Below, piece after piece: positions 1 through 64,000 of a DNA stretch of 64,000 nucleotides. The translations under genes were made by a program, and so were the position numbers. Position 1 is the stretch's first letter, and the number at the start of each line of letters is the position of its first letter. The notes under the pieces are model-generated. The model worked only from the letters and a program-made list of their open reading frames with translations. It was not told the DNA's origin and did no database searches. The stretch lies in the NCBI GenBank assembly GCA_034002745.1, contig JAVEZY010000006.1, forward strand, positions 12,667-76,666. Reading direction: 5' to 3'. This DNA is from Gammaproteobacteria bacterium. GTDB lineage: Bacteria > Pseudomonadota > Gammaproteobacteria > SZUA-140.

Positions 1-303
1 GAACGCGAGCAAGTGCTCGCCGCGAGCGGCTGGAGCGCGGAACGCGAGACCCCGGCGGAATGGATCGAGCGCCAGGATCACCCCGACCGGGATACCGTGC
101 TCGCCCGCTGGCAGCGCCTGCTCGCAATTGCGGAGGATTGCGGCCGGCGCAACCTGATCAACGGCGCCCTCATCCAGGCCGGCCTCCGCCACAGCCGGCA
201 ACTGCTCGACCTGCTGAGCGGCCGCCCGCCCGAAGAAACCACCTCCTCCTACGGCCCCGCGCCCACCCGCGCCGCCGCGGGCCACAGCCTCGGCAAGGCC
301 TGA
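1..303 (+). CDS. flgN: FlgN-family flagellar export chaperone, 5' truncated by the window edge
   Basis: Frame is open from base 1. The C-terminal pattern RWQRLLAIAEDCGRRNLINGALIQAGLRHSRQLLDLLSG...SYG resembles FlgN (NxxNGxLI ... Y). Confidence 0.7.
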   Translation, partial: EREQVLAASGWSAERETPAEWIERQDHPDRDTVLARWQRLLAIAEDCGRRNLINGALIQAGLRHSRQLLDLLSGRPPEETTSSYGPAPTRAAAGHSLGKA

Positions 304-390
304 AGCGCAGGTCTCAACGGAGTTTGGCAAGCCGCGGCGAACGGTGCTAGAATTCCGCGTCCCCGAACGACCGGGGACAATGACCATCAT

Positions 391-466
<76 letters not shown>

Positions 467-511
467 ATCAGTCATCCCAAGCAGTCCCAAAGCATCCGGC
501 ATTAAAAAGAA

Positions 512-643
512 AATCAGCAAGTTAACGCTGATCCTCGCCCCCATGCGTCCTGCCTCATCCTTTGATAGCCAGCGTTTCATGGGGGCATGGCTGGCAGCAT
601 CCCCGGTTCCCGGAAAATGGATGCCCCCAAAATGCCTTTGGCC
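512..643 (+). mobile_element. Vestigial att/integrase leader of a tRNA-targeting integrative element
   Basis: IHF-like AATCAGCAAGTTA at 512-524 (one mismatch to WATCAANNNNTTR). GCCCCCA motif three times (537-543 +, 580-588 -, 621-629 +), including a perfect 9-bp inverted pair TGGGGGCAT/ATGCCCCCA. ATG CCT TTG (MPL) at 632 resembles the start of P4-like integrases. Confidence 0.5.
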
Positions 644-818
644 CGACACCACCCCAATTTGAGTAACGGTTCTGATTGGAGTCCGCCGCTACCGCAGCCG
701 ATTTTCCCGCCAGCCTCCCCGCATACTGGACTGGCGTCAGCCCGCACAGCGCCTTCTTCGGTCGCTCCTCGCTGTACTCCAAGGCACGCAATCAGCGTCC
801 GCGCGTGAGCAAGTTCTT
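644..818 (-). pseudogene. Degraded 3' end of an IS3-family transposase (OrfB C-terminus) with a probable terminal repeat
   Basis: The minus strand reads LAHARTLIA, then after a frameshift EYSEERPKKALCGLTPVQYAGRLA. This matches the IS3 OrfB tail (…WRxEYNEERPxxxLGxLTP..YA). The rest of the transposase is absent. Confidence 0.7.
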
Positions 819-838
819 AATGTAATGACCCACGAAGA

Positions 839-865
839 GGTCAGACCCCGCTTCGGGGTCTGACC
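839..865. repeat. REP-like hairpin GGTCAGACCCCG-CTT-CGGGGTCTGACC, probably also the terminator of the ferritin-like operon
   Basis: Perfect 12-bp stem. The same GGGGTCAGACCCC motif recurs at 17848, 17931, 17957 and 25791. Confidence 0.75.
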
Positions 866-887
866 CTGTGCGCAGCAGCACCCGCCC

Positions 888-1619
888 TCAGCTTATCCCC
901 ACCTGCCCTTCGATGGTGTTCTGCAGCCAGGATCGCACCATGCGCAGATGATCGTTCTCCTGTGACAGCGCGTGGCGGAACTGCTCGGCCATGCTGTCGT
1001 GGCCGAGCCGGTCGGCCAGCGAGGCGAGCATCTCCCAGGCGTCGTTGTCGACGAGTTCGACCATGTGAATTGCATGCAGACATTCGGTGAGGGTACTGCG
1101 CGGATCGCTCAGCAGCTGCATCACGCCGGTACTGGCGACGGCATCGGCATCGGCAGTGGGCGAGATGGCGGTAGGGTCGGCGCCGAGGGTTTTCATGCAC
1201 TCCATCAGCAGGCCGAAGTGCTCCAGCTCTTCATCATGGATGTGCAGGATCTCGTCCCTGGTGGGACCACCGGGCTGAGCGTCCGAAGCATCGTATTTCA
1301 CCAGCAGAGCTTCATAGAGACGCGTGCCGGTGCGCTCGAAGGCGAGCCGGTCGGCGATCAGATCGAGAAAGACCGCAGGCGATTTCCCCTTCAATTTCTG
1401 CATTCCGGACTTCATCTTTCCCTTCACCGAGGGCGGCGGCGGCATGGTGCCAAAAGGCTCCGCACCCCTGGAGTAGAGGCTGCGTATTGCCTCCATCGCC
1501 GTCAGGTCGAAGCCTGTCTCCACCGGCGACATCGTCGCGCCTTCCATCATTTCCTTGGCCAGTTCCGGCGACGCATCGGCTCCGGTGCGATTTCCACCTA
1601 CATCGAGCGGCGATTTCAT
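888..1619 (-). CDS. Ferritin-like domain protein
   Basis: Diiron-type motifs AFERTG..LYE, DEELEHF, VELVD, QENDHL. The start at 1619 overlaps the upstream stop (ATGA). Confidence 0.8.
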   Translation of the reverse strand: MKSPLDVGGNRTGADASPELAKEMMEGATMSPVETGFDLTAMEAIRSLYSRGAEPFGTMPPPPSVKGKMKSGMQKLKGKSPAVFLDLIADRLAFERTGTRLYEALLVKYDASDAQPGGPTRDEILHIHDEELEHFGLLMECMKTLGADPTAISPTADADAVASTGVMQLLSDPRSTLTECLHAIHMVELVDNDAWEMLASLADRLGHDSMAEQFRHALSQENDHLRMVRSWLQNTIEGQVGIS

Positions 1620-2797
1620 GAGCTCTTCCTCATCTGGACGACATTGGCTAGTTCGGTTCCGGGTTCCCAACGGTACCCCGACGCAACCGCCTCCGACGGC
1701 GACCCTTCGGAATTGAGCTGGTCGCGCACCGCCAGAGAGCGGCCATGCTCCTGGTCGAGCGGCACGATCTCCGTGCCATTGGCGCGCAAGTCGACTTCGT
1801 TCGCGAGCACTTCGCGCACGAACTCCCGGTGACTGTGAAAGCCGATCGGATCGGGCAGCGTCTCCGGCAACAGTTCCGCCGCCTCGCGGCCCTGATACTT
1901 CTCCAGCAGGCGCGCCACGTGATGCATCTGTCCGAGCTCATAATCCAGAAAGCGCTCCCATACCGCCTTGATGCGCGGATTGCCTTCCTGCTGCATGCAG
2001 CTCCAGTAGTTGTAGACTTCATTTGCCTCGTGGAGCAGCCACTTCTCCAGCACGGATTCCTCGGGGTCGATCAGCGATCCATACTGCGTGACATGCTGCT
2101 CCTCGATGGCCGCGATCTCCGCATAGAGTTGTCTCGCCACCGGGTCGGCATATATCGGCGCGATATTCATGTAGTAGTCACGCGTCTGGTGCTCGGCCGA
2201 CAGGATGGTCAGCGCATTGAGCTTGCTGATCGGACTTGCCGTCTCGCGCTCGTACGGGCGACGCAGATCATCGAGCGGATGACGATGCTCGACCGCGGTC
2301 GCCCGCCCGGGAGTGATGTCCGTATAGCTCTGCAGGATGTTGTTCGGATCCTTTCCTTCCAGCCGATCGAGCAACGCCGAGAATCGATACAGATGGTCGA
2401 AATCCTCGAGCATGCCGAAGCGGTAGACCTGCGCCAGATACGGATCCGGTTCATGCTGCGCGACGCTCGCGGTGACCTCGATGGCCACCTGCTCGTAGCC
2501 TATCGTCGTTTCGAGTGGCGTCTGATCGGCAGGATTCATCCAATTGACCATCACCTGCTGCATGTGATCGATGCGCCGCGTCATGGCCAACTGCTGACGC
2601 AGCTCACCATTCACCATGCTCGCGGCGCCATGACTGAACCGGATGGTCCCCGCCTCGATGCCGTTCATGAAGATGACCCGTACGCGGGTGAATGCATCGT
2701 CGTCGAGCTTGCTATATGGGTGCGGCGCCAGCTCGCGCCAGGTGAATACCTGTTTTTCCAGGGGAGTTCCCTTCTCGTGCAGAAGATCGAGAGCCAT
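1616..2797 (-). CDS. Uncharacterised protein with probable tandem ferritin-like four-helix bundles
   Basis: 393 aa. Repeated E…ExxH-like motifs (GYEQVA, LEDFDHLY, AEHQT, IEEQHVTQY, EANEVY, YELGQMH). Translationally coupled to the next ferritin-like gene. Confidence 0.7.
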   Translation of the reverse strand: MALDLLHEKGTPLEKQVFTWRELAPHPYSKLDDDAFTRVRVIFMNGIEAGTIRFSHGAASMVNGELRQQLAMTRRIDHMQQVMVNWMNPADQTPLETTIGYEQVAIEVTASVAQHEPDPYLAQVYRFGMLEDFDHLYRFSALLDRLEGKDPNNILQSYTDITPGRATAVEHRHPLDDLRRPYERETASPISKLNALTILSAEHQTRDYYMNIAPIYADPVARQLYAEIAAIEEQHVTQYGSLIDPEESVLEKWLLHEANEVYNYWSCMQQEGNPRIKAVWERFLDYELGQMHHVARLLEKYQGREAAELLPETLPDPIGFHSHREFVREVLANEVDLRANGTEIVPLDQEHGRSLAVRDQLNSEGSPSEAVASGYRWEPGTELANVVQMRKSS

Positions 2798-2970
2798 TGA
2801 TCATCTCCTAGGGCCGGGAGCGTCGGATGACGCTCTCCACGCCGATGCACGAAGCCGGCCATTCGGAAATGCCAGATAAAACAGGCGTGTCAACGAATCG
2901 AATGCGGGTGGAGAAACCAGCAAAGGGTCAGGTCACCAGCCGCTGCGGCACAGGGCCCACCGGCGGGTGT

Positions 2971-3423
2971 TCAGGCAGGTGGAGACGGACGGCTGGGCGA
3001 ATGATTGACCGAAAGCCAGTACTCGCCGAGCTCGCCGATGGTCTTGGCGAAGCAGGAGAAGGAAACCGGTTTGCTGACGAAACTGTTGGCGCCCGAACAG
3101 TAGCTGCGGGTAATGTCCTCATCCTCGCTGGATGAGCTGAAAACCACCACCGGAATCCGCCGTGTACGCTCGTCCGCGCGCAGGCGCCTGAGCACATCGA
3201 TGCCATTGAGCTTGGGGAGTTTGAGATCGAGGAGGATCAGATCGGGCTGCCGGCTTCCATCCCGGTCCCGCCAGACGCCTTCGCAGAACAGGTACTCGAG
3301 TGCTTCCTTGCCATCGCGAGCGACCTCGATCCGGTCTGCGATCTGAGCGCGGCGCAGTGCCCTCAGCGCGAGTTCCTCGTCCTCTTCATTGTCCTCGACC
3401 AACAGTATGAGCTTGTCCGGCAT
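2971..3423 (-). CDS. Single-domain response regulator (Rcp1-like receiver)
   Basis: From MPDKLILLVEDNEEDEEL: LLDLKLPKLNG (phospho-Asp), PVVVFSSS, ANSFVSKP. Confidence 0.9.
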   Translation of the reverse strand: MPDKLILLVEDNEEDEELALRALRRAQIADRIEVARDGKEALEYLFCEGVWRDRDGSRQPDLILLDLKLPKLNGIDVLRRLRADERTRRIPVVVFSSSSEDEDITRSYCSGANSFVSKPVSFSCFAKTIGELGEYWLSVNHSPSRPSPPA

Positions 3424-3436
3424 GGTGGGTCCTCCG

Positions 3437-5056
3437 TCAGACCGGCGGCAACTTCCGGCCGGCCTGTGGTTCATCGCCACTGCCCGGCATGCTGTCACCG
3501 TGTTCATGCTCCATGCCGCCATCGGTGCCGTCGTCGCCAGCGTTCGAGGCAGAGTCCGGTCGGAGCGTGAAATAGAACACTGCGCCGCGTCCCGGCGCCG
3601 CATTCGCCCAGACCCTTCCGCCGTGCCGGCGGATGACGCGCTGCACCGTGGCCAGCCCTATGCCAATCCCGGGGAACTCATTCTGGCCATGCAGGCGCTG
3701 AAACACGCCGAACAGCTTATCGGAGTATGCCATATCAAAGCCGACGCCGTTGTCCCTGACGAAATATACCGATCTTCCCTCCTCCTCGAGGTTCCCGACC
3801 TCAATGGTCGGCTTCTCCGTGTGAGCGGTAAACTTCCAGGCATTGCTCAACAGATTCACCATCACCACCCGGATCAGGTGCGGATCGCCTTTGGCGGTCA
3901 TGCCGCCCCAGATCACGACATGCACCTTGCGCTCGGGATCGCGCTGCTGCTGTTCGTTGATGATCTCGCCCGCCATCGCACTCAGATCCACCGTGTCGTA
4001 GCGCATCTGCGCGCGCGACAGCCGCGACAGGTTGAGCAGTTCCTCGATCAGCTGTCCCATCCGCCGGGTCGAAGTCCGGATCTTGTCCAGATAACGTCCG
4101 GCATCATCCGGAAGCTCCTCGCCGAGTTCCTCGGCAAGCGCCTCGCCATAGCCGTCTATCGACCTGAGCGGCGCCCGCAGATCGTGTGATACCGAGTATG
4201 CGAAAGCCTCGAGTTCGGCGTTCGCCTGTTCGAGCTCCCGCGTCCGCTTTCGCACCCTGCTGTCCAGTTCACGGTTGAGCCGCCATACTTCGGCCTCCAC
4301 GCGGCGACGTTCAGCGACCTCGTTCTGCAGATCGCGGTTGAATCGTTCCAGTTCTCCCGCGCGCGCCTCGATCTCGGCCAGCATGGCATTGAAGGAATCG
4401 GCGAGATCGCCGACCTCGTCATCGCTGAGCTTCTCCGCCCGCAGGGAATAGTCCCGGTTGCTGACGATCCGCCGAGCGGTGGTCGATATTCCCACGACGG
4501 GCTTGATCAGGAACCGCTGCAACCAGCCGCTCATCAATGTCGCCAGCACCAGCGCCGCAAGAATGATCAGCCCGATGACACCAGCTCCCTGAAGCAGTCG
4601 TTCGTTGATTGGATACGCGATCCGGGCATAGATCGTGCCGGCGATCTGATCCTCGAACAGAATGCGGTGAAAGGCGAACATGTTTCCACCCTCCATCCAC
4701 ACTCCTTCGTTCCCCGGAAAGCGGGGAAAGTCTCCCTCCAGTCCATGACGTACGTAGGTGGCAAAGATCTGACCGCGCGAATTGTAGATGGCAGCGGCTT
4801 CGAAGGAAGGTCGGATATCGAGCAAGGTGAGGTTCTCCGCCGCGACCTGGGGATCGCCGAACTGCAGGGCGGGTGCCGAGGCACGTCCGATCAGGGCGAT
4901 CTGCGTCTGTATGTCGCGAACGGCAACGCCATGATAATCGCGCATGTCTATGTAAAGCAGAGCGGAGCCGGCAAGCAGTAGTGCCACGGCCGTGGTCGAC
5001 AACATGACCATCAGCAGCTTGAGACGGAAGGATCTCATGATGCGTCGAAATGTCAT
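3437..5056 (-). CDS. Membrane sensor histidine kinase (CHASE8-like periplasmic domain, HAMP, HisKA, HATPase)
   Basis: Two TM segments around a YfiN-like sensor (APALQFGDPQVAAENL). HAMP DEVGDLADSFNAML, H-box SVSHDLRAPL, N-box NLLSNAWKF, G-boxes DNGVGF and GIGIGLA. Confidence 0.9.
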   Translation of the reverse strand: MTFRRIMRSFRLKLLMVMLSTTAVALLLAGSALLYIDMRDYHGVAVRDIQTQIALIGRASAPALQFGDPQVAAENLTLLDIRPSFEAAAIYNSRGQIFATYVRHGLEGDFPRFPGNEGVWMEGGNMFAFHRILFEDQIAGTIYARIAYPINERLLQGAGVIGLIILAALVLATLMSGWLQRFLIKPVVGISTTARRIVSNRDYSLRAEKLSDDEVGDLADSFNAMLAEIEARAGELERFNRDLQNEVAERRRVEAEVWRLNRELDSRVRKRTRELEQANAELEAFAYSVSHDLRAPLRSIDGYGEALAEELGEELPDDAGRYLDKIRTSTRRMGQLIEELLNLSRLSRAQMRYDTVDLSAMAGEIINEQQQRDPERKVHVVIWGGMTAKGDPHLIRVVMVNLLSNAWKFTAHTEKPTIEVGNLEEEGRSVYFVRDNGVGFDMAYSDKLFGVFQRLHGQNEFPGIGIGLATVQRVIRRHGGRVWANAAPGRGAVFYFTLRPDSASNAGDDGTDGGMEHEHGDSMPGSGDEPQAGRKLPPV

Positions 5057-5730
5057 CTGTCCGCCTCCTCGATGTGGCGGGCGACACTCAGCAGACGCGC
5101 ACTCACCCGCAGATCGCTCGCTTCCGCGAGCGGCAGCGAGACGTCGAAGCGGACCCGGTCCTGATCGAGCACGAAAGTGATGATGGCAGTGCCTGCGTAT
5201 ACGCTGTCGGTGATGGTCAGAACGGAGCGCGCGCGCACCGAACCGAGGAGAGCGGATGCCGCCTCCGGATCGACTGCTTCCGTCACGTACAGCATATCCA
5301 CATCGGCGACATCGTCGACGCTGCGCACGCGCTTCACGGACAGCGGGCGATTACGGATCGTGCGAGTACGTACGATTTCCATCAGCGGCCCGATCACATC
5401 TGCATCGGTGACACCGATGACGAGTGGATCGTCCGCGGCGATGAAGGTGCCCGGCGGCCAATCGACATACGCGCCGAAGTGATAGAGAAAGGCGGCCTTG
5501 ATCTCAGCCTCGAGACGACCTTCCGGTTGCGCCGCCACCTGCGTGACGACCGAGGATGCGATGAGCGGCGAGACAGCTGAGAAAATGAAAAAGAAGGAAA
5601 GTGCCAACAAGGCGGGGAAACGGACGCCGCGGACCCTGTCGCCGTCCTGGCGAACGAAGACAAAGCAATATCCGGATGCCTTGGTCTTCTCCGACACGTG
5701 CTCTCCCGGCTGTGCCAGGCCGCAGATCAC
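5053..5730 (-). CDS. YfiR-family (DUF4154) periplasmic protein; true start uncertain
   Basis: EIKAAFLYHFGAYVDWP, ITFVLDQDRVRFDVSL, LRVSARLLSVA are YfiR hallmarks. It has a hydrophobic signal region and its stop overlaps the kinase ATG. Confidence 0.88.
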   Translation of the reverse strand: MICGLAQPGEHVSEKTKASGYCFVFVRQDGDRVRGVRFPALLALSFFFIFSAVSPLIASSVVTQVAAQPEGRLEAEIKAAFLYHFGAYVDWPPGTFIAADDPLVIGVTDADVIGPLMEIVRTRTIRNRPLSVKRVRSVDDVADVDMLYVTEAVDPEAASALLGSVRARSVLTITDSVYAGTAIITFVLDQDRVRFDVSLPLAEASDLRVSARLLSVARHIEEADR

Positions 5731-5861
5731 GGATGCGAAATGCGGATGACGATCGCGCCGATGGGATGGGCGCGGGCCCGCTCTTTACACGATATACGGT
5801 GCGTGTGAGTATAGCCCATCTGTCCGATGGAACGGTATCACATGGAGCCGGTCCGATCGCA

Positions 5862-7787
5862 ATGCCCGTATCCATGAGCAATCGTCTGCGACGTGCGTGC
5901 GCGAAAGCGCGGCCTCGGCCTCTCGGTTTCGGCTTCTGCCTGCCCCTGCTCGTCGTCTGCACGGAAGCGCCGGCTCGCGTGGCCGACCTCGTCGATCTCA
6001 GCATCGAAGAGCTGACGCAGGTACCCATCACCTCGGTATCGCGGCGTCCCGAGCCACTGGCGACTGCAGCCTCGGCAATCCAGATCATCACCGGCGAGGA
6101 AGTGAGGCGTTCGGGCGCAAGCGTGCTGCCCGAGGCACTGCGCCTCGCCCCCAACCTGCAGGTGAAGCAGATCACCTCCAACGACTGGTCCGTCACATCG
6201 CGCGGCTTCATCAGCCTGAGAACCGAAGCCGGCACACTCTCCAACAAACTGCTGGTCATGATCGATGGGCAAGCCATCTATACGCCCGTATTCGGCGGCG
6301 TATATTGGGAATCCCACAACATACTGCTCGATGACATCGACCGCATCGAGGTGGTGAGCGGTCCGGGCGGAACGCTGTGGGGAGCTAATGCCGTCAACGG
6401 CGTGATCAACATCATCCGCCGCTCCGCATCGCACACGCAGGGCTGGTACGGCAACCTGACCACGGGCGCACTGCTGGATGATTATTCACTGCGCTATGGC
6501 GGCAGAATCGGTGATCGCGGTCATTTCCGCGTCTATGGTCAGCAACTGAAACGTTACGCGATTGTCGCCGATGGCAGCGATGAATGGCAGACTCATCAGG
6601 GTGGCTTCCGCGTCGATCTCGATCTTTCGTCGCGCGACAGGCTGACCGTGCAGGGCGACATGCAGTCGGGCGAGGAAGGGCGGGAAACAGAGTTCGGCAT
6701 CAACAGCCGCAACCTGATGGCGATCTGGGAGCACCAGCAGAGCGAGGATTCCCAGTGGCGGCTGGCCACATACGTCAACGGGCGATGGCGGGCGCTTTCC
6801 AGCGTGGATCTCAAGGAAGACGTTTTCGACATCGACCTGCAGCATCGCTTCCGCACCAGCGCGGCAACCAACATTGTCTGGGGCGCCAGCTATCGCTCGT
6901 ATGAGGACCAAACGACGCCGCGCTCGGAAGAGGTACGGTTCATTCCGGACAGCCGCCGCCTGCTTACCAGCAATGCCTTCGTGCAGGGAGAGATCATCGC
7001 GATTCCCGATCGCCTCATGCTGACGCTCGGCACCAAATTCTCCGACAGCGAGTACAGCGGCTTCGAGATTCAGCCGAGTGTGCGCCTGGCCTGGCGGGCG
7101 ACCGAGAGCGGCACCCTGTGGTCCGCGATTTCGCGCGCCGTGCGCACGCCAACCCGTCTCGATCGGGATTTCCTCACCGAAGGGCTGGCTGGCAATCCCG
7201 GATTCGACAGCGAGAAGGTCATCGCCTACGAGGCCGGCTACCGCTGGCAACCCTCACCCAGGGCGTCCCTGTCGATCGCCGCCTACTACAACCGCTACCA
7301 GGATCTGCGCAGCTTCAGCGCCAATTCCGATCCACCGCCGGCGCTCATCCTTGGCAACGATTTCGAGGTGGACAGCTGGGGGGCGGAGCTGTTCGGCATG
7401 TTCGCGATCACCGAGCGCTGGCGCCTGAGGGCCTTCTACTCCCATCTGGATGCCCATTTCGAAGCGACCAGCCCCGCCGCGGTGAGCGATCCGGTTTCAG
7501 CCGAGAACCGGGATTCCAGCTATGTGCTGGGGCTGCATTCGATGATGGACCTGGGTCGAGGTTTTCAGCTGGACATCTTCATGCGCCGGATCGGCGCCAC
7601 GGGAGCCAACGATATCCCTCCGGACCCCGGCGTCCCCGCGCACAACAATCTCGACGCCCGCCTGGCCTGGCAGAACAGGAACTGGGAGGTGGCCCTGATA
7701 GGCCAGAACCTGAACGGCGCGCAGATCGAAATCAACCCTGAGGCGATTCCGCGCTATGTCTTCCTGCGGACGCGGTTCTGGTATTAG
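5862..7787 (+). CDS. TonB-dependent outer-membrane receptor of the type usually linked to YfiR/CHASE8 genes
   Basis: DLSIEELTQVPITSVSRR N-terminus. Plug motifs NKLLVMIDG and DIDRIEVVSGPGGTLWGANAVNGVINII. C-terminal aromatic beta-strand RTRFWY. Confidence 0.92.
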   Translation: MPVSMSNRLRRACAKARPRPLGFGFCLPLLVVCTEAPARVADLVDLSIEELTQVPITSVSRRPEPLATAASAIQIITGEEVRRSGASVLPEALRLAPNLQVKQITSNDWSVTSRGFISLRTEAGTLSNKLLVMIDGQAIYTPVFGGVYWESHNILLDDIDRIEVVSGPGGTLWGANAVNGVINIIRRSASHTQGWYGNLTTGALLDDYSLRYGGRIGDRGHFRVYGQQLKRYAIVADGSDEWQTHQGGFRVDLDLSSRDRLTVQGDMQSGEEGRETEFGINSRNLMAIWEHQQSEDSQWRLATYVNGRWRALSSVDLKEDVFDIDLQHRFRTSAATNIVWGASYRSYEDQTTPRSEEVRFIPDSRRLLTSNAFVQGEIIAIPDRLMLTLGTKFSDSEYSGFEIQPSVRLAWRATESGTLWSAISRAVRTPTRLDRDFLTEGLAGNPGFDSEKVIAYEAGYRWQPSPRASLSIAAYYNRYQDLRSFSANSDPPPALILGNDFEVDSWGAELFGMFAITERWRLRAFYSHLDAHFEATSPAAVSDPVSAENRDSSYVLGLHSMMDLGRGFQLDIFMRRIGATGANDIPPDPGVPAHNNLDARLAWQNRNWEVALIGQNLNGAQIEINPEAIPRYVFLRTRFWY

Positions 7788-7803
7788 CGGTAAGCATGGA
7801 ACC

Positions 7804-7867
7804 GGAGACAGACGGGTTTCCGACGCACCGGCTGGCCTGACTCGCGGCGGCAAACGTGTCCGTCCCC
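7804..7867. repeat. Imperfect inverted repeat (GGAGACAGACGGGTTT / AAACGTGTCCGTCCCC) between convergent genes
   Basis: Arms 7804-7819 and 7852-7867 match at 12 of 16 positions. The GGGGAC-type core is related to the other REP-like motifs. Confidence 0.5.
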
Positions 7868-7878
7868 GATTCTCCGCC

Positions 7879-9135
7879 TCAGCCCGGCAGCCACACCCGC
7901 GAGTGTGACATGCACTCGCCGACCGGAACGGTTTCCAGGATCTCGTCGCGATCGCCGTCGATGATGACGATTGCGCCAGCCTCGCCATTGGAGGAATAAA
8001 GCCGCAGGCCCCGATCCGTCCTGGCGACGGCCAGCGAGCCCGAGGCCGCGCCCAGCCGCAGCTCCCGCCGCAGCACCAGCCGTGGCAATGTGGTGAGGTC
8101 GACGATCAGCAGCGCATCGGACTTGAGATTGGCCTGCTGCTCCGGGCTGCCCGAACTGCCGGTGGTCATGAACAGCCGGGTGCCATCGGGATCGAAGTAG
8201 TACTTGCTGACATAGATGTCCGGCAGCGTCAGGCGATCGGCCACCGTCATGGTCTCCAGATCGAGCACGGTGAGATGGGCCATGACATGGGCGGGGTCCG
8301 ACTTGCGGTCAGCGCCGCGGCCGATGATGTAGCGCCCGCCCGGCACCATGAACAGGTTGCTGTGGCCCTTGAACGGTATGCGGTCCTCGATGCGGCAGCT
8401 GCGGGGATCGATTACCGCGATATTGCCGTAGCCGTTGTTGAGGTTGTACAGCTTGCCGGTCAGCGGGGAGAACACCAGCCCGTGCGGGAAAGCGTTGTTG
8501 GGGATTCCGCCGCGTCCACCCTCTTCGCGCTCGGGCTCGGACAGATCGATGGTGTCCAGCAAGCGCAGGAAATCGTCGCCCTCGGCGGGATCGTTGCCGA
8601 GCACCGATATCGAGCCATCCTTGAGGTTGCTGATCCAGGCGCGGCGCGGCACCTCGGGGGCGCTCGCCGTGGGCCGGGAAAAGCAGGCCTGATGATGACC
8701 ACGGCCGACGCAGATGGTCTTCAGGAAGCGGGCGCGCACACTGTCCACGTCCTCGATCACGGTCACCGAAGAGCCGCCATCGCCGCAGTTGAGGCGATCG
8801 TTGCCGGTCTCCTTGTCGCCGTCGTTCATGAACCAGCGACGCCTGGATTCCGGATCCTCGTAGATGTGAGCGGGAAAGGCATCGGCCGGGAAACCTTCCT
8901 GGGCACGGATTTCCTTGCTCTCCGGATCCAGCAGGATGACTTTCCGCTCCGGCGCATCCAGCCCGATGAAGACCGGCCGGAGTTCGGGCGGAAGGCCAGT
9001 TTCGGGCAGTGGGGGAATCGGCTCGATCCGCGTTTCGCCACCCTGGCGGCGAACCATCGCCAGACTGCCGGTCCGGCGATCGCCGGAATAATACGCCACA
9101 ACAAAATCGCCAGTTTCGTCAGAACGTTGTGTCAT
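7879..9135 (-). CDS. YncE/YVTN-like beta-propeller protein, no obvious signal peptide
   Basis: Repeated blade-like segments (GSSVTVIE, ICVGRGHH, DGSISVLG, FPHGLVFSP, GNIAVIDP, LTVLDLET, GAIVIIDG). Confidence 0.65.
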   Translation of the reverse strand: MTQRSDETGDFVVAYYSGDRRTGSLAMVRRQGGETRIEPIPPLPETGLPPELRPVFIGLDAPERKVILLDPESKEIRAQEGFPADAFPAHIYEDPESRRRWFMNDGDKETGNDRLNCGDGGSSVTVIEDVDSVRARFLKTICVGRGHHQACFSRPTASAPEVPRRAWISNLKDGSISVLGNDPAEGDDFLRLLDTIDLSEPEREEGGRGGIPNNAFPHGLVFSPLTGKLYNLNNGYGNIAVIDPRSCRIEDRIPFKGHSNLFMVPGGRYIIGRGADRKSDPAHVMAHLTVLDLETMTVADRLTLPDIYVSKYYFDPDGTRLFMTTGSSGSPEQQANLKSDALLIVDLTTLPRLVLRRELRLGAASGSLAVARTDRGLRLYSSNGEAGAIVIIDGDRDEILETVPVGECMSHSRVWLPG

Positions 9136-9323
9136 ATCTTTTATACCTTGCCCGAAGTTATTCTGAGAGATGTACCGGGGAAATCCTCACCGCGGAACAG
9201 GCCCTGGTCTCGATGGGCGCAGAGTCCGGAGATCGACCCTTCTGCTGCCTGATGCGGCCCAGGCGACAGTTCACTTTCCGCATGAGAAGACAGATGTCTG
9301 ACCCAGCGAAATCAGCAACTTGC

Positions 9324-9539
9324 TTACCTTTGTTCAGACTCTTCCCGCGCGCGGCGGCGGGCATGTTCACGGCGCCCCATGAATACGCCGATCATCACCG
9401 GCAGGACGACCACCGCCACGATGGCGATGCTCACCAGGAAGGTGCCGGAGGCATCATCGAAGCGCGCCATGAAGATGATGAACAGGATGATCGCCGCGGT
9501 CGCGGCGGAGTAGCCTGCAAAACGAATGAGTTCTTTCAT
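9324..9539 (-). CDS. Small two-TM hypothetical membrane protein
   Basis: 71 aa with two hydrophobic helices and a charged tail. Co-oriented between sthA and the propeller gene. Confidence 0.65.
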   Translation of the reverse strand: MKELIRFAGYSAATAAIILFIIFMARFDDASGTFLVSIAIVAVVVLPVMIGVFMGRREHARRRAREESEQR

Positions 9540-9576
9540 GTCTGTTACCGGCCGCGTAGCAAGCGGTCATTGTACA

Positions 9577-10941
9577 TCAGGAAACCCGGTTGAGCCCGTT
9601 GAGCGCCGCCACCCGGTAGGCCTCGGCCATGGTCGGATAGTTGAAGGTGGTGTCCACGAAATACCTGAGGGTATTGCCGGCGCCGGGCTGCGACATCACC
9701 ACCTGCCCGATATGGATGATCTCCGCGGCCTGGTCGCCGAAGCAATGGATGCCGAGGATCTCCAGTGTCTCGCGATGAAACAGGATCTTCAGCATGCCGG
9801 TCGTTTGACCCGAGATCTGCGCCCGCGCCAGATGGCGGAACAGGGAATGCCCCACCTCGTAGGGAACGCATTCCGCCGTCAGTTCGCGCTCGGTCCGTCC
9901 GATCGAACTGATCTCGGGCAGGGTATAGATTCCCGTGGGCACGCTTCTGAGCAAGCCGCCGGCATCGCCGCCCTGCAACAGGTGGGTGGCGGCGTAGCGT
10001 CCCTGATCGTAGGCGGCGCTCGCCAGATTGGGAGAACCTGTGATATCCCCGACGGCGTAGATGTGCGCGCGGGAGGAACGGTAACAGGAATCCACCCGCA
10101 CCAGCCCCCGCGCATCGGTTTCGACGCCGATGGCAGTCAGCCCCAGATCATCCGTATTCCCGGCCCGCCCCTGCGCCCACAGCAGGTAGTCGGCCCGGAT
10201 CAGTTTCTGCGACTTGAGATGCAGCGTGACACACTGATCGTCGGCCTCCGCGCGTTCGTACTCCTCATCGTGGCGGATCAGAATCCCCTGTTCGCGAAAA
10301 TGGTAGGACAGCGCATCCACTATCTCGTCGTCGAGGAAGGAAAGCAGCTGCGGGCGGGTATTGATCAGGTTCACCTTGATGCCGAGGTTGCGGAAGATCG
10401 ACGCATACTCGCAGCCGACCACGCCGGCGCCGTAGATGGTGATGGAACGCGGACTGTCGGTCAGCCCCAGCACGGTGTCGCTGTCGAGAATCCGCGGATG
10501 GAAAAAATCGATGTCCGGCGGATGAAACGGGCGCGAGCCGGGCGCGATCACGAAATTGTCGGCATGGTAGCGCCGCAGCTGGCCGCTGCCCGAGACCTCG
10601 ACGATGTGGTCGTCGACAAAGCGGGCATGCCCGGTGATGACATCGACGCGGTTGCGGTGATAGAAGCCGGTACGCATGTTCACCTGACGATCGATCACCG
10701 CGCGAGCGCTCCGCAGCAATTCGTCGAAGCGGGCGAGATCCTGACGCCCGGTCTGCACGAGTTGCTGTACCGCCTGGCGCAGCGCCTTGCTCGGAATAGT
10801 GGAGGTATGGGTGCAGTTGCCGCCGACCCGCGGCTTCTCCTCGATCACGGCGACCCGCCGGCCCCCCTTGGCCGCCTTCATCGCCGCGCCCTCACCGCCC
10901 GGCCCGCTGCCGATCACGATGACTTCGTATTTCTCGAGCAT
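9577..10941 (-). CDS. sthA: Soluble pyridine nucleotide transhydrogenase
   Basis: [14 protein letters not shown] motif, [31 protein letters not shown]-terminal [20 protein letters not shown]. Confidence 0.95.
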
Positions 10942-11038
10942 GCCCCAATCCTAACCGCCCAGCCCGCTCCGGCGCAAAGAGTGTCTCCCGCGGAGCCGGT
11001 CCTCATCGGGCCCGGATCCATTCTGGTAAAGTGGTGCG

Positions 11039-12202
11039 ATGAGCGAGATACGACACAAACGTTTACTGCGGCTGCTTGCGCAACCGACGGCGCCATTTCG
11101 CGAGACGCACGTCACGGCGCATATCGCCGCGACATTCGAACGACGCGGCGTACCTTTCTTCGAGGACCCCGCCGGCAACCTGGTGGTCGGCGCGGGTTCA
11201 GCCGCCGCGTACCGTCGCCTGCTGCGCGCACGCGACGGAGAGCCGCTGCGCCTGTTCATCGCCCACATGGATCATCCCGGCTTCCACGGGGCACGCTGGC
11301 TCGCGCCCAATCGCCTGGCCGTGCGCTGGCACGGCGGCTCACCGGTGCGTCATCTGGCGGGTACGCGCATGCGACTGGTGACCGATGAAGGTATCGTCGG
11401 CAACGGCAGACTGCAGCGACCCCGCATACGCGAAGGCGGCTGGGCGATCGATACCGCCGAGATCAGACTGGACGTACCGCTCGATCCGCAGCCGCGGGCC
11501 ACGAGCATCTACGGCGGCTTCGACTTTCGCGCTCCCGTATGGGAGTCCCGCGGGCGCATCTACTGTCCAGCGGCGGACGACCTGATCGGCGTCCACGCCA
11601 TCGTCGAAACCGCGCTGACCCTGTGGCGGGGCGGCAGGGACTCCGCCGCTCCATTCCTCGGCCTGCTCACCCGCGCCGAGGAAGTCGGTTTCGTCGGCGC
11701 CGTGGCTCATCTGGAACTGGGATGGCTGCAGCAACGCCGGCGCTCCGTGCTGGCGATCAGCCTGGAAGCATCCCGGGGCCTGCCGGGAGCTGAAATCGGC
11801 AAGGGTCCGGTGGTCCGCCTCGGCGACCGGCGCACGGTGTTCGATCCCTCCATGCTCGAGGCATTGAGCCAGATCGCGCGGCGCAGCCTTCCGCAACGGC
11901 ATCAGCGCAGGGTGATGGATGGCGGCTCGTGCGAGGCGACCGCGATGACGGCCTGGGGCGTACCGGCGGCGGGCATTTCGGTGCCGCTCGGCAACTATCA
12001 CAATCAGGGGCTGGATGGCGGAGACGATTTCAGGGCATCCGGGGGGCCGGCGCCGGAGTTCGTCAGTCGCCACGATGTGGAAGCGCTGGTGAAACTGTGT
12101 GCGGCACTCGCGCGCCCCGGACCGTCGTGGTCCGAGCCGTGGGCCGAGCAGCGTGCCAGGCTGCGCAAGAACCTGGTCAGATCGGGAAAGCTGTTGTCCT
12201 GA
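11039..12202 (+). CDS. M20/M28/M42-clan zinc metallopeptidase-like hydrolase
   Basis: Metal-ligand pattern AHMDHPGF, AADDLIG, RAEEVG, SLEAS, GNYHN. Confidence 0.75.
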   Translation: MSEIRHKRLLRLLAQPTAPFRETHVTAHIAATFERRGVPFFEDPAGNLVVGAGSAAAYRRLLRARDGEPLRLFIAHMDHPGFHGARWLAPNRLAVRWHGGSPVRHLAGTRMRLVTDEGIVGNGRLQRPRIREGGWAIDTAEIRLDVPLDPQPRATSIYGGFDFRAPVWESRGRIYCPAADDLIGVHAIVETALTLWRGGRDSAAPFLGLLTRAEEVGFVGAVAHLELGWLQQRRRSVLAISLEASRGLPGAEIGKGPVVRLGDRRTVFDPSMLEALSQIARRSLPQRHQRRVMDGGSCEATAMTAWGVPAAGISVPLGNYHNQGLDGGDDFRASGGPAPEFVSRHDVEALVKLCAALARPGPSWSEPWAEQRARLRKNLVRSGKLLS

Positions 12203-12274
12203 CAGGCTGGTGATGAAGATGCCCGCGCAGGCCGGCCGGCCGCTACGGCAGGCTCCCGCGCAGGCTCTTCGCCG

Positions 12275-12481
12275 CTACTGCGCGGGAATGACGTTGGTTG
12301 CCTGTATCCCCTTCGCCGTATCCTCGGTCTCGAAGGTCACGCTCTGACCTTCCATCAGCGTCTTGAACCCGTCGAGCCTGATGGCCGAATAATGGACGAA
12401 TACGTCCTTCCCCCCGTCATCCGGAGTAATGAAACCGTACCCCTTCGACTGATTGAACCACTTCACCTTGCCTGTCGACAT
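12275..12481 (-). CDS. Cold-shock protein (CspA family)
   Basis: [18 protein letters not shown] (RNP1) and VFVHYSAI (RNP2); 68 aa. Confidence 0.95.
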
Positions 12482-12763
12482 AGAACCACCCCTCACTTGA
12501 AAAACGTACGAGCGATGCCGGTACCGTCTTCCACATCCCAGTGGCTTCCACCCTCCAGATCGGCGCAAGCGAGCAGCGAACGCCGCGTTCCAGTCTAGCA
12601 GCGTCCGGAACACCCGCCAACAGGTTCGTCACACGCCGCCGGCGCCGGGTTTTTCTCCCTGCGGCACCCGGCCAACCCTGAGCGCAAGCGCCCCACGAGA
12701 CTCTCATCCGCGACCGGCGCGGACCACTGTTAGCATCGCTGAACGACCTGTATCATTCGCGCC

Positions 12764-13519
12764 ATGGCAAGCCCCCTGGCGATCGACATACTTCCCCAGC
12801 CCGACGAAACCACCTGCGGACCCACCTGTCTGCACGCGGTCTATCGCTATTTCCAGGATGAAATGCCGCTCGACCAGGTGATCGATGGCATCCAGCGCCT
12901 CCACCATGGCGGCACGCTGGCAGTGTTCCTCGCTGCGCATGCGCTGGAGCGCGGTTATCGGGCAACGATCTACACCTACAATCTGGAGATGTTCGATCCG
13001 ACGTGGTTCGACGCGGATGGCAGCGTACCGGATATCGTCGACAGACTGCAGCGACAGGTGGAAGCCAAGAATGCGACCGAGTTCGCCGTGGCAACCGAAG
13101 GCTATGCCCGCTTCGCCGCCGCGGGCGGACGCCTGCGCTTCGAAGACCTGACCACCGGACTCATCCGCCGCCATCTCAAGCGCGGCATTCCGCTGCTCAC
13201 CGGTCTGAGCGCAACCTATCTCTATCACTGCGCGCGCGAACACGGTCCGCACTGCGAATACGACGACATTCGAGGCTATCCCAGCGGCCACTTCGTCCTG
13301 CTCGCCGGCTACGATTCGGAGACCCGTTCGGTGCTGGTCATCGATCCGCTGCACTCGAATCCGATGGCGCCCGGACACCACTACGAGATCAGCATCGATC
13401 GCGTCATCGGCGCGATCCTGCTGGGCGTTCTCACCCACGATGCCAATCTGCTGGTGATCGAGCCGGCACGCACCAGGCACTCCGCACACAGCCATGTCGA
13501 TATTCATCGTCGTCAATAA
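12764..13519 (+). CDS. Peptidase C39-like (papain-fold) protein
   Basis: QPDETTCGPTCL (Gln and catalytic Cys) and GHFVLLAGYD (His, Asp), VIDP. Overlaps the downstream gene by 26 bp. Confidence 0.8.
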   Translation: MASPLAIDILPQPDETTCGPTCLHAVYRYFQDEMPLDQVIDGIQRLHHGGTLAVFLAAHALERGYRATIYTYNLEMFDPTWFDADGSVPDIVDRLQRQVEAKNATEFAVATEGYARFAAAGGRLRFEDLTTGLIRRHLKRGIPLLTGLSATYLYHCAREHGPHCEYDDIRGYPSGHFVLLAGYDSETRSVLVIDPLHSNPMAPGHHYEISIDRVIGAILLGVLTHDANLLVIEPARTRHSAHSHVDIHRRQ

Positions 13520-14963
13520 CCCCGAAGACTGGCCGCTCCAGATACACGGCGCCGAAGTGGTCGCCGCCAAAACCTATCTCTCCGACCCGCGGTTCATCGA
13601 TCTGCGTGGAGTGAAGGTCTTCAATCTGTCGCGCTCATACCGCTACCAGAGCCTGGGCTATTACGTGTCCCTGCTCGCCGAGGCGCGCGGGCACAAACCC
13701 CTGCCGAGCGTGAACACCATCCAGGACATGAAGTCGCAGACCATCACCCGCTTCGTGTCCGATGATCTGTTCGAACTGATCCAGAAGAACCTGGCACCGA
13801 TCCGGTCCGAGGAATTCGTCCTCAGCATCTACTTCGGACGCAATCTGGCGCGGCGCTACGATCGCCTTTCCCGCAGCCTGTTCAATCTGTTTCCGGCGCC
13901 GCTGTTGCGCGCCCGCTTCATCCGCACCCGATCCTGGCAATTGCAGAGCATCGGGCCGATCGCCGCCAGCGAAATTCCGGATGATCACCAGGCCTTCGTC
14001 ATCGAGGCGGCAAGCGAATATTTCGCCGGCAAGCGTTCGCGACGCCGTGAACCGCAGGCCGAACGCTACGATCTCGCCATTCTCCACAACCCCGAGGAAG
14101 CACAGCCGCCCTCGGACGCCGCCGCGCTGCGCCGCTTCGTCCGCGCGGGGCGCCAGCTCGGCTTCGCGGTCGAAATGATCACCCGGAACGACTATGGCCG
14201 TATCGCGGAGTTCGACGCGCTGCTCATCCGCGAGACCACCGGCGTCAACCATCACACTTACCGCTTCGCGCGCCGTGCCAAGGCCGAAGGCCTGGTGGTG
14301 ATCGATGATCCCGGATCGATCCTGAGGTGCACCAACAAGGTCTACCTCGCCGAACTGATGCAGCGGCACCGCATCCCGGCACCGCGCACCACCATCGTGA
14401 ACCGCGGTAACATGAGCGCGATGGCGGCCGGCTTCGCCCTGCCCTGTATTCTCAAGCAGCCCGACAGCGCCTTCTCGCAGGGCGTGATCAAAGTCGAGAC
14501 CCGCGCCGAGTTCCTGGCCCAGGCCGCGCGACTACTGGAAAAATCGGAACTGATCATTGCCCAGGAATTCATGCCCACCGCCTTCGACTGGCGCATCGGC
14601 ATCTTCGATCGCAAGGCGATCTTCGCCTGCAGGTACTACATGGTGGGTGGTCACTGGCAGATCATGCAGCATGGCCCCGAGGGTCGCCCGCGCGAGGGCC
14701 GTGCCGAAACCGTGCCGCTGGCGCAGGTTCCGGCGCACGTCGTATCGACCGCACTCAAGGCGGCGAACCTCATCGGCAAGGGTCTTTACGGCGTAGACAT
14801 CAAGGAGATCGATGGCCGCGTCTACGTGATGGAAGTGAACGACAACCCCAACATCGATCATGGCATCGAGGACGCCGAGGGCGGAAACGAACTCTACATG
14901 ACGATCATGCGCGGCATGCTGGCCCGCGTCGAGGAGCGAAAGGGTGAAAGACGGCCACGCTGA
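13494..14963 (+). CDS. RimK-family ATP-grasp ligase with N-terminal RLAN domain
   Basis: The N-terminus NLSRSYRYQSLGYYVSLLAEARGH is RLAN-like. ATP-grasp motifs NKVYL, ILKQPDSAFSQGV, QEFMP, YGVDIK, EVNDNP. Confidence 0.9.
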   Translation: MSIFIVVNNPEDWPLQIHGAEVVAAKTYLSDPRFIDLRGVKVFNLSRSYRYQSLGYYVSLLAEARGHKPLPSVNTIQDMKSQTITRFVSDDLFELIQKNLAPIRSEEFVLSIYFGRNLARRYDRLSRSLFNLFPAPLLRARFIRTRSWQLQSIGPIAASEIPDDHQAFVIEAASEYFAGKRSRRREPQAERYDLAILHNPEEAQPPSDAAALRRFVRAGRQLGFAVEMITRNDYGRIAEFDALLIRETTGVNHHTYRFARRAKAEGLVVIDDPGSILRCTNKVYLAELMQRHRIPAPRTTIVNRGNMSAMAAGFALPCILKQPDSAFSQGVIKVETRAEFLAQAARLLEKSELIIAQEFMPTAFDWRIGIFDRKAIFACRYYMVGGHWQIMQHGPEGRPREGRAETVPLAQVPAHVVSTALKAANLIGKGLYGVDIKEIDGRVYVMEVNDNPNIDHGIEDAEGGNELYMTIMRGMLARVEERKGERRPR

Positions 14964-16215
14964 ACCGGCCGGTCTCGGCCTGTTCGAGGCCTACGGAATC
15001 GAGATCGAGTACATGATCGTCGATGCCGGAACACTCGACGTCCTTCCCGTCACCGACCGGGTGATGCACGCCATGGCCGGCGACTATGTCGACGAGGTCG
15101 AGGCCGGCGCACTGAGCTGGTCGAACGAGCTGGCACTGCATGTCATCGAGCTGAAGACCAACGGCCCGGCGCCGGTGCTCGATGGTCTCCACAGTGCCTT
15201 CCAGGCAGACGTCGCGCGCATCAACGCGCTGCTGCGTGATTCCGGTGGTCGGCTGATGCCGACGGCAATGCATCCCTGGATGGACCCGGCGCGCGAAACC
15301 CGGCTCTGGCCCCATGCGCACAGCCCGGTCTACGAAGCCTTCGACCGCATTTTCGACTGCCGTGGACATGGCTGGTCCAATCTGCAGAGCATGCACATCA
15401 ACCTTCCCTTCCGCGGCGACGGCGAGTTCGGCCGCCTGCATGCGGCGATCCGTGCGGTACTGCCGCTGCTGCCGGCGCTCGCCGCCAGTTCGCCACTGAT
15501 GGAAGGCCGGCTCACCGGGACGCTCGACAGTCGCCTCGAAGTCTATCGGGACAACGCGCGCCGCATTCCCTGGGTCACCGGCATGGTGGTGCCGGAGCCG
15601 GTGTATACACGTGCGGACTATGAGAATGAGTTGCTCGGCCGCATCTATCGGGATCTGGCGCCGCACGACCCCGGCGGCCTGCTGCGCCACGAATGGGTGA
15701 ACGCGCGCGGCGCGATCGCCCGCTTCGATCGCGATGCCATCGAGATCCGGGTGCTCGACACCCAGGAATGTCCGGCATCGGACCTCGCGCTCGCGCGCCT
15801 GATCGTCGCGGTGGTGCGCGCCCTGACGGATGAAGCCTGGTATGGCATGCGTCAGTTGCGGGAACTCGACACCGCAGCGCTGCTCCATTCCTTCGAGCTT
15901 TGCGTGCGCGAAGCCGAGGATGCGGTGATAGCGGATCGTCTGCTGCCGCGGGTCTTCGGCTTTCCCGAGCGCGGCCGCTGCCGTGCCCGCGACCTGTGGC
16001 AGCATCTGCAGGAAACCCTGCTGCCCACTCCCGCGCCGGACGATGCCGCGATCTACCGGCTCTACCTGCGCCAGGGCACGCTGGCGCGGCGCATCACCCG
16101 CGCGCTCGCACAGGAAGGCGATGCGCGGGCGGAAGCACCGGACCGGGAAGCGCTGCACCGGATCTACGAGCGCCTGTGCCGCTGCCTCGAGCGCGGCGAG
16201 TCGTTCGTCGCCTGA
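14944..16215 (+). CDS. Glutamate-cysteine ligase family 2 (GCS2; carboxylate-amine ligase)
   Basis: GIEIEY, NELALHVIELKT, MHPWMDP, SMHIN, LAASSP, ARFDRDAIEIRVLD. Overlaps the upstream gene by 20 bp. Confidence 0.88.
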   Translation: MKDGHAEPAGLGLFEAYGIEIEYMIVDAGTLDVLPVTDRVMHAMAGDYVDEVEAGALSWSNELALHVIELKTNGPAPVLDGLHSAFQADVARINALLRDSGGRLMPTAMHPWMDPARETRLWPHAHSPVYEAFDRIFDCRGHGWSNLQSMHINLPFRGDGEFGRLHAAIRAVLPLLPALAASSPLMEGRLTGTLDSRLEVYRDNARRIPWVTGMVVPEPVYTRADYENELLGRIYRDLAPHDPGGLLRHEWVNARGAIARFDRDAIEIRVLDTQECPASDLALARLIVAVVRALTDEAWYGMRQLRELDTAALLHSFELCVREAEDAVIADRLLPRVFGFPERGRCRARDLWQHLQETLLPTPAPDDAAIYRLYLRQGTLARRITRALAQEGDARAEAPDREALHRIYERLCRCLERGESFVA

Positions 16216-16232
16216 GGAGGGCTATCCGGGAC

Positions 16233-16949
16233 ATGAAGCTGCTGCTCAGCTGCGAGCATGGCGGCAACCGGATTCCGGCGCGTTATCGCGAACTGTTCGC
16301 CGGCCATGAGGATCAGCTCGCCAGTCACCGCGGCTGGGATCCCGGCTCGCTCGAATGGGCGCGCGCGCTCGCGCGCCTGACCGAAGCGCCGCTGATCGAT
16401 GCACGCACCTCGCGCCTGCTGGTCGACCTGAACCGTTCCCGCCACCACGCGGCCCTGTTCTCTCCGCCGGTCCGGAGTCTTGCGCCGGCGGAACGCGCGC
16501 GCATCCTCGAGCGCTATTACCTTCCTCACCGCGACAGGATCGAAGACTGGATCGCGCAGCGCGTCCGCCGCGGCGACACCGTCCTGCACGTGGCCGTGCA
16601 CAGCTTCACCCCCGTATTCGAAGGCACCGAGCGCAATACCGATCTGGGCCTGCTCTACGATCCCGCAAGAGCATTCGAGCGTCGCCTGTGCGTTGCCTGG
16701 CAGACGGCGATCCGCGCGCATGACGCGGCGTTGCGGGTGCGCCGCAACTATCCCTATCGGGGCAATGCGGATGGTCTCACCACTCACCTGCGCGGCTGTT
16801 TCTCCGCGGAGTCGTACCTGGGCATCGAACTGGAGATCAGCCAGGGGCTTTTGACCCGGCCACCGGCCATGCTCGCCCGCACGATTGCCATCGCGTTGCG
16901 CTCCGTCACCGAAGTGGCGACCCGATCACGGAAACCCCGGGGACGCTGA
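16233..16949 (+). CDS. N-formylglutamate amidohydrolase-family protein
   Basis: LLSCEHGGN, SHRGWDPG, SRLLVDLNR, YYLPHR, VHSFTP, IELEISQ. Confidence 0.88.
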   Translation: MKLLLSCEHGGNRIPARYRELFAGHEDQLASHRGWDPGSLEWARALARLTEAPLIDARTSRLLVDLNRSRHHAALFSPPVRSLAPAERARILERYYLPHRDRIEDWIAQRVRRGDTVLHVAVHSFTPVFEGTERNTDLGLLYDPARAFERRLCVAWQTAIRAHDAALRVRRNYPYRGNADGLTTHLRGCFSAESYLGIELEISQGLLTRPPAMLARTIAIALRSVTEVATRSRKPRGR

Positions 16950-16988
16950 CGATAATAGGCACATCGGTAGTAGAGACCAGGAGGTCCG

Positions 16989-17819
16989 ATGTCGCAGCCC
17001 AGCACACACCCCGCGCCGGCCGGAACCGGCGAAGGGAATTTCGATACCGAATCGCCGTCACGCGCCACTGAACCGGAGGAACTCGCCGAACTGTTCCAGG
17101 TCAGTCATCCTCGCCTGCAGTCCGCGCACTACACTCTGTTCAATGGCCACTATATTTCGGTGCATCGCAAACGCCCGTTCCGGCGCGCACAGCGCTATTG
17201 GCTGAATCTGACCTATCTGGATCCCACGCCGCACCTGGTTACCATCGCCGACCGGCGCTGGCTGTACCTGGCCATCGGACTGGGGATGGCAACCGGCATG
17301 CTGCTCACCGCAAGCGCCTGGTCACCGACACCATGGCATCAGCAGGCGTGGATGCCCGGAACGATTCTGCTGCTGAATGGTGCGCTGCTGTCGCTGCTCA
17401 TCTTCTTTCAGCGCTCGCAGAACCTGGTCCGCTTCCACAGCCGCCACGGCGACGCGGTGCTGCTGGAACTGGCGAACAACTCACCGTCGCGCGCCGAATT
17501 CCGCGACTTCATGCGCACGCTGCTGCACCGCATCCAGACTGCGCACCGGGACCATCCGCATCGCAGCCAGCGCCGCCTCGGCGCCGAACTGGTCGAACAT
17601 CGCCGCCTGTTCGAGGCCGGCCTGATCGACCGGGACTCCTATGATCGCGCGCGAGAAAAGATCCTGCGCAAGCATCGCCAGGCCCATGTCACTCCCGGCG
17701 CGAAGAAGAACCAGGCCACGCCCGGAAAAGCCGAAGTCGTCGGCATCACGGTGGCCGAGATCTCACGGCCCGCGGCAGAGCGTATCGAACTGTTCGAACA
17801 GCGGCGCTCGGTGGGATGA
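16989..17819 (+). CDS. Hypothetical two-TM membrane protein with SHOCT-like C-terminal motif
   Basis: Two hydrophobic helices. ELVEHRRLFEAGLIDRDSYDRAREKIL resembles SHOCT. GGAGG RBS upstream. Confidence 0.65.
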   Translation: MSQPSTHPAPAGTGEGNFDTESPSRATEPEELAELFQVSHPRLQSAHYTLFNGHYISVHRKRPFRRAQRYWLNLTYLDPTPHLVTIADRRWLYLAIGLGMATGMLLTASAWSPTPWHQQAWMPGTILLLNGALLSLLIFFQRSQNLVRFHSRHGDAVLLELANNSPSRAEFRDFMRTLLHRIQTAHRDHPHRSQRRLGAELVEHRRLFEAGLIDRDSYDRAREKILRKHRQAHVTPGAKKNQATPGKAEVVGITVAEISRPAAERIELFEQRRSVG

Positions 17820-17847
17820 GGAAAGGAGCAATACCAGAAGAACCCAT

Positions 17848-17969
17848 GGGGTCAGACCCCAACCGCCGCACCTGCCCGTGTGGCTCCTCGCCGCGATATT
17901 GGCCGCCCCACTGCCGAACGCGGCATTCGCGGGGTCCGACCCCTTTCACCGTCGATGGGGTCTGACCCC
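17848..17969. repeat. Cluster of three REP-like palindromes (GGGGTCAGACCCC, GGGGTCCGACCCC, GGGGTCTGACCCC)
   Basis: At 17848-17860, 17931-17943 and 17957-17969, between convergent genes. Confidence 0.8.
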
Positions 17970-17971
17970 TT

Positions 17972-19114
17972 TCATCCCACCAGGGCCTTCTCGTGCATAT
18001 GCAAGAACCAGCGATCGAGAACGATCCGGCGCGAGAACCACCGGTTGCCGAGGAGCCATTCGCCGAGTCCCTGCCTGAGCGGCGGAGGCAGCGATAGCCC
18101 GGTGAAACGGCGCGGCGCCGCGCGCGCGCCGAAACGCCGCTCGATCGCGGCGGCGTAGGGTTCAAGGTCGCGCAGGCCGTAGCGTCCGTCCCTGATGCCG
18201 AGCACGGTCGTCGCCGCCAGGATTCCAGATTCGATCGCGGGACGGATTCCCTCGCCGCTCTGCGGATAGGCGAGTCCGGCGGCATCGCCGATCAGCATGA
18301 CGCCATCATCCACCAGGCGCCGTCGGGCGCTGGAATACAGTAGATAGGCGTGCCCATGGAATTCCTCCGGCACGCTCTCGGGTATGCGCCCATCGGCAAT
18401 CAGGCGGGCGCGAAAAGCCGCCACGTGACGGGAAAGCTGGTGACCGCCCTCGCGTCCCAGCCCGACGTTGAGCCAGTCCCCCTTGCGGAAACACCAGCCA
18501 TATCCCTTCATGTCGGCGCAGAAGTAGAGTTCGGGTGTCTCGGGCCTGACGGCACAGGCACGCCGCTCCCCTTCGCTCAGGCGGACCTCTATCTCCTGGG
18601 CGGTGACCGCCAGTTCGCTGCGCCCCGGACGGGCGCCCAGGTGTCGCGCAACCGGGCAGAAGTGTCCACCGGCGCCGATCAGCAGCTTCGCTTCGAGTGC
18701 GCCGTTGACGATCCAGCGACCCGGGCGGCGTTCCAGCGATTCAAGAGAGGTCCCGAGCGCCAGTCGCGCGCCGGAGCGCATCAGCAGATAGTGGTCGAAC
18801 TCGCAGCGGCGAATGCCGTAGCTCACCACCCTGCCGTAGTCGACGACCCGGGAACGCTTGCCTTCCATGCCGGTGACGAAGCCGGTGATCGGCTGAAAGA
18901 CGCGATCGCGCCGGTAATCCTCCGTATCCAGCCTCAGAGTCTGGACCACCGCAGGCGTGATCCAGCCGGCGCACACCTTGTCGCGCGGAAAGGGCCGACG
19001 GTCCATCACCATCACGTCCAGTCCCGCGGCACGCAGGCGGGCAGCGCAGCTCGAGCCGGCCGGGCCGCCACCGACGATCAGCACGTCGCAGTTGCCGGAG
19101 ATCGCTTCAGTCAC
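17972..19114 (-). CDS. Geranylgeranyl-reductase-family FAD-dependent oxidoreductase
   Basis: IVGGGPAGSSCA, FPRDKVCAGWI, IRRCEFD, GYGWCFRK, IGDAAG…GEGIRPA. Overlaps the upstream gene by 8 bp. Confidence 0.88.
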   Translation of the reverse strand: MTEAISGNCDVLIVGGGPAGSSCAARLRAAGLDVMVMDRRPFPRDKVCAGWITPAVVQTLRLDTEDYRRDRVFQPITGFVTGMEGKRSRVVDYGRVVSYGIRRCEFDHYLLMRSGARLALGTSLESLERRPGRWIVNGALEAKLLIGAGGHFCPVARHLGARPGRSELAVTAQEIEVRLSEGERRACAVRPETPELYFCADMKGYGWCFRKGDWLNVGLGREGGHQLSRHVAAFRARLIADGRIPESVPEEFHGHAYLLYSSARRRLVDDGVMLIGDAAGLAYPQSGEGIRPAIESGILAATTVLGIRDGRYGLRDLEPYAAAIERRFGARAAPRRFTGLSLPPPLRQGLGEWLLGNRWFSRRIVLDRWFLHMHEKALVG

Positions 19115-20453
19115 CGCTGTTCGCCGCCGGCCGCGCAGCCTGCCGTTCGGGCATCGTCGCCTCGCCGGGGACGATCCTCGCGTACAGGTGCTCCCGGGTC
19201 CAGGGCACCTCGTTGTCGCCAGCGCGATTGAACGCCACCTGGAAGAGTTGCAGTTCGCCGGTCAGAAAGGCGGCGATGGAGCCGCAAAGATACAGCCGCC
19301 ACGAACGGACGAAGTTGTCGTCGAACATGTGCCGGATCTCCCCGGCGGCGGCATCGAAGCGCGCCAGCCAGTGCTCGATGGTGCGCGCGTAGTGCAGGCG
19401 GAGATTTTCCACGTCGAGCACCGCGAAGCGATGCGGCTCCAGGATGCCCATCATCTGGTCGAGGCTGGGCGGGCACGCGCCGGGGAATATGCGGCGTTCG
19501 ATCCAGGCATTCATCTGGCCCGGCTTGGCGCGGCCTATGGTGTGGATCAGCCCGCGCCCATTGTCGCGCAGCACCCGGTCGATCACGTCGCCGAGCGCCG
19601 GATAGTAGCGGATGCCGACGTGTTCGAGCATGCCGACAGAAACGAACGCGTCGTAACTTCCGCTGATATTGCGGTAATCGTCCTCCACGAACTCGACGCG
19701 GTCAGCCAGCCCTTCGTCTCTCGCCCGCGCCCGGGCCCAGGCGATCTGTTCGCGGGAGATGTTGTAGGCCCGCACCCGCACACCGTAGTGGCGCGCCATG
19801 AAGAGTGCGAGCGATCCCCAGCCGCAACCCGCCTCGACCACCGAATCGCCGGGGCGCAGGCGAAGCTTGCGGCAGACGTGATGCATCTTGGCGGCCTGCG
19901 CCTCCTCCAACCCGGCCTGGGGATGGGGAAAGTAGGCGCAGGTGTAGACCATCTCGCGATCCAGCCACAGACGGTAGAAGTCGTTACCGAGATCGTAATG
20001 GGCGTGGATGTTGTCGCGGGCGCGGCCCAGGCTGGTCGAGCGTGGCCGATGCAGCCACCAGCCGAAAAAACTCGCCCTGCCGCGGCGCTGCCTGGCGGCA
20101 GCCGAAGCGCGATAGACGCAGGTCAGGAACTCGACCAGATCGCCCTCGACCTCCACGTCCCCGCGCGCATAGAGATCGCCGAAGTAGAGCCAGGGATCGA
20201 AAAGCAGGGGCCACAGTGCGCGGCCTTCGCGGATATGCACTTGCATGGCGGGCACGGCGCCGTTCTGCGGAGACAGGCGCTCTCCGTTCCACAGCGCGAC
20301 GTGCAGGGGCGGATCGCCAAGACCTGCCAGAAGATACCTGAGCACGCGATGCCTCAACCCGCGCTGCTCTGTCCGCCCTTCCTGCGCCTTACGCACCGAT
20401 GATGCCGGCGGGATGGATCTCAGCCCGGCGACACCTTGCTCATGGTCGTCCAT
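19107..20453 (-). CDS. Cyclopropane-fatty-acyl-phospholipid synthase-family SAM methyltransferase
   Basis: NIHAHYDLGNDFY, MVYTCAYF, EAGCGWG, FVSVGMLEHVG, RRIFPG, ENLRLHYARTI, WRLYL. Confidence 0.92.
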   Translation of the reverse strand: MDDHEQGVAGLRSIPPASSVRKAQEGRTEQRGLRHRVLRYLLAGLGDPPLHVALWNGERLSPQNGAVPAMQVHIREGRALWPLLFDPWLYFGDLYARGDVEVEGDLVEFLTCVYRASAAARQRRGRASFFGWWLHRPRSTSLGRARDNIHAHYDLGNDFYRLWLDREMVYTCAYFPHPQAGLEEAQAAKMHHVCRKLRLRPGDSVVEAGCGWGSLALFMARHYGVRVRAYNISREQIAWARARARDEGLADRVEFVEDDYRNISGSYDAFVSVGMLEHVGIRYYPALGDVIDRVLRDNGRGLIHTIGRAKPGQMNAWIERRIFPGACPPSLDQMMGILEPHRFAVLDVENLRLHYARTIEHWLARFDAAAGEIRHMFDDNFVRSWRLYLCGSIAAFLTGELQLFQVAFNRAGDNEVPWTREHLYARIVPGEATMPERQAARPAANSGD

Positions 20454-20541
20454 GCGCACGTACCCCGTAGTCTGCGTCCTCTTTCCCGATCAATCGTATA
20501 AGAGGCAGATTCCGCTTTCGATGGGGGTTAGCCCTTATGGA

Positions 20542-21102
20542 TCACTGAATGACAACCATGGTACCGAGGGAAACCCAGCCTGAAAGATCGTCTATCTGTT
20601 GGTCGGTAAGGGCGACACAGCCAAGTGTCCAGTCGAACAGGCGATGGTCCTCGGGGTCGTTGCGCCCGACCCCGTGGATGCCGATGTGGCCGCCGAGCGC
20701 GGTGTTCTGCGGCGGCACTTTTCCCCGCCGGCGGGCATCGAGGATGGCATGATAGGTCCGCTCATCGATCGCCTGGCCGCGCAGCGCCTCCTCGGCATGG
20801 CTGGCGGCGGGATAATCGAGGCCAAAGAATCGGTGGTACGGGCTGTCCGTGTTGACCCAGGAGATGTAGAACACGCCCATCGGCGTCTTGCCGTCGCCCT
20901 CGCGCCGGAACGGCGCCACTCCGCCGCGCCCGAAGGCAGCCCCCCGGAACATCTCGACGCGCTGGTCTCCCTTCATCACCGACACGGTGCGCTGGCTGCT
21001 GTCGACGAACAGCCAGACACGCGACTCATCGGCCGAGGCGACGGCGCCAAACCCGGCGAACAGCCCCAGGAGGGCAAGGATCCCATGCCGCCAGCACGTC
21101 AC
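20542..21102 (-). CDS. L,D-transpeptidase (YkuD) family exported protein
   Basis: Signal-like N-terminus, GDGKTPMG, catalytic HIGIHG…WTLGCVAL. GTG start overlaps the NUDIX stop (GTGA). Confidence 0.85.
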   Translation of the reverse strand: MTCWRHGILALLGLFAGFGAVASADESRVWLFVDSSQRTVSVMKGDQRVEMFRGAAFGRGGVAPFRREGDGKTPMGVFYISWVNTDSPYHRFFGLDYPAASHAEEALRGQAIDERTYHAILDARRRGKVPPQNTALGGHIGIHGVGRNDPEDHRLFDWTLGCVALTDQQIDDLSGWVSLGTMVVIQ

Positions 21103-21599
21103 GTCCGCACGTCTCCCGGATGCCCGCCAGCCAGGAATTCCGCCCCCGGCCGCCACCCCGGCGAGCATCCCGAATCGCGCCAGACGAGATAGTCGGCAAT
21201 GATGTGCTCGTGATCGAACGCCAGGGGAAGCGTGATGCGGGCAGGATCCACCAGCCGTACCGCCGCAGCATCGTCCCGCGCCTCGGGCGTCCCTTGGGCG
21301 GAACCGACATAGACCAGGCTCACGGTATGACCACGAGGATCGCGGCGCGGATCCGAATAACAGCCGAGCAGGCAGCGCAAGGTCACCTCCAGACCGGTCT
21401 CCTCCGCCGCCTCGCGGAGCGCGGCGCTCTCCACCGTCTCACCGGGGTCCACGAAACCACCCGGGATAGCCCACCCCGGAGGCGGATTCCGGCGTTCGAT
21501 CAGGACGATTTCGCTCCCGATCTCGATGATTATATCGGCCGCCACCGCCGGAGTTTTCGGGCGGCCTGACCCCACTTCATCGACGGCGCATGACGACAT
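21099..21599 (-). CDS. NUDIX hydrolase
   Basis: Nudix box GGFVDPGETVESAALREAAEETGL; SDPRRDPRGH; LAFDH. Confidence 0.92.
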   Translation of the reverse strand: MSSCAVDEVGSGRPKTPAVAADIIIEIGSEIVLIERRNPPPGWAIPGGFVDPGETVESAALREAAEETGLEVTLRCLLGCYSDPRRDPRGHTVSLVYVGSAQGTPEARDDAAAVRLVDPARITLPLAFDHEHIIADYLVWRDSGCSPGWRPGAEFLAGGHPGDVRT

Positions 21600-21672
21600 C
21601 GTGGACCTCTTGCTTTTACGCGGTTAGCCGCCCTATATTTTGCCACCTGATCGATATCATATCTGACGAGCC

Positions 21673-22071
21673 ATGGCCAAGAATTCCATCTGGTGCGGTT
21701 ACCTTGAAGCGGGACAGAAAAGCAGCGCCGTGGTGCGGGACGATCACCTCGACACCGGCAATCCCGATACCATCTATCTTTTCAACATGGCACGCAATGA
21801 AATCATTCCATACAACCGCGCCATCGTCGAACCAAAGCTGCGGGAGTTCACCGCGGACGAGGAAGAAGTCGCTTCCGAGTTGAAGGCGGCATACCTGCGC
21901 GCGCGCAAGCAGTTCAAGGTGCGTACCGAGCGACCGATGCCAACGACGTCGCGGACCACACGTCCCGCCCAGGAGGGCAAGCTCCCCGAAGACGACGACT
22001 CGTTCTCCTCGAGCGAGCCGGAATTCGAATCGGTGCTGGACGACGACTGGGACGCGGGCGACGACGACTGA
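21673..22071 (+). CDS. Hypothetical protein with acidic C-terminal tail
   Basis: 132 aa with coding-like composition. The globular N-terminus WCGYLEAGQKSSAVVRD is followed by a D/E-rich tail. Confidence 0.7.
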   Translation: MAKNSIWCGYLEAGQKSSAVVRDDHLDTGNPDTIYLFNMARNEIIPYNRAIVEPKLREFTADEEEVASELKAAYLRARKQFKVRTERPMPTTSRTTRPAQEGKLPEDDDSFSSSEPEFESVLDDDWDAGDDD

Positions 22072-22249
22072 GAAGGCGGAACGAGGGGAGATGCGAGGGG
22101 AGACTGTGGTACCTCTTTCGTGAGGAGAGGGAAGAGAAAAGATACAAGAGGAAAGCAAACGTGGCGCCTGCGGCGCGGCGACCAACCGGCCGATTGCTCA
22201 GCGGGTTGTGCCTTTCATCTTTTCTCTTTCCTCTTTCCTCTCCCTGTCC
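22072..22249. repeat. Heptamer-armed inverted element (purine-rich left arm, pyrimidine-rich right arm)
   Basis: Left units gaggaga-gggaaga-gaaaaga-tacaaga-ggaaagc (22122-22156). Right units tttcatc-ttttctc-tttcctc-tttcctc (22213-22240), complementary to the left arm. Confidence 0.65.
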
Positions 22250-22648
22250 TTAGGCCCTTCCGACGTTGGAATCATTCTGCGAGTGGTAGTACTCGCTTTC
22301 TTCGGCGTATTGCCGCAGCAGGCGCGCCATCTCCGCGACCCGCTTCTCGGCGGTGCTGAGTGGTGCACAATCCTCGCAACGGGGATTGTCGCAAGGCTCG
22401 CGCGAATACAGCCAGTATTGCACTGCGCCCGCGAGCAGGCCATCGGCGATGTCCCAGACGTCAGCGTCCTCGTCAGCCTGCGCCATGCTGTTGCCGAGGT
22501 CGACCGTCCGCCAGGCCGCTTCGTCGAACACCGCTTCAGCTTCTTCTTCGTCTTCAGTCACGTCTGCAATTACCTCCGCGAAAGCATGGATCCATTCTAG
22601 CAGAGCCCGATGGATTTTATGCTCAGGGTCCTCATTATGGACTAACAT
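22250..22648 (-). CDS. Hypothetical helical protein with a CxxxxCxxC motif
   Basis: 132 aa, acidic; YWLYSREPCDNPRCEDCAPL. Confidence 0.65.
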   Translation of the reverse strand: MLVHNEDPEHKIHRALLEWIHAFAEVIADVTEDEEEAEAVFDEAAWRTVDLGNSMAQADEDADVWDIADGLLAGAVQYWLYSREPCDNPRCEDCAPLSTAEKRVAEMARLLRQYAEESEYYHSQNDSNVGRA

Positions 22649-22681
22649 GTAGACAGGTTCGGATTAGGAAGAGGCCGAGCG

Positions 22682-23086
22682 ATGTCATCCCAGGATCCCA
22701 AGATCTGGATGTGGGCCGAGGCCTGCGGGCTTTTACAGCGCGCCGAGCGCCTGCACCGTCAATTCTTCCAGCTATCCGCCGAATCCGGGCAACCGGTATG
22801 GGAACCGCCGGCGGACATTTTCGAAACCGATAACGAATTCTGGATACTCATCGCCCTGCCCGGCGTCGCTCCAGCCGCCATGGAGATCACCGTCTCCGGC
22901 AACATCGTCCAGGTACGCGCGGAGCGCCCCTTGCCCGAAAACCTGCGCCGGGCCGCCGTGCAAAGGCTGGAAATCCCGTACGGTCGTTTCGTACGGGTGT
23001 TCGAACTGCCGGGGAGTGAACTCGAACTCGCCGCCCACGAGGCCCTGCATGGCTGTCTGGTGATGCAGATCAAGAAGCTGTTCTGA
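22682..23086 (+). CDS. Hsp20/alpha-crystallin small heat-shock protein
   Basis: WEPPADIFET, IALPGV, RLEIPYGRFVRVFELP, HGCLVM. Confidence 0.88.
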   Translation: MSSQDPKIWMWAEACGLLQRAERLHRQFFQLSAESGQPVWEPPADIFETDNEFWILIALPGVAPAAMEITVSGNIVQVRAERPLPENLRRAAVQRLEIPYGRFVRVFELPGSELELAAHEALHGCLVMQIKKLF

Positions 23087-23123
23087 TCATCAGCCGCGAC
23101 CGTCCCTGATCCAGGAGTCGATC

Positions 23124-25532
23124 ATGAACGAAACCGTCCACGAACCCGCACAAGCGACTCCCGAAGCCGCGGAGTCCGAACAGCACACCAGCTCCGAAAC
23201 GCCCGCCTACGATCTTCCGGAAGACGTCATCATCATCCTCCCGGTACGCGGTGTGGTGCTGTTTCCGGATGTGGTGCTGCCGCTCACCATCGGCCGCAGG
23301 CGCTCCATACTCGCGGCGCAGGAGGCGGTCAAGTCGAACGGCCCCATCGGCATCATTCAGCAGCGTGATCCGCACCAGGATCTTCCCAATCCGGACGACC
23401 TGCACGCCATGGGCACGGTCGCCAACGTGCTGCGTTACGTGACTTCGCCCGACGGCACTCACCACATCATCTGCCAGGGGTTGCGGCGCTTCCGGATAGT
23501 GGAATTCGTTCCCGGCTACCCCTTCTTCGCCGCCCGGGTGGAGAACATTACCGTCGAGGAGCACCTTACCCCCGAACTCGAGGCGCGCACCGATCACATG
23601 CGCCGTCAGGCACTCGAAGCGATCGAGCTGGTGCCGCAGGCGCCCGCCGAGCTGGCGGAAACGGTGCAGGCGGTGAAATCGCCAGGCTCACTCTGCGACC
23701 TCGTGACCAGCTTCATGGACCTGAAGGCGGCGGAGAAGCAGGAAATCCTCGAGATCATCGACGTCGAGGCGCGCGTCAAGCGGGTCGCCGAGCTGCTTGC
23801 CCAGCGCCTCGCCGTGTTGCGCCTGTCGCACGAAATCGAACGCCAGACGCGCGAAACCGTGGATCGCAGGCAGCGTGAATTTCTGCTGCGTGAACAGCTC
23901 AAGACTATCCAGCGCGAGCTCGGTGAGGATGAGCCGCGCGCAGCTGAGCACGATGAACTGGCCCGGGCCATCGAGGAAGCGGGCATGCCCGCAGAGGCTG
24001 AGGAGCAGGCGCTGCGCGAGCTCTCGCGTCTCGAGCGCATGTCGGAGGCGGCATCGGAATACTCCATGCTGCGCACATACCTCGACTGGATGGTCGCGCT
24101 GCCCTGGAACAAGCTCAGCGAAGCCGAGATCGACATCGCCCGCGCGCGAACGATCCTCGACGAGGATCATTACGGGCTGGAGAAGGTGAAGCGCCGCATC
24201 CTCGAATACCTCGCGGTGCTGAAACTCAATCCCGAGGGACGCAGTCCGATCCTGTGTCTGGTCGGGCCGCCGGGCGTTGGCAAGACCTCGCTCGGGCAGA
24301 GCATCGCGCGCGCCACCGGCCGCGCTTTCGTGCGGGTGGCGCTCGGCGGTGTACATGACGAGTCGGAGATTCGCGGTCACCGCCGCACCTATGTGGGCGC
24401 CCTTCCCGGCAATATCGTGCATGGCCTGCGCAAGGCGGGCACGCGCAATCCGGTGTTCATGCTCGACGAGATGGACAAGCTCGGCGCCGGATTCCACGGC
24501 GATCCGAGCGCCGCCCTTCTCGAGGTACTGGACCCGGAACAGAACTCCACCTTCCGCGACAACTACATCGCCGTACCATTCGACCTGTCGCGCGTTGTTT
24601 TCATCGCCACCGCCAACATGGCCGACACCATTCCGCGCCCCCTGCTCGATCGCATGGAAACCATCGCGCTGCCCGGTTACACCGACGAAGAGAAGATGGA
24701 GATCGCGAAGCGCTATCTCGTCCGCCGGCAGCTCGAGGCCACGGGCCTGACTGCCGGGCAGTGCACGCTGACCGAGGCGGCGCTACGGGCCATTGTCGAC
24801 GAATACACGCGCGAAGCCGGAGTGCGCAATCTGGAGCGCGAGATCGGCAACGTGTTCCGCCACGTTGCCATGCGGGTGGCCGAAGGAGAAACGGCCGCCG
24901 TCACCATCGACGCCGCAGACCTGAGCGGCATTCTGGGGCCGCGCAAGTTCGAGAGCGAGGTGGCGATGCGGGTCAGTGTGCCCGGCGTCGCCACCGGCCT
25001 CGCATGGACCCCGGTGGGCGGCGACATCCTCTTCATCGAGGCCGCGCGCAGCCCCGGCAACGGCAAACTGATCCTGACCGGTCAATTGGGCGATGTGATG
25101 AAGGAAAGCGCGCAGGCCGCGCTCAGCCTGGCCAAGAACCGCTGGGAGTCGCTCGGCATAGACCAGTCGATCTTCGCCGAGTCGGACCTGCATATCCATG
25201 TGCCCGCGGGAGCCATTCCCAAGGATGGGCCGAGCGCCGGCGTCGCCATGTACACGGCGCTGGTCTCCCTGCTCACCGGGCGCACCGTACGCAAGGACAC
25301 CGCGATGACCGGCGAGATCAGCCTGAGGGGCCTGGTGCTACCGGTAGGCGGCATCAAGGAAAAGGCGCTGGCCGCGGCCCGCGCCGGCATCACCACGGTG
25401 CTGCTGCCCGCCCGCAACCGTATCGACCTGGAGGACGTGCCGGAGTCGGCTCGCAAGCTGCTGAATTTCGTCTTGCTGGAAAACGTGGACGACGCCATCG
25501 AGGCGGCTTTCGGTGCGCCGCTGGAGAAATGA
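23124..25532 (+). CDS. lon: ATP-dependent Lon protease
   Basis: LON N-domain, Walker A GPPGVGKTS, RGHRRTYVGALPG, Walker B MLDEMDK, catalytic PKDGPSAG and GGIKEK. Confidence 0.97.
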   Translation: MNETVHEPAQATPEAAESEQHTSSETPAYDLPEDVIIILPVRGVVLFPDVVLPLTIGRRRSILAAQEAVKSNGPIGIIQQRDPHQDLPNPDDLHAMGTVANVLRYVTSPDGTHHIICQGLRRFRIVEFVPGYPFFAARVENITVEEHLTPELEARTDHMRRQALEAIELVPQAPAELAETVQAVKSPGSLCDLVTSFMDLKAAEKQEILEIIDVEARVKRVAELLAQRLAVLRLSHEIERQTRETVDRRQREFLLREQLKTIQRELGEDEPRAAEHDELARAIEEAGMPAEAEEQALRELSRLERMSEAASEYSMLRTYLDWMVALPWNKLSEAEIDIARARTILDEDHYGLEKVKRRILEYLAVLKLNPEGRSPILCLVGPPGVGKTSLGQSIARATGRAFVRVALGGVHDESEIRGHRRTYVGALPGNIVHGLRKAGTRNPVFMLDEMDKLGAGFHGDPSAALLEVLDPEQNSTFRDNYIAVPFDLSRVVFIATANMADTIPRPLLDRMETIALPGYTDEEKMEIAKRYLVRRQLEATGLTAGQCTLTEAALRAIVDEYTREAGVRNLEREIGNVFRHVAMRVAEGETAAVTIDAADLSGILGPRKFESEVAMRVSVPGVATGLAWTPVGGDILFIEAARSPGNGKLILTGQLGDVMKESAQAALSLAKNRWESLGIDQSIFAESDLHIHVPAGAIPKDGPSAGVAMYTALVSLLTGRTVRKDTAMTGEISLRGLVLPVGGIKEKALAAARAGITTVLLPARNRIDLEDVPESARKLLNFVLLENVDDAIEAAFGAPLEK

Positions 25533-25630
25533 GGGGCAAGGAACAGGGATCAGAGACGCGTTTCATACCGCGGGATTGCTGCCGCAGGGATGAAAAAAAA
25601 TGCGTCTCCGCCCCGATATCTAAAGCCTAC

Positions 25631-25715
25631 TGGTGCGCAGGGAGAGACTCGAACTCTCACAGGTTGCCCCACTGGTACCTAAAACCAGCGCGTCTACCGA
25701 TTCCGCCACCTGCGC
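25631..25715 (-). tRNA. tRNA-Leu (anticodon TAG)
   Basis: Minus strand GCGCAGGTGGCGGAATCGGTAGACGCG-CTGGT-TTTAGGT-ACCAG, long variable arm, GTTCGAGTC…GCACCA; 85 nt. Confidence 0.97.
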
Positions 25716-25738
25716 AGGGGAAGCGCGATAGTAGCAAC

Positions 25739-25955
25739 GAAAGTGAAAAGTGAAAAGTTGAAAAACAGGGCAAGGAGCCGGGCCCCCGCCGGGGTCAGAC
25801 CGCGGCTTGAGACTGCGCGAAGCGAAGGCGTTCTGTCCGGCGGATGAGGCTCCTGCCATCGGGTGGCAAACAGGGTCTGCCCCCTCCCCTGGCATCCGCT
25901 GGCCGGCATAGTCCAGGTCTTTCTTCTTCCTTCAACTTTTGCTTCCCGACTTCCC
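25739..25955. repeat. Mosaic element: heptamer arms (GAAAAGT)n and complement flanking GGGGTCAGACC / AGGGTCTGCCCC cores
   Basis: GAAAAGTGAAAAGTTGAAA (25745-25763) is identical to 44940-44958. The right arm contains CAACTTTT. REP-like cores at 25791 and 25872. Confidence 0.7.
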
Positions 25956-26777
25956 TCACAGCCGCGGCCCGCGCTCGGACTGCGCGTGCTCCTGCAGCTT
26001 TTGCACGACATAGTCATAGGCTTCATCGACAGAGTCGGTGAAGAACATCAGATCCACATCCTCCGGGCTGATGGTGCGGCTGCGGATCAGCGCATCGAAG
26101 TTGACTACTTCGCGCCAGAACTTGGTCCCGAACAGAACGATCGGGAGGTGCTTGCGCATCTTCCGCGTCTGTATCAGGGTCAGCAGCTCGAACAGTTCGT
26201 CCAGCGTGCCGAAGCCGCCGGGGAATACCAGCACCGCCTTGGCCAGATAGGCGAACCAGAACTTGCGCATGAAGAAGTAATGGAAGTGGAACGACAACTC
26301 GCGCGTGACGTACTGGTTGTCGAATTCCTCGATCGGGATGGAGATCGTGAGTCCGATGTTCATGCCGCGCGCTTCGGATGCGCCGCGGTTGGCCGCCTCC
26401 ATGATGCCGGGACCGCCGCCGGTGCAGACCACGAACCGGCGCGCCTCATCGCCGAGCTGCTTCGACCATTCCGTGAAGCGAAACGCAAGCTCCCGGGCGG
26501 CCTCATAGTAGCGCGCCATTTCCAGGTCGCGCTCGGCGGCCTCCACATCACCGCCGCTCTCCCGCGCCCGGCGCAATGCCGCCTCGGCATCGCTTTGCGA
26601 CAGCAGCCGCGCCGAGCCCATGAAGACGATGGTGTCTTCCACGGCATAGTGACGAAACCGGCCGTCGGGTTCGAGGTACTCGGAAAGTATGCGCAGTGGA
26701 CGCGCTCCACTGCTGCCGAGGAAAGCCTCGTTGCGGTAGGCTTCCGGTAACCGACGGATCTTCTTGTCCTTATCCAA
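25956..26777 (-). CDS. LOG-family (TIGR00730-like, SLOG) protein
   Basis: TIVFMGSAR, CTGGGPGIMEAANRGA, FHYFFMRKFWF, FPGGFGTLDELFE. TTG start after an AGGAGG RBS. Confidence 0.9.
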   Translation of the reverse strand: MDKDKKIRRLPEAYRNEAFLGSSGARPLRILSEYLEPDGRFRHYAVEDTIVFMGSARLLSQSDAEAALRRARESGGDVEAAERDLEMARYYEAARELAFRFTEWSKQLGDEARRFVVCTGGGPGIMEAANRGASEARGMNIGLTISIPIEEFDNQYVTRELSFHFHYFFMRKFWFAYLAKAVLVFPGGFGTLDELFELLTLIQTRKMRKHLPIVLFGTKFWREVVNFDALIRSRTISPEDVDLMFFTDSVDEAYDYVVQKLQEHAQSERGPRL

Positions 26778-26812
26778 GACTTCGCCTCCTTCCGCGGATT
26801 GATCTCTCACCT

Positions 26813-27175
26813 TCAGCGCATTGCGATGAGTTCGATGCCGTTGCCGTCCGGGTCGCGGCAGAAGCACGCCTCGCGTCCGGAGCGGCTGCGGGCAAGCGCC
26901 AGCCCGGCATCCTCCAGACGGCCCATCACCTCCTCGAGATCCTCCACCGCCAGCGCAAGATGCCGATCCCTTCCCACCGGCACCGTTCGATCCGCCTCCG
27001 GCCCGGGAAGCCGCAGCAGATGGATCTGCTGGTCGCCGAGCGACAGCCATGCGCCGGGATAACCGAGCTCGGGTCGCTGCACCTGCTGCAGACCGAGCAA
27101 CCCCTCATAGAAGCGAAGAGCGCGATCCAGGTCGGACACCAGAACACTGACGTGATGCAGTCGCGGACCGCTCAT
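26813..27175 (-). CDS. VOC/glyoxalase-family protein
   Basis: LHHVSVLVSDLDRALRFYEGLLGL, QIHL, HLALAV, RDPDGNGIEL. Confidence 0.9.
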   Translation of the reverse strand: MSGPRLHHVSVLVSDLDRALRFYEGLLGLQQVQRPELGYPGAWLSLGDQQIHLLRLPGPEADRTVPVGRDRHLALAVEDLEEVMGRLEDAGLALARSRSGREACFCRDPDGNGIELIAMR

Positions 27176-27301
27176 CGGCGCGGGGGACGAGGAAAGAAGT
27201 CGTGGCAGCGCGAGGCACTCATCATGCGTCATTCTAGCACGCGCCCGCGCGGAGCCGCCGCGCGCTTCTTCTTCGGCGCGGTTACCCATAGAATGTGCGA
27301 C

Positions 27302-27604
27302 ATGCCCCCTCAAGCGCGCATGCGACGCTATCGAGTCACTGCCTTCTACGAGCGCCCGGAACTCGAGCGCAATGCCGTGGTCGAGGCCGAATCCGTGGAA
27401 AGAGCAATGATCAAGGCGCTCATCGAACGCAAGGTACCGGCCGGCTTCACCCGGGACGAGTTCGGCTGGATCGAGCCTCTGTTCTGGAAGCCGGAAATGG
27501 CCGGATGGATGCGCTGGCCCCGCTTGCTCGCGGCCGATCGCCTGGGCTGGGGCGAGGACGAGAATCTGCGCTCGCTGCGTTTTTCCGTGGAAGAGGATTC
27601 ATGA
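27302..27604 (+). CDS. Small hypothetical protein, coupled to the downstream kinase
   Basis: 100 aa, Trp-rich; stop overlaps the next ATG (ATGA at 27601-27604). Confidence 0.6.
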   Translation: MPPQARMRRYRVTAFYERPELERNAVVEAESVERAMIKALIERKVPAGFTRDEFGWIEPLFWKPEMAGWMRWPRLLAADRLGWGEDENLRSLRFSVEEDS

Positions 27605-28695
27605 ATCCGGGGATCTCCATCACGAGCACATTTGCTGTCGCTCGCGAGTTCGACCTGCCCGGCCGCGTGGGAAACGTACGCCCCCACGGCCGCGGCCTCA
27701 TCAACGATACTTATGTCGTCGACCTGGAAAACGCTGCGACGCCGCACGCCATCCTCCAGCGCATCAGTCGCCGCGCCTTTCCGCGCCCCGATCTGATCAT
27801 GGAGAACCTGAGCACGCTGTTCGCTCATGCCGAGGCCCACGCGGGCAGGAGCGATCTGCTATTTCCATTCATCTACCGGACACGCTCGGGAGCGCTCCTG
27901 CATATCGACGAGGAAGGCAGCGCGTGGCGGGCGATGAGCTACATCGAGGGTACGCGCAGCCATCATCGCCCGCAGCACCCCGGGCATGCGCGCGAGGCCG
28001 GCCGCATCCTCGGGCGCTTCCACGCCCTGCTCTTCGACCTCGATCCGTCGCGCATGCATGACACGCGTCCCGACTTTCACAACACCCCGCGTCACCTTGC
28101 GCGGCTGAATGATGCGCTCGCACAGGCCGAACCGTCGCGCCTGAAGAATGCCGCTCCCTGGCTGGATTTCATCGACGAACGCCGCAGCCGCGCCGACCTC
28201 ATCGAGCGCGCGCTCGTCGCCGGCACCATCCGGCCGCAGGTGGTTCACGGCGATCCCAAACTGGACAACGTGCTGTTCGACGCCGAACGCGACGTGGCTG
28301 TGAGCCTGATCGATCTGGATACGGTCAAGCCGGGTGTGATTCATCACGACATCGCCGACTGCCTGCGCTCATGCTGCAATCGCGCAGGAGAAGCAGGGAC
28401 CGAAGGCGAGGTGGCTTACGAACTCGAGATGTGCAGCGCCGGACTCGCGGGCTACTTCGAAGCGGCCGGGGACGCCGCGCGGAGCATACGCACCACAGAC
28501 CTCTTTGCCGCGCTGCACCTGATCCCTTTCGAGCTGGGAGTGCGTTTCCTCGCCGATCACCTCGCGGGCGATCGCTACTTCCGCATCGATTATCCCGGAC
28601 AGAACCTGGCGCGAGCCGCGACCCAGCTGCAGCTGAGCCTGGACGTGGAACGCAAGCGCGCCCCGATCGAAGATCAGATCGAGGCATTGCTGTAG
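27601..28695 (+). CDS. Aminoglycoside-phosphotransferase-fold kinase (N-acetylhexosamine 1-kinase-like)
   Basis: GRGLINDTY, LQRI, FHNTPR, catalytic HGDPKLDNVLF, IDLDTV, ELGVRFLADHL. Confidence 0.85.
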   Translation: MNPGISITSTFAVAREFDLPGRVGNVRPHGRGLINDTYVVDLENAATPHAILQRISRRAFPRPDLIMENLSTLFAHAEAHAGRSDLLFPFIYRTRSGALLHIDEEGSAWRAMSYIEGTRSHHRPQHPGHAREAGRILGRFHALLFDLDPSRMHDTRPDFHNTPRHLARLNDALAQAEPSRLKNAAPWLDFIDERRSRADLIERALVAGTIRPQVVHGDPKLDNVLFDAERDVAVSLIDLDTVKPGVIHHDIADCLRSCCNRAGEAGTEGEVAYELEMCSAGLAGYFEAAGDAARSIRTTDLFAALHLIPFELGVRFLADHLAGDRYFRIDYPGQNLARAATQLQLSLDVERKRAPIEDQIEALL

Positions 28696-28780
28696 AGAAG
28701 CGGGAGGAAGAAGATGGCGTGAGGCTGCGTTCGTGGGTGCCGCGCACGTCACGCGGGGCGCCAGCCCCGATCACCCCGCT

Positions 28781-29056
28781 TCAGGCGAGCCTCGCCTCCA
28801 GGACGCAAGCCCGCTCGTCGAGTCGCAGATCGACCTGCCCGAAGCAGTTCACGCGGTCGGCGACGCAGCCGGAGCCTTCCATCACCAGCTCCGTGAAATG
28901 GATGTTGACGCGGGTCCAGTCGTCATTGCTGCGCGACACCTCATAGCGCAATGTATCGTCGTCGATCCATCCGTTCTGGGTGCAGAAGCGGTTGATGAGC
29001 AGGTTGCTGCGCAGCCAGGCGTCGATGCTCGGTGGAACCGGATCGGAATGCATCAT
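28781..29056 (-). CDS. Small hypothetical protein
   Basis: 91 aa (MMHSDPVPP…CVADRVNCFGQ). ATG overlaps the upstream stop (ATGA). Confidence 0.65.
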   Translation of the reverse strand: MMHSDPVPPSIDAWLRSNLLINRFCTQNGWIDDDTLRYEVSRSNDDWTRVNIHFTELVMEGSGCVADRVNCFGQVDLRLDERACVLEARLA

Positions 29057-29520
29057 CCACCCTCTTCGAGACGGTTGAGCAGCGTTTCCAGGCAGCGCTT
29101 CGCCGCCTGATAGATTCCCGGACAGCTCGATTCGCGCTGTCCACCGACATGCAATACGCGGATGCGGTTGCCACGCATCCAGCTGAGCGCCGCATCGACG
29201 TCGAACGTCTCGTCCAGGTTGAACGCCAGGACGGGGCGCCCGAGATGACGCGCCATCAGCACGGCGTACGCGGTGCCGCCCTGCAAAGCGCCCCGGTACA
29301 ACATCAGCGTACCGTCCGAGTCGCGCACATTGTGTTCGGTGCGTATGGTGTGATCCATCTCCGCCGTTTCCTGCAGCGGATAGCGTTCGGGAATCACGCC
29401 ATCGTCCGCATGACGGCCGGCCGGGCACCAGCCGCCGCAGGCGATACCTCTTTCCAGCGCGATATCGAGAGCGGCGCGATCCACGCCGGTCTGGCCGCCG
29501 GATACGATTTTTTCGATCAC
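29053..29520 (-). CDS. Putative molybdenum-carrier (SLOG-superfamily) protein
   Basis: IEKIVSGGQTGVDRAALD, GGWCPAGR, RTEHNVRDSDGTL, GGT, LHVGGQRES. GTG start with GAGGA RBS. Confidence 0.85.
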   Translation of the reverse strand: MIEKIVSGGQTGVDRAALDIALERGIACGGWCPAGRHADDGVIPERYPLQETAEMDHTIRTEHNVRDSDGTLMLYRGALQGGTAYAVLMARHLGRPVLAFNLDETFDVDAALSWMRGNRIRVLHVGGQRESSCPGIYQAAKRCLETLLNRLEEGG

Positions 29521-29684
29521 CGTCTTCCTCCGCGCAGGCAGCGCCATCGAGCAGGTCATGTCAACGATCGGATCATATTAGCGCCGCCGCTGCCGGCTGC
29601 CAATGAACCAGGCGCGGACTTCCCCCCTTTCGCGCTTTCCTGCTACCCTTGGAACGAATTCCCCTATTGTCCGGAGCACGACCG

Positions 29685-30077
29685 GTGAAGCACGACGCCC
29701 CCCAGGACAGCAGTGATTTCAGCATGGAGGCCGACGACCTCTACCGTGAAGAGATCTATACGGATCGGCGCGTCGGTACGGTCAGGCGCCTGACCCCGGT
29801 CGATCGAAGCGGGGCCGATGATGCGCGTCGGCCGGTGATCTATCTGGGTCAGACCCAGATCCTGACTCCCGTCGGCGCCCTGCCCGTCAGCTTCGAAATT
29901 CCGGCCGCTTCGCTGGAGGAAGCGATCGCAGCGTTCGGCGATGGCGCCCGCCAGGCCGCGGAACAGACGATCGAGGAACTGCGCGAAATGCGGCGCGAAG
30001 CCGCGTCCCAGATCGTCATTCCGGACGCGGGACCGGGTCTTGGCGGTCTGCCGGGAGGCGGCAAGATCCAGTTCTGA
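29685..30077 (+). CDS. Conserved-looking hypothetical cytoplasmic protein
   Basis: LYREEIYTDRRVGTVRRLTPV…GQTQILTPVGALPVSFEI…ASQIVIP; coding-like composition. Confidence 0.75.
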   Translation: MKHDAPQDSSDFSMEADDLYREEIYTDRRVGTVRRLTPVDRSGADDARRPVIYLGQTQILTPVGALPVSFEIPAASLEEAIAAFGDGARQAAEQTIEELREMRREAASQIVIPDAGPGLGGLPGGGKIQF

Positions 30078-30131
30078 ACGGCGCTGCACGCGCCCAGCGA
30101 CAGGAGGGACGGCAAACCTCGCCCGCCCGAA

Positions 30132-31694
30132 ATGACCGTAAAACCGCACACCGACGACCTCCGGCTCCTGATCGATACCCTGCCGGAGACGCTGCAGCAA
30201 AGCGTTCGACCTTACGCCGGCGACCAGCTTCTCGAAATCGTGCTCGACCTCGGCCGTCCTCCGCAGGCCCGTCTTCCGGGGCGGGCCGTGGACCTCGCTT
30301 CAACGGCGATCACCCGCAACGACCTCAGCGCCGTCATCACTCGCATCGGCGCCTTCGGCAGTGACAATCGGGCTGGCATCGAAGGCACGCTGCACCGGAT
30401 TTCCGCGATCCGCAACCGGCGCGGAGACATCGTCGGGCTCACCCTGCGCGTCGGCCGCGCCCTGTTCGGCACCATCGACCTCATTCGCGACCTGATCGAG
30501 GGCGGCCAGAGCGTGCTGCTGCTCGGCCGACCTGGCGTGGGCAAGACCACCAAGCTGCGCGAGATCGCGCGCGTGCTCGCCGACGAGTTCCAGAAGCGCG
30601 TGATCGTCATCGACACTTCCAACGAGATTGCAGGTGACGGCGATATCCCTCATGTCGCCATCGGCAGCGCAAGGCGCATGCAGGTCGCGTCGCCCGAAGC
30701 GCAGCATGCGGTCATGATCGAGGCGGTCGAGAACCACATGCCGGAAGTCATCATCATCGACGAGATCGGCACCGCGGCCGAAGCGCTCGCCGCCCGCACC
30801 ATCGCCGAACGCGGCGTTCAGCTGATCGGTACCGCGCACGGCAACACGCTGGACAACCTGGTGCGCAATCCGGTGCTGTCTGATCTGATCGGCGGCGTGC
30901 AGACGGTGACGCTCGGCGACGAGGAAGCCCGCATCCGCGGCACCCAGAAGACGATCTCCGAGCGCAAGGCGCCGCCCACCTTCACTGCGGTGGTCGAGAT
31001 CGTCGGTCACGAGGAATTGATCGTACATGCCGATACCGCGCAGGCCGTCGACGATCTGCTGCGCGGCTCACCGCCGCGTGGCTTGCGACGCACACCCGAG
31101 GGAGAACAGGCGATCGAAACACCGATGGCCATGCAGCGCCCCGCGCGCGCACCCGGCGTTCAGGGCCGGCCACTGTCGACCGGCGATCTGCGCGGAACGG
31201 TACGGATTTTCCCGTACGCCTTCGGCCGCGACATCCTGGAGCGAGTGATCAGGGACCTTCAGATCGATGCCCGCGTCGTCAATCGGCCCGAGCGCGCGCA
31301 ACTCATCATCACGCTGCGCTCGCGTACCGGGGACAGTCGATTGCAGCGCATTGCCCAGGCCAGCGGTGCGACCGTGCACGCAGTGAAGAAGAACTCCACT
31401 GCGCAGCTTCGCCATCTCCTTCGCGATCTGTTCAACCTGATGCCCGGCTTCGACGAGCGCGAAGCGGAAGCGGCCGTCAGAGAAACCGAGGAAGGCATAC
31501 AGCGCGCACTGTCCGAAGGCGTGGCGGTAACGCTCGCGCCACGTTCGGCATCCCTGCGCAGACTCCAGCACCGCGTGGCGAGCAGGCATCACCTGATTGC
31601 CGAAAGCATCGGCAGCGAACCCGGACGCCATCTGGTGATCTATCCGCATGCATTCGCCGCCGAGACGGGTGACAAGGTGAATGAGGAAAGATGA
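30132..31694 (+). CDS. Ycf45/SpoIIIAA-like AAA ATPase with C-terminal R3H domain
   Basis: [25 protein letters not shown], Walker [26 protein letters not shown]3H RRLQH. Confidence 0.88.
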
Positions 31695-31745
31695 AGGAAA
31701 ACGCGCTTTTTTCTTTCCACTTTCCTCCTTGCTCTCATCCTCCCT
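31681..31745. repeat. Heptamer-armed hairpin element overlapping the R3H-ATPase stop codon
   Basis: gaggaaa-gatgaag-gaaaacg followed by tttccac-tttcctc-cttgctc. Confidence 0.55.
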
Positions 31746-31760
31746 TAGGGTTTTCCTGTA

Positions 31761-31789
31761 TTGCAATGACCAATTGATGCGCCTATAGT
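31761..31789 (+). promoter_or_regulatory. Sigma70-type promoter of the second csp gene, implying a 5' UTR of about 150 nt
   Basis: TTGCAA-17 nt-TATAGT. Confidence 0.65.
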
Positions 31790-31945
31790 CGCCATGGCCC
31801 GTGTACGTCGCGGAGCTTTTTTTACCGGAGGAAGGTTCAATTGCAACATCTCCGCTCTTCTGTTCGAACTCACGCAACACTCCCATGGAACGTGACGAGA
31901 CTTGCGATTGAACGGTTTGATCGTTCGACGACAGAGGTGATTTAG

Positions 31946-32152
31946 ATGAAGACAGGCACGGTAAAGTGGTTCAATGAAGCGAAAGGTTACGGTTTCATTT
32001 CTCCCACGGACGGTGGCGCGGATGTATTCGTCCACTACTCCGCAATTCAGGGACGCGGATTCCGAACGCTGCAGGAAGGCCAGAACGTAGCGTTCGAAAT
32101 CGAAACCGGCAACAAGGGCCCGCAGGCTACGCAGGTCTCCGTTCAGCTCTGA
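31946..32152 (+). CDS. Cold-shock protein (CspA family)
   Basis: [26 protein letters not shown]; GAGG RBS. Confidence 0.96.
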
Positions 32153-32268
32153 CTCCGCCGCTCTCACCCGCGGCGGCCAGCGGTCGCCGCGGGTTTACCG
32201 CATTTCCAGCGCGCTTCCGGGTACGCGCATACACATACAACGAATACGAAGCGACCGGGAGGCGCGCC

Positions 32269-32538
32269 ATGAAGAAAATGTTCGTCAGTAATCTGCCCCA
32301 GGATATCTCCGAAGAGGATGTGGGAAAACTCTTTTCCGGATTCGGCAAGGTGCGCTCGGTGCAGCTCGCCTTCGATGTCTTTTCGCGCAAATGCCGCGGT
32401 TTCGGCTTCGTAGAAATGGAAGGACATGAAGCACGCGCCGCGATCGCCGGGCTGGATGGCAAGGAATACGGCGGCAAAGCGCTGCGCGTACGCTTCGACG
32501 ATGCCGGCAAGCAACGGCGCGGCGGAAGAAGAAGATAG
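32269..32538 (+). CDS. RRM (RNP-1) RNA-binding protein
   Basis: MFVSNLP (RNP2), CRGFGFVEM (RNP1), AIAGLDGKEYGGKALRV, RGG-like tail. Confidence 0.92.
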   Translation: MKKMFVSNLPQDISEEDVGKLFSGFGKVRSVQLAFDVFSRKCRGFGFVEMEGHEARAAIAGLDGKEYGGKALRVRFDDAGKQRRGGRRR

Positions 32539-32544
32539 CGCACA

Positions 32545-32660
32545 CGGAAGGACGAAGGCAGGAAGCGGAAAGTAGTCGCACGGGAATAGATTCCGCTTTC
32601 ATCCTTATCTCTTTCTTTTTTTCTCTTCCTCTTTCGACTGTTTCTTCCCCCGTCTCCCTC
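32545..32660. repeat. Heptamer-armed purine/pyrimidine element
   Basis: ggaagga-cgaaggc-aggaagc-ggaaagt followed by tttcatc…tttcttt…ttcctc-tttcgac. Confidence 0.5.
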
Positions 32661-32818
32661 CCGCGACAGACCGCATCGCTCATCGTTTCAGACGCTTGGC
32701 GCATTGCCCGCTGTTCCCCCGTCGCTTCGCACCGACAGTCTGCGCATGAAGGAACGCGCATCGACATTCTCAACCCGCTGATAAACATAGAGATCGGTGC
32801 CGTGGCACGATAGTTGTT
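32651..32818 (+). promoter_or_regulatory. Putative sigma54 promoter with two upstream GlrR-like activator sites
   Basis: TGGCACG-ATAG-TTGT at 32803-32817 (perfect -24, -12 is GT rather than GC). CGTC-N10-GACA at 32651-32668 and 32720-32737, each one mismatch from TGTC-N10-GACA. Confidence 0.5.
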
Positions 32819-32878
32819 ACAGAACACGCGGGCCAACCGGCCCCGATCGAATCTCATCCACACGAAGAGGAGATGCAC

Positions 32879-33145
32879 ATGAAAACCATCATTTCCGCAG
32901 CCGCTGCCATCGCTCTCGGTTTCGGCGCGGCCGGAGCTCTGCATGCCGAGGGCCTGCAGTCGGTTGCCGGCAGCCAGAAAAGCTTCGAAGAGGTAGACAG
33001 CGACGGTGACGGTAACGTAACGCGTGAGGAAGCGGATTCGGCCGGCATCAGCATCAACTGGGAAGAGGCCGATCCGGACGGCAATGGCTCGCTGACCCGC
33101 GAGGAGTACGAGAGCGCCACGCAGGACTCCGGCTCGAGCATGTAG
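32879..33145 (+). CDS. Small secreted two-EF-hand protein
   Basis: Signal peptide MKTIISAAAAIALGFGAAGALHA; loops DSDGDGNVTREE and DPDGNGSLTREE. Confidence 0.88.
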   Translation: MKTIISAAAAIALGFGAAGALHAEGLQSVAGSQKSFEEVDSDGDGNVTREEADSAGISINWEEADPDGNGSLTREEYESATQDSGSSM

Positions 33146-33229
33146 TTCCGGCAGGGGGCCGGCACCTGCAATGCCGGGCCTGTCCTCAGCCAACGAATCG
33201 CAATTTCACTCATGGAAGAGGAGAGTCTC

Positions 33230-33565
33230 ATGAAACCAGTAATAGCCCTGGCCGCCGCGGCGGCCCTGACCTTCGCTGCTGCACAAGTCATGGCCCAGAG
33301 CGATGTGCCGCCGGTACCCGGCGCGAGCAGCCCATCCTTCGACCAGGTTGATTCCGATGCCGACGGCCAGATCAGCCGCGAGGAAGCCGCTGCGGCTGGC
33401 ATCAGTCTGGACTGGGATAACGCTGACAGCGATGGCTCCGGTTCACTGAGCCAGGATGAGTATGACAGCGCCAGCGACCCCGGCAGCAGCATGCCGAGCG
33501 ACCCGGGCATGGGTAGCGACCCGGACATGGGTAGCGACCCCGGCGCGACCGATGGTGGCTTGTAA
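33230..33565 (+). CDS. Small secreted two-EF-hand protein (paralogue) with SDPG-repeat tail
   Basis: Signal peptide MKPVIALAAAAALTFAAAQVMA; loops DSDADGQISREE and DSDGSGSLSQDE. Confidence 0.88.
   Translation: MKPVIALAAAAALTFAAAQVMAQSDVPPVPGASSPSFDQVDSDADGQISREEAAAAGISLDWDNADSDGSGSLSQDEYDSASDPGSSMPSDPGMGSDPDMGSDPGATDGGL
33473..33550 (+). repeat. In-frame 18-bp tandem repeat (AGCGACCC…) encoding SDPG(M/S) units
   Basis: Units start at 33473, 33497, 33515 and 33533. Confidence 0.85.
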
Positions 33566-33690
33566 TCGCAGGCAGTAGCGGGCGGGCAACCGATCCGCGG
33601 GTGAATCGGCCGGTACGGGCACACGCCCGGCCGGCCTTCCGCCGGAATCGTCAGGCGGCACGCACATGACGAATATTCAGACAGGAGAAC

Positions 33691-33945
33691 ATGATGAACC
33701 GAACAATGGCCACCATGGGTGCCGCTGCCCTCGCGCTGATGCTGAGCGCCTGCAGCGGTGGAGACGGGCAGACTCCGCAGACCGACACACAGCCGCCGGG
33801 TTCGACGATGGACCGCGACACCATGTCAACGCCGCAGACGACCATGCCCGAGGAAAGTGCGCCGGATACCGGATCCACGTTTGGCGACGGCCAGACCGGA
33901 TCCGACATGAACACGCCGCCGCCAGCCAGCGGCTCACAGCCCTGA
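33691..33945 (+). CDS. Small low-complexity lipoprotein
   Basis: Lipobox LSAC; T/D/P/G/M-rich mature part; GGAG RBS. Confidence 0.75.
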   Translation: MMNRTMATMGAAALALMLSACSGGDGQTPQTDTQPPGSTMDRDTMSTPQTTMPEESAPDTGSTFGDGQTGSDMNTPPPASGSQP

Positions 33946-34080
33946 TCCCGGATCGCTTTACGGACGGCGCGGCGCGCAGGCGCCGCGCCTGCCGGCATGG
34001 TATGCCGTATGCTATTCTGCGCACATGCCATCTGGGTGCCGGAAATCGCAGACCGGCCGGGCGAAACGGCGTGGCTGCGT

Positions 34081-35550
34081 GTGAGCTTTCTAAGAACCCG
34101 ATCGATTCTCCAGCTCATCCTGATCAGCTTCATCCTCGTGATGGTGCCGCTGATCGTCGCCCTGCTCACCGCCGCAATCAATGTCGATCGCCTCAGCAAG
34201 CATGCGCAAAGGAGCGTATTCGAAGCGGTTGCAGCCACCCAGTCGAGCCGGATGCTCGTCGAGCACATCATCTCCATGGAGCGCAGCGCGCGCCAGTTCC
34301 AGGTATTGAATGATCGTGCCCTGCTCGAGGTGTATCGCGATCGCCATCACCAGTTCCAGCGGATAGCGCGCGGACTGCAGGATCTGCCTTCGTCGCAGCA
34401 GAACGAGATCCTGGCGATCGCCGAACACGAGCAAACCGTCTTTCGCCTGCTCGATGACCCGTCGTCCGACGCACAGACGATCGCCGCGGCGATCGAATCC
34501 TTTCCCACGATAAACTCCGCCGCGCGGGCGATTCTCGCCGAAAGCAGCAACCTCATCGGCGAGAGCGTCAACGAGCTGCAACAACTCGCGCGACGCGCGC
34601 AGAATCTGCTCTTCTGGCAGACGATGAGCCTGATACCGCTCGCCATCGTCCTGTTCATGCTCTTCACCGCGCTGATCATCAAACCGATGCGGCGCCTGCA
34701 TCAGGCGATCCGACGCCTCGGAGACGGCCAGTTCGAGCACGAAATCGCCATCAGCGGACCGAACGATCTGCGCGAACTCGGCGAACGCCTCGAATGGATG
34801 CGGCGGCGCATTCTCACGCTGGAAAACCAGAAGCTGATGTTCCTGCGTCACATGTCGCACGAACTGAAGACCCCGCTGACGACCATCCGCGAGGGCAGCG
34901 AACTGCTCAGTGAACAGCTGGTGGGAACCCTGAACACGGAACAGGCCGAAATCGCCGCGATGCTGCGCCAGAACAGCCTGCGCCTGCAGAAGCTGATCGA
35001 GGATCTGCTGAGCTTCAGCATCCTGGAGCGGGACGTACTGCGTGTCCGCCATGAGCCGCTGGCGCTGGATCAGCTCATCAGCGATGTGATCAGCGGCTAC
35101 CGGCTTCCGGCGCGTGCGAAGTCGGTAATCATAGAGACGAGAGTGGAACCGGTCGCGGTGGCGGGAGATCGCGACAAGCTGCGCAGCGTGGTGGACAATC
35201 TCGTCTCCAATGCCGTAAAGTACTCACCCGTCAACGGCCGCGTAACGGTATCGCTGATCGGCCGCCAGGGTCGCGCCGTCATCGATGTCGAGGACGAAGG
35301 CCCCGGCGTCGATGAGGATGAAAGAGGCAGAATCTTCAATGCCTTCTACCAGGGACGCGCACGCGCAAGCGGCCCCGTCAAGGGCACAGGACTGGGCCTT
35401 TCGATCACACGGGAATTCGTCCACCTGCACCATGGCACCATCGAGGTCATTGCGACCCCACACGGTGCACACTTCAGAGTCTCGCTGCCTTGCGATGCCG
35501 GACAGCCGGCTCCACAGGCGACCGACCAGCCACCTGAGGAATTCCCTTAG
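34081..35550 (+). CDS. GlrK/QseE-like sensor histidine kinase
   Basis: Two TM, HAMP GPNDLRELGERLEWMR, H-box RHMSHELKTPL, NLVSNAVKY, DEGPG, GTGLGL. Confidence 0.88.
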   Translation: MSFLRTRSILQLILISFILVMVPLIVALLTAAINVDRLSKHAQRSVFEAVAATQSSRMLVEHIISMERSARQFQVLNDRALLEVYRDRHHQFQRIARGLQDLPSSQQNEILAIAEHEQTVFRLLDDPSSDAQTIAAAIESFPTINSAARAILAESSNLIGESVNELQQLARRAQNLLFWQTMSLIPLAIVLFMLFTALIIKPMRRLHQAIRRLGDGQFEHEIAISGPNDLRELGERLEWMRRRILTLENQKLMFLRHMSHELKTPLTTIREGSELLSEQLVGTLNTEQAEIAAMLRQNSLRLQKLIEDLLSFSILERDVLRVRHEPLALDQLISDVISGYRLPARAKSVIIETRVEPVAVAGDRDKLRSVVDNLVSNAVKYSPVNGRVTVSLIGRQGRAVIDVEDEGPGVDEDERGRIFNAFYQGRARASGPVKGTGLGLSITREFVHLHHGTIEVIATPHGAHFRVSLPCDAGQPAPQATDQPPEEFP

Positions 35551-35554
35551 GTTC

Positions 35555-36151
35555 ATGACCGTAGGTGCCCTGCTGGCGTTGGCGGCATGCGCGACAGTTC
35601 CCGAATCGCCCGAACGGACGGACCTGCCGCCGGACGTCGAAAGCCCTCCTCCGCAGACGACCGGACAGCAGCCGCCGGAGACGAGCGACACGACCGACGT
35701 CGCCCCGGGCACTCCCTCGCCGCCGAGCGACGAAGGTAGCAGTGTGCCGGATGCCGCGGCCGAATCCGCCGTGATACAGTTTGCCGACGCCTGGCTCGAA
35801 CTGGCGGACGAGGCGCGTAGTCGGCAGTACCAGCAAGCGAGAGCCGACTATGAGTCGAGCGCCGACTTCGATGATCTCGTGCGGCTCGGGCTACTCACCA
35901 CGCTGCGCACCAACGACCGGGCAGCAGCATCCCGCATCAATGACGAGATCCGCAGCCGGCTGGAGACCGACGCAGAGCACGCGCTGGCCCCGCTTGCCCG
36001 AGTGGTGCTGCGGATCCTCGATGAACGCGCGCGCGCCATCGGCCGGCTGGCGGCGCAGAATGAGACGCTGCAGCGTCAGCTCGATGAACTGAAGGCGATC
36101 GAGGAGCAGCTTCGGGAACGCGGCCGCCCCGAGCCGATACAGGCACCTTAG
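35555..36151 (+). CDS. QseG/YfhG-like lipoprotein; start could be slightly upstream
   Basis: Lipobox LAAC, P/T-rich linker, C-terminal coiled coil NETLQRQLDELKAIEEQLRER. Lies between the kinase and the sigma54 regulator, as qseG does. Confidence 0.75.
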   Translation: MTVGALLALAACATVPESPERTDLPPDVESPPPQTTGQQPPETSDTTDVAPGTPSPPSDEGSSVPDAAAESAVIQFADAWLELADEARSRQYQQARADYESSADFDDLVRLGLLTTLRTNDRAAASRINDEIRSRLETDAEHALAPLARVVLRILDERARAIGRLAAQNETLQRQLDELKAIEEQLRERGRPEPIQAP

Positions 36152-36169
36152 ACAGGAAGGAATTGCGGC

Positions 36170-37537
36170 ATGACCATGCGACCAAGGATTCTTCTGGTAG
36201 ACGACGATCCCGATCTGCTGCGGCTGCTCTCCATCCGGCTGAACACTGCCGGCTGGGAAGTGATGACGGCCGATAGCGCGGAGAGCGCGCTGTCCCTGCT
36301 CGAAGAACGCCAGCCGCAGGTGGTGGTGACGGACCTGCGCATGGACGGCATGGATGGCATGGCGTTCTTCGATATCGTCCATGAGCGCTTCTCGACCCTG
36401 CCGGTGATCATCCTGACCGCGCACGGGACCATCCCCGAAGCGGTGGAAGCGACCAAGAGAGGCGTCTTCACCTTCCTCACCAAGCCGTTCGACAGCAAGG
36501 ATCTGCTCGATCACATCAATCGCGCGCTGCGCATCAGCGGCGTCGTCGCCAGCGAAAATGGCGGCGAACGCGGCGCCTGGAGCAGTGAAATAATCAGCCG
36601 CAGCGCCGTGATGGACGAACTGCTGAAGCAGGCGCGGCGTGTCGCCGACAGCAGCGCGGCGGTGCTGATCCACGGCGAAAGCGGTACCGGCAAGGAATTG
36701 CTGGCGCGCGCCATCCACAAGGCCGGCCCGCGCCGCGATCGGCCCTTCCTCGGACTCAACTGCAGCGCGATTCCCGAGTCGCTGCTCGAATCGGAGCTGT
36801 TCGGCCACAACAAGGGCGCATTCACCAGCGCCACCCGGGACCACAAGGGCCTGTTCCAGGCTGCCGAAGGCGGCACCCTCTTCCTCGACGAGATTGGCGA
36901 CATGCCCCTGCCGCTGCAGGCAAAGCTGCTGCGCGTGCTCGAGGAGAAGGAGGTGCGTCCGGTCGGCGCGACCGCGAATGTGCGGGTGGACGTGCGCATC
37001 ATCTCCGCCAGCCACCATGATCTCGACGAGCTGGTGAAGGCGCGCCAGTTCCGCGAGGATCTCTACTACCGCCTCAACGTGGTGCGCCTGGACATCCCGC
37101 CGCTACGCGAACGGCCCGAGGACGTGCAGCTGCTGGCCAACCACTTCCTGCGCGAGATCGCAGCAAATGGCGATACCCAGGCGCAATCCTTCGCACCCGA
37201 GGCGATGGAGCGCCTGGTCACAGCGCCCTGGCCCGGCAACGTGCGCCAGCTGCTGAACGTCGTGGAATATTCCGCCACGCTGTGCACCACCGCGGTGATC
37301 CCGCTCAGTCTGGTGCAGCGCGCGCTGCGTCTGAAGACCGGCGCCCTGCCCTCGCTGTCGGCCGCCCGCCGCAATTTCGAGCGCGAGTACCTGATGCGGT
37401 TGCTGAAGATGACGGAAGGCAACATTACGCAGGCCGCGCGACTGGCGCAGCGCAACCGCACCGAGCTGTACAAGCTGCTGCATCGCTACCATCTCAATCC
37501 GGAGACCTTCCGCGGCGCGAAGTCCGCGAAGGGTTGA
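36170..37537 (+). CDS. glrR: GlrR/QseF-like sigma54-dependent response regulator
   Basis: REC (VDDD, TDLRMDGMDG), GESGTGKE, ESELFGH, GAFTSA loop, FLDEIGD, FREDLYYRLNV, HTH ARLAQRNRTELYKLL. Confidence 0.85.
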   Translation: MTMRPRILLVDDDPDLLRLLSIRLNTAGWEVMTADSAESALSLLEERQPQVVVTDLRMDGMDGMAFFDIVHERFSTLPVIILTAHGTIPEAVEATKRGVFTFLTKPFDSKDLLDHINRALRISGVVASENGGERGAWSSEIISRSAVMDELLKQARRVADSSAAVLIHGESGTGKELLARAIHKAGPRRDRPFLGLNCSAIPESLLESELFGHNKGAFTSATRDHKGLFQAAEGGTLFLDEIGDMPLPLQAKLLRVLEEKEVRPVGATANVRVDVRIISASHHDLDELVKARQFREDLYYRLNVVRLDIPPLRERPEDVQLLANHFLREIAANGDTQAQSFAPEAMERLVTAPWPGNVRQLLNVVEYSATLCTTAVIPLSLVQRALRLKTGALPSLSAARRNFEREYLMRLLKMTEGNITQAARLAQRNRTELYKLLHRYHLNPETFRGAKSAKG

Positions 37538-37651
37538 TCCTGGACGATCGGTTCCGGCGCGCGCCTACCGCGCACGGAACCGCGCGCGGATCCGATGGTC
37601 TACCTCTTGTAACGTGCCGCCCAACGTCCGCTTCTGCGCAGGAGGACACGA

Positions 37652-38059
37652 ATGCCTCAGGATGAAGCACTCCCGATGATCAATCCGATCACCATCTGCT
37701 TCCTGATCGACAAGGCGCGGGAATTTCACACCAAGGAGGGGGTCGTCATACCCGAGCCGCCACTCAGTCCTTCCGATGACGATGTGGGTCGCATGGTGCT
37801 CGCGGATCATGCCGATGACCCGACCTATGAGGAGTTCTGCGCCGCCGTTGACGATCTCGAGCCGGACCAGCAGGTCGCCGCGGTTGCCCTGATGTGGCTG
37901 GGGCGCGGGGATTTCACGGCGGATCAGTGGGATTCGGGGCTGGAGGAAGCACGCCGCGACTGGACGCCGCGCACAGCCGACTACCTGCTGTCCACGCCAC
38001 TGGTGGCCGATTACCTGGCGGAGGGACTCTCGCTGCTCGGCTACGATTGTTCGGAATGA
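37652..38059 (+). CDS. DUF3775-domain protein
   Basis: ICFLIDKAREF, LEPDQQVAAVALMWLGRGDF, YLLSTPLVADYLAEGL. Confidence 0.85.
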   Translation: MPQDEALPMINPITICFLIDKAREFHTKEGVVIPEPPLSPSDDDVGRMVLADHADDPTYEEFCAAVDDLEPDQQVAAVALMWLGRGDFTADQWDSGLEEARRDWTPRTADYLLSTPLVADYLAEGLSLLGYDCSE

Positions 38060-38074
38060 GAAAAGGACAACAGA

Positions 38075-38341
38075 TCAGATCCGGCAGGCGGAAAGCCTTT
38101 CGCGCCAGGACGCAAGCAACCGGCGGCGCGCGGCGTCATCGCCGGTAATGACGAGGGGGATTTCCCGGGCAGGAAGAACCACGGTCTGCCAGCCGCCACC
38201 ATCAAGCGCGCAATCTACCTTGACCAGCCACTGCCCATCCGCAATATCCACCTCGAACAGATAAGCCTTGAGACCCAATTCGTCCAGCAGGAGTGACGTG
38301 GCTTCTCTCGCCCGCGCCAGTTCGATCGTCGTCAGCGCCAT
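38075..38341 (-). CDS. Small hypothetical protein
   Basis: 88 aa MALTTIELARAREA…LDELGLKAYLFEV…VDCA…GGWQ. Confidence 0.65.
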   Translation of the reverse strand: MALTTIELARAREATSLLLDELGLKAYLFEVDIADGQWLVKVDCALDGGGWQTVVLPAREIPLVITGDDAARRRLLASWRERLSACRI

Positions 38342-38488
38342 GGGATTCTCCGATTCAGCCCCCCGGGGCTCAAGGTTACGCATGCCAGGACGCAAAAACC
38401 AAGCGTTGTTGCCCTTAGGGCTGGCACTCGGGCGCGGCCGGATACGGCGCAAACACACGACAACTGATGCACTACAGGTAATTCAGGA

Positions 38489-39175
38489 ATGAAGATGCAG
38501 ACAAACGAGCGCAGCAATCACCGTCGAGTCTATGTCTGGGACCCGCTGGTAAGAATTTTCCATTGGAGCCTGCTGGGGCTGATCGCATTTTCCTGGTACG
38601 CAGGGACGGTCGGCGGAAACATGATGGAATACCACATGTGGTCGGGCTATACGATGCTCACCCTGGTCCTGGTGCGCATCGCCTGGGGCTTCGTCGGCAC
38701 CAGCTATGCGCGCTTCACCAGTTTCCTGCACGCCCCGCGCGCGATCATCACCGACCTGTTCACGCTGCATCGGCGCGAGAGTGGCGTGCGGGTCATCGGC
38801 CACACGCCGCTCGGCGGCATCAACATCGTCCTGCTGATCACCTGCCTGCTGGTTCAGGCTGGCACCGGCCTGTTCGCCAACGATGACATCTTTACCGAGG
38901 GACCGCTCTATGGCCTGGTTGGCAAGGATACCAGCGACTGGCTGACCATGATCCATCACTACAACTTCAACGCGCTGCTGACGCTTGCCGGACTGCACAT
39001 CGTCGCAGTGTTCTATCACCTGCTTCACCGCCGCGAAAACCTCATCGCACCGATGTTCACCGGCTACAAAAAAGTGGCGGGCGCCCTTGCAGCGCCCGCC
39101 ACTCCTTTCCGCCCCGCTCTGGCGCTGGCGCTGCTGGCCATCGTCGCGGGTGCCGTCTGGCTACTGGTGAACTGA
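38489..39175 (+). CDS. Cytochrome b (b561 / Ni-hydrogenase b-type-like) membrane protein
   Basis: VWDPLVRIFHW, YHMWSGY, GHTPLGG, IHHY, LHIVAV (heme His ligands). Confidence 0.9.
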   Translation: MKMQTNERSNHRRVYVWDPLVRIFHWSLLGLIAFSWYAGTVGGNMMEYHMWSGYTMLTLVLVRIAWGFVGTSYARFTSFLHAPRAIITDLFTLHRRESGVRVIGHTPLGGINIVLLITCLLVQAGTGLFANDDIFTEGPLYGLVGKDTSDWLTMIHHYNFNALLTLAGLHIVAVFYHLLHRRENLIAPMFTGYKKVAGALAAPATPFRPALALALLAIVAGAVWLLVN

Positions 39176-39634
39176 TCAGCGACGCTTCTTGCGGAAGTCG
39201 TCGTGGCACGCCTTGCACGCCTTGCCGGTTTCGCCGACCTGCGCGCGGAAGGCATCGAAATCGCCTGACTGCGCGACTTCGGCCAGCTTGGCGCTCTGCT
39301 GCTGGAAGTTGGTCATGACCTTGTCGAAGTCCTGCGACTTGGACCAGACGTCAGGGAGAACCGCGGTTTCGCCAGCGTCGGAGCCACGCACGAAGGCATC
39401 AGGCGCGATCTTGCTCATGTCGGCCACGATGCCGGCGTTGCGCGCGGCGACCTGGCTGTCGAACGGCATGTCGCCCTTGGCCATCGCTCCGAGCGGCCCG
39501 AAGTACCAGCCGATCACCTTGTACACACCCTGCCGGAATTCGATGACGTCTTCGGGCTTGGGACCCTGCGCCATCGCCGGGAGGGCCGACAGCATCGAAG
39601 CCACCATTGCGGCGCACAGTACTACTCGTTTCAT
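39176..39634 (-). CDS. Cytochrome c' (class II c-type cytochrome)
   Basis: Signal peptide, IEFRQG, PDVWS, C-terminal CKACHDDFR. Confidence 0.92.
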   Translation of the reverse strand: MKRVVLCAAMVASMLSALPAMAQGPKPEDVIEFRQGVYKVIGWYFGPLGAMAKGDMPFDSQVAARNAGIVADMSKIAPDAFVRGSDAGETAVLPDVWSKSQDFDKVMTNFQQQSAKLAEVAQSGDFDAFRAQVGETGKACKACHDDFRKKRR

Positions 39635-39907
39635 CGCGTCTCCTTGCTCGTTTCTGCATTCAGGAATGGGCTCCCTCCGGAGCCGCATTCAGTCTAGAGA
39701 GTTCGCGCGGACAGCGTCAAACCGCGAATACCTTATATTTACAGGGGAAAATACCGCGTATCGCATATCGAGCGATATCCTGCGCCTGTGCCGCCCAGTG
39801 CGAACCGAGTCTATCGGCGGACCAGAAAACACCCCCACCGCGAGCCTCCCTCGCCGGATGCATCGCATCGAACGCGATGGATCGGGTCAATGAACCCCGG
39901 CATTCGA

Positions 39908-39936
39908 TTGACAGAAAGTGAATGATCGTTCATTCT
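39908..39936 (+). promoter_or_regulatory. Sigma70 promoter of the efflux operon overlapped by a TetR-type operator
   Basis: TTGACA at 39908-39913 and CATTCT 17 nt later. Palindrome GAATGA-TCGT-TCATTC at 39920-39935. Confidence 0.7.
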
Positions 39937-39983
39937 TCTCCGACTTTCGTGCTCAGAAATCCCCAACCCAGAGTCTGCTTCCC

Positions 39984-41141
39984 ATGCGCAACCCGGTTCG
40001 TGTGAGTTCCCTCGTATCTCTTGCATTGGTCATTCTGCTCGCCGCCTGTGGCGGAGAACCCCCAGCGATGTCGCAACAGAGCGGGCCGGCGCCGGTAACG
40101 GTGGTGACGCTGGAAGCCCGGCCGGTGACCCTGAGCCGTGAACTTCCCGGCCGTACCAATTCCCTGCGCGTCGCCGAGGTGCGCCCCCAAGTAACCGGCA
40201 TCGTCAGGGAGCGACTGTTCGAGGAAGGCGACCGGGTCAAGGCCGGACAGATCCTTTATCGTCTGGAGGACGACACCTACCGGGCCGATCTGAGCAGCGC
40301 GCGCGCCGCTCAGGCACGTGCCGAGGCAGCGGTCGAGCAGACACGCCTGCAGGCGAAGCGCGCCGAGGAACTGGTCACGGTCAAGGCCATCAGTCAACAG
40401 GACTACGAAACCGCCGTCGCCAACCTGCGCGTTGCCGAAGGTGATCTGGGCGTCGCCAAAGCCGCGGTCGAACGCAACGAAGTGCTGGTCGGCTATACCC
40501 GCATCACCTCTCCGATCGACGGAATCATCGGTCGGTCCATGGTCACCGAAGGCGCGCTGGTCACCGCCAACCAGGATTTGCCGCTGGCCACGGTGCAGCA
40601 GCTCGACCCCATCTATGTCGACGTCACCCAGTCGAGCAGCGAACTGCTGCAGCTGCGGCGCGCGCTCGACAGCGGTGCGGCGCGCGGCACCACCGCAGGC
40701 GCCCCCATCACCATTCTGCTCGAAGACGGCAGCCGTTACCCGCTCGAGGGCAAACTGACCTTCGCCGACGTCGCGGTCGACCCATCGACCGGCCGCTTCG
40801 CGCTGCGCGCCGTGGTGCCGAATCCCGAGCGGCTGCTGATGCCGGGCATGTACGTGCGCGCCGTGCTCACCAACATCACGCTTCCCGACGCACTGCTGGT
40901 ACCCCAGCAGGGAGTAATGCGCGACCCCAAGGGCAATGCGATGGCGATGGTGGTCAGCCAGGAAGGCACCGCGCAGCGCCGCGAGGTGCAAGTCAGCCGC
41001 ACCATCGGCGATCAGTGGCTGGTATCGGCCGGACTTCAGCCCGGAGACCGGGTGATCGTCGCCGGACTGCAAAAGATCCAGGAAGGTGCGCCGGTCACGC
41101 CCACCGAGGCCGAGCCCGCAACCGCGCAACAGGCAGACTGA
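39984..41141 (+). CDS. RND efflux periplasmic adaptor (AcrA/MexA family)
   Basis: Lipobox LAAC, ELPGRT, AEVRPQVTGI, LYRLE, ITSPIDGIIG, LDPIYVD, LMPGMYV. Confidence 0.95.
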   Translation: MRNPVRVSSLVSLALVILLAACGGEPPAMSQQSGPAPVTVVTLEARPVTLSRELPGRTNSLRVAEVRPQVTGIVRERLFEEGDRVKAGQILYRLEDDTYRADLSSARAAQARAEAAVEQTRLQAKRAEELVTVKAISQQDYETAVANLRVAEGDLGVAKAAVERNEVLVGYTRITSPIDGIIGRSMVTEGALVTANQDLPLATVQQLDPIYVDVTQSSSELLQLRRALDSGAARGTTAGAPITILLEDGSRYPLEGKLTFADVAVDPSTGRFALRAVVPNPERLLMPGMYVRAVLTNITLPDALLVPQQGVMRDPKGNAMAMVVSQEGTAQRREVQVSRTIGDQWLVSAGLQPGDRVIVAGLQKIQEGAPVTPTEAEPATAQQAD

Positions 41142-41153
41142 CGGAGCGCCGCC

Positions 41154-44100
41154 ATGCCGCAATTCTTCATCGGCCGCCCGATCTTCGCCTGGGTCATCGC
41201 CATTCTCATCATGCTCGCGGGAGTGCTGTCGCTCACCCGCCTGCCCGTGTCCATGTACCCGACCGTGGCGCCGCCCACGGTCACCATCAGCGCGACCTAT
41301 CCCGGCGCGTCGGCAAAGGTGGTCGAGGACTCGGTCACCCAGGTCATCGAACAGAACATGAAGGGGCTCGATGGTCTGCTGTACATGTCGTCCAACAGCT
41401 CGGCCGACGGCAGCGCCTCCATCAGCCTCACCTTCGATAACGCAATCAATGCGGATATCGCGCAGGTGCAGGTGCAGAACAAGCTGCAGCTGGCGCTGCC
41501 CCTGCTGCCACAGGAAGTGCAGGCACAGGGCGTGAACGTCAACAAGGCCAGCACCGGCTTCCTCATGGTGGTCGGCTTCGTGTCCGAGGACGGACGGATG
41601 GCCAAGGACGACATCGCCGACTACGTCGCCGCCAATCTGGTCGACCCGCTCAGCCGCGTGCCGGGCGTCGGCAACATTCGCGTGTTCGGGTCGCAGTACG
41701 CGATGCGCATCTGGCTCGATCCGGACAAGCTCGACGGCTATGCACTGACGCCGAACGACATCATCGAAGCCATCGAGTCACAGAACCGGCAGGTTGCCGT
41801 GGGTCAGCTCGGCGCGACCCCGGCCGTGCCCGGACAGCGACTGAACGCGACCATCATCGCCCAGGGCCGCCTCGAGAACCCCGAGCAGTTCAAGGACATC
41901 GTCGTGCGCAGCAATCCGGACGGCTCGGCGCTGCGGCTCGGCGATGTGGCGCGCGTGGAGCTCGGCGCGGAGTCCTACAACGTCATCACACGGCAGAACG
42001 GTCGCCCAGCCAGCGGTATCGCGATCATGATGGCCACGGGCGCCAATGCGCTCGAGACCGCGGCAGCCGTCGAGGAAGCTCTGGAGTCGATGCGAGCCGG
42101 ATTCCCCACCGGCCTGACCTACGTCATTCCTTTCGAAACGACGCCCTTCGTGCGCACCGCGATCAAAAACGTGCTCACCGTGCTCGCCGAAGCGATTCTG
42201 CTCGTCTTCCTGGTCATGTTCCTCTTCCTGCAGAACTTCCGCGCCACGCTGATCCCGACCATCGCGGTGCCGGTGGTACTGCTCGGCACCCTGGCGATCC
42301 TCAGCACGATGGGATATTCGATCAACATGCTGACCATGTTCGCCATGGTGCTCGCCATCGGACTGCTGGTCGATGATGCCATCGTCGTGGTCGAGAACGT
42401 GGAACGCGTGATGAGCGAGGAAGGCCTGTCACCGCGTGAAGCGACGCGCAAATCCATGCGACAGATCACCGGAGCCCTGGTCGCGATCGGCATGGTGCTG
42501 TCGGCGGTGTTCGTGCCGATGGCATTCATGAGCGGATCGACAGGCGTCATCTATCGCCAGTTCTCGGTCACCATCGTCTCGGCGATGGCACTGTCGGTGC
42601 TGGTGGCGCTGATACTGACGCCGGCGCTGTGCGCAACCATGCTCAAGCCGCTCAACAAGGGCGAACATCACGGCGAGCGCGGCTTCTTCCGCTGGTTCAA
42701 CCGCACCTATGACGCCGGCAGCAGCAGATATCAGGGCGTGGTGCGCTACATGCTCGCCCGCATGGGCCGCTTCCTGACAGTATTCATGCTGCTGTGCGGA
42801 CTCACCGTGATCGGCTTCGTCAATCTGCCGAGCTCCTTCCTGCCGCCGGAGGATCAGGGCGTGCTGTTCTCCATGGTGCAGGCGCCGGTCGGCTCCACGC
42901 AGGAGCGGACCATGCAGTCCTTCGAGGAACTGGAACACCACTTCCTGGTCGAACAGGGAGAGCTGGTGGAATCGGTTTTCACCGTGCAGGGATTCAGCTT
43001 CGGCGGCTCGGGGCAGAACACCGGCATGGCGTTCATCAAACTGAAGGACTGGAGCGAACGCACCGAACCCGACACGTTCGCTTCCGCCGTGGCCGGACGC
43101 GCCATGGGGGCGCTCAGCCAGATCCGCGACGCCTTCGTGTTCGTGTTCGCGCCACCCCCCATGCCCGAGCTCGGCACTTCGGGTGGTTTCGTGTTCCACC
43201 TGAAGGATACCGGCAATTTCGGCCATGACGGCCTGATCGGCGCCCGCAACCAGCTCCTCGGCGCCGCGGCACAGAATCCGCTGCTTACCAATGTACGCCC
43301 GAACGGCCTCGAGGACACGCCACAGTTCCGGCTCCATGTGGACGTGGCCAAGGCAAGCGCGCTCGACCTGTCGATGGCCGACGTCAACAGCACGCTGCAG
43401 GCAGCCTGGGGCGGTCAGTACATCGACGACTTCATCGATCGTGGCCGCGTCAAGCGCGTCTATATCCAGGCAGATGCGCCGTATCGCATGGTGCCGGAGG
43501 ACTTTGCGCGCTGGTCGGTGAGAAACAACGAGGGCCGCATGGTGCCGCTCTCCGCCTTCGTCAGCTCGAGCTGGGACTATGGTTCGCCCCGCCTCGAACG
43601 CTACAACGGCATCTCCGCCGTGGAGATCAACGGCGAAGCCGCGCCCGGCGTCAGCTCGGGAGAAGCGATGGCGGAGATCGAGCGTCTGGTGGCTGAACTC
43701 CCGCAGGGCATCACCATGGAGTGGAGCGGCCTCTCCTATCAGGAGCGCCAGGCCGGCGCGCAGACGCCGTTGCTCTACGCTCTGTCGCTGCTGGTCGTGT
43801 TCCTCTGTCTGGCGGCGCTGTACGAGAGCTGGACCATTCCGACAGCAGTCATGCTGGCCGCCCCGCTCGGCATCCTCGGCATCGTGCTCGCGACCACCTT
43901 GCGCGGACTCGAGCGCGACGTCTACTTCCAGGTGGCGATGCTGACCACGGTCGGACTGACCAGCAAGAACGCAATCATGATCATCGCCTTCGCGACCGAC
44001 TACATGCAGCAGGGACGCGATGTGATCACGGCCACCATGCAGGCCATACGGGACCGCCTGCGGCCCATCCTGATGACTTCGATCGCATTCGGCATGGGCG

Positions 44101-44297
44101 TCCTGCCGCTCGCCATCGCATCGGGTGCAGGTTCCGGCGCGCAGCACTCCATCGGTACCGGCGTGCTCGGCGGCATGATCTTCGGCGCGTTCCTCGGCCT
44201 GTTCTTCGTGCCTGTATTCTTTGTTGCCATCCAGCGCGTGTTCGGCCGGCGGCGGGCTGACCGCGCCGACGCCGCGGAGACCGAGACGCAGGCGTGA
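41154..44297 (+). CDS. RND efflux transporter (AcrB/MexB family)
   Basis: [48 protein letters not shown]; 1047 aa. Confidence 0.97.
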
Positions 44298-44956
44298 TCG
44301 GGGAGGATCGCAACGTGGAGCCCTCCTCGCTGCGCCAGCAGGACCGCGCCGCGATGCAGCGCAACCGCATCCTCGGTGCGGCCCAGAGCTGCTTCATCGA
44401 ATGCGGATTTCACGCCGCGAGCATGGCCGAGATCGCGGCCAGCGCCGGCATGAGCGCGGGATTGATCTACCGCTACTTCGAGAACAAGAACGCGATCATC
44501 CTCGCAATAATCGAACGACAGAACGAAGAGGTCCGGGCGGATATCGCCAGCCTGCGTTCCGCCTGCGATCTGGTGTCGCGTATCGTCGATCTCTTCGAGA
44601 GCTGGAAACGCCATGATCCCCGAGCCATGAATCCGGTCCTGTTCCTGGAGATGGCTGCCGAATCGAGTCGTGATGCGCAGATCGCGCGCGCTCTCGATGA
44701 GGCGCAGCGCGTACGCGGCGGGGACTTCGAAGCATGGATCCGGCAAGCCGCCGCACAGGCAGGCTGGGACTTCTGTGATGAGGAGGTGCGCACCCGCGCC
44801 TTCGCGCTGCAATGCTTCATCGAAGGACTCACCGTACGCGCGGTGCGCGAGCCCGATGTCGACGAGGAGGTGCTCATCCAGAGCCTGAAGCTGTTCCTGC
44901 CGCATATCCTGCCCTTTCCGGCGAACCGAATTCCACATAGAAAAGTGAAAAGTTGA
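44294..44956 (+). CDS. TetR/AcrR-family regulator
   Basis: [40 protein letters not shown]; GTGA overlap with the transporter stop. Confidence 0.92.
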
Positions 44957-45031
44957 AAGGAGAAAGTGAAAAGAGCGAAGATGAGGGATGGTCGCATACA
45001 TGACCTCCTTTTCTTTCACTTCAAACTCTTT
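44940..45031. repeat. Heptamer-armed element encoding the TetR C-terminus (KVKS*)
   Basis: gaaaagt-gaaaagt-tgaaagg-agaaagt-gaaaaga followed by ttttctttcacttc; 19 nt identical to 25745-25763. Confidence 0.7.
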
Positions 45032-45050
45032 GCCGAGGACGGGAAATCCG

Positions 45051-45884
45051 ATGAGACCGAACCGAAGCCCGGTGACCGCGTGCGTCGCACTGCTGCTCTC
45101 CCTTGCCGTGTCAGTATCGGCAGCGGCCGCGCCGGATAACGAACACAAGCTGCGGACGATCATCGAAGGCGAGCACCGCAGCGAGGCCGATCGCGCCCGT
45201 GACGTCCATCGCCACCCGGTGGAAACGCTGCTGTGGATGGGGATTCGCGATGATATGACGGTGGTCGAGGTGACGCCGGGCGCGGGCTGGTACACCGACA
45301 TTCTCGCGCCTTTCCTGCGCGACCATGGCCAGTACTACGCCGCGGGATTCGACCCGGATTCCAGCGTCGGCTTCTTCCGCAACGCCGCGCTGAGGTTCCG
45401 GCAGAAGGTCGAAGCCGATCCGGCGCTTTACGGCGACGTGAAGATCACCGTGCTCGCGCCACCCGCCCACACCCGGATCGCGCCACCGGAGTCGGCTGAC
45501 ATGGTGCTCACCTTCCGCAACGTGCACAACTGGATGGCGGCCGGGACCACCGAGGCGATTTTCGACGCCGTGTACCAGGCGCTGAAACCGGGAGGAATCC
45601 TGGGAATAGTGGAACATCGCGGCGATCCCGAGCGCCCCCAGGATCCGAAGGCGCGATTCGGTTACGTGAATGAGGAGTACGTGATCGCGCGGGCCGAAGC
45701 GGCTGGTTTCGAGTTCGTCGATCGTTCGGATATCAACGCCAATCCACGCGACACGAAAGATCATCCGGAGGGTGTATGGACCCTGCCACCCACGCTGCGG
45801 CTCGGCGATGATGACCGCGAGCGCTATCTTGCCATCGGCGAGAGCGACCGCATGACGCTCAAATTCGTCAAGCCGCTGCGCTGA
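45051..45884 (+). CDS. Class I SAM-methyltransferase-fold protein with N-terminal signal peptide
   Basis: Signal MRPNRSPVTACVALLLSLAVSVSAAAA; RHPVETL, VVEVTPGAGWYT, DMVLTFRNVHNW, LKPGGILGIVEH, GESDRMTLKF. Confidence 0.85.
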   Translation: MRPNRSPVTACVALLLSLAVSVSAAAAPDNEHKLRTIIEGEHRSEADRARDVHRHPVETLLWMGIRDDMTVVEVTPGAGWYTDILAPFLRDHGQYYAAGFDPDSSVGFFRNAALRFRQKVEADPALYGDVKITVLAPPAHTRIAPPESADMVLTFRNVHNWMAAGTTEAIFDAVYQALKPGGILGIVEHRGDPERPQDPKARFGYVNEEYVIARAEAAGFEFVDRSDINANPRDTKDHPEGVWTLPPTLRLGDDDRERYLAIGESDRMTLKFVKPLR

Positions 45885-45888
45885 GGAA

Positions 45889-45917
45889 GGCGGCGCGGCG
45901 TCCGGCGCCGCGCCGCC
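45889..45917. terminator. Bidirectional GC-rich hairpin between convergent genes
   Basis: GGCGGCGCGGCG-TCCGG-CGCCGCGCCGCC, perfect 12-bp stem. Confidence 0.65.
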
Positions 45918-45923
45918 CTGCAA

Positions 45924-46418
45924 TCATTCGATGGCGATGGAGCGCCGCTGCCGCGTCTCGGTTTTCGGCAGCACCAGCTCGAGCATTCCATCCTTGAACG
46001 TCGCACGGGCCTTTTCGCTATCCACGGTGGCAGGAAGCGGAATCGTCCGCGCAAACTCGCCACGCATCAACTCGGAACGGAAATAATTCTCCCGCTCCTC
46101 CTTGCTCTCCTGTCGTGTCGAGCCGCGTATCGACACCATGTCCTCCGTCACATCCACCTGCAGATCCTTACGCTCGACCCCTGGCAGCGCGGCCCGCACC
46201 TTGATCTCCTTGTCGCCGTCGATCACGTCGACCTGGGGCAGCTTGCCGAACGGCCGTTCCAGCGCAACGGGAAAGTCGCGGAACATGCCTGGCCAGCCAC
46301 GCCCCCCCATGAACCGGTCCATCATCCGATCCATCACCTCCCACAGATCGCCATCGGAGATGCGGTGTCCAAGCTGTTGTCCGCCTTTGGAAACCTCGAT
46401 GTCACTGCTTTTCGCCAT
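45924..46418 (-). CDS. Hsp20/alpha-crystallin small heat-shock protein
   Basis: PQVDVID, AALPGV, YFRSELMRGEFARTIPLP, ATFKDGMLELVLPK. Confidence 0.92.
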   Translation of the reverse strand: MAKSSDIEVSKGGQQLGHRISDGDLWEVMDRMMDRFMGGRGWPGMFRDFPVALERPFGKLPQVDVIDGDKEIKVRAALPGVERKDLQVDVTEDMVSIRGSTRQESKEERENYFRSELMRGEFARTIPLPATVDSEKARATFKDGMLELVLPKTETRQRRSIAIE

Positions 46419-46574
46419 GTCATCCTCCACACCGCTGTCAGAGACTGATTCTGCCTGCGCGCGGAAGCCGCGTCGGATCACCGCGGCGGCATCATCGGTA
46501 CCATAACAAGCACCAAATACGGAGACAATCAGGGCGCATCCCACCTCCTCCGGCCGCGAACCGCGGCAATGGGC

Positions 46575-48902
46575 CTAGCGCGCGCCCAGTATCAGCCTGG
46601 CGCGCGCACCGTCGCCCTCGCCGCCGATCTTGCCGCCGCGCACGAAAATGCGATCGGCGGGTCCTCCGGCATCGATGAGCGCCGCCATCACCGCGCGCCC
46701 GCGGGCGAAGGCCAGCGCGAGCAGTTCATCGTCGCTTACCGCTTGCGCCGCAAGCAGGCGCGCCTGCAACTCGTCCTGCAGACGGCGATCCAGCTCAGCC
46801 TCTCCGGCCTCGCCTCCCTCCGCCCCCTGGCTCCCCGGCGCTGCCTCGTCGGGAGCATCCGCTGAAGCCTGCTCGAGCGCCGCCCCCAGTTCGCTCCTGA
46901 GCGCGTCCGCGGCGCCGTCGCCGAACTGCGCATCATATGCGGTGCGCAACACTTCTTCGGCAGGAGTGCCGGCTGCGGCCACGGCAGCCAGCGCATCGGC
47001 GAGTCGGACCTGACGCAGCACCTCGCTGTCCTGCTCTCGCTCGGTCCAACCCTGAATCTCCAGGATGAGCAATGGACGTTCGGACAGCGCTGCGACCAGT
47101 GGCAGGATCTTTTCCCGCTCCTCCGCCGCCAGATCGGCGCTTCCGGCGGCAAACTGCGCATACTCCATATCCGGACCACCGCCGAAGACGCTGGCGATGA
47201 ACGAGAACGGCGCGGTCACGATCTTGGTGAGCGTATTCAACAGCACCTGCCCGATCAGATGGCCGAAGCGGAAGCCCGGCGCATCGATGTCGCCCTCGAC
47301 CGGCAGGCTGATGTCGATGCGCCCATGGCGATCGCGCAGCAGCGACAACGCGAACTTGACCGGCAGTGAGGTGGCATCCTCGCTTTCCACCCGGTCACCG
47401 AGCTCGAACTGATCGAACAGAGCGCGATTCTGGCCCTCGAGGCGACTGCCGGCCAGGGTATAGCGCAGGTCCAGAAACAGCTTTCCCTGCGCGATCTCGT
47501 AGCCGGCGAATCGTCCCGCGTACGGCGAGAACTCCGTCATCTCGACGTTGCTGAACGCGACGTCCGCCTCCAGATCATGCGCTTCGGCGAACGGTACCGC
47601 GTGACCATCGATATCGGCGCCGCCATGGTCGCCGACGCGGCCGGTGAGCTTCGCCTCGACCCGGGCACCGGGCACCGAGGAAATGCCGGTGATCTCGCCC
47701 GCCAGGCTCTGGATATGCATCGACACCGCTGGTCTGATCTGCCGGTCGTTGAACAACAGCCTGGAGTCCGAGATGGCGACACGGCCCACGCTGAACGGGA
47801 ATACATCCATCGCATCAGCGTCGGCGCCGATGCCGTCCTCGGCGCTGTCCTGCGCGGCTCCGGCTCCGTCTTCTTCATCGGCGGTCTCTCCGTCCTCCTG
47901 GCCGGCATTCAGCAGCAGACCGACGTTGGTGGTGCCGTCGGCGTGGATGCGGAAAACGGAATCGAAGCCGTCGATTTCAACCTCGGCGACGGCCAGCCGG
48001 TCAGGCGCCAGATCGAATTCGATGCCACGCAGCGCGAGCTCGCGCCAGGCGAGCACGGGATCATCCCGGTCCGCGACTTCGATCGCCAGCGCCGCAATCG
48101 ACGCGTCTCCGCGCAGAGCGATCAGCGGCGTCTGCGCGCCCTGCATCGCCCGCAGCCTGAACCCCAGCGCGCCGTCCGCGATCTCGGCGGCGAGGGTATC
48201 CGGGACATAGGACTGCGCAATGGCAAGGGGAATGTCTTCGGCGTGCAGGTCGAGATCGAACGCGAGCGGAGTAACCGCCACGTCGCCCATGACCGTCAGC
48301 GAGCCGCGCTCGCCCAGCGCGATGCGCAGGGCGACGAGCTCCGAGGGTTCCCCCGGTCGCGTCGAGAAATCGTGCAGACGCAGCGCCAGCGGCCCGAAGC
48401 TGCGATCGAACCCGCGCGCCAGATCGCTGAAGCGCACGGTTCCGCCATCCAGCACGAACTCGTCGACGACGATGGCGACACCCTCGCCTTCATCCGCCGG
48501 CTCATCCTCTTGCGGTGCTTCGCCCCGGGCGAAGGCTTCGACCAGATTGAGGGCGCCATCTGCCTGCAGTTCGGCATGAACGAAAGGACCGCTCAAAGCG
48601 ATCGATTGGAACACCAGCGCGCGTTCCCACAGCGAACGCCAGCCCATATTCACCGAAAGCGCATCCCAGGACAGCAGCCGGTCACCGCCGGCATCATCCA
48701 GCCTCACTCCCTCGGCCCGCACATGCAGCGTGTAGGGATTGAAACGCAGCTTGTCGATGGCCAGCGCGAGTTCATGATTCTCGCGCAGATAGTCGATCGC
48801 CTGCGAGCGCACCAGCGCCGGCACGGCCAGGAAGCCGATCAGGGTATAGAGCAACAGCAGCGCGGCGATGGCGATCGCGGGAGTCTTGGTCCTGTTCAGC
48901 AT
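46575..48902 (-). CDS. DUF748-domain envelope protein with OmpA-like C-terminal region
   Basis: N-terminal TM (LLLYTLIGFLAVP), LRFNPYTL, FSPYAGRFAGYEIAQGKL, LPVKFALSLLRD…IDISLPVEG. Confidence 0.85.
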   Translation of the reverse strand: MLNRTKTPAIAIAALLLLYTLIGFLAVPALVRSQAIDYLRENHELALAIDKLRFNPYTLHVRAEGVRLDDAGGDRLLSWDALSVNMGWRSLWERALVFQSIALSGPFVHAELQADGALNLVEAFARGEAPQEDEPADEGEGVAIVVDEFVLDGGTVRFSDLARGFDRSFGPLALRLHDFSTRPGEPSELVALRIALGERGSLTVMGDVAVTPLAFDLDLHAEDIPLAIAQSYVPDTLAAEIADGALGFRLRAMQGAQTPLIALRGDASIAALAIEVADRDDPVLAWRELALRGIEFDLAPDRLAVAEVEIDGFDSVFRIHADGTTNVGLLLNAGQEDGETADEEDGAGAAQDSAEDGIGADADAMDVFPFSVGRVAISDSRLLFNDRQIRPAVSMHIQSLAGEITGISSVPGARVEAKLTGRVGDHGGADIDGHAVPFAEAHDLEADVAFSNVEMTEFSPYAGRFAGYEIAQGKLFLDLRYTLAGSRLEGQNRALFDQFELGDRVESEDATSLPVKFALSLLRDRHGRIDISLPVEGDIDAPGFRFGHLIGQVLLNTLTKIVTAPFSFIASVFGGGPDMEYAQFAAGSADLAAEEREKILPLVAALSERPLLILEIQGWTEREQDSEVLRQVRLADALAAVAAAGTPAEEVLRTAYDAQFGDGAADALRSELGAALEQASADAPDEAAPGSQGAEGGEAGEAELDRRLQDELQARLLAAQAVSDDELLALAFARGRAVMAALIDAGGPADRIFVRGGKIGGEGDGARARLILGAR

Positions 48903-48989
48903 ATGTGCGGTTCGTCTCCGGTGAATTATCGCGAAAGGTGATGCACGATCAGGGATACCCGGCATCTATCGGCCGTTTCCGGGCGGCAT

Positions 48990-49322
48990 TCAATGTCCCG
49001 CTGTACGCGAGAATAGGTGCATCACCGCGACTCCGGCAATGATCAAAGACATTCCGGCGATCGCTGGGAGGTCCAGCGCCTGGCCGTGCACCAGCCAGCC
49101 GATCAGCGCGATCAGCACGATGCCTAGCCCGGCCCAGACTGCGTAGGCGATGCCGAGAGGAATGAAGTGCAGCGACAGAGCAAGGAAATAGAAGGCAATG
49201 GCATATCCCAGCACCACCACCAGCGACGGCACCAGCCGGGTGAACCCATCACTCGATTTCAGGGCAGACGTTGCGGCGACCTCGGCGATGATGGCCGCTG
49301 AAAGATAAATCCAAGGTTTCAT
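48990..49322 (-). CDS. SMR-family small multidrug transporter (EmrE/QacE-like)
   Basis: 110 aa, four TM; WIYLSAAIIAEVAATSALK (conserved Glu), AYAVWAGLG. Confidence 0.92.
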   Translation of the reverse strand: MKPWIYLSAAIIAEVAATSALKSSDGFTRLVPSLVVVLGYAIAFYFLALSLHFIPLGIAYAVWAGLGIVLIALIGWLVHGQALDLPAIAGMSLIIAGVAVMHLFSRTAGH

Positions 49323-49416
49323 GGCTGGCGTGGCATGCCCGCTGACCGCAGGGGACTATGAAGATAGCACAGCGGCCGGGGGGGTCAACGACCCGGATCC
49401 GGGCGCGTGAGGAGCG

Positions 49417-50538
49417 TCACCAGATTCGGGATCGGTCTATATCCGAAAGCCTCCTGCAACCCGCCAGCACCATGGCTACCTCGAGTTCCGCGCGGAGAAT
49501 GTGCAGCGCATGCGCCACGCCGGCGGCGCCGGCAACCGCGAGCGCGGCCACGCAGGGACGCCCGACCATCACCGCCGTGGCACCGAGTGCGAGCGCCTTG
49601 AAGACATCGGTTCCTCGCCGCACTCCTCCATCGAGCAGCACGGGCACGCGTCCGGCAACGGCTTCGGCAATGGCAGGCAAGGCGTCGATGGTCGCGGGCA
49701 AGGTGTCCAGCGTGCGCCCCCCATGGTTGGAAACGGCGATCCCGGCAACGCCCGCAGCAATGGCGTGCTCCGCGTCCTCGGGCGCCAGGACTCCCTTGAG
49801 GATAACCGGCAGACGCGTGGATGCCAGCAGCGACTCGACATCCGCCCAGCGCGGCGCCGCCGCCGGCAACGGACCGGCGAAGATCGGGCTCTCCCCCGCA
49901 CGGGAGATGACGGCGGGCTCGGGCGGCGCATCCTTCAGATTCGCGGCCACTTCCCACTCCGGCATGGCGAAGCCGAGGCGCTGTTCACGATTGCGCATGC
50001 CGGCGACCGGTGCATCGACGGTGAGTACCAGCGCCCGGTACCCGGCATTCTCGGCACGCGCGACCAGATCGCGGGTGATGCCGCGATCCGGATGCACGTA
50101 GAGCTGGAACCACAGCGGCGCCACTGCCCGCTTCGCGATGTCCTCCAGGGAGATGCTGGCCTGCGTACTGACCACCATGGTGGCGCCGACCGCCGCAGCG
50201 CCCAGCGCCATCGCCAGTTCCCCCTGGGGATGAACCAGACGCTGATGCGCGATCGGCGCCAGCAGAACGGGGTAATCCAGTTGCTGCCCTAACAGCGTCA
50301 GGCGGGTATCCCCGCCTTCGAGTCCGCAAAGCACGCGCGGCTTCAGGCGCAGCCGCCGGAAGGCAGCGCAATTCTCTTCCAGCGTATGTTCGTCTGCAGC
50401 GCCGCCGAAGAGCCAGGCGGCAACGCGAGGATCGAGTTGGCGCCGCGCGAGACGTTCGTAATCGGCAAGCGCCACCACATCGGGCGGGATATGCGGCAAC
50501 GGTCCGCGCCCCCGCAAGCCCTCGGCGACATCATTCAT
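49417..50538 (-). CDS. FMN-dependent alpha-hydroxy-acid oxidase/dehydrogenase
   Basis: GGAADEHT, LAPIAHQ, WFQLY, LTVDAP, LKGV, SNHGGRTLD, DGGVRRGTD. Confidence 0.92.
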   Translation of the reverse strand: MNDVAEGLRGRGPLPHIPPDVVALADYERLARRQLDPRVAAWLFGGAADEHTLEENCAAFRRLRLKPRVLCGLEGGDTRLTLLGQQLDYPVLLAPIAHQRLVHPQGELAMALGAAAVGATMVVSTQASISLEDIAKRAVAPLWFQLYVHPDRGITRDLVARAENAGYRALVLTVDAPVAGMRNREQRLGFAMPEWEVAANLKDAPPEPAVISRAGESPIFAGPLPAAAPRWADVESLLASTRLPVILKGVLAPEDAEHAIAAGVAGIAVSNHGGRTLDTLPATIDALPAIAEAVAGRVPVLLDGGVRRGTDVFKALALGATAVMVGRPCVAALAVAGAAGVAHALHILRAELEVAMVLAGCRRLSDIDRSRIW

Positions 50539-50540
50539 GA

Positions 50541-51221
50541 TCAGGTATCCGCCCAGCGACGTAGCAGATTGTGGTAGACACCGAGCAGCTGGCCAGACAC
50601 GGCATGATCGGGCAGCGCCTGCGCCACATCCTGGATGGCATTGTCCAGACTGAACAGCAAGGCCCGCTCACCGTCATCACGAATCAGGCTCTGTATCCAG
50701 AAGAAGGCCGCGAAGCGCGTGCCACGCGTCACCGGCGTAACACGATGCAGGCTGTGGCCGGGATAGATCACCATGTCCCCTGCCGGAAGCTTCACGGTAT
50801 GCGCGCCATAGGTATCCTCGATCACCAGCTCCCCGCCCTCGTATTCCTGAGGCTCGCTGAAGAACAGTGTGGCCGAGATATCAGAGCGTACCCGGTGCGG
50901 CGTACCCGGCACGGCGAAGATCGCATTATCGATGTGGTTGCCGTAGGCGCCTCCACCTTCGTAGCGATTGAAGCGCGGCGGCAGGACACGCAGCGGCAAT
51001 GCCGAGGACATGAAGAGTGAATTCTTTGCCAGTATGTCCAGAATGAGATCGCCCAGACGGGCACCCACCGGATCATCGTGGGCGAGTTGCAGATTGCTTT
51101 TCACCCGCACCGCGGCATGCCCGGCGGTGAGCCGCCCATCGCTCCAGCTCGCCGCCTCCAGCGCAGCGCGGCTTTGGCGCACCTGTTCCGGGCTCAACAC
51201 CCGGGGAATTCGCTGCATCAT
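50541..51221 (-). CDS. piuC: PKHD-type Fe(II)/2-oxoglutarate dioxygenase (PiuC/YbiX)
   Basis: [56 protein letters not shown]. Confidence 0.92.
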
Positions 51222-51280
51222 CTGACTGCTCCCGTTTTCGTCATTCCGATGGGCCGCTGTCGGCCTGCCCTATTGCCAAG

Positions 51281-51305
51281 CCTAATGACAATCATTATCA
51301 TTGCG
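51281..51305. promoter_or_regulatory. Fur box in the divergent piuC / receptor promoter
   Basis: CCTAATGACAATCATTATC matches GATAATGATAATCATTATC at 16 of 19; an overlapping second site is shifted by 6 nt. Confidence 0.85.
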
Positions 51306-51384
51306 CTTTGCTTTCAAAGCAACACATATTGGCCTGGCCGGCGATCACCCGCCCAAACGACAACTCCGCAAACTTGGAAGACAC

Positions 51385-53691
51385 ATGAAAACTCTAGGCG
51401 CCGAAAGAAACAATCGAATCAAACCCTTGCTCGCCGCGATACTGTGCGCCAGTGGCGGCGGCCTCGCGGGAACGGAGGTCCAGGCACAGGAGGCGGGTGA
51501 TGTCGTGACGCTGCGTTCGCTCTCCGTTCAGGCGGCGCCTGATCAGCCGGGGCAGGTCGCCTCGCCCAAGTTCACCGCCCCCCTCCTCGACACGCCGCAG
51601 ACGGTACAGGTAATCCCTTCCGAGCTGTTCACGCAACAGGGCGCACAGAGCCTGACCGATGTGCTGCGCAACACTCCCGGCATCAGCTTCAGCGCCGGTG
51701 AGAACGGGTTTTCCACCAACACCAACAACTTCACTTTGCGCGGCTTCGATACCAGCGGCAACATATTTGTCGACGGTACACGCGACTCCGGCAACTATCG
51801 CCGCGATGTCTTCAATGTCGAACAGGTCGAAGTGGTGAAGGGTCCAGCAGCGGACAATGGACGCGGCGGTGCTGGCGGTTACATCAACATCGAAACCAAG
51901 ACGCCGCAGCTGCGCGACAGCCAGACGGCATCCATCGGCTACGGTTTCGACGAGTACGATTCCGAGCATCGCCTGCGCACCGCGCTCGACGTCAACCGAA
52001 TCGTCGGCGACGGCACCGCGATCCGGATGAACCTGCTGATGCAGGAAGGCGGCGTCGCCGGTCGGCAGATGGCCGAGCACAACAGCCTGGGCGTTGCTCC
52101 GTCACTCGCCTTCGGCCTGGACGGCCCGACGCGCCTGGTCCTCGGCTATCAGTATCTGGAGCAGGAAGATCTGCCCGACTGGGGCATTCCGGCAGCATTC
52201 ATCGAGGACATGGTCCGCTTCGATCGCACCGTGGACGAAGACGATCGCGACCGCTTCTATGGCCTGGCCTCGGATCATGACGATACCGTCTCCCATTCCG
52301 CCATGGCCCGCATCGAGCATGACTTCTCCCGCGATTTCAGCCTGAGCAACCAGACGCGCTGGGTCAGGACCGATCGCGATGCCCGTTATACGGTCGCGAC
52401 GGCGTACGATGCGGCGACGCGCGAGGTCGCCACGCAGGCACAGTTCTACGAACGCGAGAATACGTCGATCTCCAACCTCACCAACCTGACGTTCCGTTTC
52501 GACACCGGCGCCCTGCGGCACACCGCGGCGGCTGGCCTGGAGATTTCGCGTGAGACCTCGGATGCGCTGCGCTTCGGCACCGCCAACCAGCCGGCGACGG
52601 ATATCGCCAACCCGGATCCGTTCCGTGCCGGCGTCCCGGTCGTCGCAGCCACCGAGATCAGCGAGGTGACCATCGACACCATCGCGCTCTACGCCTACGA
52701 CACCATCGCGCTGAGCGAACGCTGGGAGCTGACCGGCGGTCTGCGCGGCGAGCGTTACGAAGTCGACATCGAAAGCCGCAGCGCGAGCGGCAACCCGCAA
52801 GGACCTGATCAGTACGATGTCAGCGATACCACCCTGAGCGGAAAGCTCGGGCTGGTGTTCAAGCCGGTCGAACATGGCAGCGTCTACGGCGCGGTAAGCA
52901 TGTCCACCCTGCCCCCGGGCTCCTATCTGTCCAATCCCGACATCTCGCGCACCGGCAATAACGCGTTCCCCGGCCTGGTCGGACAGAACAACGAAGAGGC
53001 CAGGACGCAGAAGGCCATCAACTACGAACTCGGTGTGAAGTGGAACTTGTTCGATGACCGGCTCAACGCTTCAGCGGCTGTCTTCCACACCGAACGTCGC
53101 AACGTCGCCATTACCGGCGCAGAAGAACCCGGCGGCGATGTCACTCTGCAGGGATACGGCAAGCAGATCGTACAGGGGATCGAGCTGAGCCTGATCGGCG
53201 AGATCCGCGAAGGCTGGACCGCCTGGGGCGGCATCCTGTTCCTCGACAGCGAGCGCAAGCACAGCGCGCTGCTCGACGAACGGCGCCGCAACGCCAACCC
53301 GGCCGATTTCAGCGGCGATTTCGGCATCTTCAACTCGACCAACGGGGATGAACTGGCATTCACGCCCGACATCACCGCCAGCGTGTGGACCAGTTATGCC
53401 TTCCGTTCGGGGTTGACCCTGGGTGGCGGCATACAGCACGTGGCCGATTCCTGGGCCGGTCGACCGGACGATGCCGACCGCATCATCCCCAACGGCATGT
53501 TCGGCGAGTTGCCCGGTTACACCGTGCTGAACCTCATGGCCTCGTACGCCGTCAGTGAGAACCTGCTGGTGCGGCTCAACATCGACAACGTCACGGACGA
53601 ACTCTATGCCGTCTCGACCAACTGGGCAGCGCAGCGCGTCTTCACGGGCGCGCCGCGTTCATACCTGCTGACAGCGGACCTGCGCTTCTGA
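51385..53691 (+). CDS. TonB-dependent siderophore receptor (Fiu/PiuA-like)
   Basis: SPKFTAPLLDTPQTVQVIP, LRNTPGISF, TLRGF, VEQVEVVKGP, RLNIDNVTDELY, C-terminal DLRF; Fur box upstream. Confidence 0.93.
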   Translation: MKTLGAERNNRIKPLLAAILCASGGGLAGTEVQAQEAGDVVTLRSLSVQAAPDQPGQVASPKFTAPLLDTPQTVQVIPSELFTQQGAQSLTDVLRNTPGISFSAGENGFSTNTNNFTLRGFDTSGNIFVDGTRDSGNYRRDVFNVEQVEVVKGPAADNGRGGAGGYINIETKTPQLRDSQTASIGYGFDEYDSEHRLRTALDVNRIVGDGTAIRMNLLMQEGGVAGRQMAEHNSLGVAPSLAFGLDGPTRLVLGYQYLEQEDLPDWGIPAAFIEDMVRFDRTVDEDDRDRFYGLASDHDDTVSHSAMARIEHDFSRDFSLSNQTRWVRTDRDARYTVATAYDAATREVATQAQFYERENTSISNLTNLTFRFDTGALRHTAAAGLEISRETSDALRFGTANQPATDIANPDPFRAGVPVVAATEISEVTIDTIALYAYDTIALSERWELTGGLRGERYEVDIESRSASGNPQGPDQYDVSDTTLSGKLGLVFKPVEHGSVYGAVSMSTLPPGSYLSNPDISRTGNNAFPGLVGQNNEEARTQKAINYELGVKWNLFDDRLNASAAVFHTERRNVAITGAEEPGGDVTLQGYGKQIVQGIELSLIGEIREGWTAWGGILFLDSERKHSALLDERRRNANPADFSGDFGIFNSTNGDELAFTPDITASVWTSYAFRSGLTLGGGIQHVADSWAGRPDDADRIIPNGMFGELPGYTVLNLMASYAVSENLLVRLNIDNVTDELYAVSTNWAAQRVFTGAPRSYLLTADLRF

Positions 53692-53694
53692 CAG

Positions 53695-54606
53695 TCAAAG
53701 GGGACGTTCCCCTTGCAGGGGAGCGTCCCCTTTTTTTCCCTGCTCGAGTCCTTTCCGTCCGGCCCAGTCCCGGGCGAACTGCCAGGCGACGCGTCCACTG
53801 CGTGATCCGCGCGACAGCGCATAGCGCAGCGCTTCGACGCGCACCTCCTCATCGAGCACGGTAATGCCGAGCTCGCGGAGCCACGCATGGCAGATGTCGA
53901 GATAGTCATCCTGGCTGAACGGATAGAAGGACAGCCACAAGCCGAACCGCTCCGACAGCGAGATTTTCTCCTCCACCGCCTCTCCGTGATGGATCTCGCC
54001 ATCGACGATGCGGGTTTCCAGGTTCTCGCGCCGGTATTCGGGCAACAGATGGCGCCGATTGGACGTGGCATAGATCAGGACATTTTCGGCGGGCCCCGCC
54101 ACCGAGCCGTCGAGCACGGCCTTCAATGCCTTGTAGCTGGCGTCGTCGGCCTCGAACGACAGATCGTCGCAGAAGACGATGAAACGTTCCTCTCGCCCCC
54201 GCACCAGTTCCACGATATCCGTCAGGTCGACCAGGTCATGAGGTTCGACTTCGATCAAGCGCAATCCGCGGTCGTGGTATTCGGCAAGCAGCGCCTTTAC
54301 CAGCGAAGATTTTCCGGTCCCGCGCGAACCCCACAGGAGGGCATTGTTGGCGGGCAGACCGCAAATGAACTGTCGCGTATTGCGCTCGAGTTCCGTCTTC
54401 TGCTCATCGATGTTGCGCAGCTCCGCCAGCCGGATGCGATGCGGATGCGTCACCGCCTGCAGTTCCCCGCCGCCTCGCCGGCGCCGCCAGCGCCATGCCG
54501 TCGCCTTCCAGTCCGGTGTCACGGATCCCGGGCCGATCAGTGCCTCGATGCGACCGAGAATGCGTTCGACCCGTTCGAGCACACGATCCTGTTGGTTCCC
54601 GCTCAT
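53695..54606 (-). CDS. DUF815-family AAA+ ATP-binding protein
   Basis: PANNALLWGSRGTGKSS, FCDDLSFE, YATSNRRHL, EEKISLSERFGL, SRSGRVAWQF. Confidence 0.9.
   Translation of the reverse strand: MSGNQQDRVLERVERILGRIEALIGPGSVTPDWKATAWRWRRRRGGGELQAVTHPHRIRLAELRNIDEQKTELERNTRQFICGLPANNALLWGSRGTGKSSLVKALLAEYHDRGLRLIEVEPHDLVDLTDIVELVRGREERFIVFCDDLSFEADDASYKALKAVLDGSVAGPAENVLIYATSNRRHLLPEYRRENLETRIVDGEIHHGEAVEEKISLSERFGLWLSFYPFSQDDYLDICHAWLRELGITVLDEEVRVEALRYALSRGSRSGRVAWQFARDWAGRKGLEQGKKGDAPLQGERPL
53697..53734. repeat. REP-like doublet hairpin / bidirectional terminator inside the DUF815 3' end
   Basis: AAAGGGGACGTTCCCC-TTGCA-GGGGAGCGTCCCCTTTT. It encodes the terminal KKGDAPLQGERPL*. Confidence 0.7.
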
Positions 54607-54736
54607 TGCCGGCCTCCTGTTGTATCACCGGCAATTGTAGCAAAGGGGTCGAAGCGCTCCGGACGGGCCCTACCGCCGTCGTGTATCATGGTTCGGGACA
54701 TCCGGTACGATTCGTCCATCACTCTACGCACATCCC

Positions 54737-55819
54737 ATGCAAGCGCCGAACGCCCATACCTCCGCCCGCGCACTGATGCGCTCGATCATCCAGCGCATCG
54801 CTACCGGCCCCGAACTGTCGAAGGACATTTCCCGCGAGGAAGCGCGGGATGGCATGCGGGCGGTGCTCGACGGCGCGATCGATCCGGTACAGGCGGCAAT
54901 ATTCCTCATCGCCCTGCGCATGAAACGCGAAGCCGACGATGAGTATCTGGGCATTCTCGATGCGCTGCGGTCGGTTACCCGAACCGGTATCGCCGATGTC
55001 GAGGATCTGGTGGATCTCGCCGATCCCTACGACGGCTTCAACCGCGCGCTTCCGGTCTCTCCGTTCCTCGGCGCCGTTCTCGCTGCCTGCGGTGTGCGCG
55101 CTGTCGTGCATGGTGTCGCGGCGATGGGACCCAAGTTCGGCGTGACACCACGGCAGGTACTGGAAGCGGCGGGTCAGCGGGTCGATGGCACGACAGCGGA
55201 AGCGATCGCGCGCATCGAGAATCCTGCAATCGGCTGGGCGTATGTGGACCAGAGCAGTTTCTGCCCCTCATTGCACGAACTCGCATCGCTGCGCACCCTG
55301 ATGGTCAAGCGACCGGCGCTGACCACGGTCGAAAAACTGCTTGGCCCCATACGGGCGCGCGGCCGCACGCATCTGGTGACCGGATACGTGCACAAGGCCT
55401 ATCCACGGATCTACGCCCTCCTCGCGCGCGCTGCGGAGTTCGATTCGGCACTGATCGTCCGCGGTGTCGAAGGTGGGGTGATCCCGTCCCTGCGTCAGGC
55501 AGGCCGCGTATTTCGCATCCTTGGCGACGACAGCGATGAACTCGAACTGCAACCGGCGCAGTTCGGATTCAGCGCAGGTATCCTGCCGCCATCGCTGCCG
55601 CCCATGGGCAGCACCTTCGACGCTGACGCCGTTGCTCGCGCCGCAGCCGATGCAGGAATCGCCGCGTTGTCGGGCGCTTCCGGCCCGGCTCGCGAATCGC
55701 TGATCAGCGCCGGCGCGCTCTGCCTGTGGCATCTCGGCCGTCATGCCGATCTGTCGAGCGCCGCTGCCGCTGTCGCCCGCGCCCTCGACACCGGTGCCGC
55801 ACGGCGCCAGCTGGACTAG
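54737..55819 (+). CDS. Anthranilate phosphoribosyltransferase-like (TrpD2/YbiB-type) protein
   Basis: GT3 N-domain QAAIFLIALRMKRE. The canonical GTGGD and KHGN motifs are replaced by DPYDG and VHGV. Confidence 0.75.
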   Translation: MQAPNAHTSARALMRSIIQRIATGPELSKDISREEARDGMRAVLDGAIDPVQAAIFLIALRMKREADDEYLGILDALRSVTRTGIADVEDLVDLADPYDGFNRALPVSPFLGAVLAACGVRAVVHGVAAMGPKFGVTPRQVLEAAGQRVDGTTAEAIARIENPAIGWAYVDQSSFCPSLHELASLRTLMVKRPALTTVEKLLGPIRARGRTHLVTGYVHKAYPRIYALLARAAEFDSALIVRGVEGGVIPSLRQAGRVFRILGDDSDELELQPAQFGFSAGILPPSLPPMGSTFDADAVARAAADAGIAALSGASGPARESLISAGALCLWHLGRHADLSSAAAAVARALDTGAARRQLD

Positions 55820-55831
55820 GGTTCGCGGCAG

Positions 55832-55936
55832 GGGGACAGTCCACAAGGGACGGTCCCCATTCAGAACTGCGGCAGGAGTTTCACGGGACTGTCCCCATCC
55901 CTCTCATCACCACAGGGGACTGTCCCCATCCCCTCT
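55832..55936. repeat. Cluster of four GGG(G)AC(A/T/G)GTCC(CC) palindromes
   Basis: At 55832, 55847, 55885 and 55915. A 21-nt direct repeat GGGACTGTCCCCATCCCTCTC occurs at 55885 and 55916. Confidence 0.8.
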
Positions 55937-55939
55937 CCG

Positions 55940-56305
55940 TCAGGAATGCCTATTCGGATGGCCGGCGCCGGAGAGGCTGTGGTCGAAGTCGCGCTTCGGA
56001 ACCGGGTGATGACCCATGGCGGCGTCAACCTGGTAGGGCAGCGTACCGCACTGGTTTCGTTCGGAGAGATCACAGGTCTTGTAACCGAAGAGCTGGTAGA
56101 GCGGATCCCAGCCAACGAAAGCCGTCAGTCCCACGTGCGCTGATATCAGCCAGGAGGCGGCATGCCAGCCGTTCATCACATCACCCAACACCAGCAGATC
56201 GATCATGGGCCAGGCGAGCAGCACTGCCGTGAGCACCATGCGCAGCAAGCGATCAACAAGGGAAAGATTCTGGATCACGCCGAGACGCGTTCGTATGGTC
56301 TTCAT
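55940..56305 (-). CDS. DUF2892/YgaP-like membrane protein
   Basis: QNLSLVDRLLR, two TM, GWDPLYQLFGYKTC. Confidence 0.8.
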   Translation of the reverse strand: MKTIRTRLGVIQNLSLVDRLLRMVLTAVLLAWPMIDLLVLGDVMNGWHAASWLISAHVGLTAFVGWDPLYQLFGYKTCDLSERNQCGTLPYQVDAAMGHHPVPKRDFDHSLSGAGHPNRHS

Positions 56306-56390
56306 CGTGTCCTCCTTACAGCATCGACTCTGTATTTCTGGAAGATATTTATTTGACGTCGACCGGGCACGAAGGTTCACCAGGAAGCGC

Positions 56391-56406
56391 TGGCATGGCG
56401 ATTGCA
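56391..56406 (+). promoter_or_regulatory. Sigma54 (-24/-12) promoter of the bactofilin operon
   Basis: TGGCATG-GCGA-TTGCA with exact GG-N10-GC spacing; AT-rich tract upstream (56345-56354). Confidence 0.75.
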
Positions 56407-56446
56407 ATCTGACGTGCGAAGTGGCGAGTTACTGACGGAGGAACAC

Positions 56447-56932
56447 ATGTTCAAGAGATCCGAAAAAGGCGATATGCGCGATACCAATACATCGACTGCC
56501 TCGAACATCGATCGTTCGATCCAGGAACCACGCGTTCACGCGACCATCGGTTCGACCATCCACATCAAGGGAGATGTAAGCGGCGACGAGAATCTCACCA
56601 TCGACGGCACGGTGGAGGGCACGATCGCTGTCAGGCAGCACAGCCTTCAGGTGGGAAAGAACGGCCGCCTGCAGGCTGACGTACACGCCAAGGTGATCCG
56701 CATCGAAGGCCATGTCGATGGCAACCTGCACGCCGAGGAGCAGGTGGTCATTCGCGCCAGCGGTGTGGTTCGAGGCAACATCGTGTCTCCGCGACTGACC
56801 ATGGAAGACGGATGCTCCTTCAAGGGCAGCGTCGACATGGAGGGCCGCGGCGAACGCAAGGCTGTGACGCCGGACAAACCGGCCACCGCGAGCGATGCCA
56901 GCCAGCCTGAACGGATCGCGGCCGCCAGCTGA
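56447..56932 (+). CDS. Bactofilin (polymer-forming cytoskeletal protein)
   Basis: ATIGSTIHIKGDVSGDENLTIDGTVEGTI, VIRIEGHVDGNL, VVRGNIVSPRLTMEDGCSFKGSV. Confidence 0.93.
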   Translation: MFKRSEKGDMRDTNTSTASNIDRSIQEPRVHATIGSTIHIKGDVSGDENLTIDGTVEGTIAVRQHSLQVGKNGRLQADVHAKVIRIEGHVDGNLHAEEQVVIRASGVVRGNIVSPRLTMEDGCSFKGSVDMEGRGERKAVTPDKPATASDASQPERIAAAS

Positions 56933-57549
56933 TGGCGCGCGGGACCATAGCGGTGAAAGGCGCAGTGCCGGATGCTGCGCCTTTCGCCTCCCTCGCGCTG
57001 CAGGCCGTAACGGAAAGGCTCGATGGCGGCGCGGATCATTGCGTGCTCGATCTCGGCCCCGGCATCGGCGTCAATATCGAGTTCTGCCTGCGCATCGCTT
57101 CCCACGTGCAGGTCGCTGACCTGTACGATGCCCTGTCCACTTCCATGCTCGGCGCGTGTTCCCAGGGCAGCGAACGCGCCTGCTGCCCGGTGTTCCCGGA
57201 GTTGCTTCCCGCCCCGCCGGGACGACGCGCAGACCTGGTTCTGGCGTGGACACTGCTGGACTATATCGATCAGGATGATCTGCCACGATTGGCGCAACAC
57301 CTCCGCGCGATCGGTGCGCCGGGCCTGCTCATGCACGCGCTGGTTTCGACACGTACGCGCATCCCGCGCCTGCCGACGCTCTTTCGCATCGAACCGCACG
57401 GTCTGCTCGCCCTGCCACGGACCGACGAGGAATGCGAAGGACCAAGACAAGGCCAGGTGCGCCTTCTCGAACGCCTCCCCGGCTTCCGCGTCGTTCGCAG
57501 TGTGCTGCTGCGCAACGGGCTACAAGAGTACCTGTTCGCACTGAAGTGA
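56932..57549 (+). CDS. SAM-methyltransferase-fold protein coupled to bactofilin
   Basis: VLDLGPG motif I, DLVLAWTLLDYI, LLRNGLQEYLF; TGATG overlap. Confidence 0.7.
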   Translation: MARGTIAVKGAVPDAAPFASLALQAVTERLDGGADHCVLDLGPGIGVNIEFCLRIASHVQVADLYDALSTSMLGACSQGSERACCPVFPELLPAPPGRRADLVLAWTLLDYIDQDDLPRLAQHLRAIGAPGLLMHALVSTRTRIPRLPTLFRIEPHGLLALPRTDEECEGPRQGQVRLLERLPGFRVVRSVLLRNGLQEYLFALK

Positions 57550-57787
57550 TCGCAAAGGACGATCTTCACGCCAATTGGGCAAGAATCCGCACGCTGCCTG
57601 CGCTGACCGCTGCGATCGGCGATGAATGAAAGCCCTCCGGGGAATGACCAACCGATCATTCTCGCCCTCGCAGGCGCCATTTTCCAACCTCGCTGAACTC
57701 CCGCTGCGCTTGACATCACCATCGCGATCTCCCATCGTAAGCCGCGATCGTTTCCGATCGTTCATTTACTCGCAGAGGAGCATCCCC

Positions 57788-59026
57788 GTGACCCGGTTCC
57801 CCCCTATTTTATGTACGGCGTTGGCATTTGGTGCGGCCACATCCTGCGCCATCGCGGAGGAGCACCGCTCCTGGTATATCGCACCGGCGCTCAACTACGT
57901 CATCGCCGATGATGATCGCAGCGCCGACGACGACTTCGGCTTCCAGATCGGTATTGGCCGTGAAATCGGCCAGCGCTGGAACCTCGAACTCAACCTGGAA
58001 GCCGACAATCTCGACATCGAAGACGGCGCCGGCGCCTTCCAGCAGCGCGGTGTCTCTCTCAATGGCCTGTATTTCTTCAGCCGCGAGCGTGCCTTCGCCC
58101 CCTACGCCCTCATCGGCGCCGGTGCGTTGCACAATCGCCTGCCTGGCGACAACGCCACGAACCTCATGGCAAACGCCGGCGTCGGCTTCCTGACGAGTGC
58201 GGGCAGCAAGATGAGTCTGCGCGGCGAAGCGCGTTATCGCTGGGATACGGACAATGACACCATTCCCAGCGAAGACGACGGCTTCGGCGACTGGGTGGTG
58301 AGCCTGGGCCTGCACATTCCCTTCGGGCGCAGTTCCGCGGCGCCTGAGCCTGCTCCGGCTCCCGCACCTGTGGCGGCGCCGGTCGTCGAGCCGGAACCGA
58401 CGCCAGTGGTCGCGGATTCCGACGGCGACGGTGTCCCCGATGACCGTGACGAGTGCCCCGGTACGCGCGCCGGCGCAGCGGTGGATTCACGCGGCTGCGA
58501 ACCCGACGGCGACGGCGACGGCGTGCCGAATGCCGATGATCGCTGCCCCAACACCCCCGCAGGCGCCAAGGTAGACGCATTTGGCTGCGAGTTCGACAGT
58601 GATGGCGATGGCGTAGTCGACCGCCTCGATCGCTGCCCGGATACCGCCGCTGGCGTCAGGGTGGACGTGCGCGGATGCGAGATCAAGGAAGTCATCTCGC
58701 TGCAGGGCGTGAATTTCGAAACTTCTTCGGCCCGCCTGATCGGAGATTCCACGGCCACTCTGGATGAGACCGCCGAAACGCTGCTCAAGCATCCGGACAT
58801 CACCGCCGAAGTCGGCGGCCACTCCGACATCACAGGGCCGCGCGACTTCAATCTCCGGCTGTCACAGCAGCGCGCGGAGAGCGTCAGGGACTACCTGATT
58901 TCCAAGGGTGTCGCCGCCGATCGCCTCACCGCCGTCGGCTATGGTCCGGATCGGCCGGTGGCAGACAACGCCACCCCCGAAGGCCGGGCAGCGAATCGCC
59001 GGGTCGAACTGCAGCTCAACAAGTAA
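57788..59026 (+). CDS. OmpA/OprF-family outer-membrane protein with thrombospondin type-3 Ca-binding repeats
   Basis: Signal peptide, beta-barrel, PA-rich linker, DSDGDGVPDDRDECP-type repeats x3, VNFETSSA, GHSD…NLRLSQQRAESV, NRRVE. Confidence 0.93.
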   Translation: MTRFPPILCTALAFGAATSCAIAEEHRSWYIAPALNYVIADDDRSADDDFGFQIGIGREIGQRWNLELNLEADNLDIEDGAGAFQQRGVSLNGLYFFSRERAFAPYALIGAGALHNRLPGDNATNLMANAGVGFLTSAGSKMSLRGEARYRWDTDNDTIPSEDDGFGDWVVSLGLHIPFGRSSAAPEPAPAPAPVAAPVVEPEPTPVVADSDGDGVPDDRDECPGTRAGAAVDSRGCEPDGDGDGVPNADDRCPNTPAGAKVDAFGCEFDSDGDGVVDRLDRCPDTAAGVRVDVRGCEIKEVISLQGVNFETSSARLIGDSTATLDETAETLLKHPDITAEVGGHSDITGPRDFNLRLSQQRAESVRDYLISKGVAADRLTAVGYGPDRPVADNATPEGRAANRRVELQLNK

Positions 59027-59038
59027 GCGGAATGAGGC

Positions 59039-59071
59039 GCATCCGCTCCCCGCCACTGCGGGGAGTGGATG
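59039..59071. terminator. Bidirectional hairpin between ompA and the hybrid kinase
   Basis: GCATCCGCTCCC…GGGAGTGGATGC. Confidence 0.55.
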
Positions 59072-59077
59072 CGCACC

Positions 59078-61621
59078 TCAGACCTTTCTTTCCCCCGCCT
59101 CCTCCAGCAACTTCATCAGGGCGGAGATCTCCACCGGCTTCACCAGGTGATGATCGAAACCGGCCTCCATGCTTCGCCGCCGGTCGCCCTCCTGCCCCCA
59201 GCCAGTCAGGGCAATCACCAGCATGTCCCGGCCCCAAGGGGACGCTCGCAGGCGACGACACACTTCGCAGCCATCGAGATCCGGCATGCCGATATCCAGC
59301 AGCACCACGTCGGGGCGCAGGCGTTCGGCGGCCTCCAGTGCGCTCCTGCCATCATGGGCCGTCCAGACCTGATTGCCCGTCACCTGAAGCAGCACCGCGA
59401 GGCTGTCCGCGCTGTCCCTGAGATCATCGACCACCAGGACACGCAGCGCATTGGCCCTGGAAGCATCCTTTGCGTAAGTCGTACTGGTTGCCCCCGCGTC
59501 ATCCATGCTGGTCGCAAGCGGCAGCCGCACGATGAACTCGCTACCCCTGTCCACCCCGTCGCGGCGCAGATCGATCGTGCCGCCGTGCAACTCGACGAGC
59601 GCCCGGGCAAGCGGCAGCCCGATTCCGAGTCCACCTTCGGCGCGTTCGAGCGAACCGCTGCCGCGCGCAAACATGCCGAAGATCTGGCTGCTCATCGCCG
59701 GAGGGACGCCGACGCCGCTGTCCTTCACCGACACCAGCAACTCGTCTCCTTCCCGCACCGCGCTGAACTCTATGCAGCCACCGGCCGGCGTGTACTTGGC
59801 GGCATTGCTGAGCAGATTGGAAAATACCTGCGCCAGCCGCACCGCATCGGCATCCATCCACACGGCCTCCTCCGGCATCGAGACGATGAGACGATGCCCT
59901 CGCTGCTCGATCAGCGGCCGGATGGCCTCCAGCGCGCTCTGCACCGGCGTCGCCAGATCGATCCGTTCCGGGCGTAACTCGAGCTTGTTGTAGGAAATAC
60001 GCGACACATCCAGCAGATCCTCGAGCAGGCGTGTCATGTGTCTGACCTGCCGATCGATCACCTCCTGGGGCACGCGCGGATCGACGCCGGAGTCGGGCCC
60101 CAGTCGCAGGATTTCGATCGCATTGCGTATCGGCGCCAGCGGATTGCGCAACTCGTGCGCCAGCGTGGCAAGGAACTCGTCCTTGCGCTGGTCCGCCGCG
60201 CGCAGCGCGTCCTCGAAGCGCTTGCGCTCGGTCATGTCGATCATCGCACCCAGCGCGCCACGCACGCGTCCGTCGTCATCGAACAGCGGCACGGCGGTGA
60301 TGTACTCGAAGCGCACACTGTCGGCCAGGACGACTTCGAGCACCTCGCCCAGAATCGGCTTGCCGGTCCGCGCAGCGCGCTGCATCGGCATCTCCTCCGG
60401 CGCGACGGGCTGTCCGTCCCGCCGCACTCTGTATGGCAAACGATCGCGCTGATCACCAGTACGCGAGGGATTCCTGTGCACGGGCAGACCGAGCACCGCC
60501 GCCGCCGCAGGATTCATGCTCATGTGCCGGCACTGCGGATCATGAGCCACCAGCACGCCGATGGGCAGCACCTCGAGCAGGGCATCGAGTTCCTCCGCCC
60601 TGCGGCGAAGATCGTTGCGGAGCGCGATGAAGCGCTCCTCTCCCCGCTTGCGCTCGGTGATATCCACGCACAGGCCAAGCATCCGCTCCGGTTCGCCATC
60701 CTCGTCGAGGAATGGCCTGCCGCGCGCCTCCACCCAGTGGATGCTGCCATCCGGCCACACGATCCGGTACTCCATGTGGTGCTCGACATTGCGCGCGACC
60801 GCCCGGCGAATGGATGCGAGCACATTCTCGCGATCCTCCGGATGTATGTCTTCCCTGTAGGCCGAGAAGGTGCCCGGAAAGGATCCGGGCCTCAGCCCAT
60901 GGATGAGTTCGAGGCTTGGCGACCACTCCATGCGTCCGCTGCCGATCGTCCACTCCCAGGTGCCCGTGCGCGTGGCTTCGAGCGCGAAACGGAGCCGGTT
61001 TTCGCTGTCGCGCAGGGCGCTTTCCGCGCGCTTGCGGGCCGACAATTCGCGCCGGATCCGCTCCGCATTGTCCCGCAGCCGGTCCTGCGCCATTTGCCGC
61101 TCTATGGCGAGCGCCAGATGACGGGCGATCGCGCTGGCGACCTCGATCTCGCTCGGATCGAGCGTCCGCTTCGTGCGAAATCCGGCTACGAGTTCACCAA
61201 GCAGTGCGAGGTCCATGACGAGCGGCACCAGGCAGAGTGAGGCCATGCCCTCGCGCCGCATCGATTCCAGCAACCTTGGATCCACGTCCGACCGGCTGCA
61301 CACGCATATCGGACCGGCTCCATGAACGGCGCGCAGCCGCGGAACGGTTTCACTCAGGATATGGCCGCCCTCGGCGGAAACATCGATGGCTGCCGCGCAA
61401 CGCCAGCCGCGCTCCTCGTCACCAAGCAGCAGAGAGACGCAATCGCAATCGAGCGCCGAGCGTGTGGCTTCGGCGGCTTCGGCGTAGAGGCTGGAGAGGG
61501 AATCCGCCCGATACATGCGTTCGAGCAGACGATAGAGCGCCTCCAGATGCCGTGCGCGCTCATGCGGCGTCTGGCCGAACCGTGTCCTTGCGGTGTCCTC
61601 CTGAGGAGAAGACACTGACAT
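59078..61621 (-). CDS. Cytoplasmic hybrid histidine kinase (GAF-PAS-PAS-HisKA-HATPase-REC)
   Basis: GAF, PAS (IHPEDR, WPDGSIHWVEARG), FLATLAHELRNPLAPI, NLLSNAAKY, GGLGIGL, REC VLLDIGMPDLDG. No TM. Confidence 0.92.
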   Translation of the reverse strand: MSVSSPQEDTARTRFGQTPHERARHLEALYRLLERMYRADSLSSLYAEAAEATRSALDCDCVSLLLGDEERGWRCAAAIDVSAEGGHILSETVPRLRAVHGAGPICVCSRSDVDPRLLESMRREGMASLCLVPLVMDLALLGELVAGFRTKRTLDPSEIEVASAIARHLALAIERQMAQDRLRDNAERIRRELSARKRAESALRDSENRLRFALEATRTGTWEWTIGSGRMEWSPSLELIHGLRPGSFPGTFSAYREDIHPEDRENVLASIRRAVARNVEHHMEYRIVWPDGSIHWVEARGRPFLDEDGEPERMLGLCVDITERKRGEERFIALRNDLRRRAEELDALLEVLPIGVLVAHDPQCRHMSMNPAAAAVLGLPVHRNPSRTGDQRDRLPYRVRRDGQPVAPEEMPMQRAARTGKPILGEVLEVVLADSVRFEYITAVPLFDDDGRVRGALGAMIDMTERKRFEDALRAADQRKDEFLATLAHELRNPLAPIRNAIEILRLGPDSGVDPRVPQEVIDRQVRHMTRLLEDLLDVSRISYNKLELRPERIDLATPVQSALEAIRPLIEQRGHRLIVSMPEEAVWMDADAVRLAQVFSNLLSNAAKYTPAGGCIEFSAVREGDELLVSVKDSGVGVPPAMSSQIFGMFARGSGSLERAEGGLGIGLPLARALVELHGGTIDLRRDGVDRGSEFIVRLPLATSMDDAGATSTTYAKDASRANALRVLVVDDLRDSADSLAVLLQVTGNQVWTAHDGRSALEAAERLRPDVVLLDIGMPDLDGCEVCRRLRASPWGRDMLVIALTGWGQEGDRRRSMEAGFDHHLVKPVEISALMKLLEEAGERKV

Positions 61622-61762
61622 GGGTTCATCTCCGGAAGCGAGATTTTCACATACTACCATCGAGTGAACCCCTACGGAATCCACGCACTCCCACCAAGTG
61701 TTTGTGGAAATCGGAACTTTGCCCGGGACGGCGGCATGGTCATCCCCCCCGGCGGCCCTCAC

Positions 61763-62203
61763 TCACTGCGCTTCGACTGGCCATTCCGGCACGCCGCATT
61801 CGGGGCAGCGCATCTCCAGCATCCGCACCAGATCGATGATCCGCTCGTGATCCGGCGTTCCGCTGAACACACCTTCGACCACGCCATAGGCATCGGTCAC
61901 CACCGTCGCCGGGGCGGCGCCTACATACTGTCGCGTGGCCGCTCCGTCATCCGCGAGCACCGGAAACGGAACCCCCGGTGGTTCGCCGTCGCCCGGTTCG
62001 CGCGCATGCACCACCGCCAACACCCGGGCGTTCGCCGAGCGATAGCTGTCTATCCTGTCGGCAAAGCCTTCGATCATGGAGTCGTCGGTTCCGGCAAACA
62101 CCAGGACCAGCGGATGCTCGTGCTTGCATCTCCAGGTCGACACCAGCGCCCCACCCCGATCGCGCAACTCGAGTACCGGCAACTCCCGATGCAAAACGAT
62201 CAT
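61763..62203 (-). CDS. Redoxin/AhpC-TSA-like thioredoxin-fold protein with C-terminal CPEC motif
   Basis: LPVLELRD, LVLVF, FPVLAD, VVTDAYG, then RCPECGVPEW; no N-terminal peroxidatic motif. Confidence 0.65.
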   Translation of the reverse strand: MIVLHRELPVLELRDRGGALVSTWRCKHEHPLVLVFAGTDDSMIEGFADRIDSYRSANARVLAVVHAREPGDGEPPGVPFPVLADDGAATRQYVGAAPATVVTDAYGVVEGVFSGTPDHERIIDLVRMLEMRCPECGVPEWPVEAQ

Positions 62204-62455
62204 GAGTTCCTCCCGCGGACGCCTGCGTCCGCATCGATTGCGTTCACTGGATTAGACAGTCCGCGCGCGATCGACTCATCCACGGAAGAATCGATCGACG
62301 CCGCATCCCCGTACGTGGATCTACATAGGCCGGACAATTCCGCATTACGTCGTTCGCCGCAGGTGGATACAATCATCCACTCTCGGGATCGCGGCAGGAC
62401 GCCGGCTCGATCAGCACTGCCGCGAAAGTTCTTGCTCCAGCAGGACGATCGACAC

Positions 62456-64000
62456 ATGCCCCAGCTACTCGATCTCGTCCATCTTTCCGTCGGTTCGCTC
62501 CTGTGCAGCGTGACGCTGCTCGTCTTCGCCGGCCATCGGGTGCGAATCGGGCATCCGGCGCTGTCAGTGGCATGTCTGGCGTTCGTGGTCTGCTTCGCCT
62601 ACGGCGCGGTGACGACGGCGACAGGAAGGCCGCCGGATGCGGCTGCGATCGTCGTCGCGCTGCTGGCCGGATTTACCGTCATCGCCTGCTCTCCCAACTG
62701 GAACGCGATCGGGCAGACGTGCTTTGCCAGCGTCATCGTCTGGGTGTTCAGTTATCTCGCCTACGTGACGCAGGTGACTACCGCCTCATCGCCCGGATCG
62801 CTGGCGCTGGCCTTCGCGCTCCTGCTGATGATGCTCGTATCGGCATCATTGCTGCTGATGGTGGCGCACGCCTTCGAGGTGATCGACGTGCTGTGCCGGA
62901 TACGATGGAATCGTCGCTTCACGCCCGGGCCGGTTCCGGGGTACACGCCGAAGGTTTCCCTGCACGTACCGGCGTACAACGAGCCGCCGGAACTGGTGAT
63001 CCGCACACTCAACGCGCTCGCCGCGCTCGACTATCCGAACTTCGAAGTCATCGTCATCGACGACAACACGCGCGATCCGGCGGTGTGGCGTCCGGTGCAG
63101 GAACATTGCCGGCGGCTGGGATTCCGCTTCTTTCATCTCGAGAACTGGCCCGGCTACAAGTCGGGGGCGCTCAATCATGCGCTGGCGCACGTCACCCCCG
63201 ACACCGAAGTGATCGGCGTCGTCGATGCGGACTACATCGTGGAAAGCAGCTATCTGCGCGACCTCGTCGGATTCTTCGTAAATCCGAATGTGGCGTTCGT
63301 ACAGACGCCGCAGGACTATCGCGATGTCGATGCCCGGGGATACCAGTCCGCGCTCTACCGCTCATACCAGTACTTCTTCAAACTGTCGATGGCCTCGCGC
63401 AATGAGCGCAATGGCATCATCTTCACCGGCACCATGGGCCTGATCCGCAGGAGCGCGCTGGAAAGGGTCGGCGGCTGGGACGAATGGTGCATCACCGAAG
63501 ATGCCGAAGTCGCGCTCAAGATGCTCAACCTCGGTCACGAATCCGTCTTCGTCGATCGCTCGTACGGACGGGGTCTGATGCCGCTCGACTTCGAAGGGTT
63601 GCGCAGGCAGCGCTTTCGCTGGGCCTTCGGTGGCATGCAGGTCCTGCGTCTGCACTGGAAGAAGCTGCTGCCCGGATCGCGCCTCTGGAACCGGAGCGGG
63701 CGTCTGACCTTCGCCCAGAAATTCGATTACTGGTCCGGAGCACTGCAATGGCTCAACGATCCGCTGACGTTTCTTTTCACCAGCATCCTTCTGCTGTGCG
63801 CTGTCAGCTACACACTGGGTCAGGCCCTGCTGCTGCAGCCGATCGCGGCGAGCGCGGTATTCATGCCCTTCCTGTTCATCACCTTCGGCATTCTCAAGAT
63901 GCTTTGGGCATTGCGTCTCCGCCTGCAGTGCTCGCTGGCGGATGCGCATCGCGCCTTTCTCATCCTGCTGAGCCTCACCTGGGTGGTTACCATGGCCTGC
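62456..64000 (+). CDS. Processive family-2 glycosyltransferase (NdvB/cellulose-synthase-like), 3' truncated by the window edge
   Basis: Frame is open from ATG 62456 to the window end, so it is missing from the ORF track. N-terminal TMs, VSLHVPAYNEPP, IDDN, KSGALN, VDADY, QTPQDY, ITED, RQRFRW. Confidence 0.92.
   Translation, partial: MPQLLDLVHLSVGSLLCSVTLLVFAGHRVRIGHPALSVACLAFVVCFAYGAVTTATGRPPDAAAIVVALLAGFTVIACSPNWNAIGQTCFASVIVWVFSYLAYVTQVTTASSPGSLALAFALLLMMLVSASLLLMVAHAFEVIDVLCRIRWNRRFTPGPVPGYTPKVSLHVPAYNEPPELVIRTLNALAALDYPNFEVIVIDDNTRDPAVWRPVQEHCRRLGFRFFHLENWPGYKSGALNHALAHVTPDTEVIGVVDADYIVESSYLRDLVGFFVNPNVAFVQTPQDYRDVDARGYQSALYRSYQYFFKLSMASRNERNGIIFTGTMGLIRRSALERVGGWDEWCITEDAEVALKMLNLGHESVFVDRSYGRGLMPLDFEGLRRQRFRWAFGGMQVLRLHWKKLLPGSRLWNRSGRLTFAQKFDYWSGALQWLNDPLTFLFTSILLLCAVSYTLGQALLLQPIAASAVFMPFLFITFGILKMLWALRLRLQCSLADAHRAFLILLSLTWVVTMAC

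Follow-up and report, generated by a model that had tools for sequence, protein, structure and literature searches.

Positions 2971–7787 of the DNA analysed here (the window; 64,000 nt, positions 12,667–76,666 of the forward strand of contig JAVEZY010000006.1, assembly GCA_034002745.1) carry genes for a TonB-dependent receptor, a YfiR-like periplasmic protein, a CHASE8 sensor histidine kinase and a single-domain response regulator; the best overall explanation, which we hold with modest confidence, is that the four form one envelope-to-cytoplasm signalling module. Their families are tightly linked, often with translational coupling, over many phyla. The yfiR-like gene (5053–5697), the kinase gene (3437–5056) and the receiver gene (2971–3423) make up a minus-strand operon, transcribed away from the receptor gene on the plus strand (5874–7787). 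The yfiR-like stop overlaps the kinase start as ATGA (5053–5056, read directly in the sequence), and the receiver gene, which has a GGAGGA ribosome-binding site to itself, follows 13 nt past the kinase stop. A preliminary description of the locus had named and placed all four genes and noted the ATGA coupling; profile searches bear it out (Pfam DUF4154, 1.1e-29, in the YfiR-like protein; CHASE8, 1.3e-10, in the kinase). Its observation is thus confirmed and its interpretation, taken as a whole, is partly supported.

The trio of receptor, YfiR-like protein and kinase is already known from the NCBIfam models NF053590, NF053591 and NF053592, respectively, the last being named 'sensor histidine kinase, YfiR-like protein-associated'. 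The locus belongs to this group: its three genes are neighbours, the YfiR-like protein (147.3 bits, positions 1–150 of 150; cut-off 125) and the kinase (248 bits, positions 1–222 of 223; cut-off 194) pass their cut-offs, and the receptor matches NF053590 best by far (602.7 bits over 581 of the 604 model positions, versus only 72 bits for the second-best family). It differs in that the receptor falls 43 bits under the curated equivalog cut-off of 645 and is divergently transcribed. The models themselves give only names, and we found no functional study or description apart from proteomics of T. oleivorans, where TOL_0244 was up sevenfold on n-C28 and was interpreted by the authors as an alkane uptake protein (PMC6304351). 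The receptor of the window appears to belong to the TOL_0244 family and is 38% identical to that protein.

Linkage was counted over assessable loci only, with separate seeds for the YfiR-like protein and the receptor. From the YfiR-like seed, 65 of 73 loci have a receptor of the same family next door and 77 of 79 have an adjacent CHASE8 sensor; from the receptor seed, a YfiR-like gene adjoins in 66 of 75. Linkage is therefore ∼ 88–89% from either side, spread over more than 10 phyla, and the arrangement is far beyond chance. The reading frames mostly overlap or abut (the kinase start lies at a median of −4 nt from the YfiR-like stop, and the YfiR-like gene at a median of 17 nt from that of the receptor). 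A divergent receptor, as in the window, is rare, being seen in 3 of 122 complete trios; loci L001 and L023 share this orientation. All 64 linked receptors match NF053590. The receptor family is thus dedicated to the module, and it is co-conserved with YfiR-like genes in both directions rather than grouping with unlinked nutrient receptors. Pairwise distances among receptor, YfiR-like protein and the sensor module of the kinase correlate at r 0.77–0.84, against 0.48–0.57 for the catalytic core of the kinase.

These figures bear on whether the receptor could be a plain nutrient transporter, connected with a YfiR-like/kinase pair by nothing more than common regulation or genomic location, while the pair senses envelope or redox state independently, as canonical YfiR does. 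Such a transporter would fit the 8 of 73 YfiR-like/kinase pairs that have no receptor next to them (∼ 11% of YfiR-like genes are without this partner nearby), the 9 of 75 family receptors (∼ 12%) located among unrelated genes, the location of the window receptor gene on the other strand, behind a promoter region of its own, and the published view of TOL_0244 (PMC6304351). Nevertheless, we regard it as improbable given the two-way linkage across phyla, the single dedicated receptor family, the fusion in frame of receiver to receptor in some Bacteroidota, and the lack of the four cysteines behind the redox sensitivity of YfiR; moreover, no uptake or catabolic genes are conserved downstream with the module. 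Beyond the trio, the only families recurrent in the 158 related loci are the small receiver and a GGDEF-EAL protein, with no TonB/ExbBD and no inner-membrane transporter.

The YfiR-like protein (TOL_0243 family; 214-aa gene call P0001, with an alternative GTG start at 5634) has a signal peptide and no lipobox. Its family profile matches the PDB YfiR entry 4zhu over the full length (E 5.7e-9), and YfiR crystal structures are the top Foldseek matches of its AlphaFold2 model (pLDDT 87.8; target-normalised TM 0.69–0.77, probability 1.0). Orthology to canonical YfiR was rejected: model NF053586 gives 23.4 bits against a cut-off of 85, and none of the four YfiR cysteine positions (Cys71–Cys110, Cys145–Cys152) is kept in the 31 clade members or in the window protein. 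The most conserved surface of the clade comprises an N-terminal helix (KAAFLYxFxxYVxWP) and a C-terminal segment (RFDVS...LxISARLLSVA) and corresponds to the region of YfiR mapped as binding its partners, where one conserved surface serves both YfiN and YfiB and YfiB is bound by strand pairing and the insertion of a hydrophobic residue (PMC4655355).

The locus thus resembles YfiBNR/HmsCDE of Pseudomonas aeruginosa, E. coli and Yersinia in having a gene for a DUF4154 protein of YfiR fold just upstream of one for a CHASE8-HAMP inner-membrane sensor, a third, outer-membrane component in the locus and a retained partner-binding surface. Apart from the missing cysteines and the failed YfiR model, it differs in the outer-membrane partner, which is a TonB-dependent receptor instead of an OmpA/Pal-like lipoprotein (no gene for the latter was found among the neighbours in the window), in the sensor output, which is HisKA and HATPase_c where YfiN has GGDEF, and in the order receptor-R-sensor as opposed to R-N-B.

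The kinase is built of TM1, a periplasmic CHASE8 domain, TM2, HAMP, a coiled coil, HisKA (H291) and HATPase_c, the four named domains being detected by Pfam (CHASE8 at residues 47–105), and its H, N and G-box residues are invariant among 75 homologues. The predicted periplasmic sensor domain (approximately residues 37–158; 4583–4948, minus strand) is bracketed by hydrophobic segments in the translation. The periplasmic domain of YfiN, on which YfiR is known to act, has since been assigned to CHASE8 (PMC8085984), so that the pairing of a YfiR-like protein with CHASE8 is sound on grounds of homology. Among relatives, all 132 scanned partner sensors carry CHASE8 (75/75 and 57/57); 131 of them are histidine kinases and the remaining one is a GGDEF-EAL protein. 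From this linkage and the homology, we infer that the kinase is probably controlled through CHASE8 in the way that YfiR controls YfiN, the CHASE8 domain being the likely docking site as far as sequence can tell. The soluble YfiR-like protein would bind there and hold the kinase in one signalling state, a first step that the analogy with YfiR and YfiN makes quite probable. Kinases under the control of a binding-protein-like partner exist, as in LuxP-LuxQ and TorT-TorS. Cytoplasmic HAMP columns of the sensor covary with the YfiR-like protein as strongly as its periplasmic columns do, so that this signal is no evidence of contact.

The receptor (database gene call of 637 aa, P0121) comprises a signal peptide, a conserved N-terminus made up of a DLSxEEL segment and a TonB-box-like strand, a plug and a 22-strand barrel; Pfam finds the plug (4.7e-15) and the barrel (2e-24) only, with no STN domain. 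Its AlphaFold2 model (pLDDT 84.9) forms the 22-strand barrel and is nearest to Cir and BtuB in Foldseek (TM 0.76–0.89), so that by Pfam and the model the structural features of a TonB-dependent transporter are present. The mature N-terminus, DLVDLSIEELTQVPITSVSR (5985–6044, plus strand), consists of a short helix and the TonB-box-like strand and starts ∼ 12 residues ahead of that strand. In the 64 linked receptors, it carries 3.2 bits per column, equal to the plug, where barrel strands have 2.5, extracellular loops 2.1 and periplasmic turns 1.4, and it is the sole strongly conserved element outside the plug that is exposed to the periplasm. The DLSxEEL motif is seen in alignments of the receptor family and is absent from the Fur-linked receptor at 51385 in the same window; to our knowledge, Cir and BtuB likewise have no motif of this type. 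It does occur in at least one more distant receptor (locus L139, 2584–4596), and hence the segment may be a general variant of the TonB box.

That the dedicated receptor gives the module its signal at all, the second step of the proposed mechanism, seems to us rather likely. In the version that we tentatively favour, the receptor would let a ligand into the periplasm in a TonB-dependent manner, and the YfiR-like protein and/or CHASE8 would sense it, altering the interaction between YfiR-like protein and kinase. The module has no inner-membrane transporter as a conserved neighbour, so this import would be sensory, not nutritional. A precedent is provided by PfeA-PfeS/PfeR, PirA-PirS/PirR and the Bacteroides SusC-hybrid kinases, in which the receptor gene also adjoins that of a kinase with a periplasmic sensor; both kinds of two-component-linked receptor known to us (PfeA-PfeS/PfeR and SusC-hybrid kinases) combine import with periplasmic sensing. 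The regulators of those systems, however, are DNA-binding proteins that induce expression of the receptor, with no YfiR-like intermediary, whereas the regulator here is a bare receiver and in relatives a REC-GGDEF-EAL protein. Two features count against import followed by sensing: a model of import alone leaves the DLSxEEL extension in front of the TonB box without an evident function, and the YfiR-like protein has the one-lobed fold of half a periplasmic binding protein instead of the two lobes of a complete one.

The same N-terminal extension might instead act by sequestration, the model of the preliminary description, in which the receptor takes the place of YfiB as input. A ligand at the surface would free the N-terminal segment of the receptor, which would capture the YfiR-like protein in the role that activated YfiB has towards YfiR; CHASE8 would thereby be released and the kinase switched, with no need for ligand transport. 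This is possible, if doubtful. It would account for an N-terminus as conserved as the plug beside poorly conserved periplasmic turns, for the absence of the motif from the Fur-linked receptor, for a receptor family dedicated to the module and for the lack of a conserved transporter for an imported ligand; in addition, YfiR binds YfiN and YfiB through one surface whose equivalent is the most conserved part of the clade (PMC4655355). The receptor, on the other hand, has no STN-type signalling domain, the motif extends to the distant receptor of L139, TonB would compete for the same segment, and the top covarying pairs between YfiR-like and receptor columns are not enriched (0.8–1.3 times expectation). 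In BtuB, FecA and FhuA, the TonB-box region unfolds on ligand binding, which we count in favour of sequestration. Our data do not distinguish import of a ligand from capture in the manner of YfiB.

Signalling could also run in the reverse direction, with the YfiR-like protein acting on the receptor (for example, masking the TonB box and so gating uptake), the receptor as the output and the kinase reporting or controlling its gated state. The three-way linkage and the conserved receptor N-terminus fit this equally, and a regulator with no DNA-binding domain could have a post-translational output; yet such an arrangement is without precedent, an outer-membrane protein is out of reach of a cytoplasmic receiver, and the REC-GGDEF-EAL partners of relatives point to a cytoplasmic second-messenger output. 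We consider both the masking and the kinase's part in it very unlikely.

FecA-FecR-FecI and FpvA, the TonB-dependent transducers, likewise have a periplasm-exposed N-terminus as the candidate signalling element, but the locus has neither STN domain nor anti-sigma factor nor ECF sigma factor and carries a soluble periplasmic protein and a two-component kinase instead. The neighbouring genes that the closest relative has in common with the window include no ECF sigma or FecR-type anti-sigma gene, and none is recurrent in related loci, in keeping with the preliminary description, which had set such factors aside. It had also reported no Fur box at this receptor, unlike that at 51385, and this holds: the best site in the divergent promoter region that separates the yfiR-like operon from the receptor gene (5698–5873) matches 10 of 19 positions of the 19-bp consensus, which is background, whereas the best site of the window (16/19) lies at 51281, ∼ 100 nt upstream of the ATG of the other receptor. 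No match to the sigma-70 consensus was found in 2700–8000.

The receiver (150 aa; Response_reg, 3.1e-19) has no second Pfam domain, whether OmpR-type DNA-binding or other output domain. Its best matches among solved structures are single-domain receivers (E 1e-20 to 1e-37); it matches the phytochrome-associated RcpA (1k68, 2.9e-25), Rcp1 (1i3c, 9.5e-21) and RcpB (1k66), as well as the unnamed receivers 5brj and 5ic5. The likeness to Rcp1 and RcpA is one of sequence: the cognate kinase is of the CHASE8 type, not a (bacterio)phytochrome, and Pfam finds no PHY or GAF chromophore module in it. An Rcp1-type receiver was found again in 53 of the 158 related loci, and it is this type that is fused to the receptor in some Bacteroidota. 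The kinase would phosphorylate the receiver as the third step of the mechanism; at this locus the lone receiver is the only such partner present, and the window contains no GGDEF or EAL gene. The proposal of phosphotransfer in place of c-di-GMP signalling stands for this locus and not for the family, in which a GGDEF-EAL gene follows the kinase or small receiver, in the same direction, at 29 of 80 related loci. All eight of these 29 partners checked with Pfam are REC-(PAS/GAF)-GGDEF-EAL response regulators. The histidine kinase PdeK of Xanthomonas oryzae activates such a REC-(PAS)-GGDEF-EAL regulator, PdeR, and so controls c-di-GMP turnover (PMC6637768). This architecture, absent from the window, is found in many relatives of the locus, where the kinase would probably phosphorylate a REC-PAS-GGDEF-EAL enzyme as well; to judge from these partners, the usual output of the family is probably c-di-GMP turnover.

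The module consists of four genes whose coordinates, domains, ATGA overlap and divergent receptor all agree with the preliminary description. The TonB-dependent receptor (5874–7787, plus strand) has Plug and barrel domains in Pfam and lacks an STN domain; it was modelled (pLDDT 84.9) as a compact barrel of 22 strands, to which Cir and BtuB are the nearest structures. The gene for the YfiR-like protein (5053–5697, minus strand) has a stop codon that shares ATGA with the start codon of a membrane histidine kinase (3437–5056, minus strand) composed of periplasmic CHASE8, HAMP, HisKA and HATPase_c domains (Pfam). HMM searches confirmed DUF4154 in the former (1.1e-29) and CHASE8 in the latter, and every catalytic motif of the kinase is invariant in a comparison of 75 homologues. 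The fourth gene (2971–3423, minus strand), with a GGAGGA ribosome-binding site and a start 13 nt past the kinase stop, encodes a 150-aa receiver domain alone (Pfam Response_reg, 3.1e-19), and the solved structures most similar to it belong to single-domain receivers (E 1e-20 to 1e-37), among them RcpA, RcpB and Rcp1, which are associated with phytochromes. The AlphaFold2 model of the YfiR-like protein (pLDDT 87.8) has the crystal structures of YfiR as its top match (probability 1.0, TM 0.69–0.77 normalised to the target). The single-lobe 'substrate-binding protein' of Rhodothermus marinus (5z6v, 6k1x and 8wgl) comes second to YfiR, with TM about 0.5, and was set aside; 5z6v is a fold relative only, and a Rhodothermales YfiR-like protein has no detectable sequence match to it.

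In NCBIfam (release 20), the YfiR-like protein scores 147 bits (cut-off 125) with NF053591, 'TOL_0243 family YfiR-like periplasmic protein', and the kinase 248 bits (cut-off 194) with NF053592, 'sensor histidine kinase, YfiR-like protein-associated'. The receptor reaches 602.7 bits with NF053590, 'TOL_0244 family TonB-dependent receptor' (cut-off 645), its next-best family giving 72 bits. Judged by these sequence models, the window locus is a member of the trio defined in NCBIfam, with a receptor marginally under its cut-off. Since three dedicated models exist, the association must already have been seen by the NCBI curators, who named it from locus tags of Thalassolituus oleivorans. Naming of families after locus tags usually means that a characterised member is lacking, and full-text literature searches found no paper on the trio. 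The sole experimental datum that we found for the family comes from the proteomics of T. oleivorans MIL-1, in which TOL_0244 was sevenfold higher on solid n-C28 than with Tween 80, and n-C28 gave the only detection of TOL_0243, a difference that was not significant (PMC6304351). TOL_0244 was read by these authors as an alkane uptake receptor, the adjoining YfiR-like and kinase genes going unmentioned (PMC6304351). The window proteins are 38% identical to TOL_0244 and 24% identical to TOL_0243. OmpS of Alcanivorax dieselolei, which was compared with TOL_0244 in the same paper (PMC6304351), was considered as a characterised member of the family and probably belongs to a different system; genes for a PepSY protein and for an OmpR-type regulator lie near it.

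A genome collection was searched with an alignment of YfiR-like proteins, neighbours being scored in the 80 best loci, and a reciprocal scan used the receptor as seed; of about 600 or more matches, each scan covers the best 80, and the start codons assigned in these loci are approximate. In the first scan, a homologous receptor adjoins the YfiR-like gene in 65 of the 73 loci that could be assessed (upstream on the same strand in 61, divergent as in the window in two and downstream in two), all 64 linked receptors compared match NF053590, and a homologous sensor directly follows the YfiR-like gene in 77 of 79. The full-length sensors invariably carry CHASE8, HisKA and HATPase_c (75/75); HAMP is present in 73, 33 are hybrids with a receiver, and none contains GGDEF. 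The reciprocal scan found a YfiR-like gene after the receptor in 66 of the 75 loci assessed and CHASE8 in all 57 partner sensors, 56 of which are kinases and one a GGDEF-EAL protein, while nine unlinked receptors lie amid unrelated genes. The linkage between receptor, YfiR-like protein and CHASE8 kinase is reciprocal, and the receptor is co-conserved with its partners rather than grouping with unlinked nutrient receptors; we consider it improbable that the receptor stands outside the signalling path. The loci of the reciprocal scan come from Verrucomicrobiota, Bacteroidota, Rhodothermales, Gemmatimonadota, Acidobacteriota, Nitrospirota, Desulfobacterota, Deferribacteres, Planctomycetota and Alpha-, Beta- and Gammaproteobacteria, and the species that carry the module number in the hundreds and span more than ten phyla.

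Among the 122 complete trios, the receptor lies upstream on the same strand in 114, with a median of 17 nt between its stop and the YfiR-like gene and a median overlap of 4 nt between the stop of the YfiR-like gene and the start of the kinase gene. Receptor, YfiR-like protein and kinase sensor module have pairwise distances that correlate with one another at r 0.77–0.84, compared with 0.48–0.57 against the kinase catalytic core, which argues that the envelope-facing parts diversified as a unit and the transmitter was swapped, shared ancestry accounting for part of the correlation. Clustering of the neighbouring reading frames in 158 loci gave the small receiver (53/158) and GGDEF-EAL genes as the only recurrent extras; neither TonB/ExbBD nor an inner-membrane transporter recurred among them. 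Some of a group of six loci (L091, L064, L068, L118, L133 and L156) have two or three tandem receptor paralogues before one YfiR-like gene; in L156 the pair of receptor and YfiR-like gene occurs twice, and in L133 the kinase is followed by a second receptor. The extra paralogues suggest diversification of the input to a single kinase.

About 170 nt downstream of the receiver lies the gene for a 393-aa protein (1616–2797, minus strand) without a Pfam or NCBIfam match, whose E..H motifs are suggestive of a di-iron protein, and beyond it that for a 260-aa ferritin-like protein (888–1670, minus strand). Both were rejected as parts of the module, having counterparts of about 93% identity in L001 (CAZOOF010000005.1, an uncultured Chromatiales MAG and the closest relative) and none in any other related locus. 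The whole stretch 888–13613 is collinear with L001 at 80% nucleotide identity, so the source is probably a related gammaproteobacterium. Also unrelated to the module are a hypothetical protein of 418 aa that faintly matches beta-propeller repeats (7879–9135, minus strand) and a soluble pyridine nucleotide transhydrogenase (9577–10941, minus strand; NF003585, 661 bits); another histidine-kinase core (59573–60226) is 29% identical to the module kinase. The contrast that had been drawn between the two receptors of the window with respect to Fur held up: in the 176 bp between the divergent genes the best Fur-box match reaches 10 of 19, which is background, whereas the best match of the window, 16 of 19 at 51281–51299, lies about 100 nt upstream of the second, siderophore-type TonB-dependent receptor (51385–53691, plus strand, ATG at 51385), which lacks the N-terminal motif DLSxEEL of the module receptor. 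Iron regulation of the module receptor was dropped for want of a Fur box there.

YfiR represses YfiN via the periplasmic domain of the latter, now classed as CHASE8 (PMC8085984), and binds both YfiN and YfiB with one conserved surface formed by its C-terminal strand and helices and its N-terminal helix (PMC4655355). The invariant positions of the TOL_0243 clade lie in exactly these partner-binding segments; the four cysteines behind the redox sensitivity of YfiR are absent from the YfiR-like protein and its clade. Because of the YfiR–YfiN precedent and the location of the invariant positions, the YfiR-like protein is likely to bind the CHASE8 domain of the kinase. In an analysis of covariation (MI with APC on 123 paired trios), column pairs between the YfiR-like protein and the kinase sensor were 4–8 fold enriched among the top inter-protein pairs, but the enrichment was equally strong for cytoplasmic HAMP columns and for periplasmic ones; the signal is therefore phylogenetic and was dropped as evidence of contact. 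No enrichment was found for pairs between the YfiR-like protein and the receptor in the same 123 trios.

On the output side, loci with non-hybrid kinases commonly continue the operon with a GGDEF-EAL gene and a small receiver, and the genes downstream of hybrid kinases are unrelated. A co-directional GGDEF-EAL gene lies downstream in 29 of 80 loci; the eight of these 29 that were scanned with Pfam all encode REC-(PAS/GAF)-GGDEF-EAL response regulators. In the window and in L001 the small receiver is alone on the output side, and no GGDEF or EAL coding sequence was found within the 64-kb window. The earlier proposal of phosphotransfer instead of c-di-GMP is thus right for the window and for the immediate output of the kinase, which is predicted to be phosphotransfer everywhere, but not for the family as a whole, in which this output probably often feeds c-di-GMP enzymes, as in the precedent of PdeK/PdeR of Xanthomonas. 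An independent tie between receiver and receptor is provided by some Bacteroidota, in which an Rcp1-like receiver, 33% identical to that of the window, forms an in-frame N-terminal fusion with a TOL_0244-family receptor (L161, a Ferruginibacter MAG locus, at 7001–9289, and the database proteins P0188, P0194, P0202, P0206, P0216 and P0239). The order in the fusion is receiver, signal-peptide-like hydrophobic segment, LSVEEL/TonB-box motif, plug and barrel, followed in the operon by DUF4154 and CHASE8 kinase genes. Its topology is puzzling, with a cytoplasmic-type domain ahead of an internal signal peptide, and the fusion protein may be cleaved.

As to what the receptor does, our tentative preference is that a ligand would enter the periplasm through it and there be sensed by the YfiR-like protein, which resembles a binding protein, and/or by CHASE8. 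To our knowledge, import with periplasmic sensing has a precedent in each receptor known to be linked to a two-component system; kinases governed by binding-protein-like partners are a further precedent, and the absence of a conserved inner-membrane transporter fits import as well. We are rather doubtful that the N-terminus of the receptor, released by the ligand, would instead capture the YfiR-like protein as YfiB does YfiR. The mature N-terminus (DLSxEEL and a TonB-box-like strand, encoded at 5985–6044) matches the plug in conservation (3.2 bits), consistent with such a capture, and the periplasmic turns, at 1.4 bits the least conserved part of the protein, were rejected as a docking site. 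However, the receptor has no STN domain, covariation gave no receptor signal, and DLSxEEL proved not to be unique to the TOL_0244 family: a distantly related second receptor directly upstream of a complete trio in L139 (2584–4596, family HMM 169) has the N-terminal motif LTDLSIEELLNVEVYSASK, which extends the motif beyond the family.

With YfiBNR, the textbook example of periplasmic repressor signalling, the module probably shares the middle step, but most of the defining features fail: the window has no YfiB, GGDEF on the sensor and the cysteines are absent, and the YfiR-like protein scores 23 bits with the canonical YfiR model NF053586 (cut-off 85). It differs from FecA-type transducers in having no STN domain, FecR or ECF sigma factor, the last two as the preliminary description had stated, and from PfeS/PfeR-type systems in having no DNA-binding regulator. 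The YfiBNR studies that we know of deal with lipoprotein input and diguanylate cyclase output only. The module is a sister arrangement to YfiBNR: its sensor is a histidine kinase, and its outer-membrane partner is a dedicated TonB-dependent receptor. Conservation of the module extends from Proteobacteria to Verrucomicrobiota, Bacteroidota, Acidobacteriota, Gemmatimonadota, Nitrospirota and Planctomycetota. Capture of a soluble YfiR-type shuttle by the released N-terminus of a receptor without a signalling domain, signalling ligand occupancy and switching a CHASE8 kinase, would be a third mode of TonB-dependent trans-envelope signalling, a prospect that we hold to be unlikely; if true, it would be previously undescribed, beside STN/anti-sigma signalling and import with direct sensing, and would also switch c-di-GMP turnover in many lineages.

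The association of the trio is catalogued but unexplored as to mechanism; it is very widespread, and experiments are feasible in its cultured members, which include Thalassolituus oleivorans MIL-1 (TOL_0242–0244) and strains of Cellvibrio, Chitinimonas lacunae, Ramlibacter, Sedimenticola and Marinobacterium. The induction of TOL_0244 on solid n-C28 points to attached growth on a hydrophobic substrate as one candidate condition. Solving the module would test signalling by receptors without an STN domain, define what the whole receptor family senses, give a function to thousands of proteins labelled merely 'YfiR family protein' or 'iron complex outermembrane receptor', and explain how an external cue is coupled to c-di-GMP in many environmental bacteria.

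Follow-up and report, generated by a model that had tools for sequence, protein, structure and literature searches.

Two amide-bond-forming ligases and two hydrolases encoded side by side raise the question of whether they belong together and, if so, what they act on. Within the analysed window, a stretch of 64,000 nucleotides, the genes concerned all lie on the forward strand: a C39-clan peptidase or transacylase (12764..13519, 251 aa), an RLAN-RimK ATP-grasp amide ligase (13494..14963, 489 aa), a GCS2-family carboxylate-amine ligase predicted to be a γ-glutamyl ligase (14944..16215, 423 aa) and an FGase-fold amidohydrolase (16233..16949, 238 aa). A fifth gene (16989..17819, 276 aa) is a neighbour outside the conserved cassette. 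A recheck of the open reading frames reproduced exactly the coordinates of the original prediction, including the overlaps of 26 bp (C39/RimK) and 20 bp (RimK/GCS2) and the gaps of 17 bp (GCS2-FGase) and 39 bp (FGase-fifth gene). Public collections hold these exact protein sequences as called genes. For the FGase gene, an upstream TTG start at 15900 was rejected in favour of the ATG at 16233; the public called gene is likewise the 238-aa form. In the sequence, the overlap of the first two genes (13494..13519, forward strand) is dual-coding, the C39 tail ...HVDIHRRQ* lying over the RimK start MSIFIVVNN. In homologue alignments, the motif HxDxxRRQ, conserved at the C-terminus of C39, falls on the likewise conserved N-terminus of RimK, and the gene overlap recurs in many phyla. 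These 26 dual-coding base pairs suggest that both genes are translationally coupled. The divergent intergenic region between the cassette and csp on the minus strand (12479..12763) is the presumed promoter region; it contained no match to the sigma-70 consensus, no Rfam family or riboswitch and no small gene. A conserved small ORF is unlikely there, because the region carries indels of 6 and 17 nt relative to ~93% identical relatives.

Pfam bore out the domain labels proposed earlier for all four enzymes, while none of the cassette proteins reaches a curated equivalog cut-off. The C39-like protein, which has more than 7,400 homologues, matches PF13529 (Peptidase_C39_2) with 43.3 bits (cut-off 24) and, by eye, opens straight at the Gln/Cys catalytic motif. 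Its residues Gln12, Cys18, His176 and Asp194 are invariant in 21 diverse homologues (forward-strand codons of Cys18, His176 and Asp194 at 12815-12817, 13289-13291 and 13343-13345). We regard it as a cytoplasmic cysteine peptidase or transacylase of the C39 clan with a papain fold. The solved folds nearest to its structure model (pLDDT 79) are PCAT/ComA C39 domains, the isopeptidase PeiR and Nostoc phytochelatin synthase, at TM values of only 0.4-0.48, and CtaG structures are also among the matches. The second protein joins an RLAN domain (160.9 bits in Pfam, about 13566-14006, forward strand) with many invariant residues to a RimK-type ATP-grasp part (29.6 bits, about 14202-14882, forward strand), and its identity between phyla is 52-66%. 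It lies below every NCBIfam cut-off, with ~53-56 bits each for rimK_fam, LysX and MptN and 29 bits for the RimK equivalog (cut-off 331). Its C-terminal ~300 residues superpose on RimK, LysX and ArgX (TM to target 0.76-0.83), and the ATP- and Mg-binding residues Lys321, Gln357, Asp365, Arg367, Asp435, Glu447 and Asn449 are invariant across phyla. The GCS2 protein scores 104.7 bits over 286 of the 291 Pfam model positions; its best NCBIfam score is for the YbdK-type subfamily (57 bits, cut-off 176), all GshA and EgtA equivalogs being far under cut-off. Solved structures gave weak profile matches only, to plant GCL and YbdK. Glu20, Glu22, His66 and Glu69, among others, are invariant across phyla. 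The FGase protein (97.3 bits in Pfam) matches no NCBIfam model, and its nearest structure is Atu2144 (2odf, E = 3.8e-27), a protein without assigned function; His9, Asp36, Asn67, Arg68, His123 and Glu201 are invariant across phyla. For all four enzymes, the residues kept across phyla fit intact active sites, as had been read from the catalytic motifs.

To judge whether the genes form a unit, we compared 54 genomes of different species that carry a window-type locus with sufficiently long flanks. The C39-like gene was present in 49/54 loci, GCS2 downstream of RimK in 52/54 and FGase in 40/54, in the order seen in the window. The series C39-RimK-GCS2(-FGase) was found in identical order in 37-43 genomes from more than 10 phyla with unrelated flanks, an arrangement far beyond chance. 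The four genes, which encode two ligases and two hydrolases, are thus a real unit conserved as a whole, and probably an autonomous, cytoplasmic, translationally coupled cassette. Gene content is nested, from RimK alone to RimK with GCS2, then with C39 and finally with FGase. One locus (L018) has C39 and RimK with no GCS2 within 2 kb. We also observed swaps by functional analogues. Where the window-like FGase is missing, a divergent FGase follows GCS2 (L048, L050), or the neighbour is a different enzyme, in L003 a GATase_4 Ntn hydrolase and in L053 an AstE/AspA-like protein. Replacements in L092 are GlnA-like and Peptidase_C26 proteins and also an M17 aminopeptidase, and in L090 a Peptidase_C26 lies two genes upstream of RimK-GCS2.

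These data bear on the simplest explanation, namely that the genes are chance neighbours from ordinary metabolism, GCS2 being the cell's glutamate-cysteine ligase and FGase being HutG of histidine degradation, as the Pfam family names alone would allow. We rejected this reading as very improbable: the GshA and EgtA equivalog cut-offs are missed widely (57 bits against 176-427), the HutG model is unmatched, conserved hut neighbours are ruled out, with no other gene recurring beside the cassette, and the four genes, packed to overlap or near contact, stay together from phylum to phylum. The original prediction of a two-ligase, two-hydrolase unit had singled out an ordinary GshA, an FGase of histidine catabolism and a lack of co-conservation as findings that would speak against it; the comparison shows the four genes to be co-conserved, and neither protein reaches the corresponding family models. 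Across the genomes, neither other genes of at least 80 aa nor ORFs of 25-100 aa were conserved near the cassette, so that an adjacent target or carrier protein is not indicated. This neighbourhood comparison for a conserved substrate gene also agrees with the earlier impression that no precursor peptide gene is present.

There are, as we newly report here, two parallel types of cassette, and the RLAN-RimK ligase is the core common to both. The window type comprises a C39_2-like peptidase, RimK, GCS2 and usually FGase; in the sister type, RimK is accompanied by a fusion of GNAT with another kind of C39-like domain (DUF3335) and in some loci by DUF2817. Among 39 sister-type loci, GNAT occurred in 34, DUF3335 in 26 and DUF2817 in 10, and GCS2 and FGase in none. 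GNAT was found in 2/54 window-type loci, both devoid of GCS2, so that GNAT and GCS2 never occur together in the 93 loci of both types (0/93; domain assignments checked by Pfam). Hence, one slot is filled by either of two unrelated amine-acylating enzymes, which we interpret as alternative N-capping enzymes. The GNAT remarked upon as missing in the window is indeed absent, but this is no oddity given the mutual exclusivity. The sister-type GNAT is most similar to RimI (58 bits, under cut-off), a ribosomal-protein acetyltransferase. A profile comparison of FGase and DUF2817 was not significant, and the fourth slot is therefore analogous, not demonstrably homologous. A single-chain GNAT-RLAN-RimK fusion adjoins a CitMHS/DcuC-type carboxylate transporter.

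The window cassette typifies a system known from computational work, presumably the one predicted by Iyer, Abhiman, Burroughs and Aravind in 2009 (Mol Biosyst 5:1636). Their study, the source of the Pfam RLAN domain, reportedly predicted gene neighbourhoods in which RLAN is fused to a RimK-like ATP-grasp amidoligase and accompanied by a GCS2-type COOH-NH2 ligase, a papain-like peptidase and an amidohydrolase; related operons are said to carry GNAT. PMC10318531 credits the GNAT-DUF3335 fusion to that study. We computed the locus counts here, as well as the mutual exclusion of GNAT and GCS2 and the correspondence of both types slot by slot. Our literature search returned no paper for RLAN/PF14401, no experimental paper on cassette members and no paper giving a function for PA1345, the Pseudomonas copy as judged from gene order.

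What, then, might the cassette make? Our preferred reading, to which we assign a probability of roughly 45%, is that GCS2 γ-glutamylates an amine, RimK extends the carboxyl end with glutamate and both hydrolases serve the turnover of the resulting small peptide. From the enzyme families we infer substrates, order of steps and product as follows. GCS2 would activate glutamate at its γ-carboxyl and couple it to an amino acid or short peptide through the latter's amino group, which thereby receives a γ-glutamyl 'cap'; in the sister cassette, GNAT would put on an acetyl cap. RLAN-RimK would then attach at least one L-glutamate to the free α-carboxylate, yielding γ-Glu-X-Glu(n), an acidic peptide akin to glutathione or NAAG. 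The papain-fold enzyme (Cys18/His176/Asp194) would attack this peptide via a thioester intermediate and either hydrolyse it or transfer part of it, and the FGase-fold amidohydrolase would free glutamate from the remaining N-acyl-glutamate. As to physiology, our guess is a metabolite with a stress, osmotic or redox role.

This small-peptide reading draws on the autonomy of the cassette (same order in more than 10 phyla, no conserved target or carrier), on the exchange of GNAT and GCS2 in one slot, on the fusion beside the carboxylate transporter and on small-molecule precedents in the same enzyme families. The GlnA-like, Peptidase_C26, GATase_4, AstE/AspA-like and M17 aminopeptidase replacements point to small-molecule glutamyl chemistry, since the substrates of the families' named members are free N-acyl or γ-glutamyl compounds. 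The characterised GCS2 members GshA, EgtA and YbdK use free amino acids, judging from NCBIfam names. Glutathione is made by GshA and the ATP-grasp enzyme GshB, and the cassette likewise pairs a GCS-family γ-glutamyl ligase with an ATP-grasp ligase extending the C-terminus, although neither cassette ligase reaches the GshA or GshB model cut-offs. The papain-fold enzyme resembles the phytochelatin-synthase-type Nostoc Alr0975, which according to PDB titles forms an acyl-enzyme with glutathione, but the two superpose at a TM of only about 0.4. A comparable small-molecule write/erase logic may be seen in Gsp (glutathionylspermidine synthetase/amidase), in which an ATP-dependent amide ligase is combined with a papain-like cysteine amidase that reverses its action on a γ-glutamyl peptide; unlike the cassette, Gsp unites both activities in one protein, its amidase being of CHAP type and its ligase from a different family. 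The mammalian NAA/NAAG pathway consists of the N-acetylaspartate-forming acetyltransferase NAT8L, RIMKLA/RIMKLB, which are not known to have an RLAN domain, and the AstE_AspA-family aspartoacylase. The sister cassette, with GNAT, RLAN-RimK and the AstE/AspA-like DUF2817, may by analogy share its logic of N-acylating an acidic amino acid, adding glutamate by a RimK-like ligase and deacylating by a zinc hydrolase; the window cassette differs in having GCS2 for GNAT and FGase for the AstE/AspA-like enzyme. RIMKLA and RIMKLB are RimK-like glutamate ligases with N-acetylaspartate and citrate as acceptors (PMC3872778).

Other observations run against a small peptide: window-type loci share no conserved transporter or regulator, L018 does without GCS2, and the fourth slot is analogous only. 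Furthermore, RimK, LysX and ArgX, the nearest solved ATP-grasp relatives, all work on protein C-terminal glutamates, and the nearest folds to the C39-like enzyme, leader peptidases and an isopeptidase, belong to enzymes that cut peptides. The main alternative is protein or ribosomal-peptide end modification, which we consider less likely than the small peptide. Here, RLAN-RimK would glutamylate the C-terminus of a protein encoded elsewhere, e.g. ribosomal protein S6, GCS2 (or GNAT) would cap an amino group or link glutamyl side chains, and the C39-like and FGase-fold enzymes would shorten the tail, in the manner of RimB with RimK or of carboxypeptidase-type deglutamylases on tubulin. RimK and a co-encoded protease are an established writer/trimmer pair in Pseudomonas (PMC11957791, PMC10092738). 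The RimI-like GNAT fits this alternative, the GNAT-C39-like fusion would suit cleavage followed by acetylation of the new N-terminus, the highly conserved RLAN domain could be a recognition module docking a conserved protein, and a universal target would be compatible with the absence of a neighbouring one. The likeness to the RimK/RimB(/RimA) system of S6 polyglutamylation extends to the ATP-grasp part, whose fold aligns with solved RimK structures at a TM to target of about 0.79. However, the cassette ligase has ~20% identity to RimK, misses its equivalog cut-off widely, carries an additional 175-residue RLAN domain and scores about equally against MptN, a cofactor ligase, and against LysX and RimK; its partner is a cysteine peptidase, not a retropepsin, GCS2 and FGase genes are added, and S6 is a candidate target only. 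No carrier, tag or target gene, large or small, is conserved nearby, characterised GCS2, FGase, AstE/AspA, GATase_4 and C26 members act on small molecules, and mammalian RimK-like enzymes use small acceptors. The evidence thus leans to a metabolite over a protein tag.

Two further alternatives were weighed against the small peptide. One, which seems improbable to us, is a polymer for storage or protection, modelled on cyanophycin. RimK would join free glutamate into an α-polyglutamate backbone, to which GCS2 would add decorations or caps via γ-carboxyl or amine bonds; depolymerisation would fall to the C39-like enzyme and cleavage of the released fragments to the FGase-fold enzyme. Such a polymer would need no template or target gene, the nested gene content recalls a synthetase, depolymerase, then dipeptidase logic, and abstracts and the title of PDB 5zct state that E. 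coli RimK makes poly-α-glutamate from free glutamate in vitro. The sister type, with C39-like enzymes but no GCS2, breaks this nesting, and homology to cyanophycin synthetase is weak and limited to the ATP-grasp fold. More doubtful still is cryptic secondary metabolism, either as a graspetide-like RiPP (microviridin-type ATP-grasp with GNAT and C39) or as NRPS-independent peptide assembly. By analogy to CtaG, the papain-fold enzyme could be a transacylase rather than an eraser: the closthioamide peptide backbone is built by an ATP-grasp ligase and a C39/BtrH-like transacylase (CtaD/CtaG), butirosin employs the corresponding pair BtrJ/BtrH, and CtaG/BtrH-clan enzymes transfer acyl groups through the catalytic Cys (PMC7183216). 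CtaG, whose structures match our C39-like model, is assigned to PF11814, a family present in the sister cassette (PMC7183216), and PsnB, a graspetide ligase, is among the remote structural matches of RLAN-RimK. These pathways are, however, PCP-templated and reside in biosynthetic clusters, whereas no PCP or tailoring gene lies beside the window cassette type, ~170 loci lack a precursor peptide, PCP, ABC exporter, decarboxylase or tailoring gene, and the cassette contexts are variable and housekeeping-like. The very high conservation across phyla would also be unusual for such pathways.

The fifth gene had been listed with the other four as encoding a SHOCT membrane protein. Its protein shows hydrophobic stretches by eye; the SHOCT-like motif (residues 205-226, about 17601-17666, forward strand) is sub-threshold in Pfam, with E = 0.029 and 14.6 bits (cut-off 27). 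The gene had zero tblastn matches among 80 genome loci and was found only in ~93% identical relatives that share the whole synteny; it is a lineage-specific neighbour outside the system.

The cassette comprises four genes on the plus strand, encoding a C39-like papain-fold enzyme (12764-13519, Pfam Peptidase_C39_2), an RLAN-RimK ATP-grasp ligase (13494-14963, Pfam RLAN and RimK), a GCS2 ligase (14944-16215, Pfam GCS2) and an FGase-fold amidohydrolase (16233-16949, Pfam FGase), and is followed by a fifth plus-strand gene (16989-17819). The ORF coordinates bear out the tight spacing described in the original prediction, with overlaps of 26 bp (C39-like/RimK) and 20 bp (RimK/GCS2) and gaps of 17 and 39 bp. 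For the FGase gene, the mechanical ORF list begins at TTG 15900; the biological start is ATG 16233, which falls at model position 2 in the alignment to Pfam FGase and yields the 238-aa product found in public gene calls. The products of the other four ORFs match proteins in public gene calls exactly. The C39-like protein reached 43.3 bits against Peptidase_C39_2 (PF13529; cut-off 24) and carries the Gln/Cys/His/Asp catalytic set, with Q12, C18, H176 and D194 invariant among homologues. The following gene combines RLAN (160.9 bits, residues 25-171) and RimK (29.6 bits, residues 281-455) in one protein, both above the Pfam cut-offs. RLAN thereby sits directly N-terminal to a RimK-like ATP-grasp, and GCS2 and a papain-fold C39-like gene adjoin it, both of which are hallmarks of an RLAN-RimK amidoligase cassette (PF14401 family). 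The GCS2 protein matched its Pfam model over nearly the full length (104.7 bits) and the FGase protein scored 97.3 bits, while the fifth protein gave a weak SHOCT match (PF09851, E = 0.029, 14.6 bits vs a cut-off of 27, residues 205-226). In each of the four cassette proteins the catalytic residues do not vary between phyla, in agreement with the intact motifs read from the sequence earlier. The GC content of the cassette resembles the remainder of the window, and searches within and before it gave neither a promoter or terminator consensus nor an Rfam family or riboswitch. Two tRNA genes (391-463, plus strand; 25634-25715, minus strand) are the sole Rfam matches of the 64-kb window. Antisense ORFs of up to 417 aa lie over the cassette genes (14905-16158, 13635-14369, 12704-13570 and similar, all minus strand); they cluster as seemingly conserved across loci because they shadow real genes in GC-rich (about 65%) DNA.

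To quantify co-conservation, we performed a pattern scan over one genome per species, which returned 80 loci with a close RLAN-RimK (52-66% identity). Judging from the record titles, these belong to Pseudomonadota, Planctomycetota, Nitrospirota, Nitrospinota, Acidobacteriota, Desulfobacterota, Myxococcota, Bacteroidota, Balneolaceae, Verrucomicrobiota, Spirochaetota, Gemmatimonadota and Fibrobacterota, among others. Searching the 80 loci with the window proteins by tblastn showed that the order C39-RimK-GCS2(-FGase) is kept almost everywhere. All four genes were present in 43 of the 65 loci with room on both sides; a further 16 had C39-RimK-GCS2, three RimK-GCS2 and three RimK only. Under a stricter flank requirement, C39 was found in 49, GCS2 in 52 and FGase in 40 of 54 loci, and two of the sampled RLAN-RimKs that are more divergent (44-45% identity) likewise sit in a full cassette. 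Thus, the two-ligase, two-hydrolase unit put forward in the original prediction holds, and its observations were correct; its interpretation is supported in part, and the inclusion of the fifth gene fails. This gene, the upstream M42 peptidase gene and the cold-shock gene csp had no tblastn counterpart in the 80 loci except for one distant csp match, and all three recur only in relatives about 93% identical, with which the whole synteny is common.

The M42-family peptidase gene (11039-12202, plus strand; Pfam 58 bits, no NCBIfam match) is separated from the cassette by the divergent csp (12275-12478, minus strand). M42 peptidases are a component of the cassette for the dipeptide osmolyte NAGGN; in the window, a role of this gene in the system was rejected, as outside close relatives it is not conserved with the RLAN cassette. 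The approximately 75 nt directly 5' of csp (12479-12553) are near-identical in the ~93% relatives, the rest of the spacer having diverged with indels, which fits a putative conserved csp 5' untranslated leader. Further upstream, a 418-aa ORF (7879-9135, minus strand) lies between a TonB-dependent receptor gene and a soluble transhydrogenase-like gene, and its counterpart in a close relative (L081, 1939-3195) has no Pfam family on record.

The remark that no precursor gene is visible was followed up by neighbourhood analysis for a conserved substrate gene, and it stands. Clustering of ORFs of at least 80 aa yielded no further conserved neighbour, only generic families, low-complexity matches and off-frame artefacts; among ORFs of 25-100 aa we obtained low-complexity matches or small clusters without a consistent position beside the cassette. 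Indels of 6 and 17 nt distinguish the 285-bp spacer upstream of the cassette from that of close relatives, which leaves no small gene hidden there. A RiPP or carrier-templated secondary metabolite is improbable, because precursor, carrier protein, exporter and tailoring gene are absent at all loci. In keeping with this, the features of a graspetide or other RiPP cluster were not found: no conserved small ORF lies next to the ATP-grasp gene, and the upstream spacer carries non-triplet indels between close relatives. The LysW/LysX carrier system likewise found no match, with the LysX model at 52.7 bits vs 275.6 and no conserved 25-100 aa ORF in or beside the cassette in the 80 loci.

A closer inspection of the C39/RimK overlap (13494-13519) showed that it is kept across phyla (loci L009, L011, L013, L016, L021 and L034), where the C39 match ends at 10008-10023 and RimK starts at 10001. 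The HxDxxRRQ tail of the C39-like protein is conserved because it is read out of frame from the conserved RimK N-terminus MSxxIVVNN, and the overlap is a small example of dual-coding constraint. We had considered the C39-like C-terminal tail as a substrate of the ligase and rejected this, since the 26 bp shared with RimK's conserved start account for its conservation. Two metagenome proteins from two lineages, P0218 (410 aa) and P0324 (318 aa), appear as single-chain fusions of C39-like peptidase and RLAN; they may be real fusions or frameshift artefacts in the overlap region of short contigs.

None of the cassette proteins could be assigned to a named enzyme, every NCBIfam match lying far under the curated cut-off. 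As S6--L-glutamate ligase (NF007764/TIGR00768), the RimK protein scored 29 bits vs 331 (equivalog) and 55.6 vs 143.4 (subfamily), and its scores are nearly equal for rimK_fam (55.6), LysX (52.7) and the cofactor ligase MptN (52.6). The GCS2 protein reached the Pfam superfamily level, though no NCBIfam equivalog or subfamily cut-off for GshA, EgtA or YbdK: the best was TIGR02050 (YbdK subfamily) with 57.2 bits vs 176.4, the others giving 18-47 vs 249-427. For the FGase protein as HutG, no NCBIfam family matched at E <= 0.01 and the Pfam fold family alone was recovered; a hut context was not found either, with no conserved neighbour genes and no hut-type domains among the neighbours in an annotated relative. 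Ordinary glutathione and histidine metabolism, in which GCS2 would replace GshA and the FGase would act as HutG, is very improbable indeed, being contradicted by these NCBIfam scores, by co-conservation across phyla and by the lack of recurring neighbour genes. The C39 bacteriocin-processing domain (PF03412), which sits at the N-terminus of ABC exporters and cuts double-glycine leaders, gave 20.1 bits, below its 22-bit cut-off; the C39-like protein stands alone, and the genes around it include no ABC transporter. An anti-phage defence system was considered and rejected, as PADLOC returned no match for any of the five proteins.

Comparison with solved structures placed the ATP-grasp half nearest to RimK, LysX and ArgX and the FGase protein nearest to the uncharacterised Atu2144, and GCS2 gave marginal profile matches to plant glutamate-cysteine ligase and YbdK. 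The fold search with the RLAN-RimK model was dominated by the ATP-grasp part and thus reflects that part, not RLAN. A structure model of the C39-like protein (pLDDT 79) places it in the papain/C39 clan with low TM scores, the matches being PCAT/ComA leader peptidases, pseudomurein isopeptidase PeiR and Nostoc phytochelatin synthase, with the transacylase CtaG lower down; fold similarity to C39 exporter domains was TM 0.40-0.45.

The wider RLAN-RimK family is large, with more than 8,000 close homologues in one search. The RLAN domain alone gave 791 representatives at 50% clustering. The majority of the full-length ones are RLAN-RimK proteins about 490 aa long, and single-chain GNAT-RLAN-RimK fusions also occur, one of which adjoins a CitMHS/DcuC transporter. 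In Azospirillum brasilense (L085, 4763-5989), a GNAT fused to DUF3335 (C39-like, 280.9 bits) lies directly upstream of RimK, its stop overlapping the RimK start. A metagenome scan seeded with this sister type returned 80 loci (L097-L176), 39 of them with enough flank. GNAT was adjacent in 34, DUF3335 in 26 and DUF2817 (AstE/AspA-like) in 10 of these 39, and GCS2, FGase and the window-type C39 in none. GNAT-DUF3335 sits directly upstream of or divergent from RLAN-RimK, with DUF2817 between them in about a quarter. Only two loci of the window set have a GNAT, both without GCS2, and GNAT and GCS2 occurred together in 0 of 93 loci. Both cassette types pair the ligase with a C39-clan cysteine enzyme; a strict nesting of C39 only with GCS2 is contradicted by the sister type and by locus L018.

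The hydrolase and second-ligase positions are occupied by varying genes. In or beside the hydrolase position we found a divergent FGase (L048, L050), a GATase_4 Ntn hydrolase (L003) and an AstE/AspA-like enzyme (L053). Peptidase_C26 lies two genes upstream of RimK-GCS2 in L090 (1921-6836), and L092 (1177-6554) combines RLAN-RimK with a GlnA-like ligase and Peptidase_C26 (gamma-glutamyl hydrolase family), an M17 aminopeptidase following downstream. The families of all these alternatives are concerned with the chemistry of glutamyl compounds or N-acyl amino acids. An hhalign comparison of FGase with DUF2817/AstE-like proteins did not reach significance (E-value 0.1), so the partners in the fourth slot count as analogues only.

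Taken together, these comparisons show a four-slot logic: a constant RimK-type ligase, a near-constant papain-fold cysteine enzyme, one amine-acylating enzyme (GCS2 or GNAT) and an optional amidohydrolase (FGase-, AstE/AspA-, DUF2817-type or Ntn hydrolase). The simplest chemistry using all slots would be two-ended: the amino end of a small acceptor would receive a cap (gamma-glutamyl from GCS2, or acetyl from GNAT), its carboxyl end would be extended with glutamate by RimK, and the hydrolases would dismantle the product. The same family logic operates on small molecules in known systems. Glutathione is the product of GshA together with the ATP-grasp GshB, and the acetyltransferase NAT8L forms N-acetylaspartate, which aspartoacylase (AstE_AspA family) removes. 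RIMKLA and RIMKLB couple glutamate to N-acetylaspartate or citrate (PMC3872778). Plain hydrolysis is not the only role open to the papain-fold enzyme, and transacylase or transpeptidase action is conceivable. Phytochelatin synthase is a transpeptidase. CtaG, which has been placed in the DUF3335 and BtrH families, has been proven to act as a transacylase alongside an ATP-grasp ligase (PMC7183216).

We thus favour a small-molecule peptide as the product, with a probability of roughly 0.45, because there is no conserved target or carrier gene, the accessory families are small-molecule in character, and both the precedents and what characterised GCS2 members are known to act on point the same way. 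More specifically, and tentatively, the cassette may yield an undescribed low-molecular-weight acidic peptide, gamma-Glu-X-Glu(n), where X is the acceptor and n the number of added glutamates, or phytochelatin-like oligomers if the papain-fold enzyme is a transpeptidase, in more than 10 phyla, with an N-acetylated counterpart from the GNAT sister type. If true, this would be a class of glutathione- or NAAG-like metabolites that is new, widespread and served by turnover enzymes of its own. End-modification of a protein is a serious, if less probable, rival: protein C-terminal glutamates are where RimK, LysX and ArgX all act, RimK and the protease RimB are a known writer/trimmer pair, the GNAT partner is RimI-like, its fusion to the peptidase fits 'cut, then acetylate', and a conserved protein might dock on the invariant surface of RLAN. 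A cyanophycin-like polymer as the product appears unlikely.

The small-peptide reading would imply a metabolite that is new and widely distributed and may serve as a compatible solute, a thiol or metal buffer, or a signal; with a protein substrate, the cassette would be a bacterial system of glutamylation and deglutamylation beyond that of RimK. Because GNAT and GCS2 cassettes run parallel slot by slot, this chemistry can be tested cheaply and concretely. Iyer et al. 2009 reportedly described the RLAN-RimK neighbourhood computationally and are said to be the source of the RLAN domain. A 2023 classification of papain-like enzymes cites that work for GNAT-DUF3335 fusions (PMC10318531). Our literature search found no experimental or functional study of any RLAN-RimK cassette member; a paper on Klebsiella CfmP was set aside, as it concerns a different, TupA-like ATP-grasp unrelated to RLAN-RimK. 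The window cassette is a typical member of this predicted, uncharacterised kind, a widespread and strongly conserved 'known unknown'; it is no new kind of system and no surprise to amidoligase specialists. New here are the quantified co-conservation, the exclusion of the fifth gene, the finding of no neighbouring substrate gene, the exclusivity of GNAT and GCS2 and the slot-by-slot parallel.

This large family is strongly conserved (52-66% identity between phyla) and is also present in tractable organisms. Among these, carriers of the window type are Pontibacter, Planctomicrobium, Blastopirellula and Lentisalinibacter, the sister type being available in A. brasilense and a solo copy in Pseudomonas aeruginosa. 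Solo RLAN-RimK copies also occur in Nitrosomonas and Gallionella. The P. aeruginosa copy (L084, 5905-7494; 529 aa, 45% identical) is on NZ_CP133752.1, recorded as 'plasmid' pZYPA1927, where it neighbours ggt, the glutamate/aspartate ABC transporter genes aatJQMP and pagP, resembling the chromosomal PA1338-PA1347 region. By its gene order next to pagP and aatJQMP, we infer that this copy corresponds to PA1345, for which the PAO1 literature gives just the designation 'hypothetical ATP-binding protein' and a predicted CpxR site. The replicon itself looks like a chromosome-derived or misassigned one, or a plasmid with captured chromosomal DNA.

Follow-up and report, generated by a model that had tools for sequence, protein, structure and literature searches.

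A GlrK/GlrR-like system adjoining a putative sigma54-dependent operon for secreted EF-hand proteins in a gammaproteobacterium

The 64-kb stretch of gammaproteobacterial DNA analysed here (the window) contains a GlrK(QseE)/QseG-like lipoprotein/GlrR(QseF) system whose local target, judging from the sequence, is probably a small operon for periplasmic proteins and not the sRNA glmY. In E. coli the GlrK/GlrR envelope-sensing switch is known to activate a small regulatory RNA; in this DNA, and in numerous other bacteria, the switch seems to turn on small secreted calcium-binding proteins instead, and this EF-hand target points to an unrecognised, probably older job for it. In the mechanism that we propose, the kinase, assisted by the lipoprotein, would phosphorylate the regulator, which would occupy two boxes of the TGTC-N10-GACA type, with centres some 100 and 170 nt before the start site, and, with the involvement of DNA bending, would activate a sigma54 promoter at 32803-32818; the products would then be exported and would bind Ca2+ in the periplasm. 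On the basis of these steps the system appears to adjust envelope or divalent-cation homeostasis. In the literature that we searched, no publication connects GlrR/QseF with EF-hand proteins.

Signalling genes and their upstream neighbours

An earlier note on this DNA had recognised genes for a kinase, a lipoprotein and a sigma54 activator in qseE-qseG-qseF order, the order of the E. coli GlrK-QseG-GlrR system, and the open reading frames and their domains agree with it. The sensor kinase (33997..35550, on the forward strand like the other features of the locus described below) has two TM segments, a periplasmic helical domain, and HAMP, HisKA and HATPase_c domains; its true start is probably some codons downstream of 33997. 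It is 34% identical to E. coli GlrK across the full length (E 3e-72), many of its homologues carry the JGI name GlrK, and its Ser84 aligns with Ser58 of E. coli QseE, a residue that contacts QseG. The response regulator (36170..37537; REC, Sigma54_activat (AAA+) and HTH_8 domains) is 54% identical to E. coli GlrR, and its top NCBIfam match is also GlrR (584.6 bits versus 433 for NtrC, with the equivalog cut-off of 763 not reached). The recognition helix region, RNRTE[F/L]YKLL, is common to E. coli GlrR, the window regulator and the regulators of related loci; the sigma54-contact loop is GAFTSA and not GAFTGA. The GlrK-QseG-GlrR system has been described as conserved in Enterobacteriaceae (PMC6075780), whereas the family to which the window kinase and regulator belong is widespread in Beta- and Gammaproteobacteria.

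Almost every related locus has a lipoprotein gene separating those for the kinase and the regulator. In the window this gene extends from 35495 to 36151 (alternative start 35555; lipobox LAAC), and its identification as QseG in the earlier note holds in part. Its position agrees, and a profile of 30 such middle lipoproteins matches E. coli QseG with 93.8% probability (E 1.7e-7) over about 50 C-terminal columns, the only portion in which a likeness to QseG is seen; neither the Pfam family PF13942 (QseG) nor BLASTP against QseG gives a match. The name is therefore positional, and only partly supported by sequence.

The two paralogous secreted proteins with two EF-hands each that the earlier note had placed upstream of the kinase are also found. 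EF1 (32879..33145; Pfam EF-hand_1/5/6/7) and EF2 (33230..33565; Pfam EF-hand_5/1) are 49% identical to each other and have, by inspection, Sec-type signal peptides. Their longest ORFs begin at 32873 and 33212, and comparison with relatives suggests 32879 (MKTII...) and 33230 (MKPVI...) as the actual starts. The canonical 12-residue EF-hand loops, DSDGDGNVTREE and DPDGNGSLTREE in EF1 and DSDADGQISREE and DSDGSGSLSQDE in EF2, make both proteins putative Ca2+ binders; the C-terminal part of EF2 is a Gly/Asp/Pro-rich tail. EF1 has 13 close homologues, and its AlphaFold model consists of two helix-loop-helix units (domain pLDDT 78-91, whole-chain confidence only 70) whose top PDB matches are calmodulin lobes, with weak E-values. 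By description only, the two proteins resemble P. aeruginosa EfhP (PA4107), a small Ca2+-binding mediator of Ca2+ responses with two canonical EF-hands (PMC9132961, PMC4053335); unlike EfhP, again by description, they are Sec-secreted, are 88 and 111 aa long as encoded, and form a tandem pair. No reported link of EfhP to the GlrK/GlrR system or to a sigma54 promoter was found in the literature.

EF2 is followed by the gene for a small acidic lipoprotein of low sequence complexity (33691..33945, 84 aa), recognised, as in the earlier note, from its ORF and its lipobox LSAC; it matches no Pfam family. Weak homologues (E about 1e-8) occupy the same position in three relatives that also keep EF2 (L082, L086 and L087), a fourth relative (L090) has an acidic lipoprotein at the equivalent position, and the gene probably belongs to the target operon together with EF1 and EF2. 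GC-rich hairpins without U-tracts occur between the genes, such as a perfect 10-bp G+C hairpin just 5' of the kinase ORF (33966..33989), and the extent of the operon is therefore uncertain. At the upstream end, the neighbouring gene for an RRM protein has its stop at 32538, and an inverted repeat (I1, 32555..32632; fold of -28.3 kcal/mol) followed by the T-rich tail CUUUCUUUUUUUCUC is likely to be a terminator that insulates the EF-hand promoter from that gene. An Rfam search of the 64-kb window returned neither glmY nor any other family; the E. coli locus, used as control, gave glmY.

Promoter and GlrR-type boxes

Directly upstream of EF1, the earlier note had pointed to a TGGCACG-N4-TTGT element preceded by two CGTC-N10-GACA sites, and our scan locates all three. 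The sigma54-type promoter TGGCACGATAGTTGTT (32803..32818), with a predicted transcription start at about 32829, has GG at -25/-24 and GT for GC at -13/-12; within the 64 kb, the sole exact match to TGGCACG-N4-TTGY is TGGCACGATAGTTGT at 32803-32817. The distal box CGTCTCCCTCCCGCGACA (32651..32668) starts 152 nt before the TGG and the proximal box CGTCGCTTCGCACCGACA (32720..32737) 83 nt before it; each matches TGTC-N10-GACA at 7 of 8 bases, the exception being the C at position 1. Both boxes are within a 30-nt direct repeat with a spacing of 69 nt (first copy 32645-32674). The GT of the -12 element and the GAFTSA loop, both named as reservations in the earlier note, speak against the proposed control, as does the C at position 1 of both boxes. 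A further block, CAAC-N4-CTG[A/T]T (32768..32784), follows the proximal box and precedes the promoter; it differs from WATCARNNNNTTR by 2-3 mismatches and may be an IHF-type bending site. IHF is needed at E. coli glmY (PMC3045617).

TGTC-N10-GACA is, as the earlier note had it, the experimentally defined GlrR site at glmY (PMC3045617), and our scan, with E. coli as positive control, picked up the glmY promoter and all three of its known boxes (PMC3045617). In both loci this enhancer code stands over 100 nt before a -24/-12 promoter, and the target immediately precedes the kinase gene, in the same orientation. Unlike glmY, the target in the window is an operon that encodes secreted EF-hand proteins, and it has two boxes and a GT at the -12 element. 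Taken alone, CGTC-N10-GACA has no significance: the window has 5 matches, where 3.5 are expected. The composite motif is significant: a sigma54 score of at least 10/12 combined with two boxes that agree at 7 or more of 8 bases within 50-260 nt is found once, versus 0.03 expected per simulated window; 5 of 200 simulations had any.

Conservation in close relatives and recurrence in distant lineages

The earlier note had named motif conservation in relatives with the same gene order as a test of its reading. In five such relatives the -24/-12 element and both boxes are kept while the flanks have diverged, and several of these relatives have boxes that are perfect TGTC-N10-GACA. As an example, in a four-way alignment of the window with L082, L086 and L087 (kinases 75-76% identical, identical gene order) upstream conservation is confined to the two boxes, to TGGCACG-N4-TTG, which is invariant across the three relatives, and to the block at 32768..32784. 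The distal box of these relatives is CGTC-N10-[G/T]ACA; at the aligned position of the proximal box, L086 and L087 have a perfect TGTC-N10-GACA, and L082 has TGTC-N10-GACG. In front of the single EF-hand gene of the sister lineage L090/L091 (kinase 63% identical) are two perfect boxes and TGGCATGGATATCGCA, the latter in L090 at the place of the window promoter. In a second sister lineage, L083-L085 (kinase 67% identical, flanking synteny kept), the EF-hand cassette is absent from the locus; the linkage of EF-hand genes to glrK-glrR is therefore not obligatory.

The arrangement is not confined to this clade: the promoter layout and a secreted EF-hand gene adjoin glrK-lipoprotein-glrR in 11 or more distant lineages of Beta- and Gammaproteobacteria. 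Promoter, boxes and EF-hand gene are found beside the cluster in L002, L005, L014, L020, L021, L022, L024, L031, L033 and L036; in L003 boxes and EF-hand gene are present and the promoter is not clear. In 9 lineages the distance from box start to TGG is 80-84 nt for the proximal and 147-152 nt for the distal box; a second phasing, of 103-114 and 168-179 nt, is common to some lineages and E. coli glmY (107, 170). The EF-hand gene may precede the cluster in the same orientation, diverge from it, or follow glrR. The earlier note's statement that these genes stand in the place of glmY accordingly describes this clade and some others, but not the lineages with downstream or divergent genes, nor L083. 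EF-domain HMM matches were obtained at 14 of 40 GlrK loci versus none of 44 control kinase loci, which are not taxon-matched. A motif-only scan of metagenomes for two perfect boxes plus TGGCA yielded 80 loci; an EF-hand ORF is directly downstream in 13 of these, 5 are enterobacterial glmY, and GlrK/GlrR-like genes are also on at least 35 contigs. Overall, conservation, recurrence and the conserved recognition helix support the proposal of the earlier note that circuit and operator code are those of the GlrR system. Dependence on RpoN and GlrR is predicted, and the calcium binding, envelope-stress output and feedback on the kinase that the note suggested are inferences.

Alternative explanations

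It is possible, if doubtful, that the EF-hand proteins would be accessory co-sensor or feedback parts of the signalling system and not its end-point effector: EF1 and EF2, Ca2+-loaded or Ca2+-free, would bind either the kinase, at its periplasmic domain, or the QseG-like lipoprotein, and thereby tune kinase activity. This would refine the main explanation without excluding it. ZraP acts on ZraS, and CpxP on CpxA, in this way. The EF-hand gene has remained beside the kinase-lipoprotein-regulator cluster across at least three different rearrangements, and such persistent adjacency is typical of accessory proteins, for example of ZraP, a periplasmic metal-binding protein under sigma54 control that acts as a repressor of its own system in zraP-zraSR (PMC4987338 and references there). 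With ZraP-ZraSR/CpxP-CpxAR the window also shares an NtrC-family two-component system, an adjacent sigma54 promoter and a small, here predicted, periplasmic metal-binding protein; sequence and fold are unrelated to ZraP, a zinc-binding chaperone and repressor, the window proteins being EF-hand pairs. Moreover, E. coli QseE already relies on a periplasmic partner, QseG (PMC6075780), and the Ser that contacts QseG is conserved in the window kinase. On the other hand, in several lineages the equivalent position is empty or taken by other small envelope proteins, and EF-hand-BON fusions, which also occur, resemble envelope effectors more.

That the promoter is sigma54-dependent but served by another enhancer-binding protein, with the GlrR-like gene adjacent by coincidence, we consider improbable. 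The window boxes are imperfect, and the 64 kb visible to us leave room for other activators elsewhere in the genome; however, the box type is the one defined for GlrR by experiment (PMC3045617), becomes perfect in relatives, and travels with GlrR-like genes in genomes and metagenomes.

Even less credible is a reading of EF1 and EF2 as lanmodulin-like binders of lanthanides and not of Ca2+. LanM, likewise a small periplasmic EF-hand protein, is the top NCBIfam match of EF1, and in one loop (DPDGNG) position 2 is the Pro typical of LanM. The score, however, is 35 bits versus a cut-off of 135, each protein has two EF-hands and not the four with Pro signature of LanM, the Pro is present in only one of the four loops and is replaced by Gln in the close homologues P0131 and P0133, and the EF-hand targets of other lineages are without it.

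Finally, that the motifs are chance matches and the EF-hand genes sigma70-transcribed neighbours unrelated to the two-component system is strongly disfavoured: the unremarkable frequency of CGTC-N10-GACA and the non-canonical -12 element would allow it, but no sigma70-like promoter was found near EF1, the composite motif is rarely expected by chance, the motifs are kept where the flanks diverge, and the architecture recurs in distant lineages.

Gene order and promoter architecture in the window

After the gene of an RRM protein (+ strand, ending at 32538), the upstream neighbour of the EF1 promoter region, the window has an intergenic region of 340 nt and then six genes, all on the + strand. 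A hairpin with a T-rich tail, recognized as an inverted repeat and by folding, lies at 32555-32632 on the same strand. The first two genes, EF1 (ORF 32873-33145, probable start 32879) and EF2 (ORF 33212-33565, probable start 33230), match Pfam EF-hand families; they are followed by the genes of an acidic lipoprotein of 84 aa (33691-33945), of a kinase with HAMP, HisKA and HATPase_c domains (33997-35550), of a second, middle lipoprotein with lipobox LAAC (gene end 36151), and of a response regulator with REC, sigma54-AAA+ and HTH_8 domains (36170-37537). An earlier note had described a kinase, a lipoprotein and a sigma54 activator in this order, preceded by two paralogous secreted two-EF-hand proteins and a small lipoprotein: the Pfam domains, the lipobox, the canonical EF loops and the 49% identity between EF1 and EF2 bear out the whole description. 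Between the acidic lipoprotein gene and the kinase ORF, at 33966-33989, is a perfect 10-bp G+C hairpin with no U-tract, separated by 8 nt from the first ATG of that ORF. It may serve in attenuation or processing, or represent a repeat element, and it also suggests a kinase start codon further downstream.

By inspection, EF1 and EF2 each have a Sec-type signal peptide and two canonical 12-residue loops, four in all, and PF00036 and PF13202 are matched above the gathering cut-off. The AlphaFold model of EF1 consists of two helix-strand-helix units (domain pLDDT 78-91) and is built on a shallow alignment, because the homologue search, with so short a protein, returned only 13 very close homologues. 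A PDB search with the model leads to calmodulin lobes; their probabilities reach 0.99, and the E-values are weak, as expected for only about 55 residues. On the strength of the paired helix-loop-helix units and of the DxDxDG...E loops, both proteins can be classed as putative EF-hand proteins of the Ca2+-binding type, Ca2+ being the ion bound by canonical EF loops. Lanmodulin, which has four EF-hands with Pro at loop position 2, was considered and rejected: the NF053806 score is 35.3 bits versus a cut-off of 135, there are two EF-hands versus four, and Pro is present in one loop only.

A sigma54 promoter has GG at -24 and GC at -12, with 10 nt between. The sequence TGGCACGATAGTTGT at 32803-32817 is the sole exact match to TGGCACG-N4-TTGY in the 64 kb; its GG and its 10-nt spacing agree fully with this pattern, but at -12 it has GT, not GC. 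It is followed by a ribosome-binding site and then by the EF1 ORF, and no sigma70-like promoter was found near EF1. Upstream, two CGTC-N10-GACA sites start at 32651 and 32720, centred near -170 and -100; each agrees with TGTC-N10-GACA in 7 of 8 bases and forms the core of one copy of a 30-nt direct repeat, the copies being spaced by 69 nt. The motif scan of the 64 kb thus places the promoter element and the two sites where the earlier note had them, and its reservations about GT at -12 and about the first site overlapping a repeat arm hold as well, as both boxes are inside the direct repeat. GlrR binds TGTC-N10-GACA and activates sigma54 promoters (PMC3045617). Taken alone, the box motif is not rarer than chance in the window (5 observed, 3.5 expected); the composite of a good -24/-12 element with two boxes 50 to 260 nt upstream is expected 0.03 times per window and was found once, exactly here, with no other GlrR-type promoter in the 64 kb.

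Relationship of the three components to GlrK, QseG and GlrR

To our knowledge the GlrK/QseE-QseG-GlrR/QseF system has been studied almost only in Enterobacteriaceae, where its natural signal is still unclear. The window kinase is 34% identical to E. coli GlrK in an alignment over residues 9-469, periplasmic domain included, and retains the Ser that matches QseE S58; its homologues are annotated as GlrK by JGI, while the GlrK model is absent from the best 25 NCBIfam matches of the window protein. With its helical periplasmic domain and its HAMP, HisKA and HATPase_c domains, it can be classed as a GlrK orthologue. For the regulator, GlrR is the top NCBIfam model, with 584.6 bits versus 433 for NtrC, a score below the equivalog cut-off of 763. 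Identity to E. coli GlrR is 54% over 449 residues, HTH included, and the DNA-binding helix is nearly unchanged (NITQAARLAQRNRTELYKLL against NVTHAARMAGRNRTEFYKLL); the protein can likewise be classed as a GlrR orthologue.

Attribution of the middle lipoprotein to QseG, the third part of the earlier proposal, stands in part. The position between the kinase and regulator genes and the lipobox are found in the window and in nearly all related loci, and a profile built from 30 of these middle lipoproteins aligns with E. coli QseG (93.8% probability, E 1.7e-7) over only about 50 C-terminal coiled-coil columns; on the other side, the window protein has no match to Pfam PF13942, for which E. coli QseG itself scores 269.7 bits, and BLASTP against E. 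coli QseG finds no similarity. We refer to this protein as QseG-like by position, lipobox and C-terminal profile match only. QseE is activated by QseG in the periplasm (PMC6075780); the same paper, from 2018, presents the system as one conserved in Enterobacteriaceae.

Conservation in relatives and recurrence in distant genomes

Relatives with the same gene order were found by exact-protein look-ups of kinase homologues (compared loci from other genomes or metagenome contigs carry L numbers). In L082, L086 and L087-L089, whose kinases are 75-76% identical to that of the window, the genes run RRM, EF1, EF2, small lipoprotein, kinase, lipoprotein, regulator. An alignment of four upstream regions (window, L082, L086, L087) has diverged flanks, from which four blocks stand out. 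The distal box is CGTC-N10-[G/T]ACA in all four; the proximal box is a perfect TGTC-N10-GACA in L086 and L087, TGTC-N10-GACG in L082 and CGTC-N10-GACA in the window; the third block, a short CAAC-N4-CTG, is possibly an IHF site; and TGGCACG-N4-TTG is kept throughout, the relatives having TTGT or TTGA. Conservation of the motifs in relatives of the same gene order, on which the earlier note had staked its reading, was therefore found: boxes and promoter core survive where the flanks diverge.

Further away, L090 and L091 (kinase 63% identical) carry a single EF-hand gene and an acidic lipoprotein gene in the corresponding position, with two perfect boxes and the canonical TGGCATGGATATCGCA ahead of them. 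In L083-L085 (kinase 67% identical, same flanking genes) the cassette is missing, with only 30 nt from the end of the RRM gene to the kinase gene; we conclude that it is ancestral to the clade but not indispensable at this site. The genes upstream of it (30132-32538 in the window), encoding an AAA/PTPase/R3H protein, a CSD cold-shock protein and the RRM protein, are also found in L082, L083, L086, L087 and L090, except that L090, otherwise syntenic, is missing the CSD gene. Rfam matches a cspA thermoregulator RNA in L083 and none in the window at the gathering threshold.

The sigma54-contact loop of the window regulator (region 36815-36832) reads GAFTSA, as the earlier note had it. The form GAFT[S/N]A occurs only in the window, L082, L083, L086 and L087; L090, L092 and the 30 further regulators whose loop could be read all conform to G[AS]F[TS]GA. 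At -12 (32814-32817 in the window), TTGT or TTGA is present in the 4 members of the window clade with an identified EF-hand promoter, canonical GC in L090 and L092, and GC in most other identified promoters. Loop and -12 element could have changed together; we regard the pairing only as a curiosity, because it amounts to a single evolutionary event and two other lineages pair GAFTGA with TTGT.

In a genome scan with the kinase profile, at least 36 loci proved to be GlrK-like over the full length; they belong to Beta- and Gammaproteobacteria and to a few other phyla, with kinase identities to the window of 29-48% among the matches listed. About half of the 80 loci retrieved had unrelated kinases and were reused as a control that is not taxon-matched. 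Where the sequence extends far enough, most GlrK-like loci have their kinase gene separated from a GlrR-like regulator gene by that of a lipoprotein. A scan for -24/-12 elements with upstream boxes, which recovers E. coli glmY with its three published boxes as positive control (PMC3045617), finds the same architecture beside many of these clusters: the cluster and its enhancer code both occur widely in Beta- and Gammaproteobacteria. Box positions vary remarkably little: in nine lineages, window included, the distance from box start to TGG is 80-84 nt for the proximal and 147-152 nt for the distal box; an alternative phasing of 103-114 and 168-179 nt is seen in L033, L036, E. coli glmY (107, 170) and, for the proximal box only, L002.

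With an EF-domain HMM, 18 ORFs were found in 14 of 40 GlrK loci (456 kb) and none in the 44 unrelated-kinase loci (447 kb) of the control, which is not matched by taxon. The earlier suggestion that EF-hand genes take the place of glmY holds for the window and its relatives with the cassette, and for L031, L033 and L036, where they lie, behind the promoter, upstream of the kinase gene; in other lineages they are downstream or divergent. A Pfam-confirmed secreted EF-hand-pair gene follows the promoter downstream of glrR in L002, L022 and L024; in L005 and L014 the pair, again downstream of glrR, is fused to a BON domain; the gene is divergent from the kinase gene in L021, and in L020 gene and promoter are 5 kb away. 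In L003 an EF-hand gene and two boxes are found downstream of glrR, but a convincing -24/-12 element is not. GlrR-box promoters before such EF-hand pair-BON (OsmY-type) fusions occur in several Betaproteobacteria (L005 6075-6617, L014 9656-10153, L100, L105, L170).

Outputs of the promoter and proposed function

Metagenome contigs were also scanned for two perfect boxes at the observed spacing plus TGGCA, a pattern free of protein information. A complete sigma54 promoter is present in most of the 80 loci read. The contigs are mostly short; at least 35 of them carry genes for GlrK- or GlrR-like proteins as well. The ORF directly downstream is a secreted EF-hand protein in 13 loci (three of them EF-BON fusions); 7 loci have a bactofilin family, 5 the enterobacterial glmY type, and a few each BON proteins, glycine-zipper proteins or a small conserved peptide. 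Among the loci examined, the secreted EF-hand-pair protein, sometimes BON-fused, forms the most frequent protein-coding class after this type of promoter. A rough midpoint-rooted NJ tree of regulators has EF-linked loci on most branches, and the nearest neighbours of E. coli GlrR are Neptunomonas and Neptuniibacter loci with an EF-hand gene upstream of the kinase.

By comparison of genes and motifs, then, the window contains a GlrK/lipoprotein/GlrR-type system with a conserved GlrR-type enhancer and a putative sigma54 promoter before secreted EF-hand genes. The phosphorylated regulator would bind the two boxes upstream of EF1 and switch on transcription from about 32829, the predicted start; the EF1 and EF2 products would bind Ca2+ in the periplasm. 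The known enterobacterial targets are glmY and rpoE (both in E. coli) and, in some species, glmZ. With the E. coli system the window has the gene cluster and the enhancer code in common; the E. coli target is the sRNA GlmY, whereas the window promoter precedes an EF-hand ORF. An sRNA output was looked for with Rfam: the window gave two tRNAs only, with no GlmY, GlmZ or other sRNA, and no glmY-like RNA was found in the window and 10 related loci, although the control glmY of E. coli was recovered at 146 bits. The locus probably works like the enterobacterial system, as a member of the same wider family with a different output. The BON, glycine-zipper and EF-BON targets, together with rpoE and glmY of E. 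coli, all point to envelope homeostasis. The EF-hand gene stays adjacent through several rearrangements, as in zraP-zraSR and cpxP-cpxAR, and by this analogy a co-sensor or feedback role of the EF-hand proteins is plausible.

A bolder reading, which we consider rather doubtful, is that secreted EF-hand pairs were the original local target of GlrK/QseG/GlrR in Beta- and Gammaproteobacteria and are its most widespread one, acting as Ca2+-dependent periplasmic partners that signal the Ca2+ status of the envelope to the kinase, and that glmY is a late replacement. If true, the system would be a four-component periplasmic sensor of calcium or envelope state, in which the glmY output replaced the EF-hand module late. 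The putative link to EF-hand proteins gives a concrete clue to the signal or output of the system, with periplasmic Ca2+ or envelope integrity as candidates. It would also be one of the rare instances in which a regulator of bacterial EF-hand proteins is defined, and would illustrate how a conserved enhancer/promoter cassette can have its protein-coding output exchanged for an sRNA. Full-text literature searches found no paper that mentions EF-hand alongside GlrR or QseF, nor any on the GlrR regulon of Betaproteobacteria; the two papers joining GlrR and 'calcium-binding' were unrelated, judging by their titles.

Several loci depart from this scheme. In L092 (Ectothiorhodospiraceae bacterium 2226, CP054689), about 270 nt free of ORFs and a strong terminator come after a sigma54 promoter that has a 7/8 box 82 nt upstream; all this lies directly upstream of glrK. 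The segment (6968-7262) has no Rfam match and may encode a GlrR-dependent sRNA at the place of glmY. A second promoter of the same type, at 7451, precedes a 71-aa secreted acidic protein without EF loops. L093 (Thermithiobacillus plumbiphilus, 8001-10472) has a GlrK-like kinase and a middle protein, then a 121-aa receiver-only regulator, with no sigma54 activator. Box pairs 65-67 nt apart, with no EF-hand ORF, lie directly upstream of the kinase gene in betaproteobacterial Propionivibrio, Accumulibacter and Dechloromonas (L028 5737-5820, L029 5604-5690, L032 5782-5865; all perfect) and in a gammaproteobacterial MAG (L030 5843-5930; one perfect, one 7/8); the sole -24/-12-like element of L028 and L029 has a 9-nt, not 10-nt, spacing.

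The seven bactofilins behind two perfect boxes (L114, L125, L126, L135, L142, L146, L155) belong, with 28% identity, to the family of a window bactofilin (PF04519); in the segment 56391-56932 (+), the gene of the latter follows a canonical sigma54 promoter, TGGCATGGCGATTGCA at 56391, with no box matching at least 7/8 bases within 260 nt. The GlrR-type promoters of L095 and L139 precede genes of stand-alone BON proteins, that of L129 the gene of a BON-like protein. In L010 (12463-13014), L017 (10007-10456), L027 (9561-10019) and L111 the product is a CxxCG protein of 150-190 aa, which in L010 and L111 also has a glycine-zipper (Rick_17kDa_Anti) segment, and in L008 (9900-10073), L110, L147 and L156 it is a peptide of 50-60 aa ending in LEQLAxRVSAARSVY.
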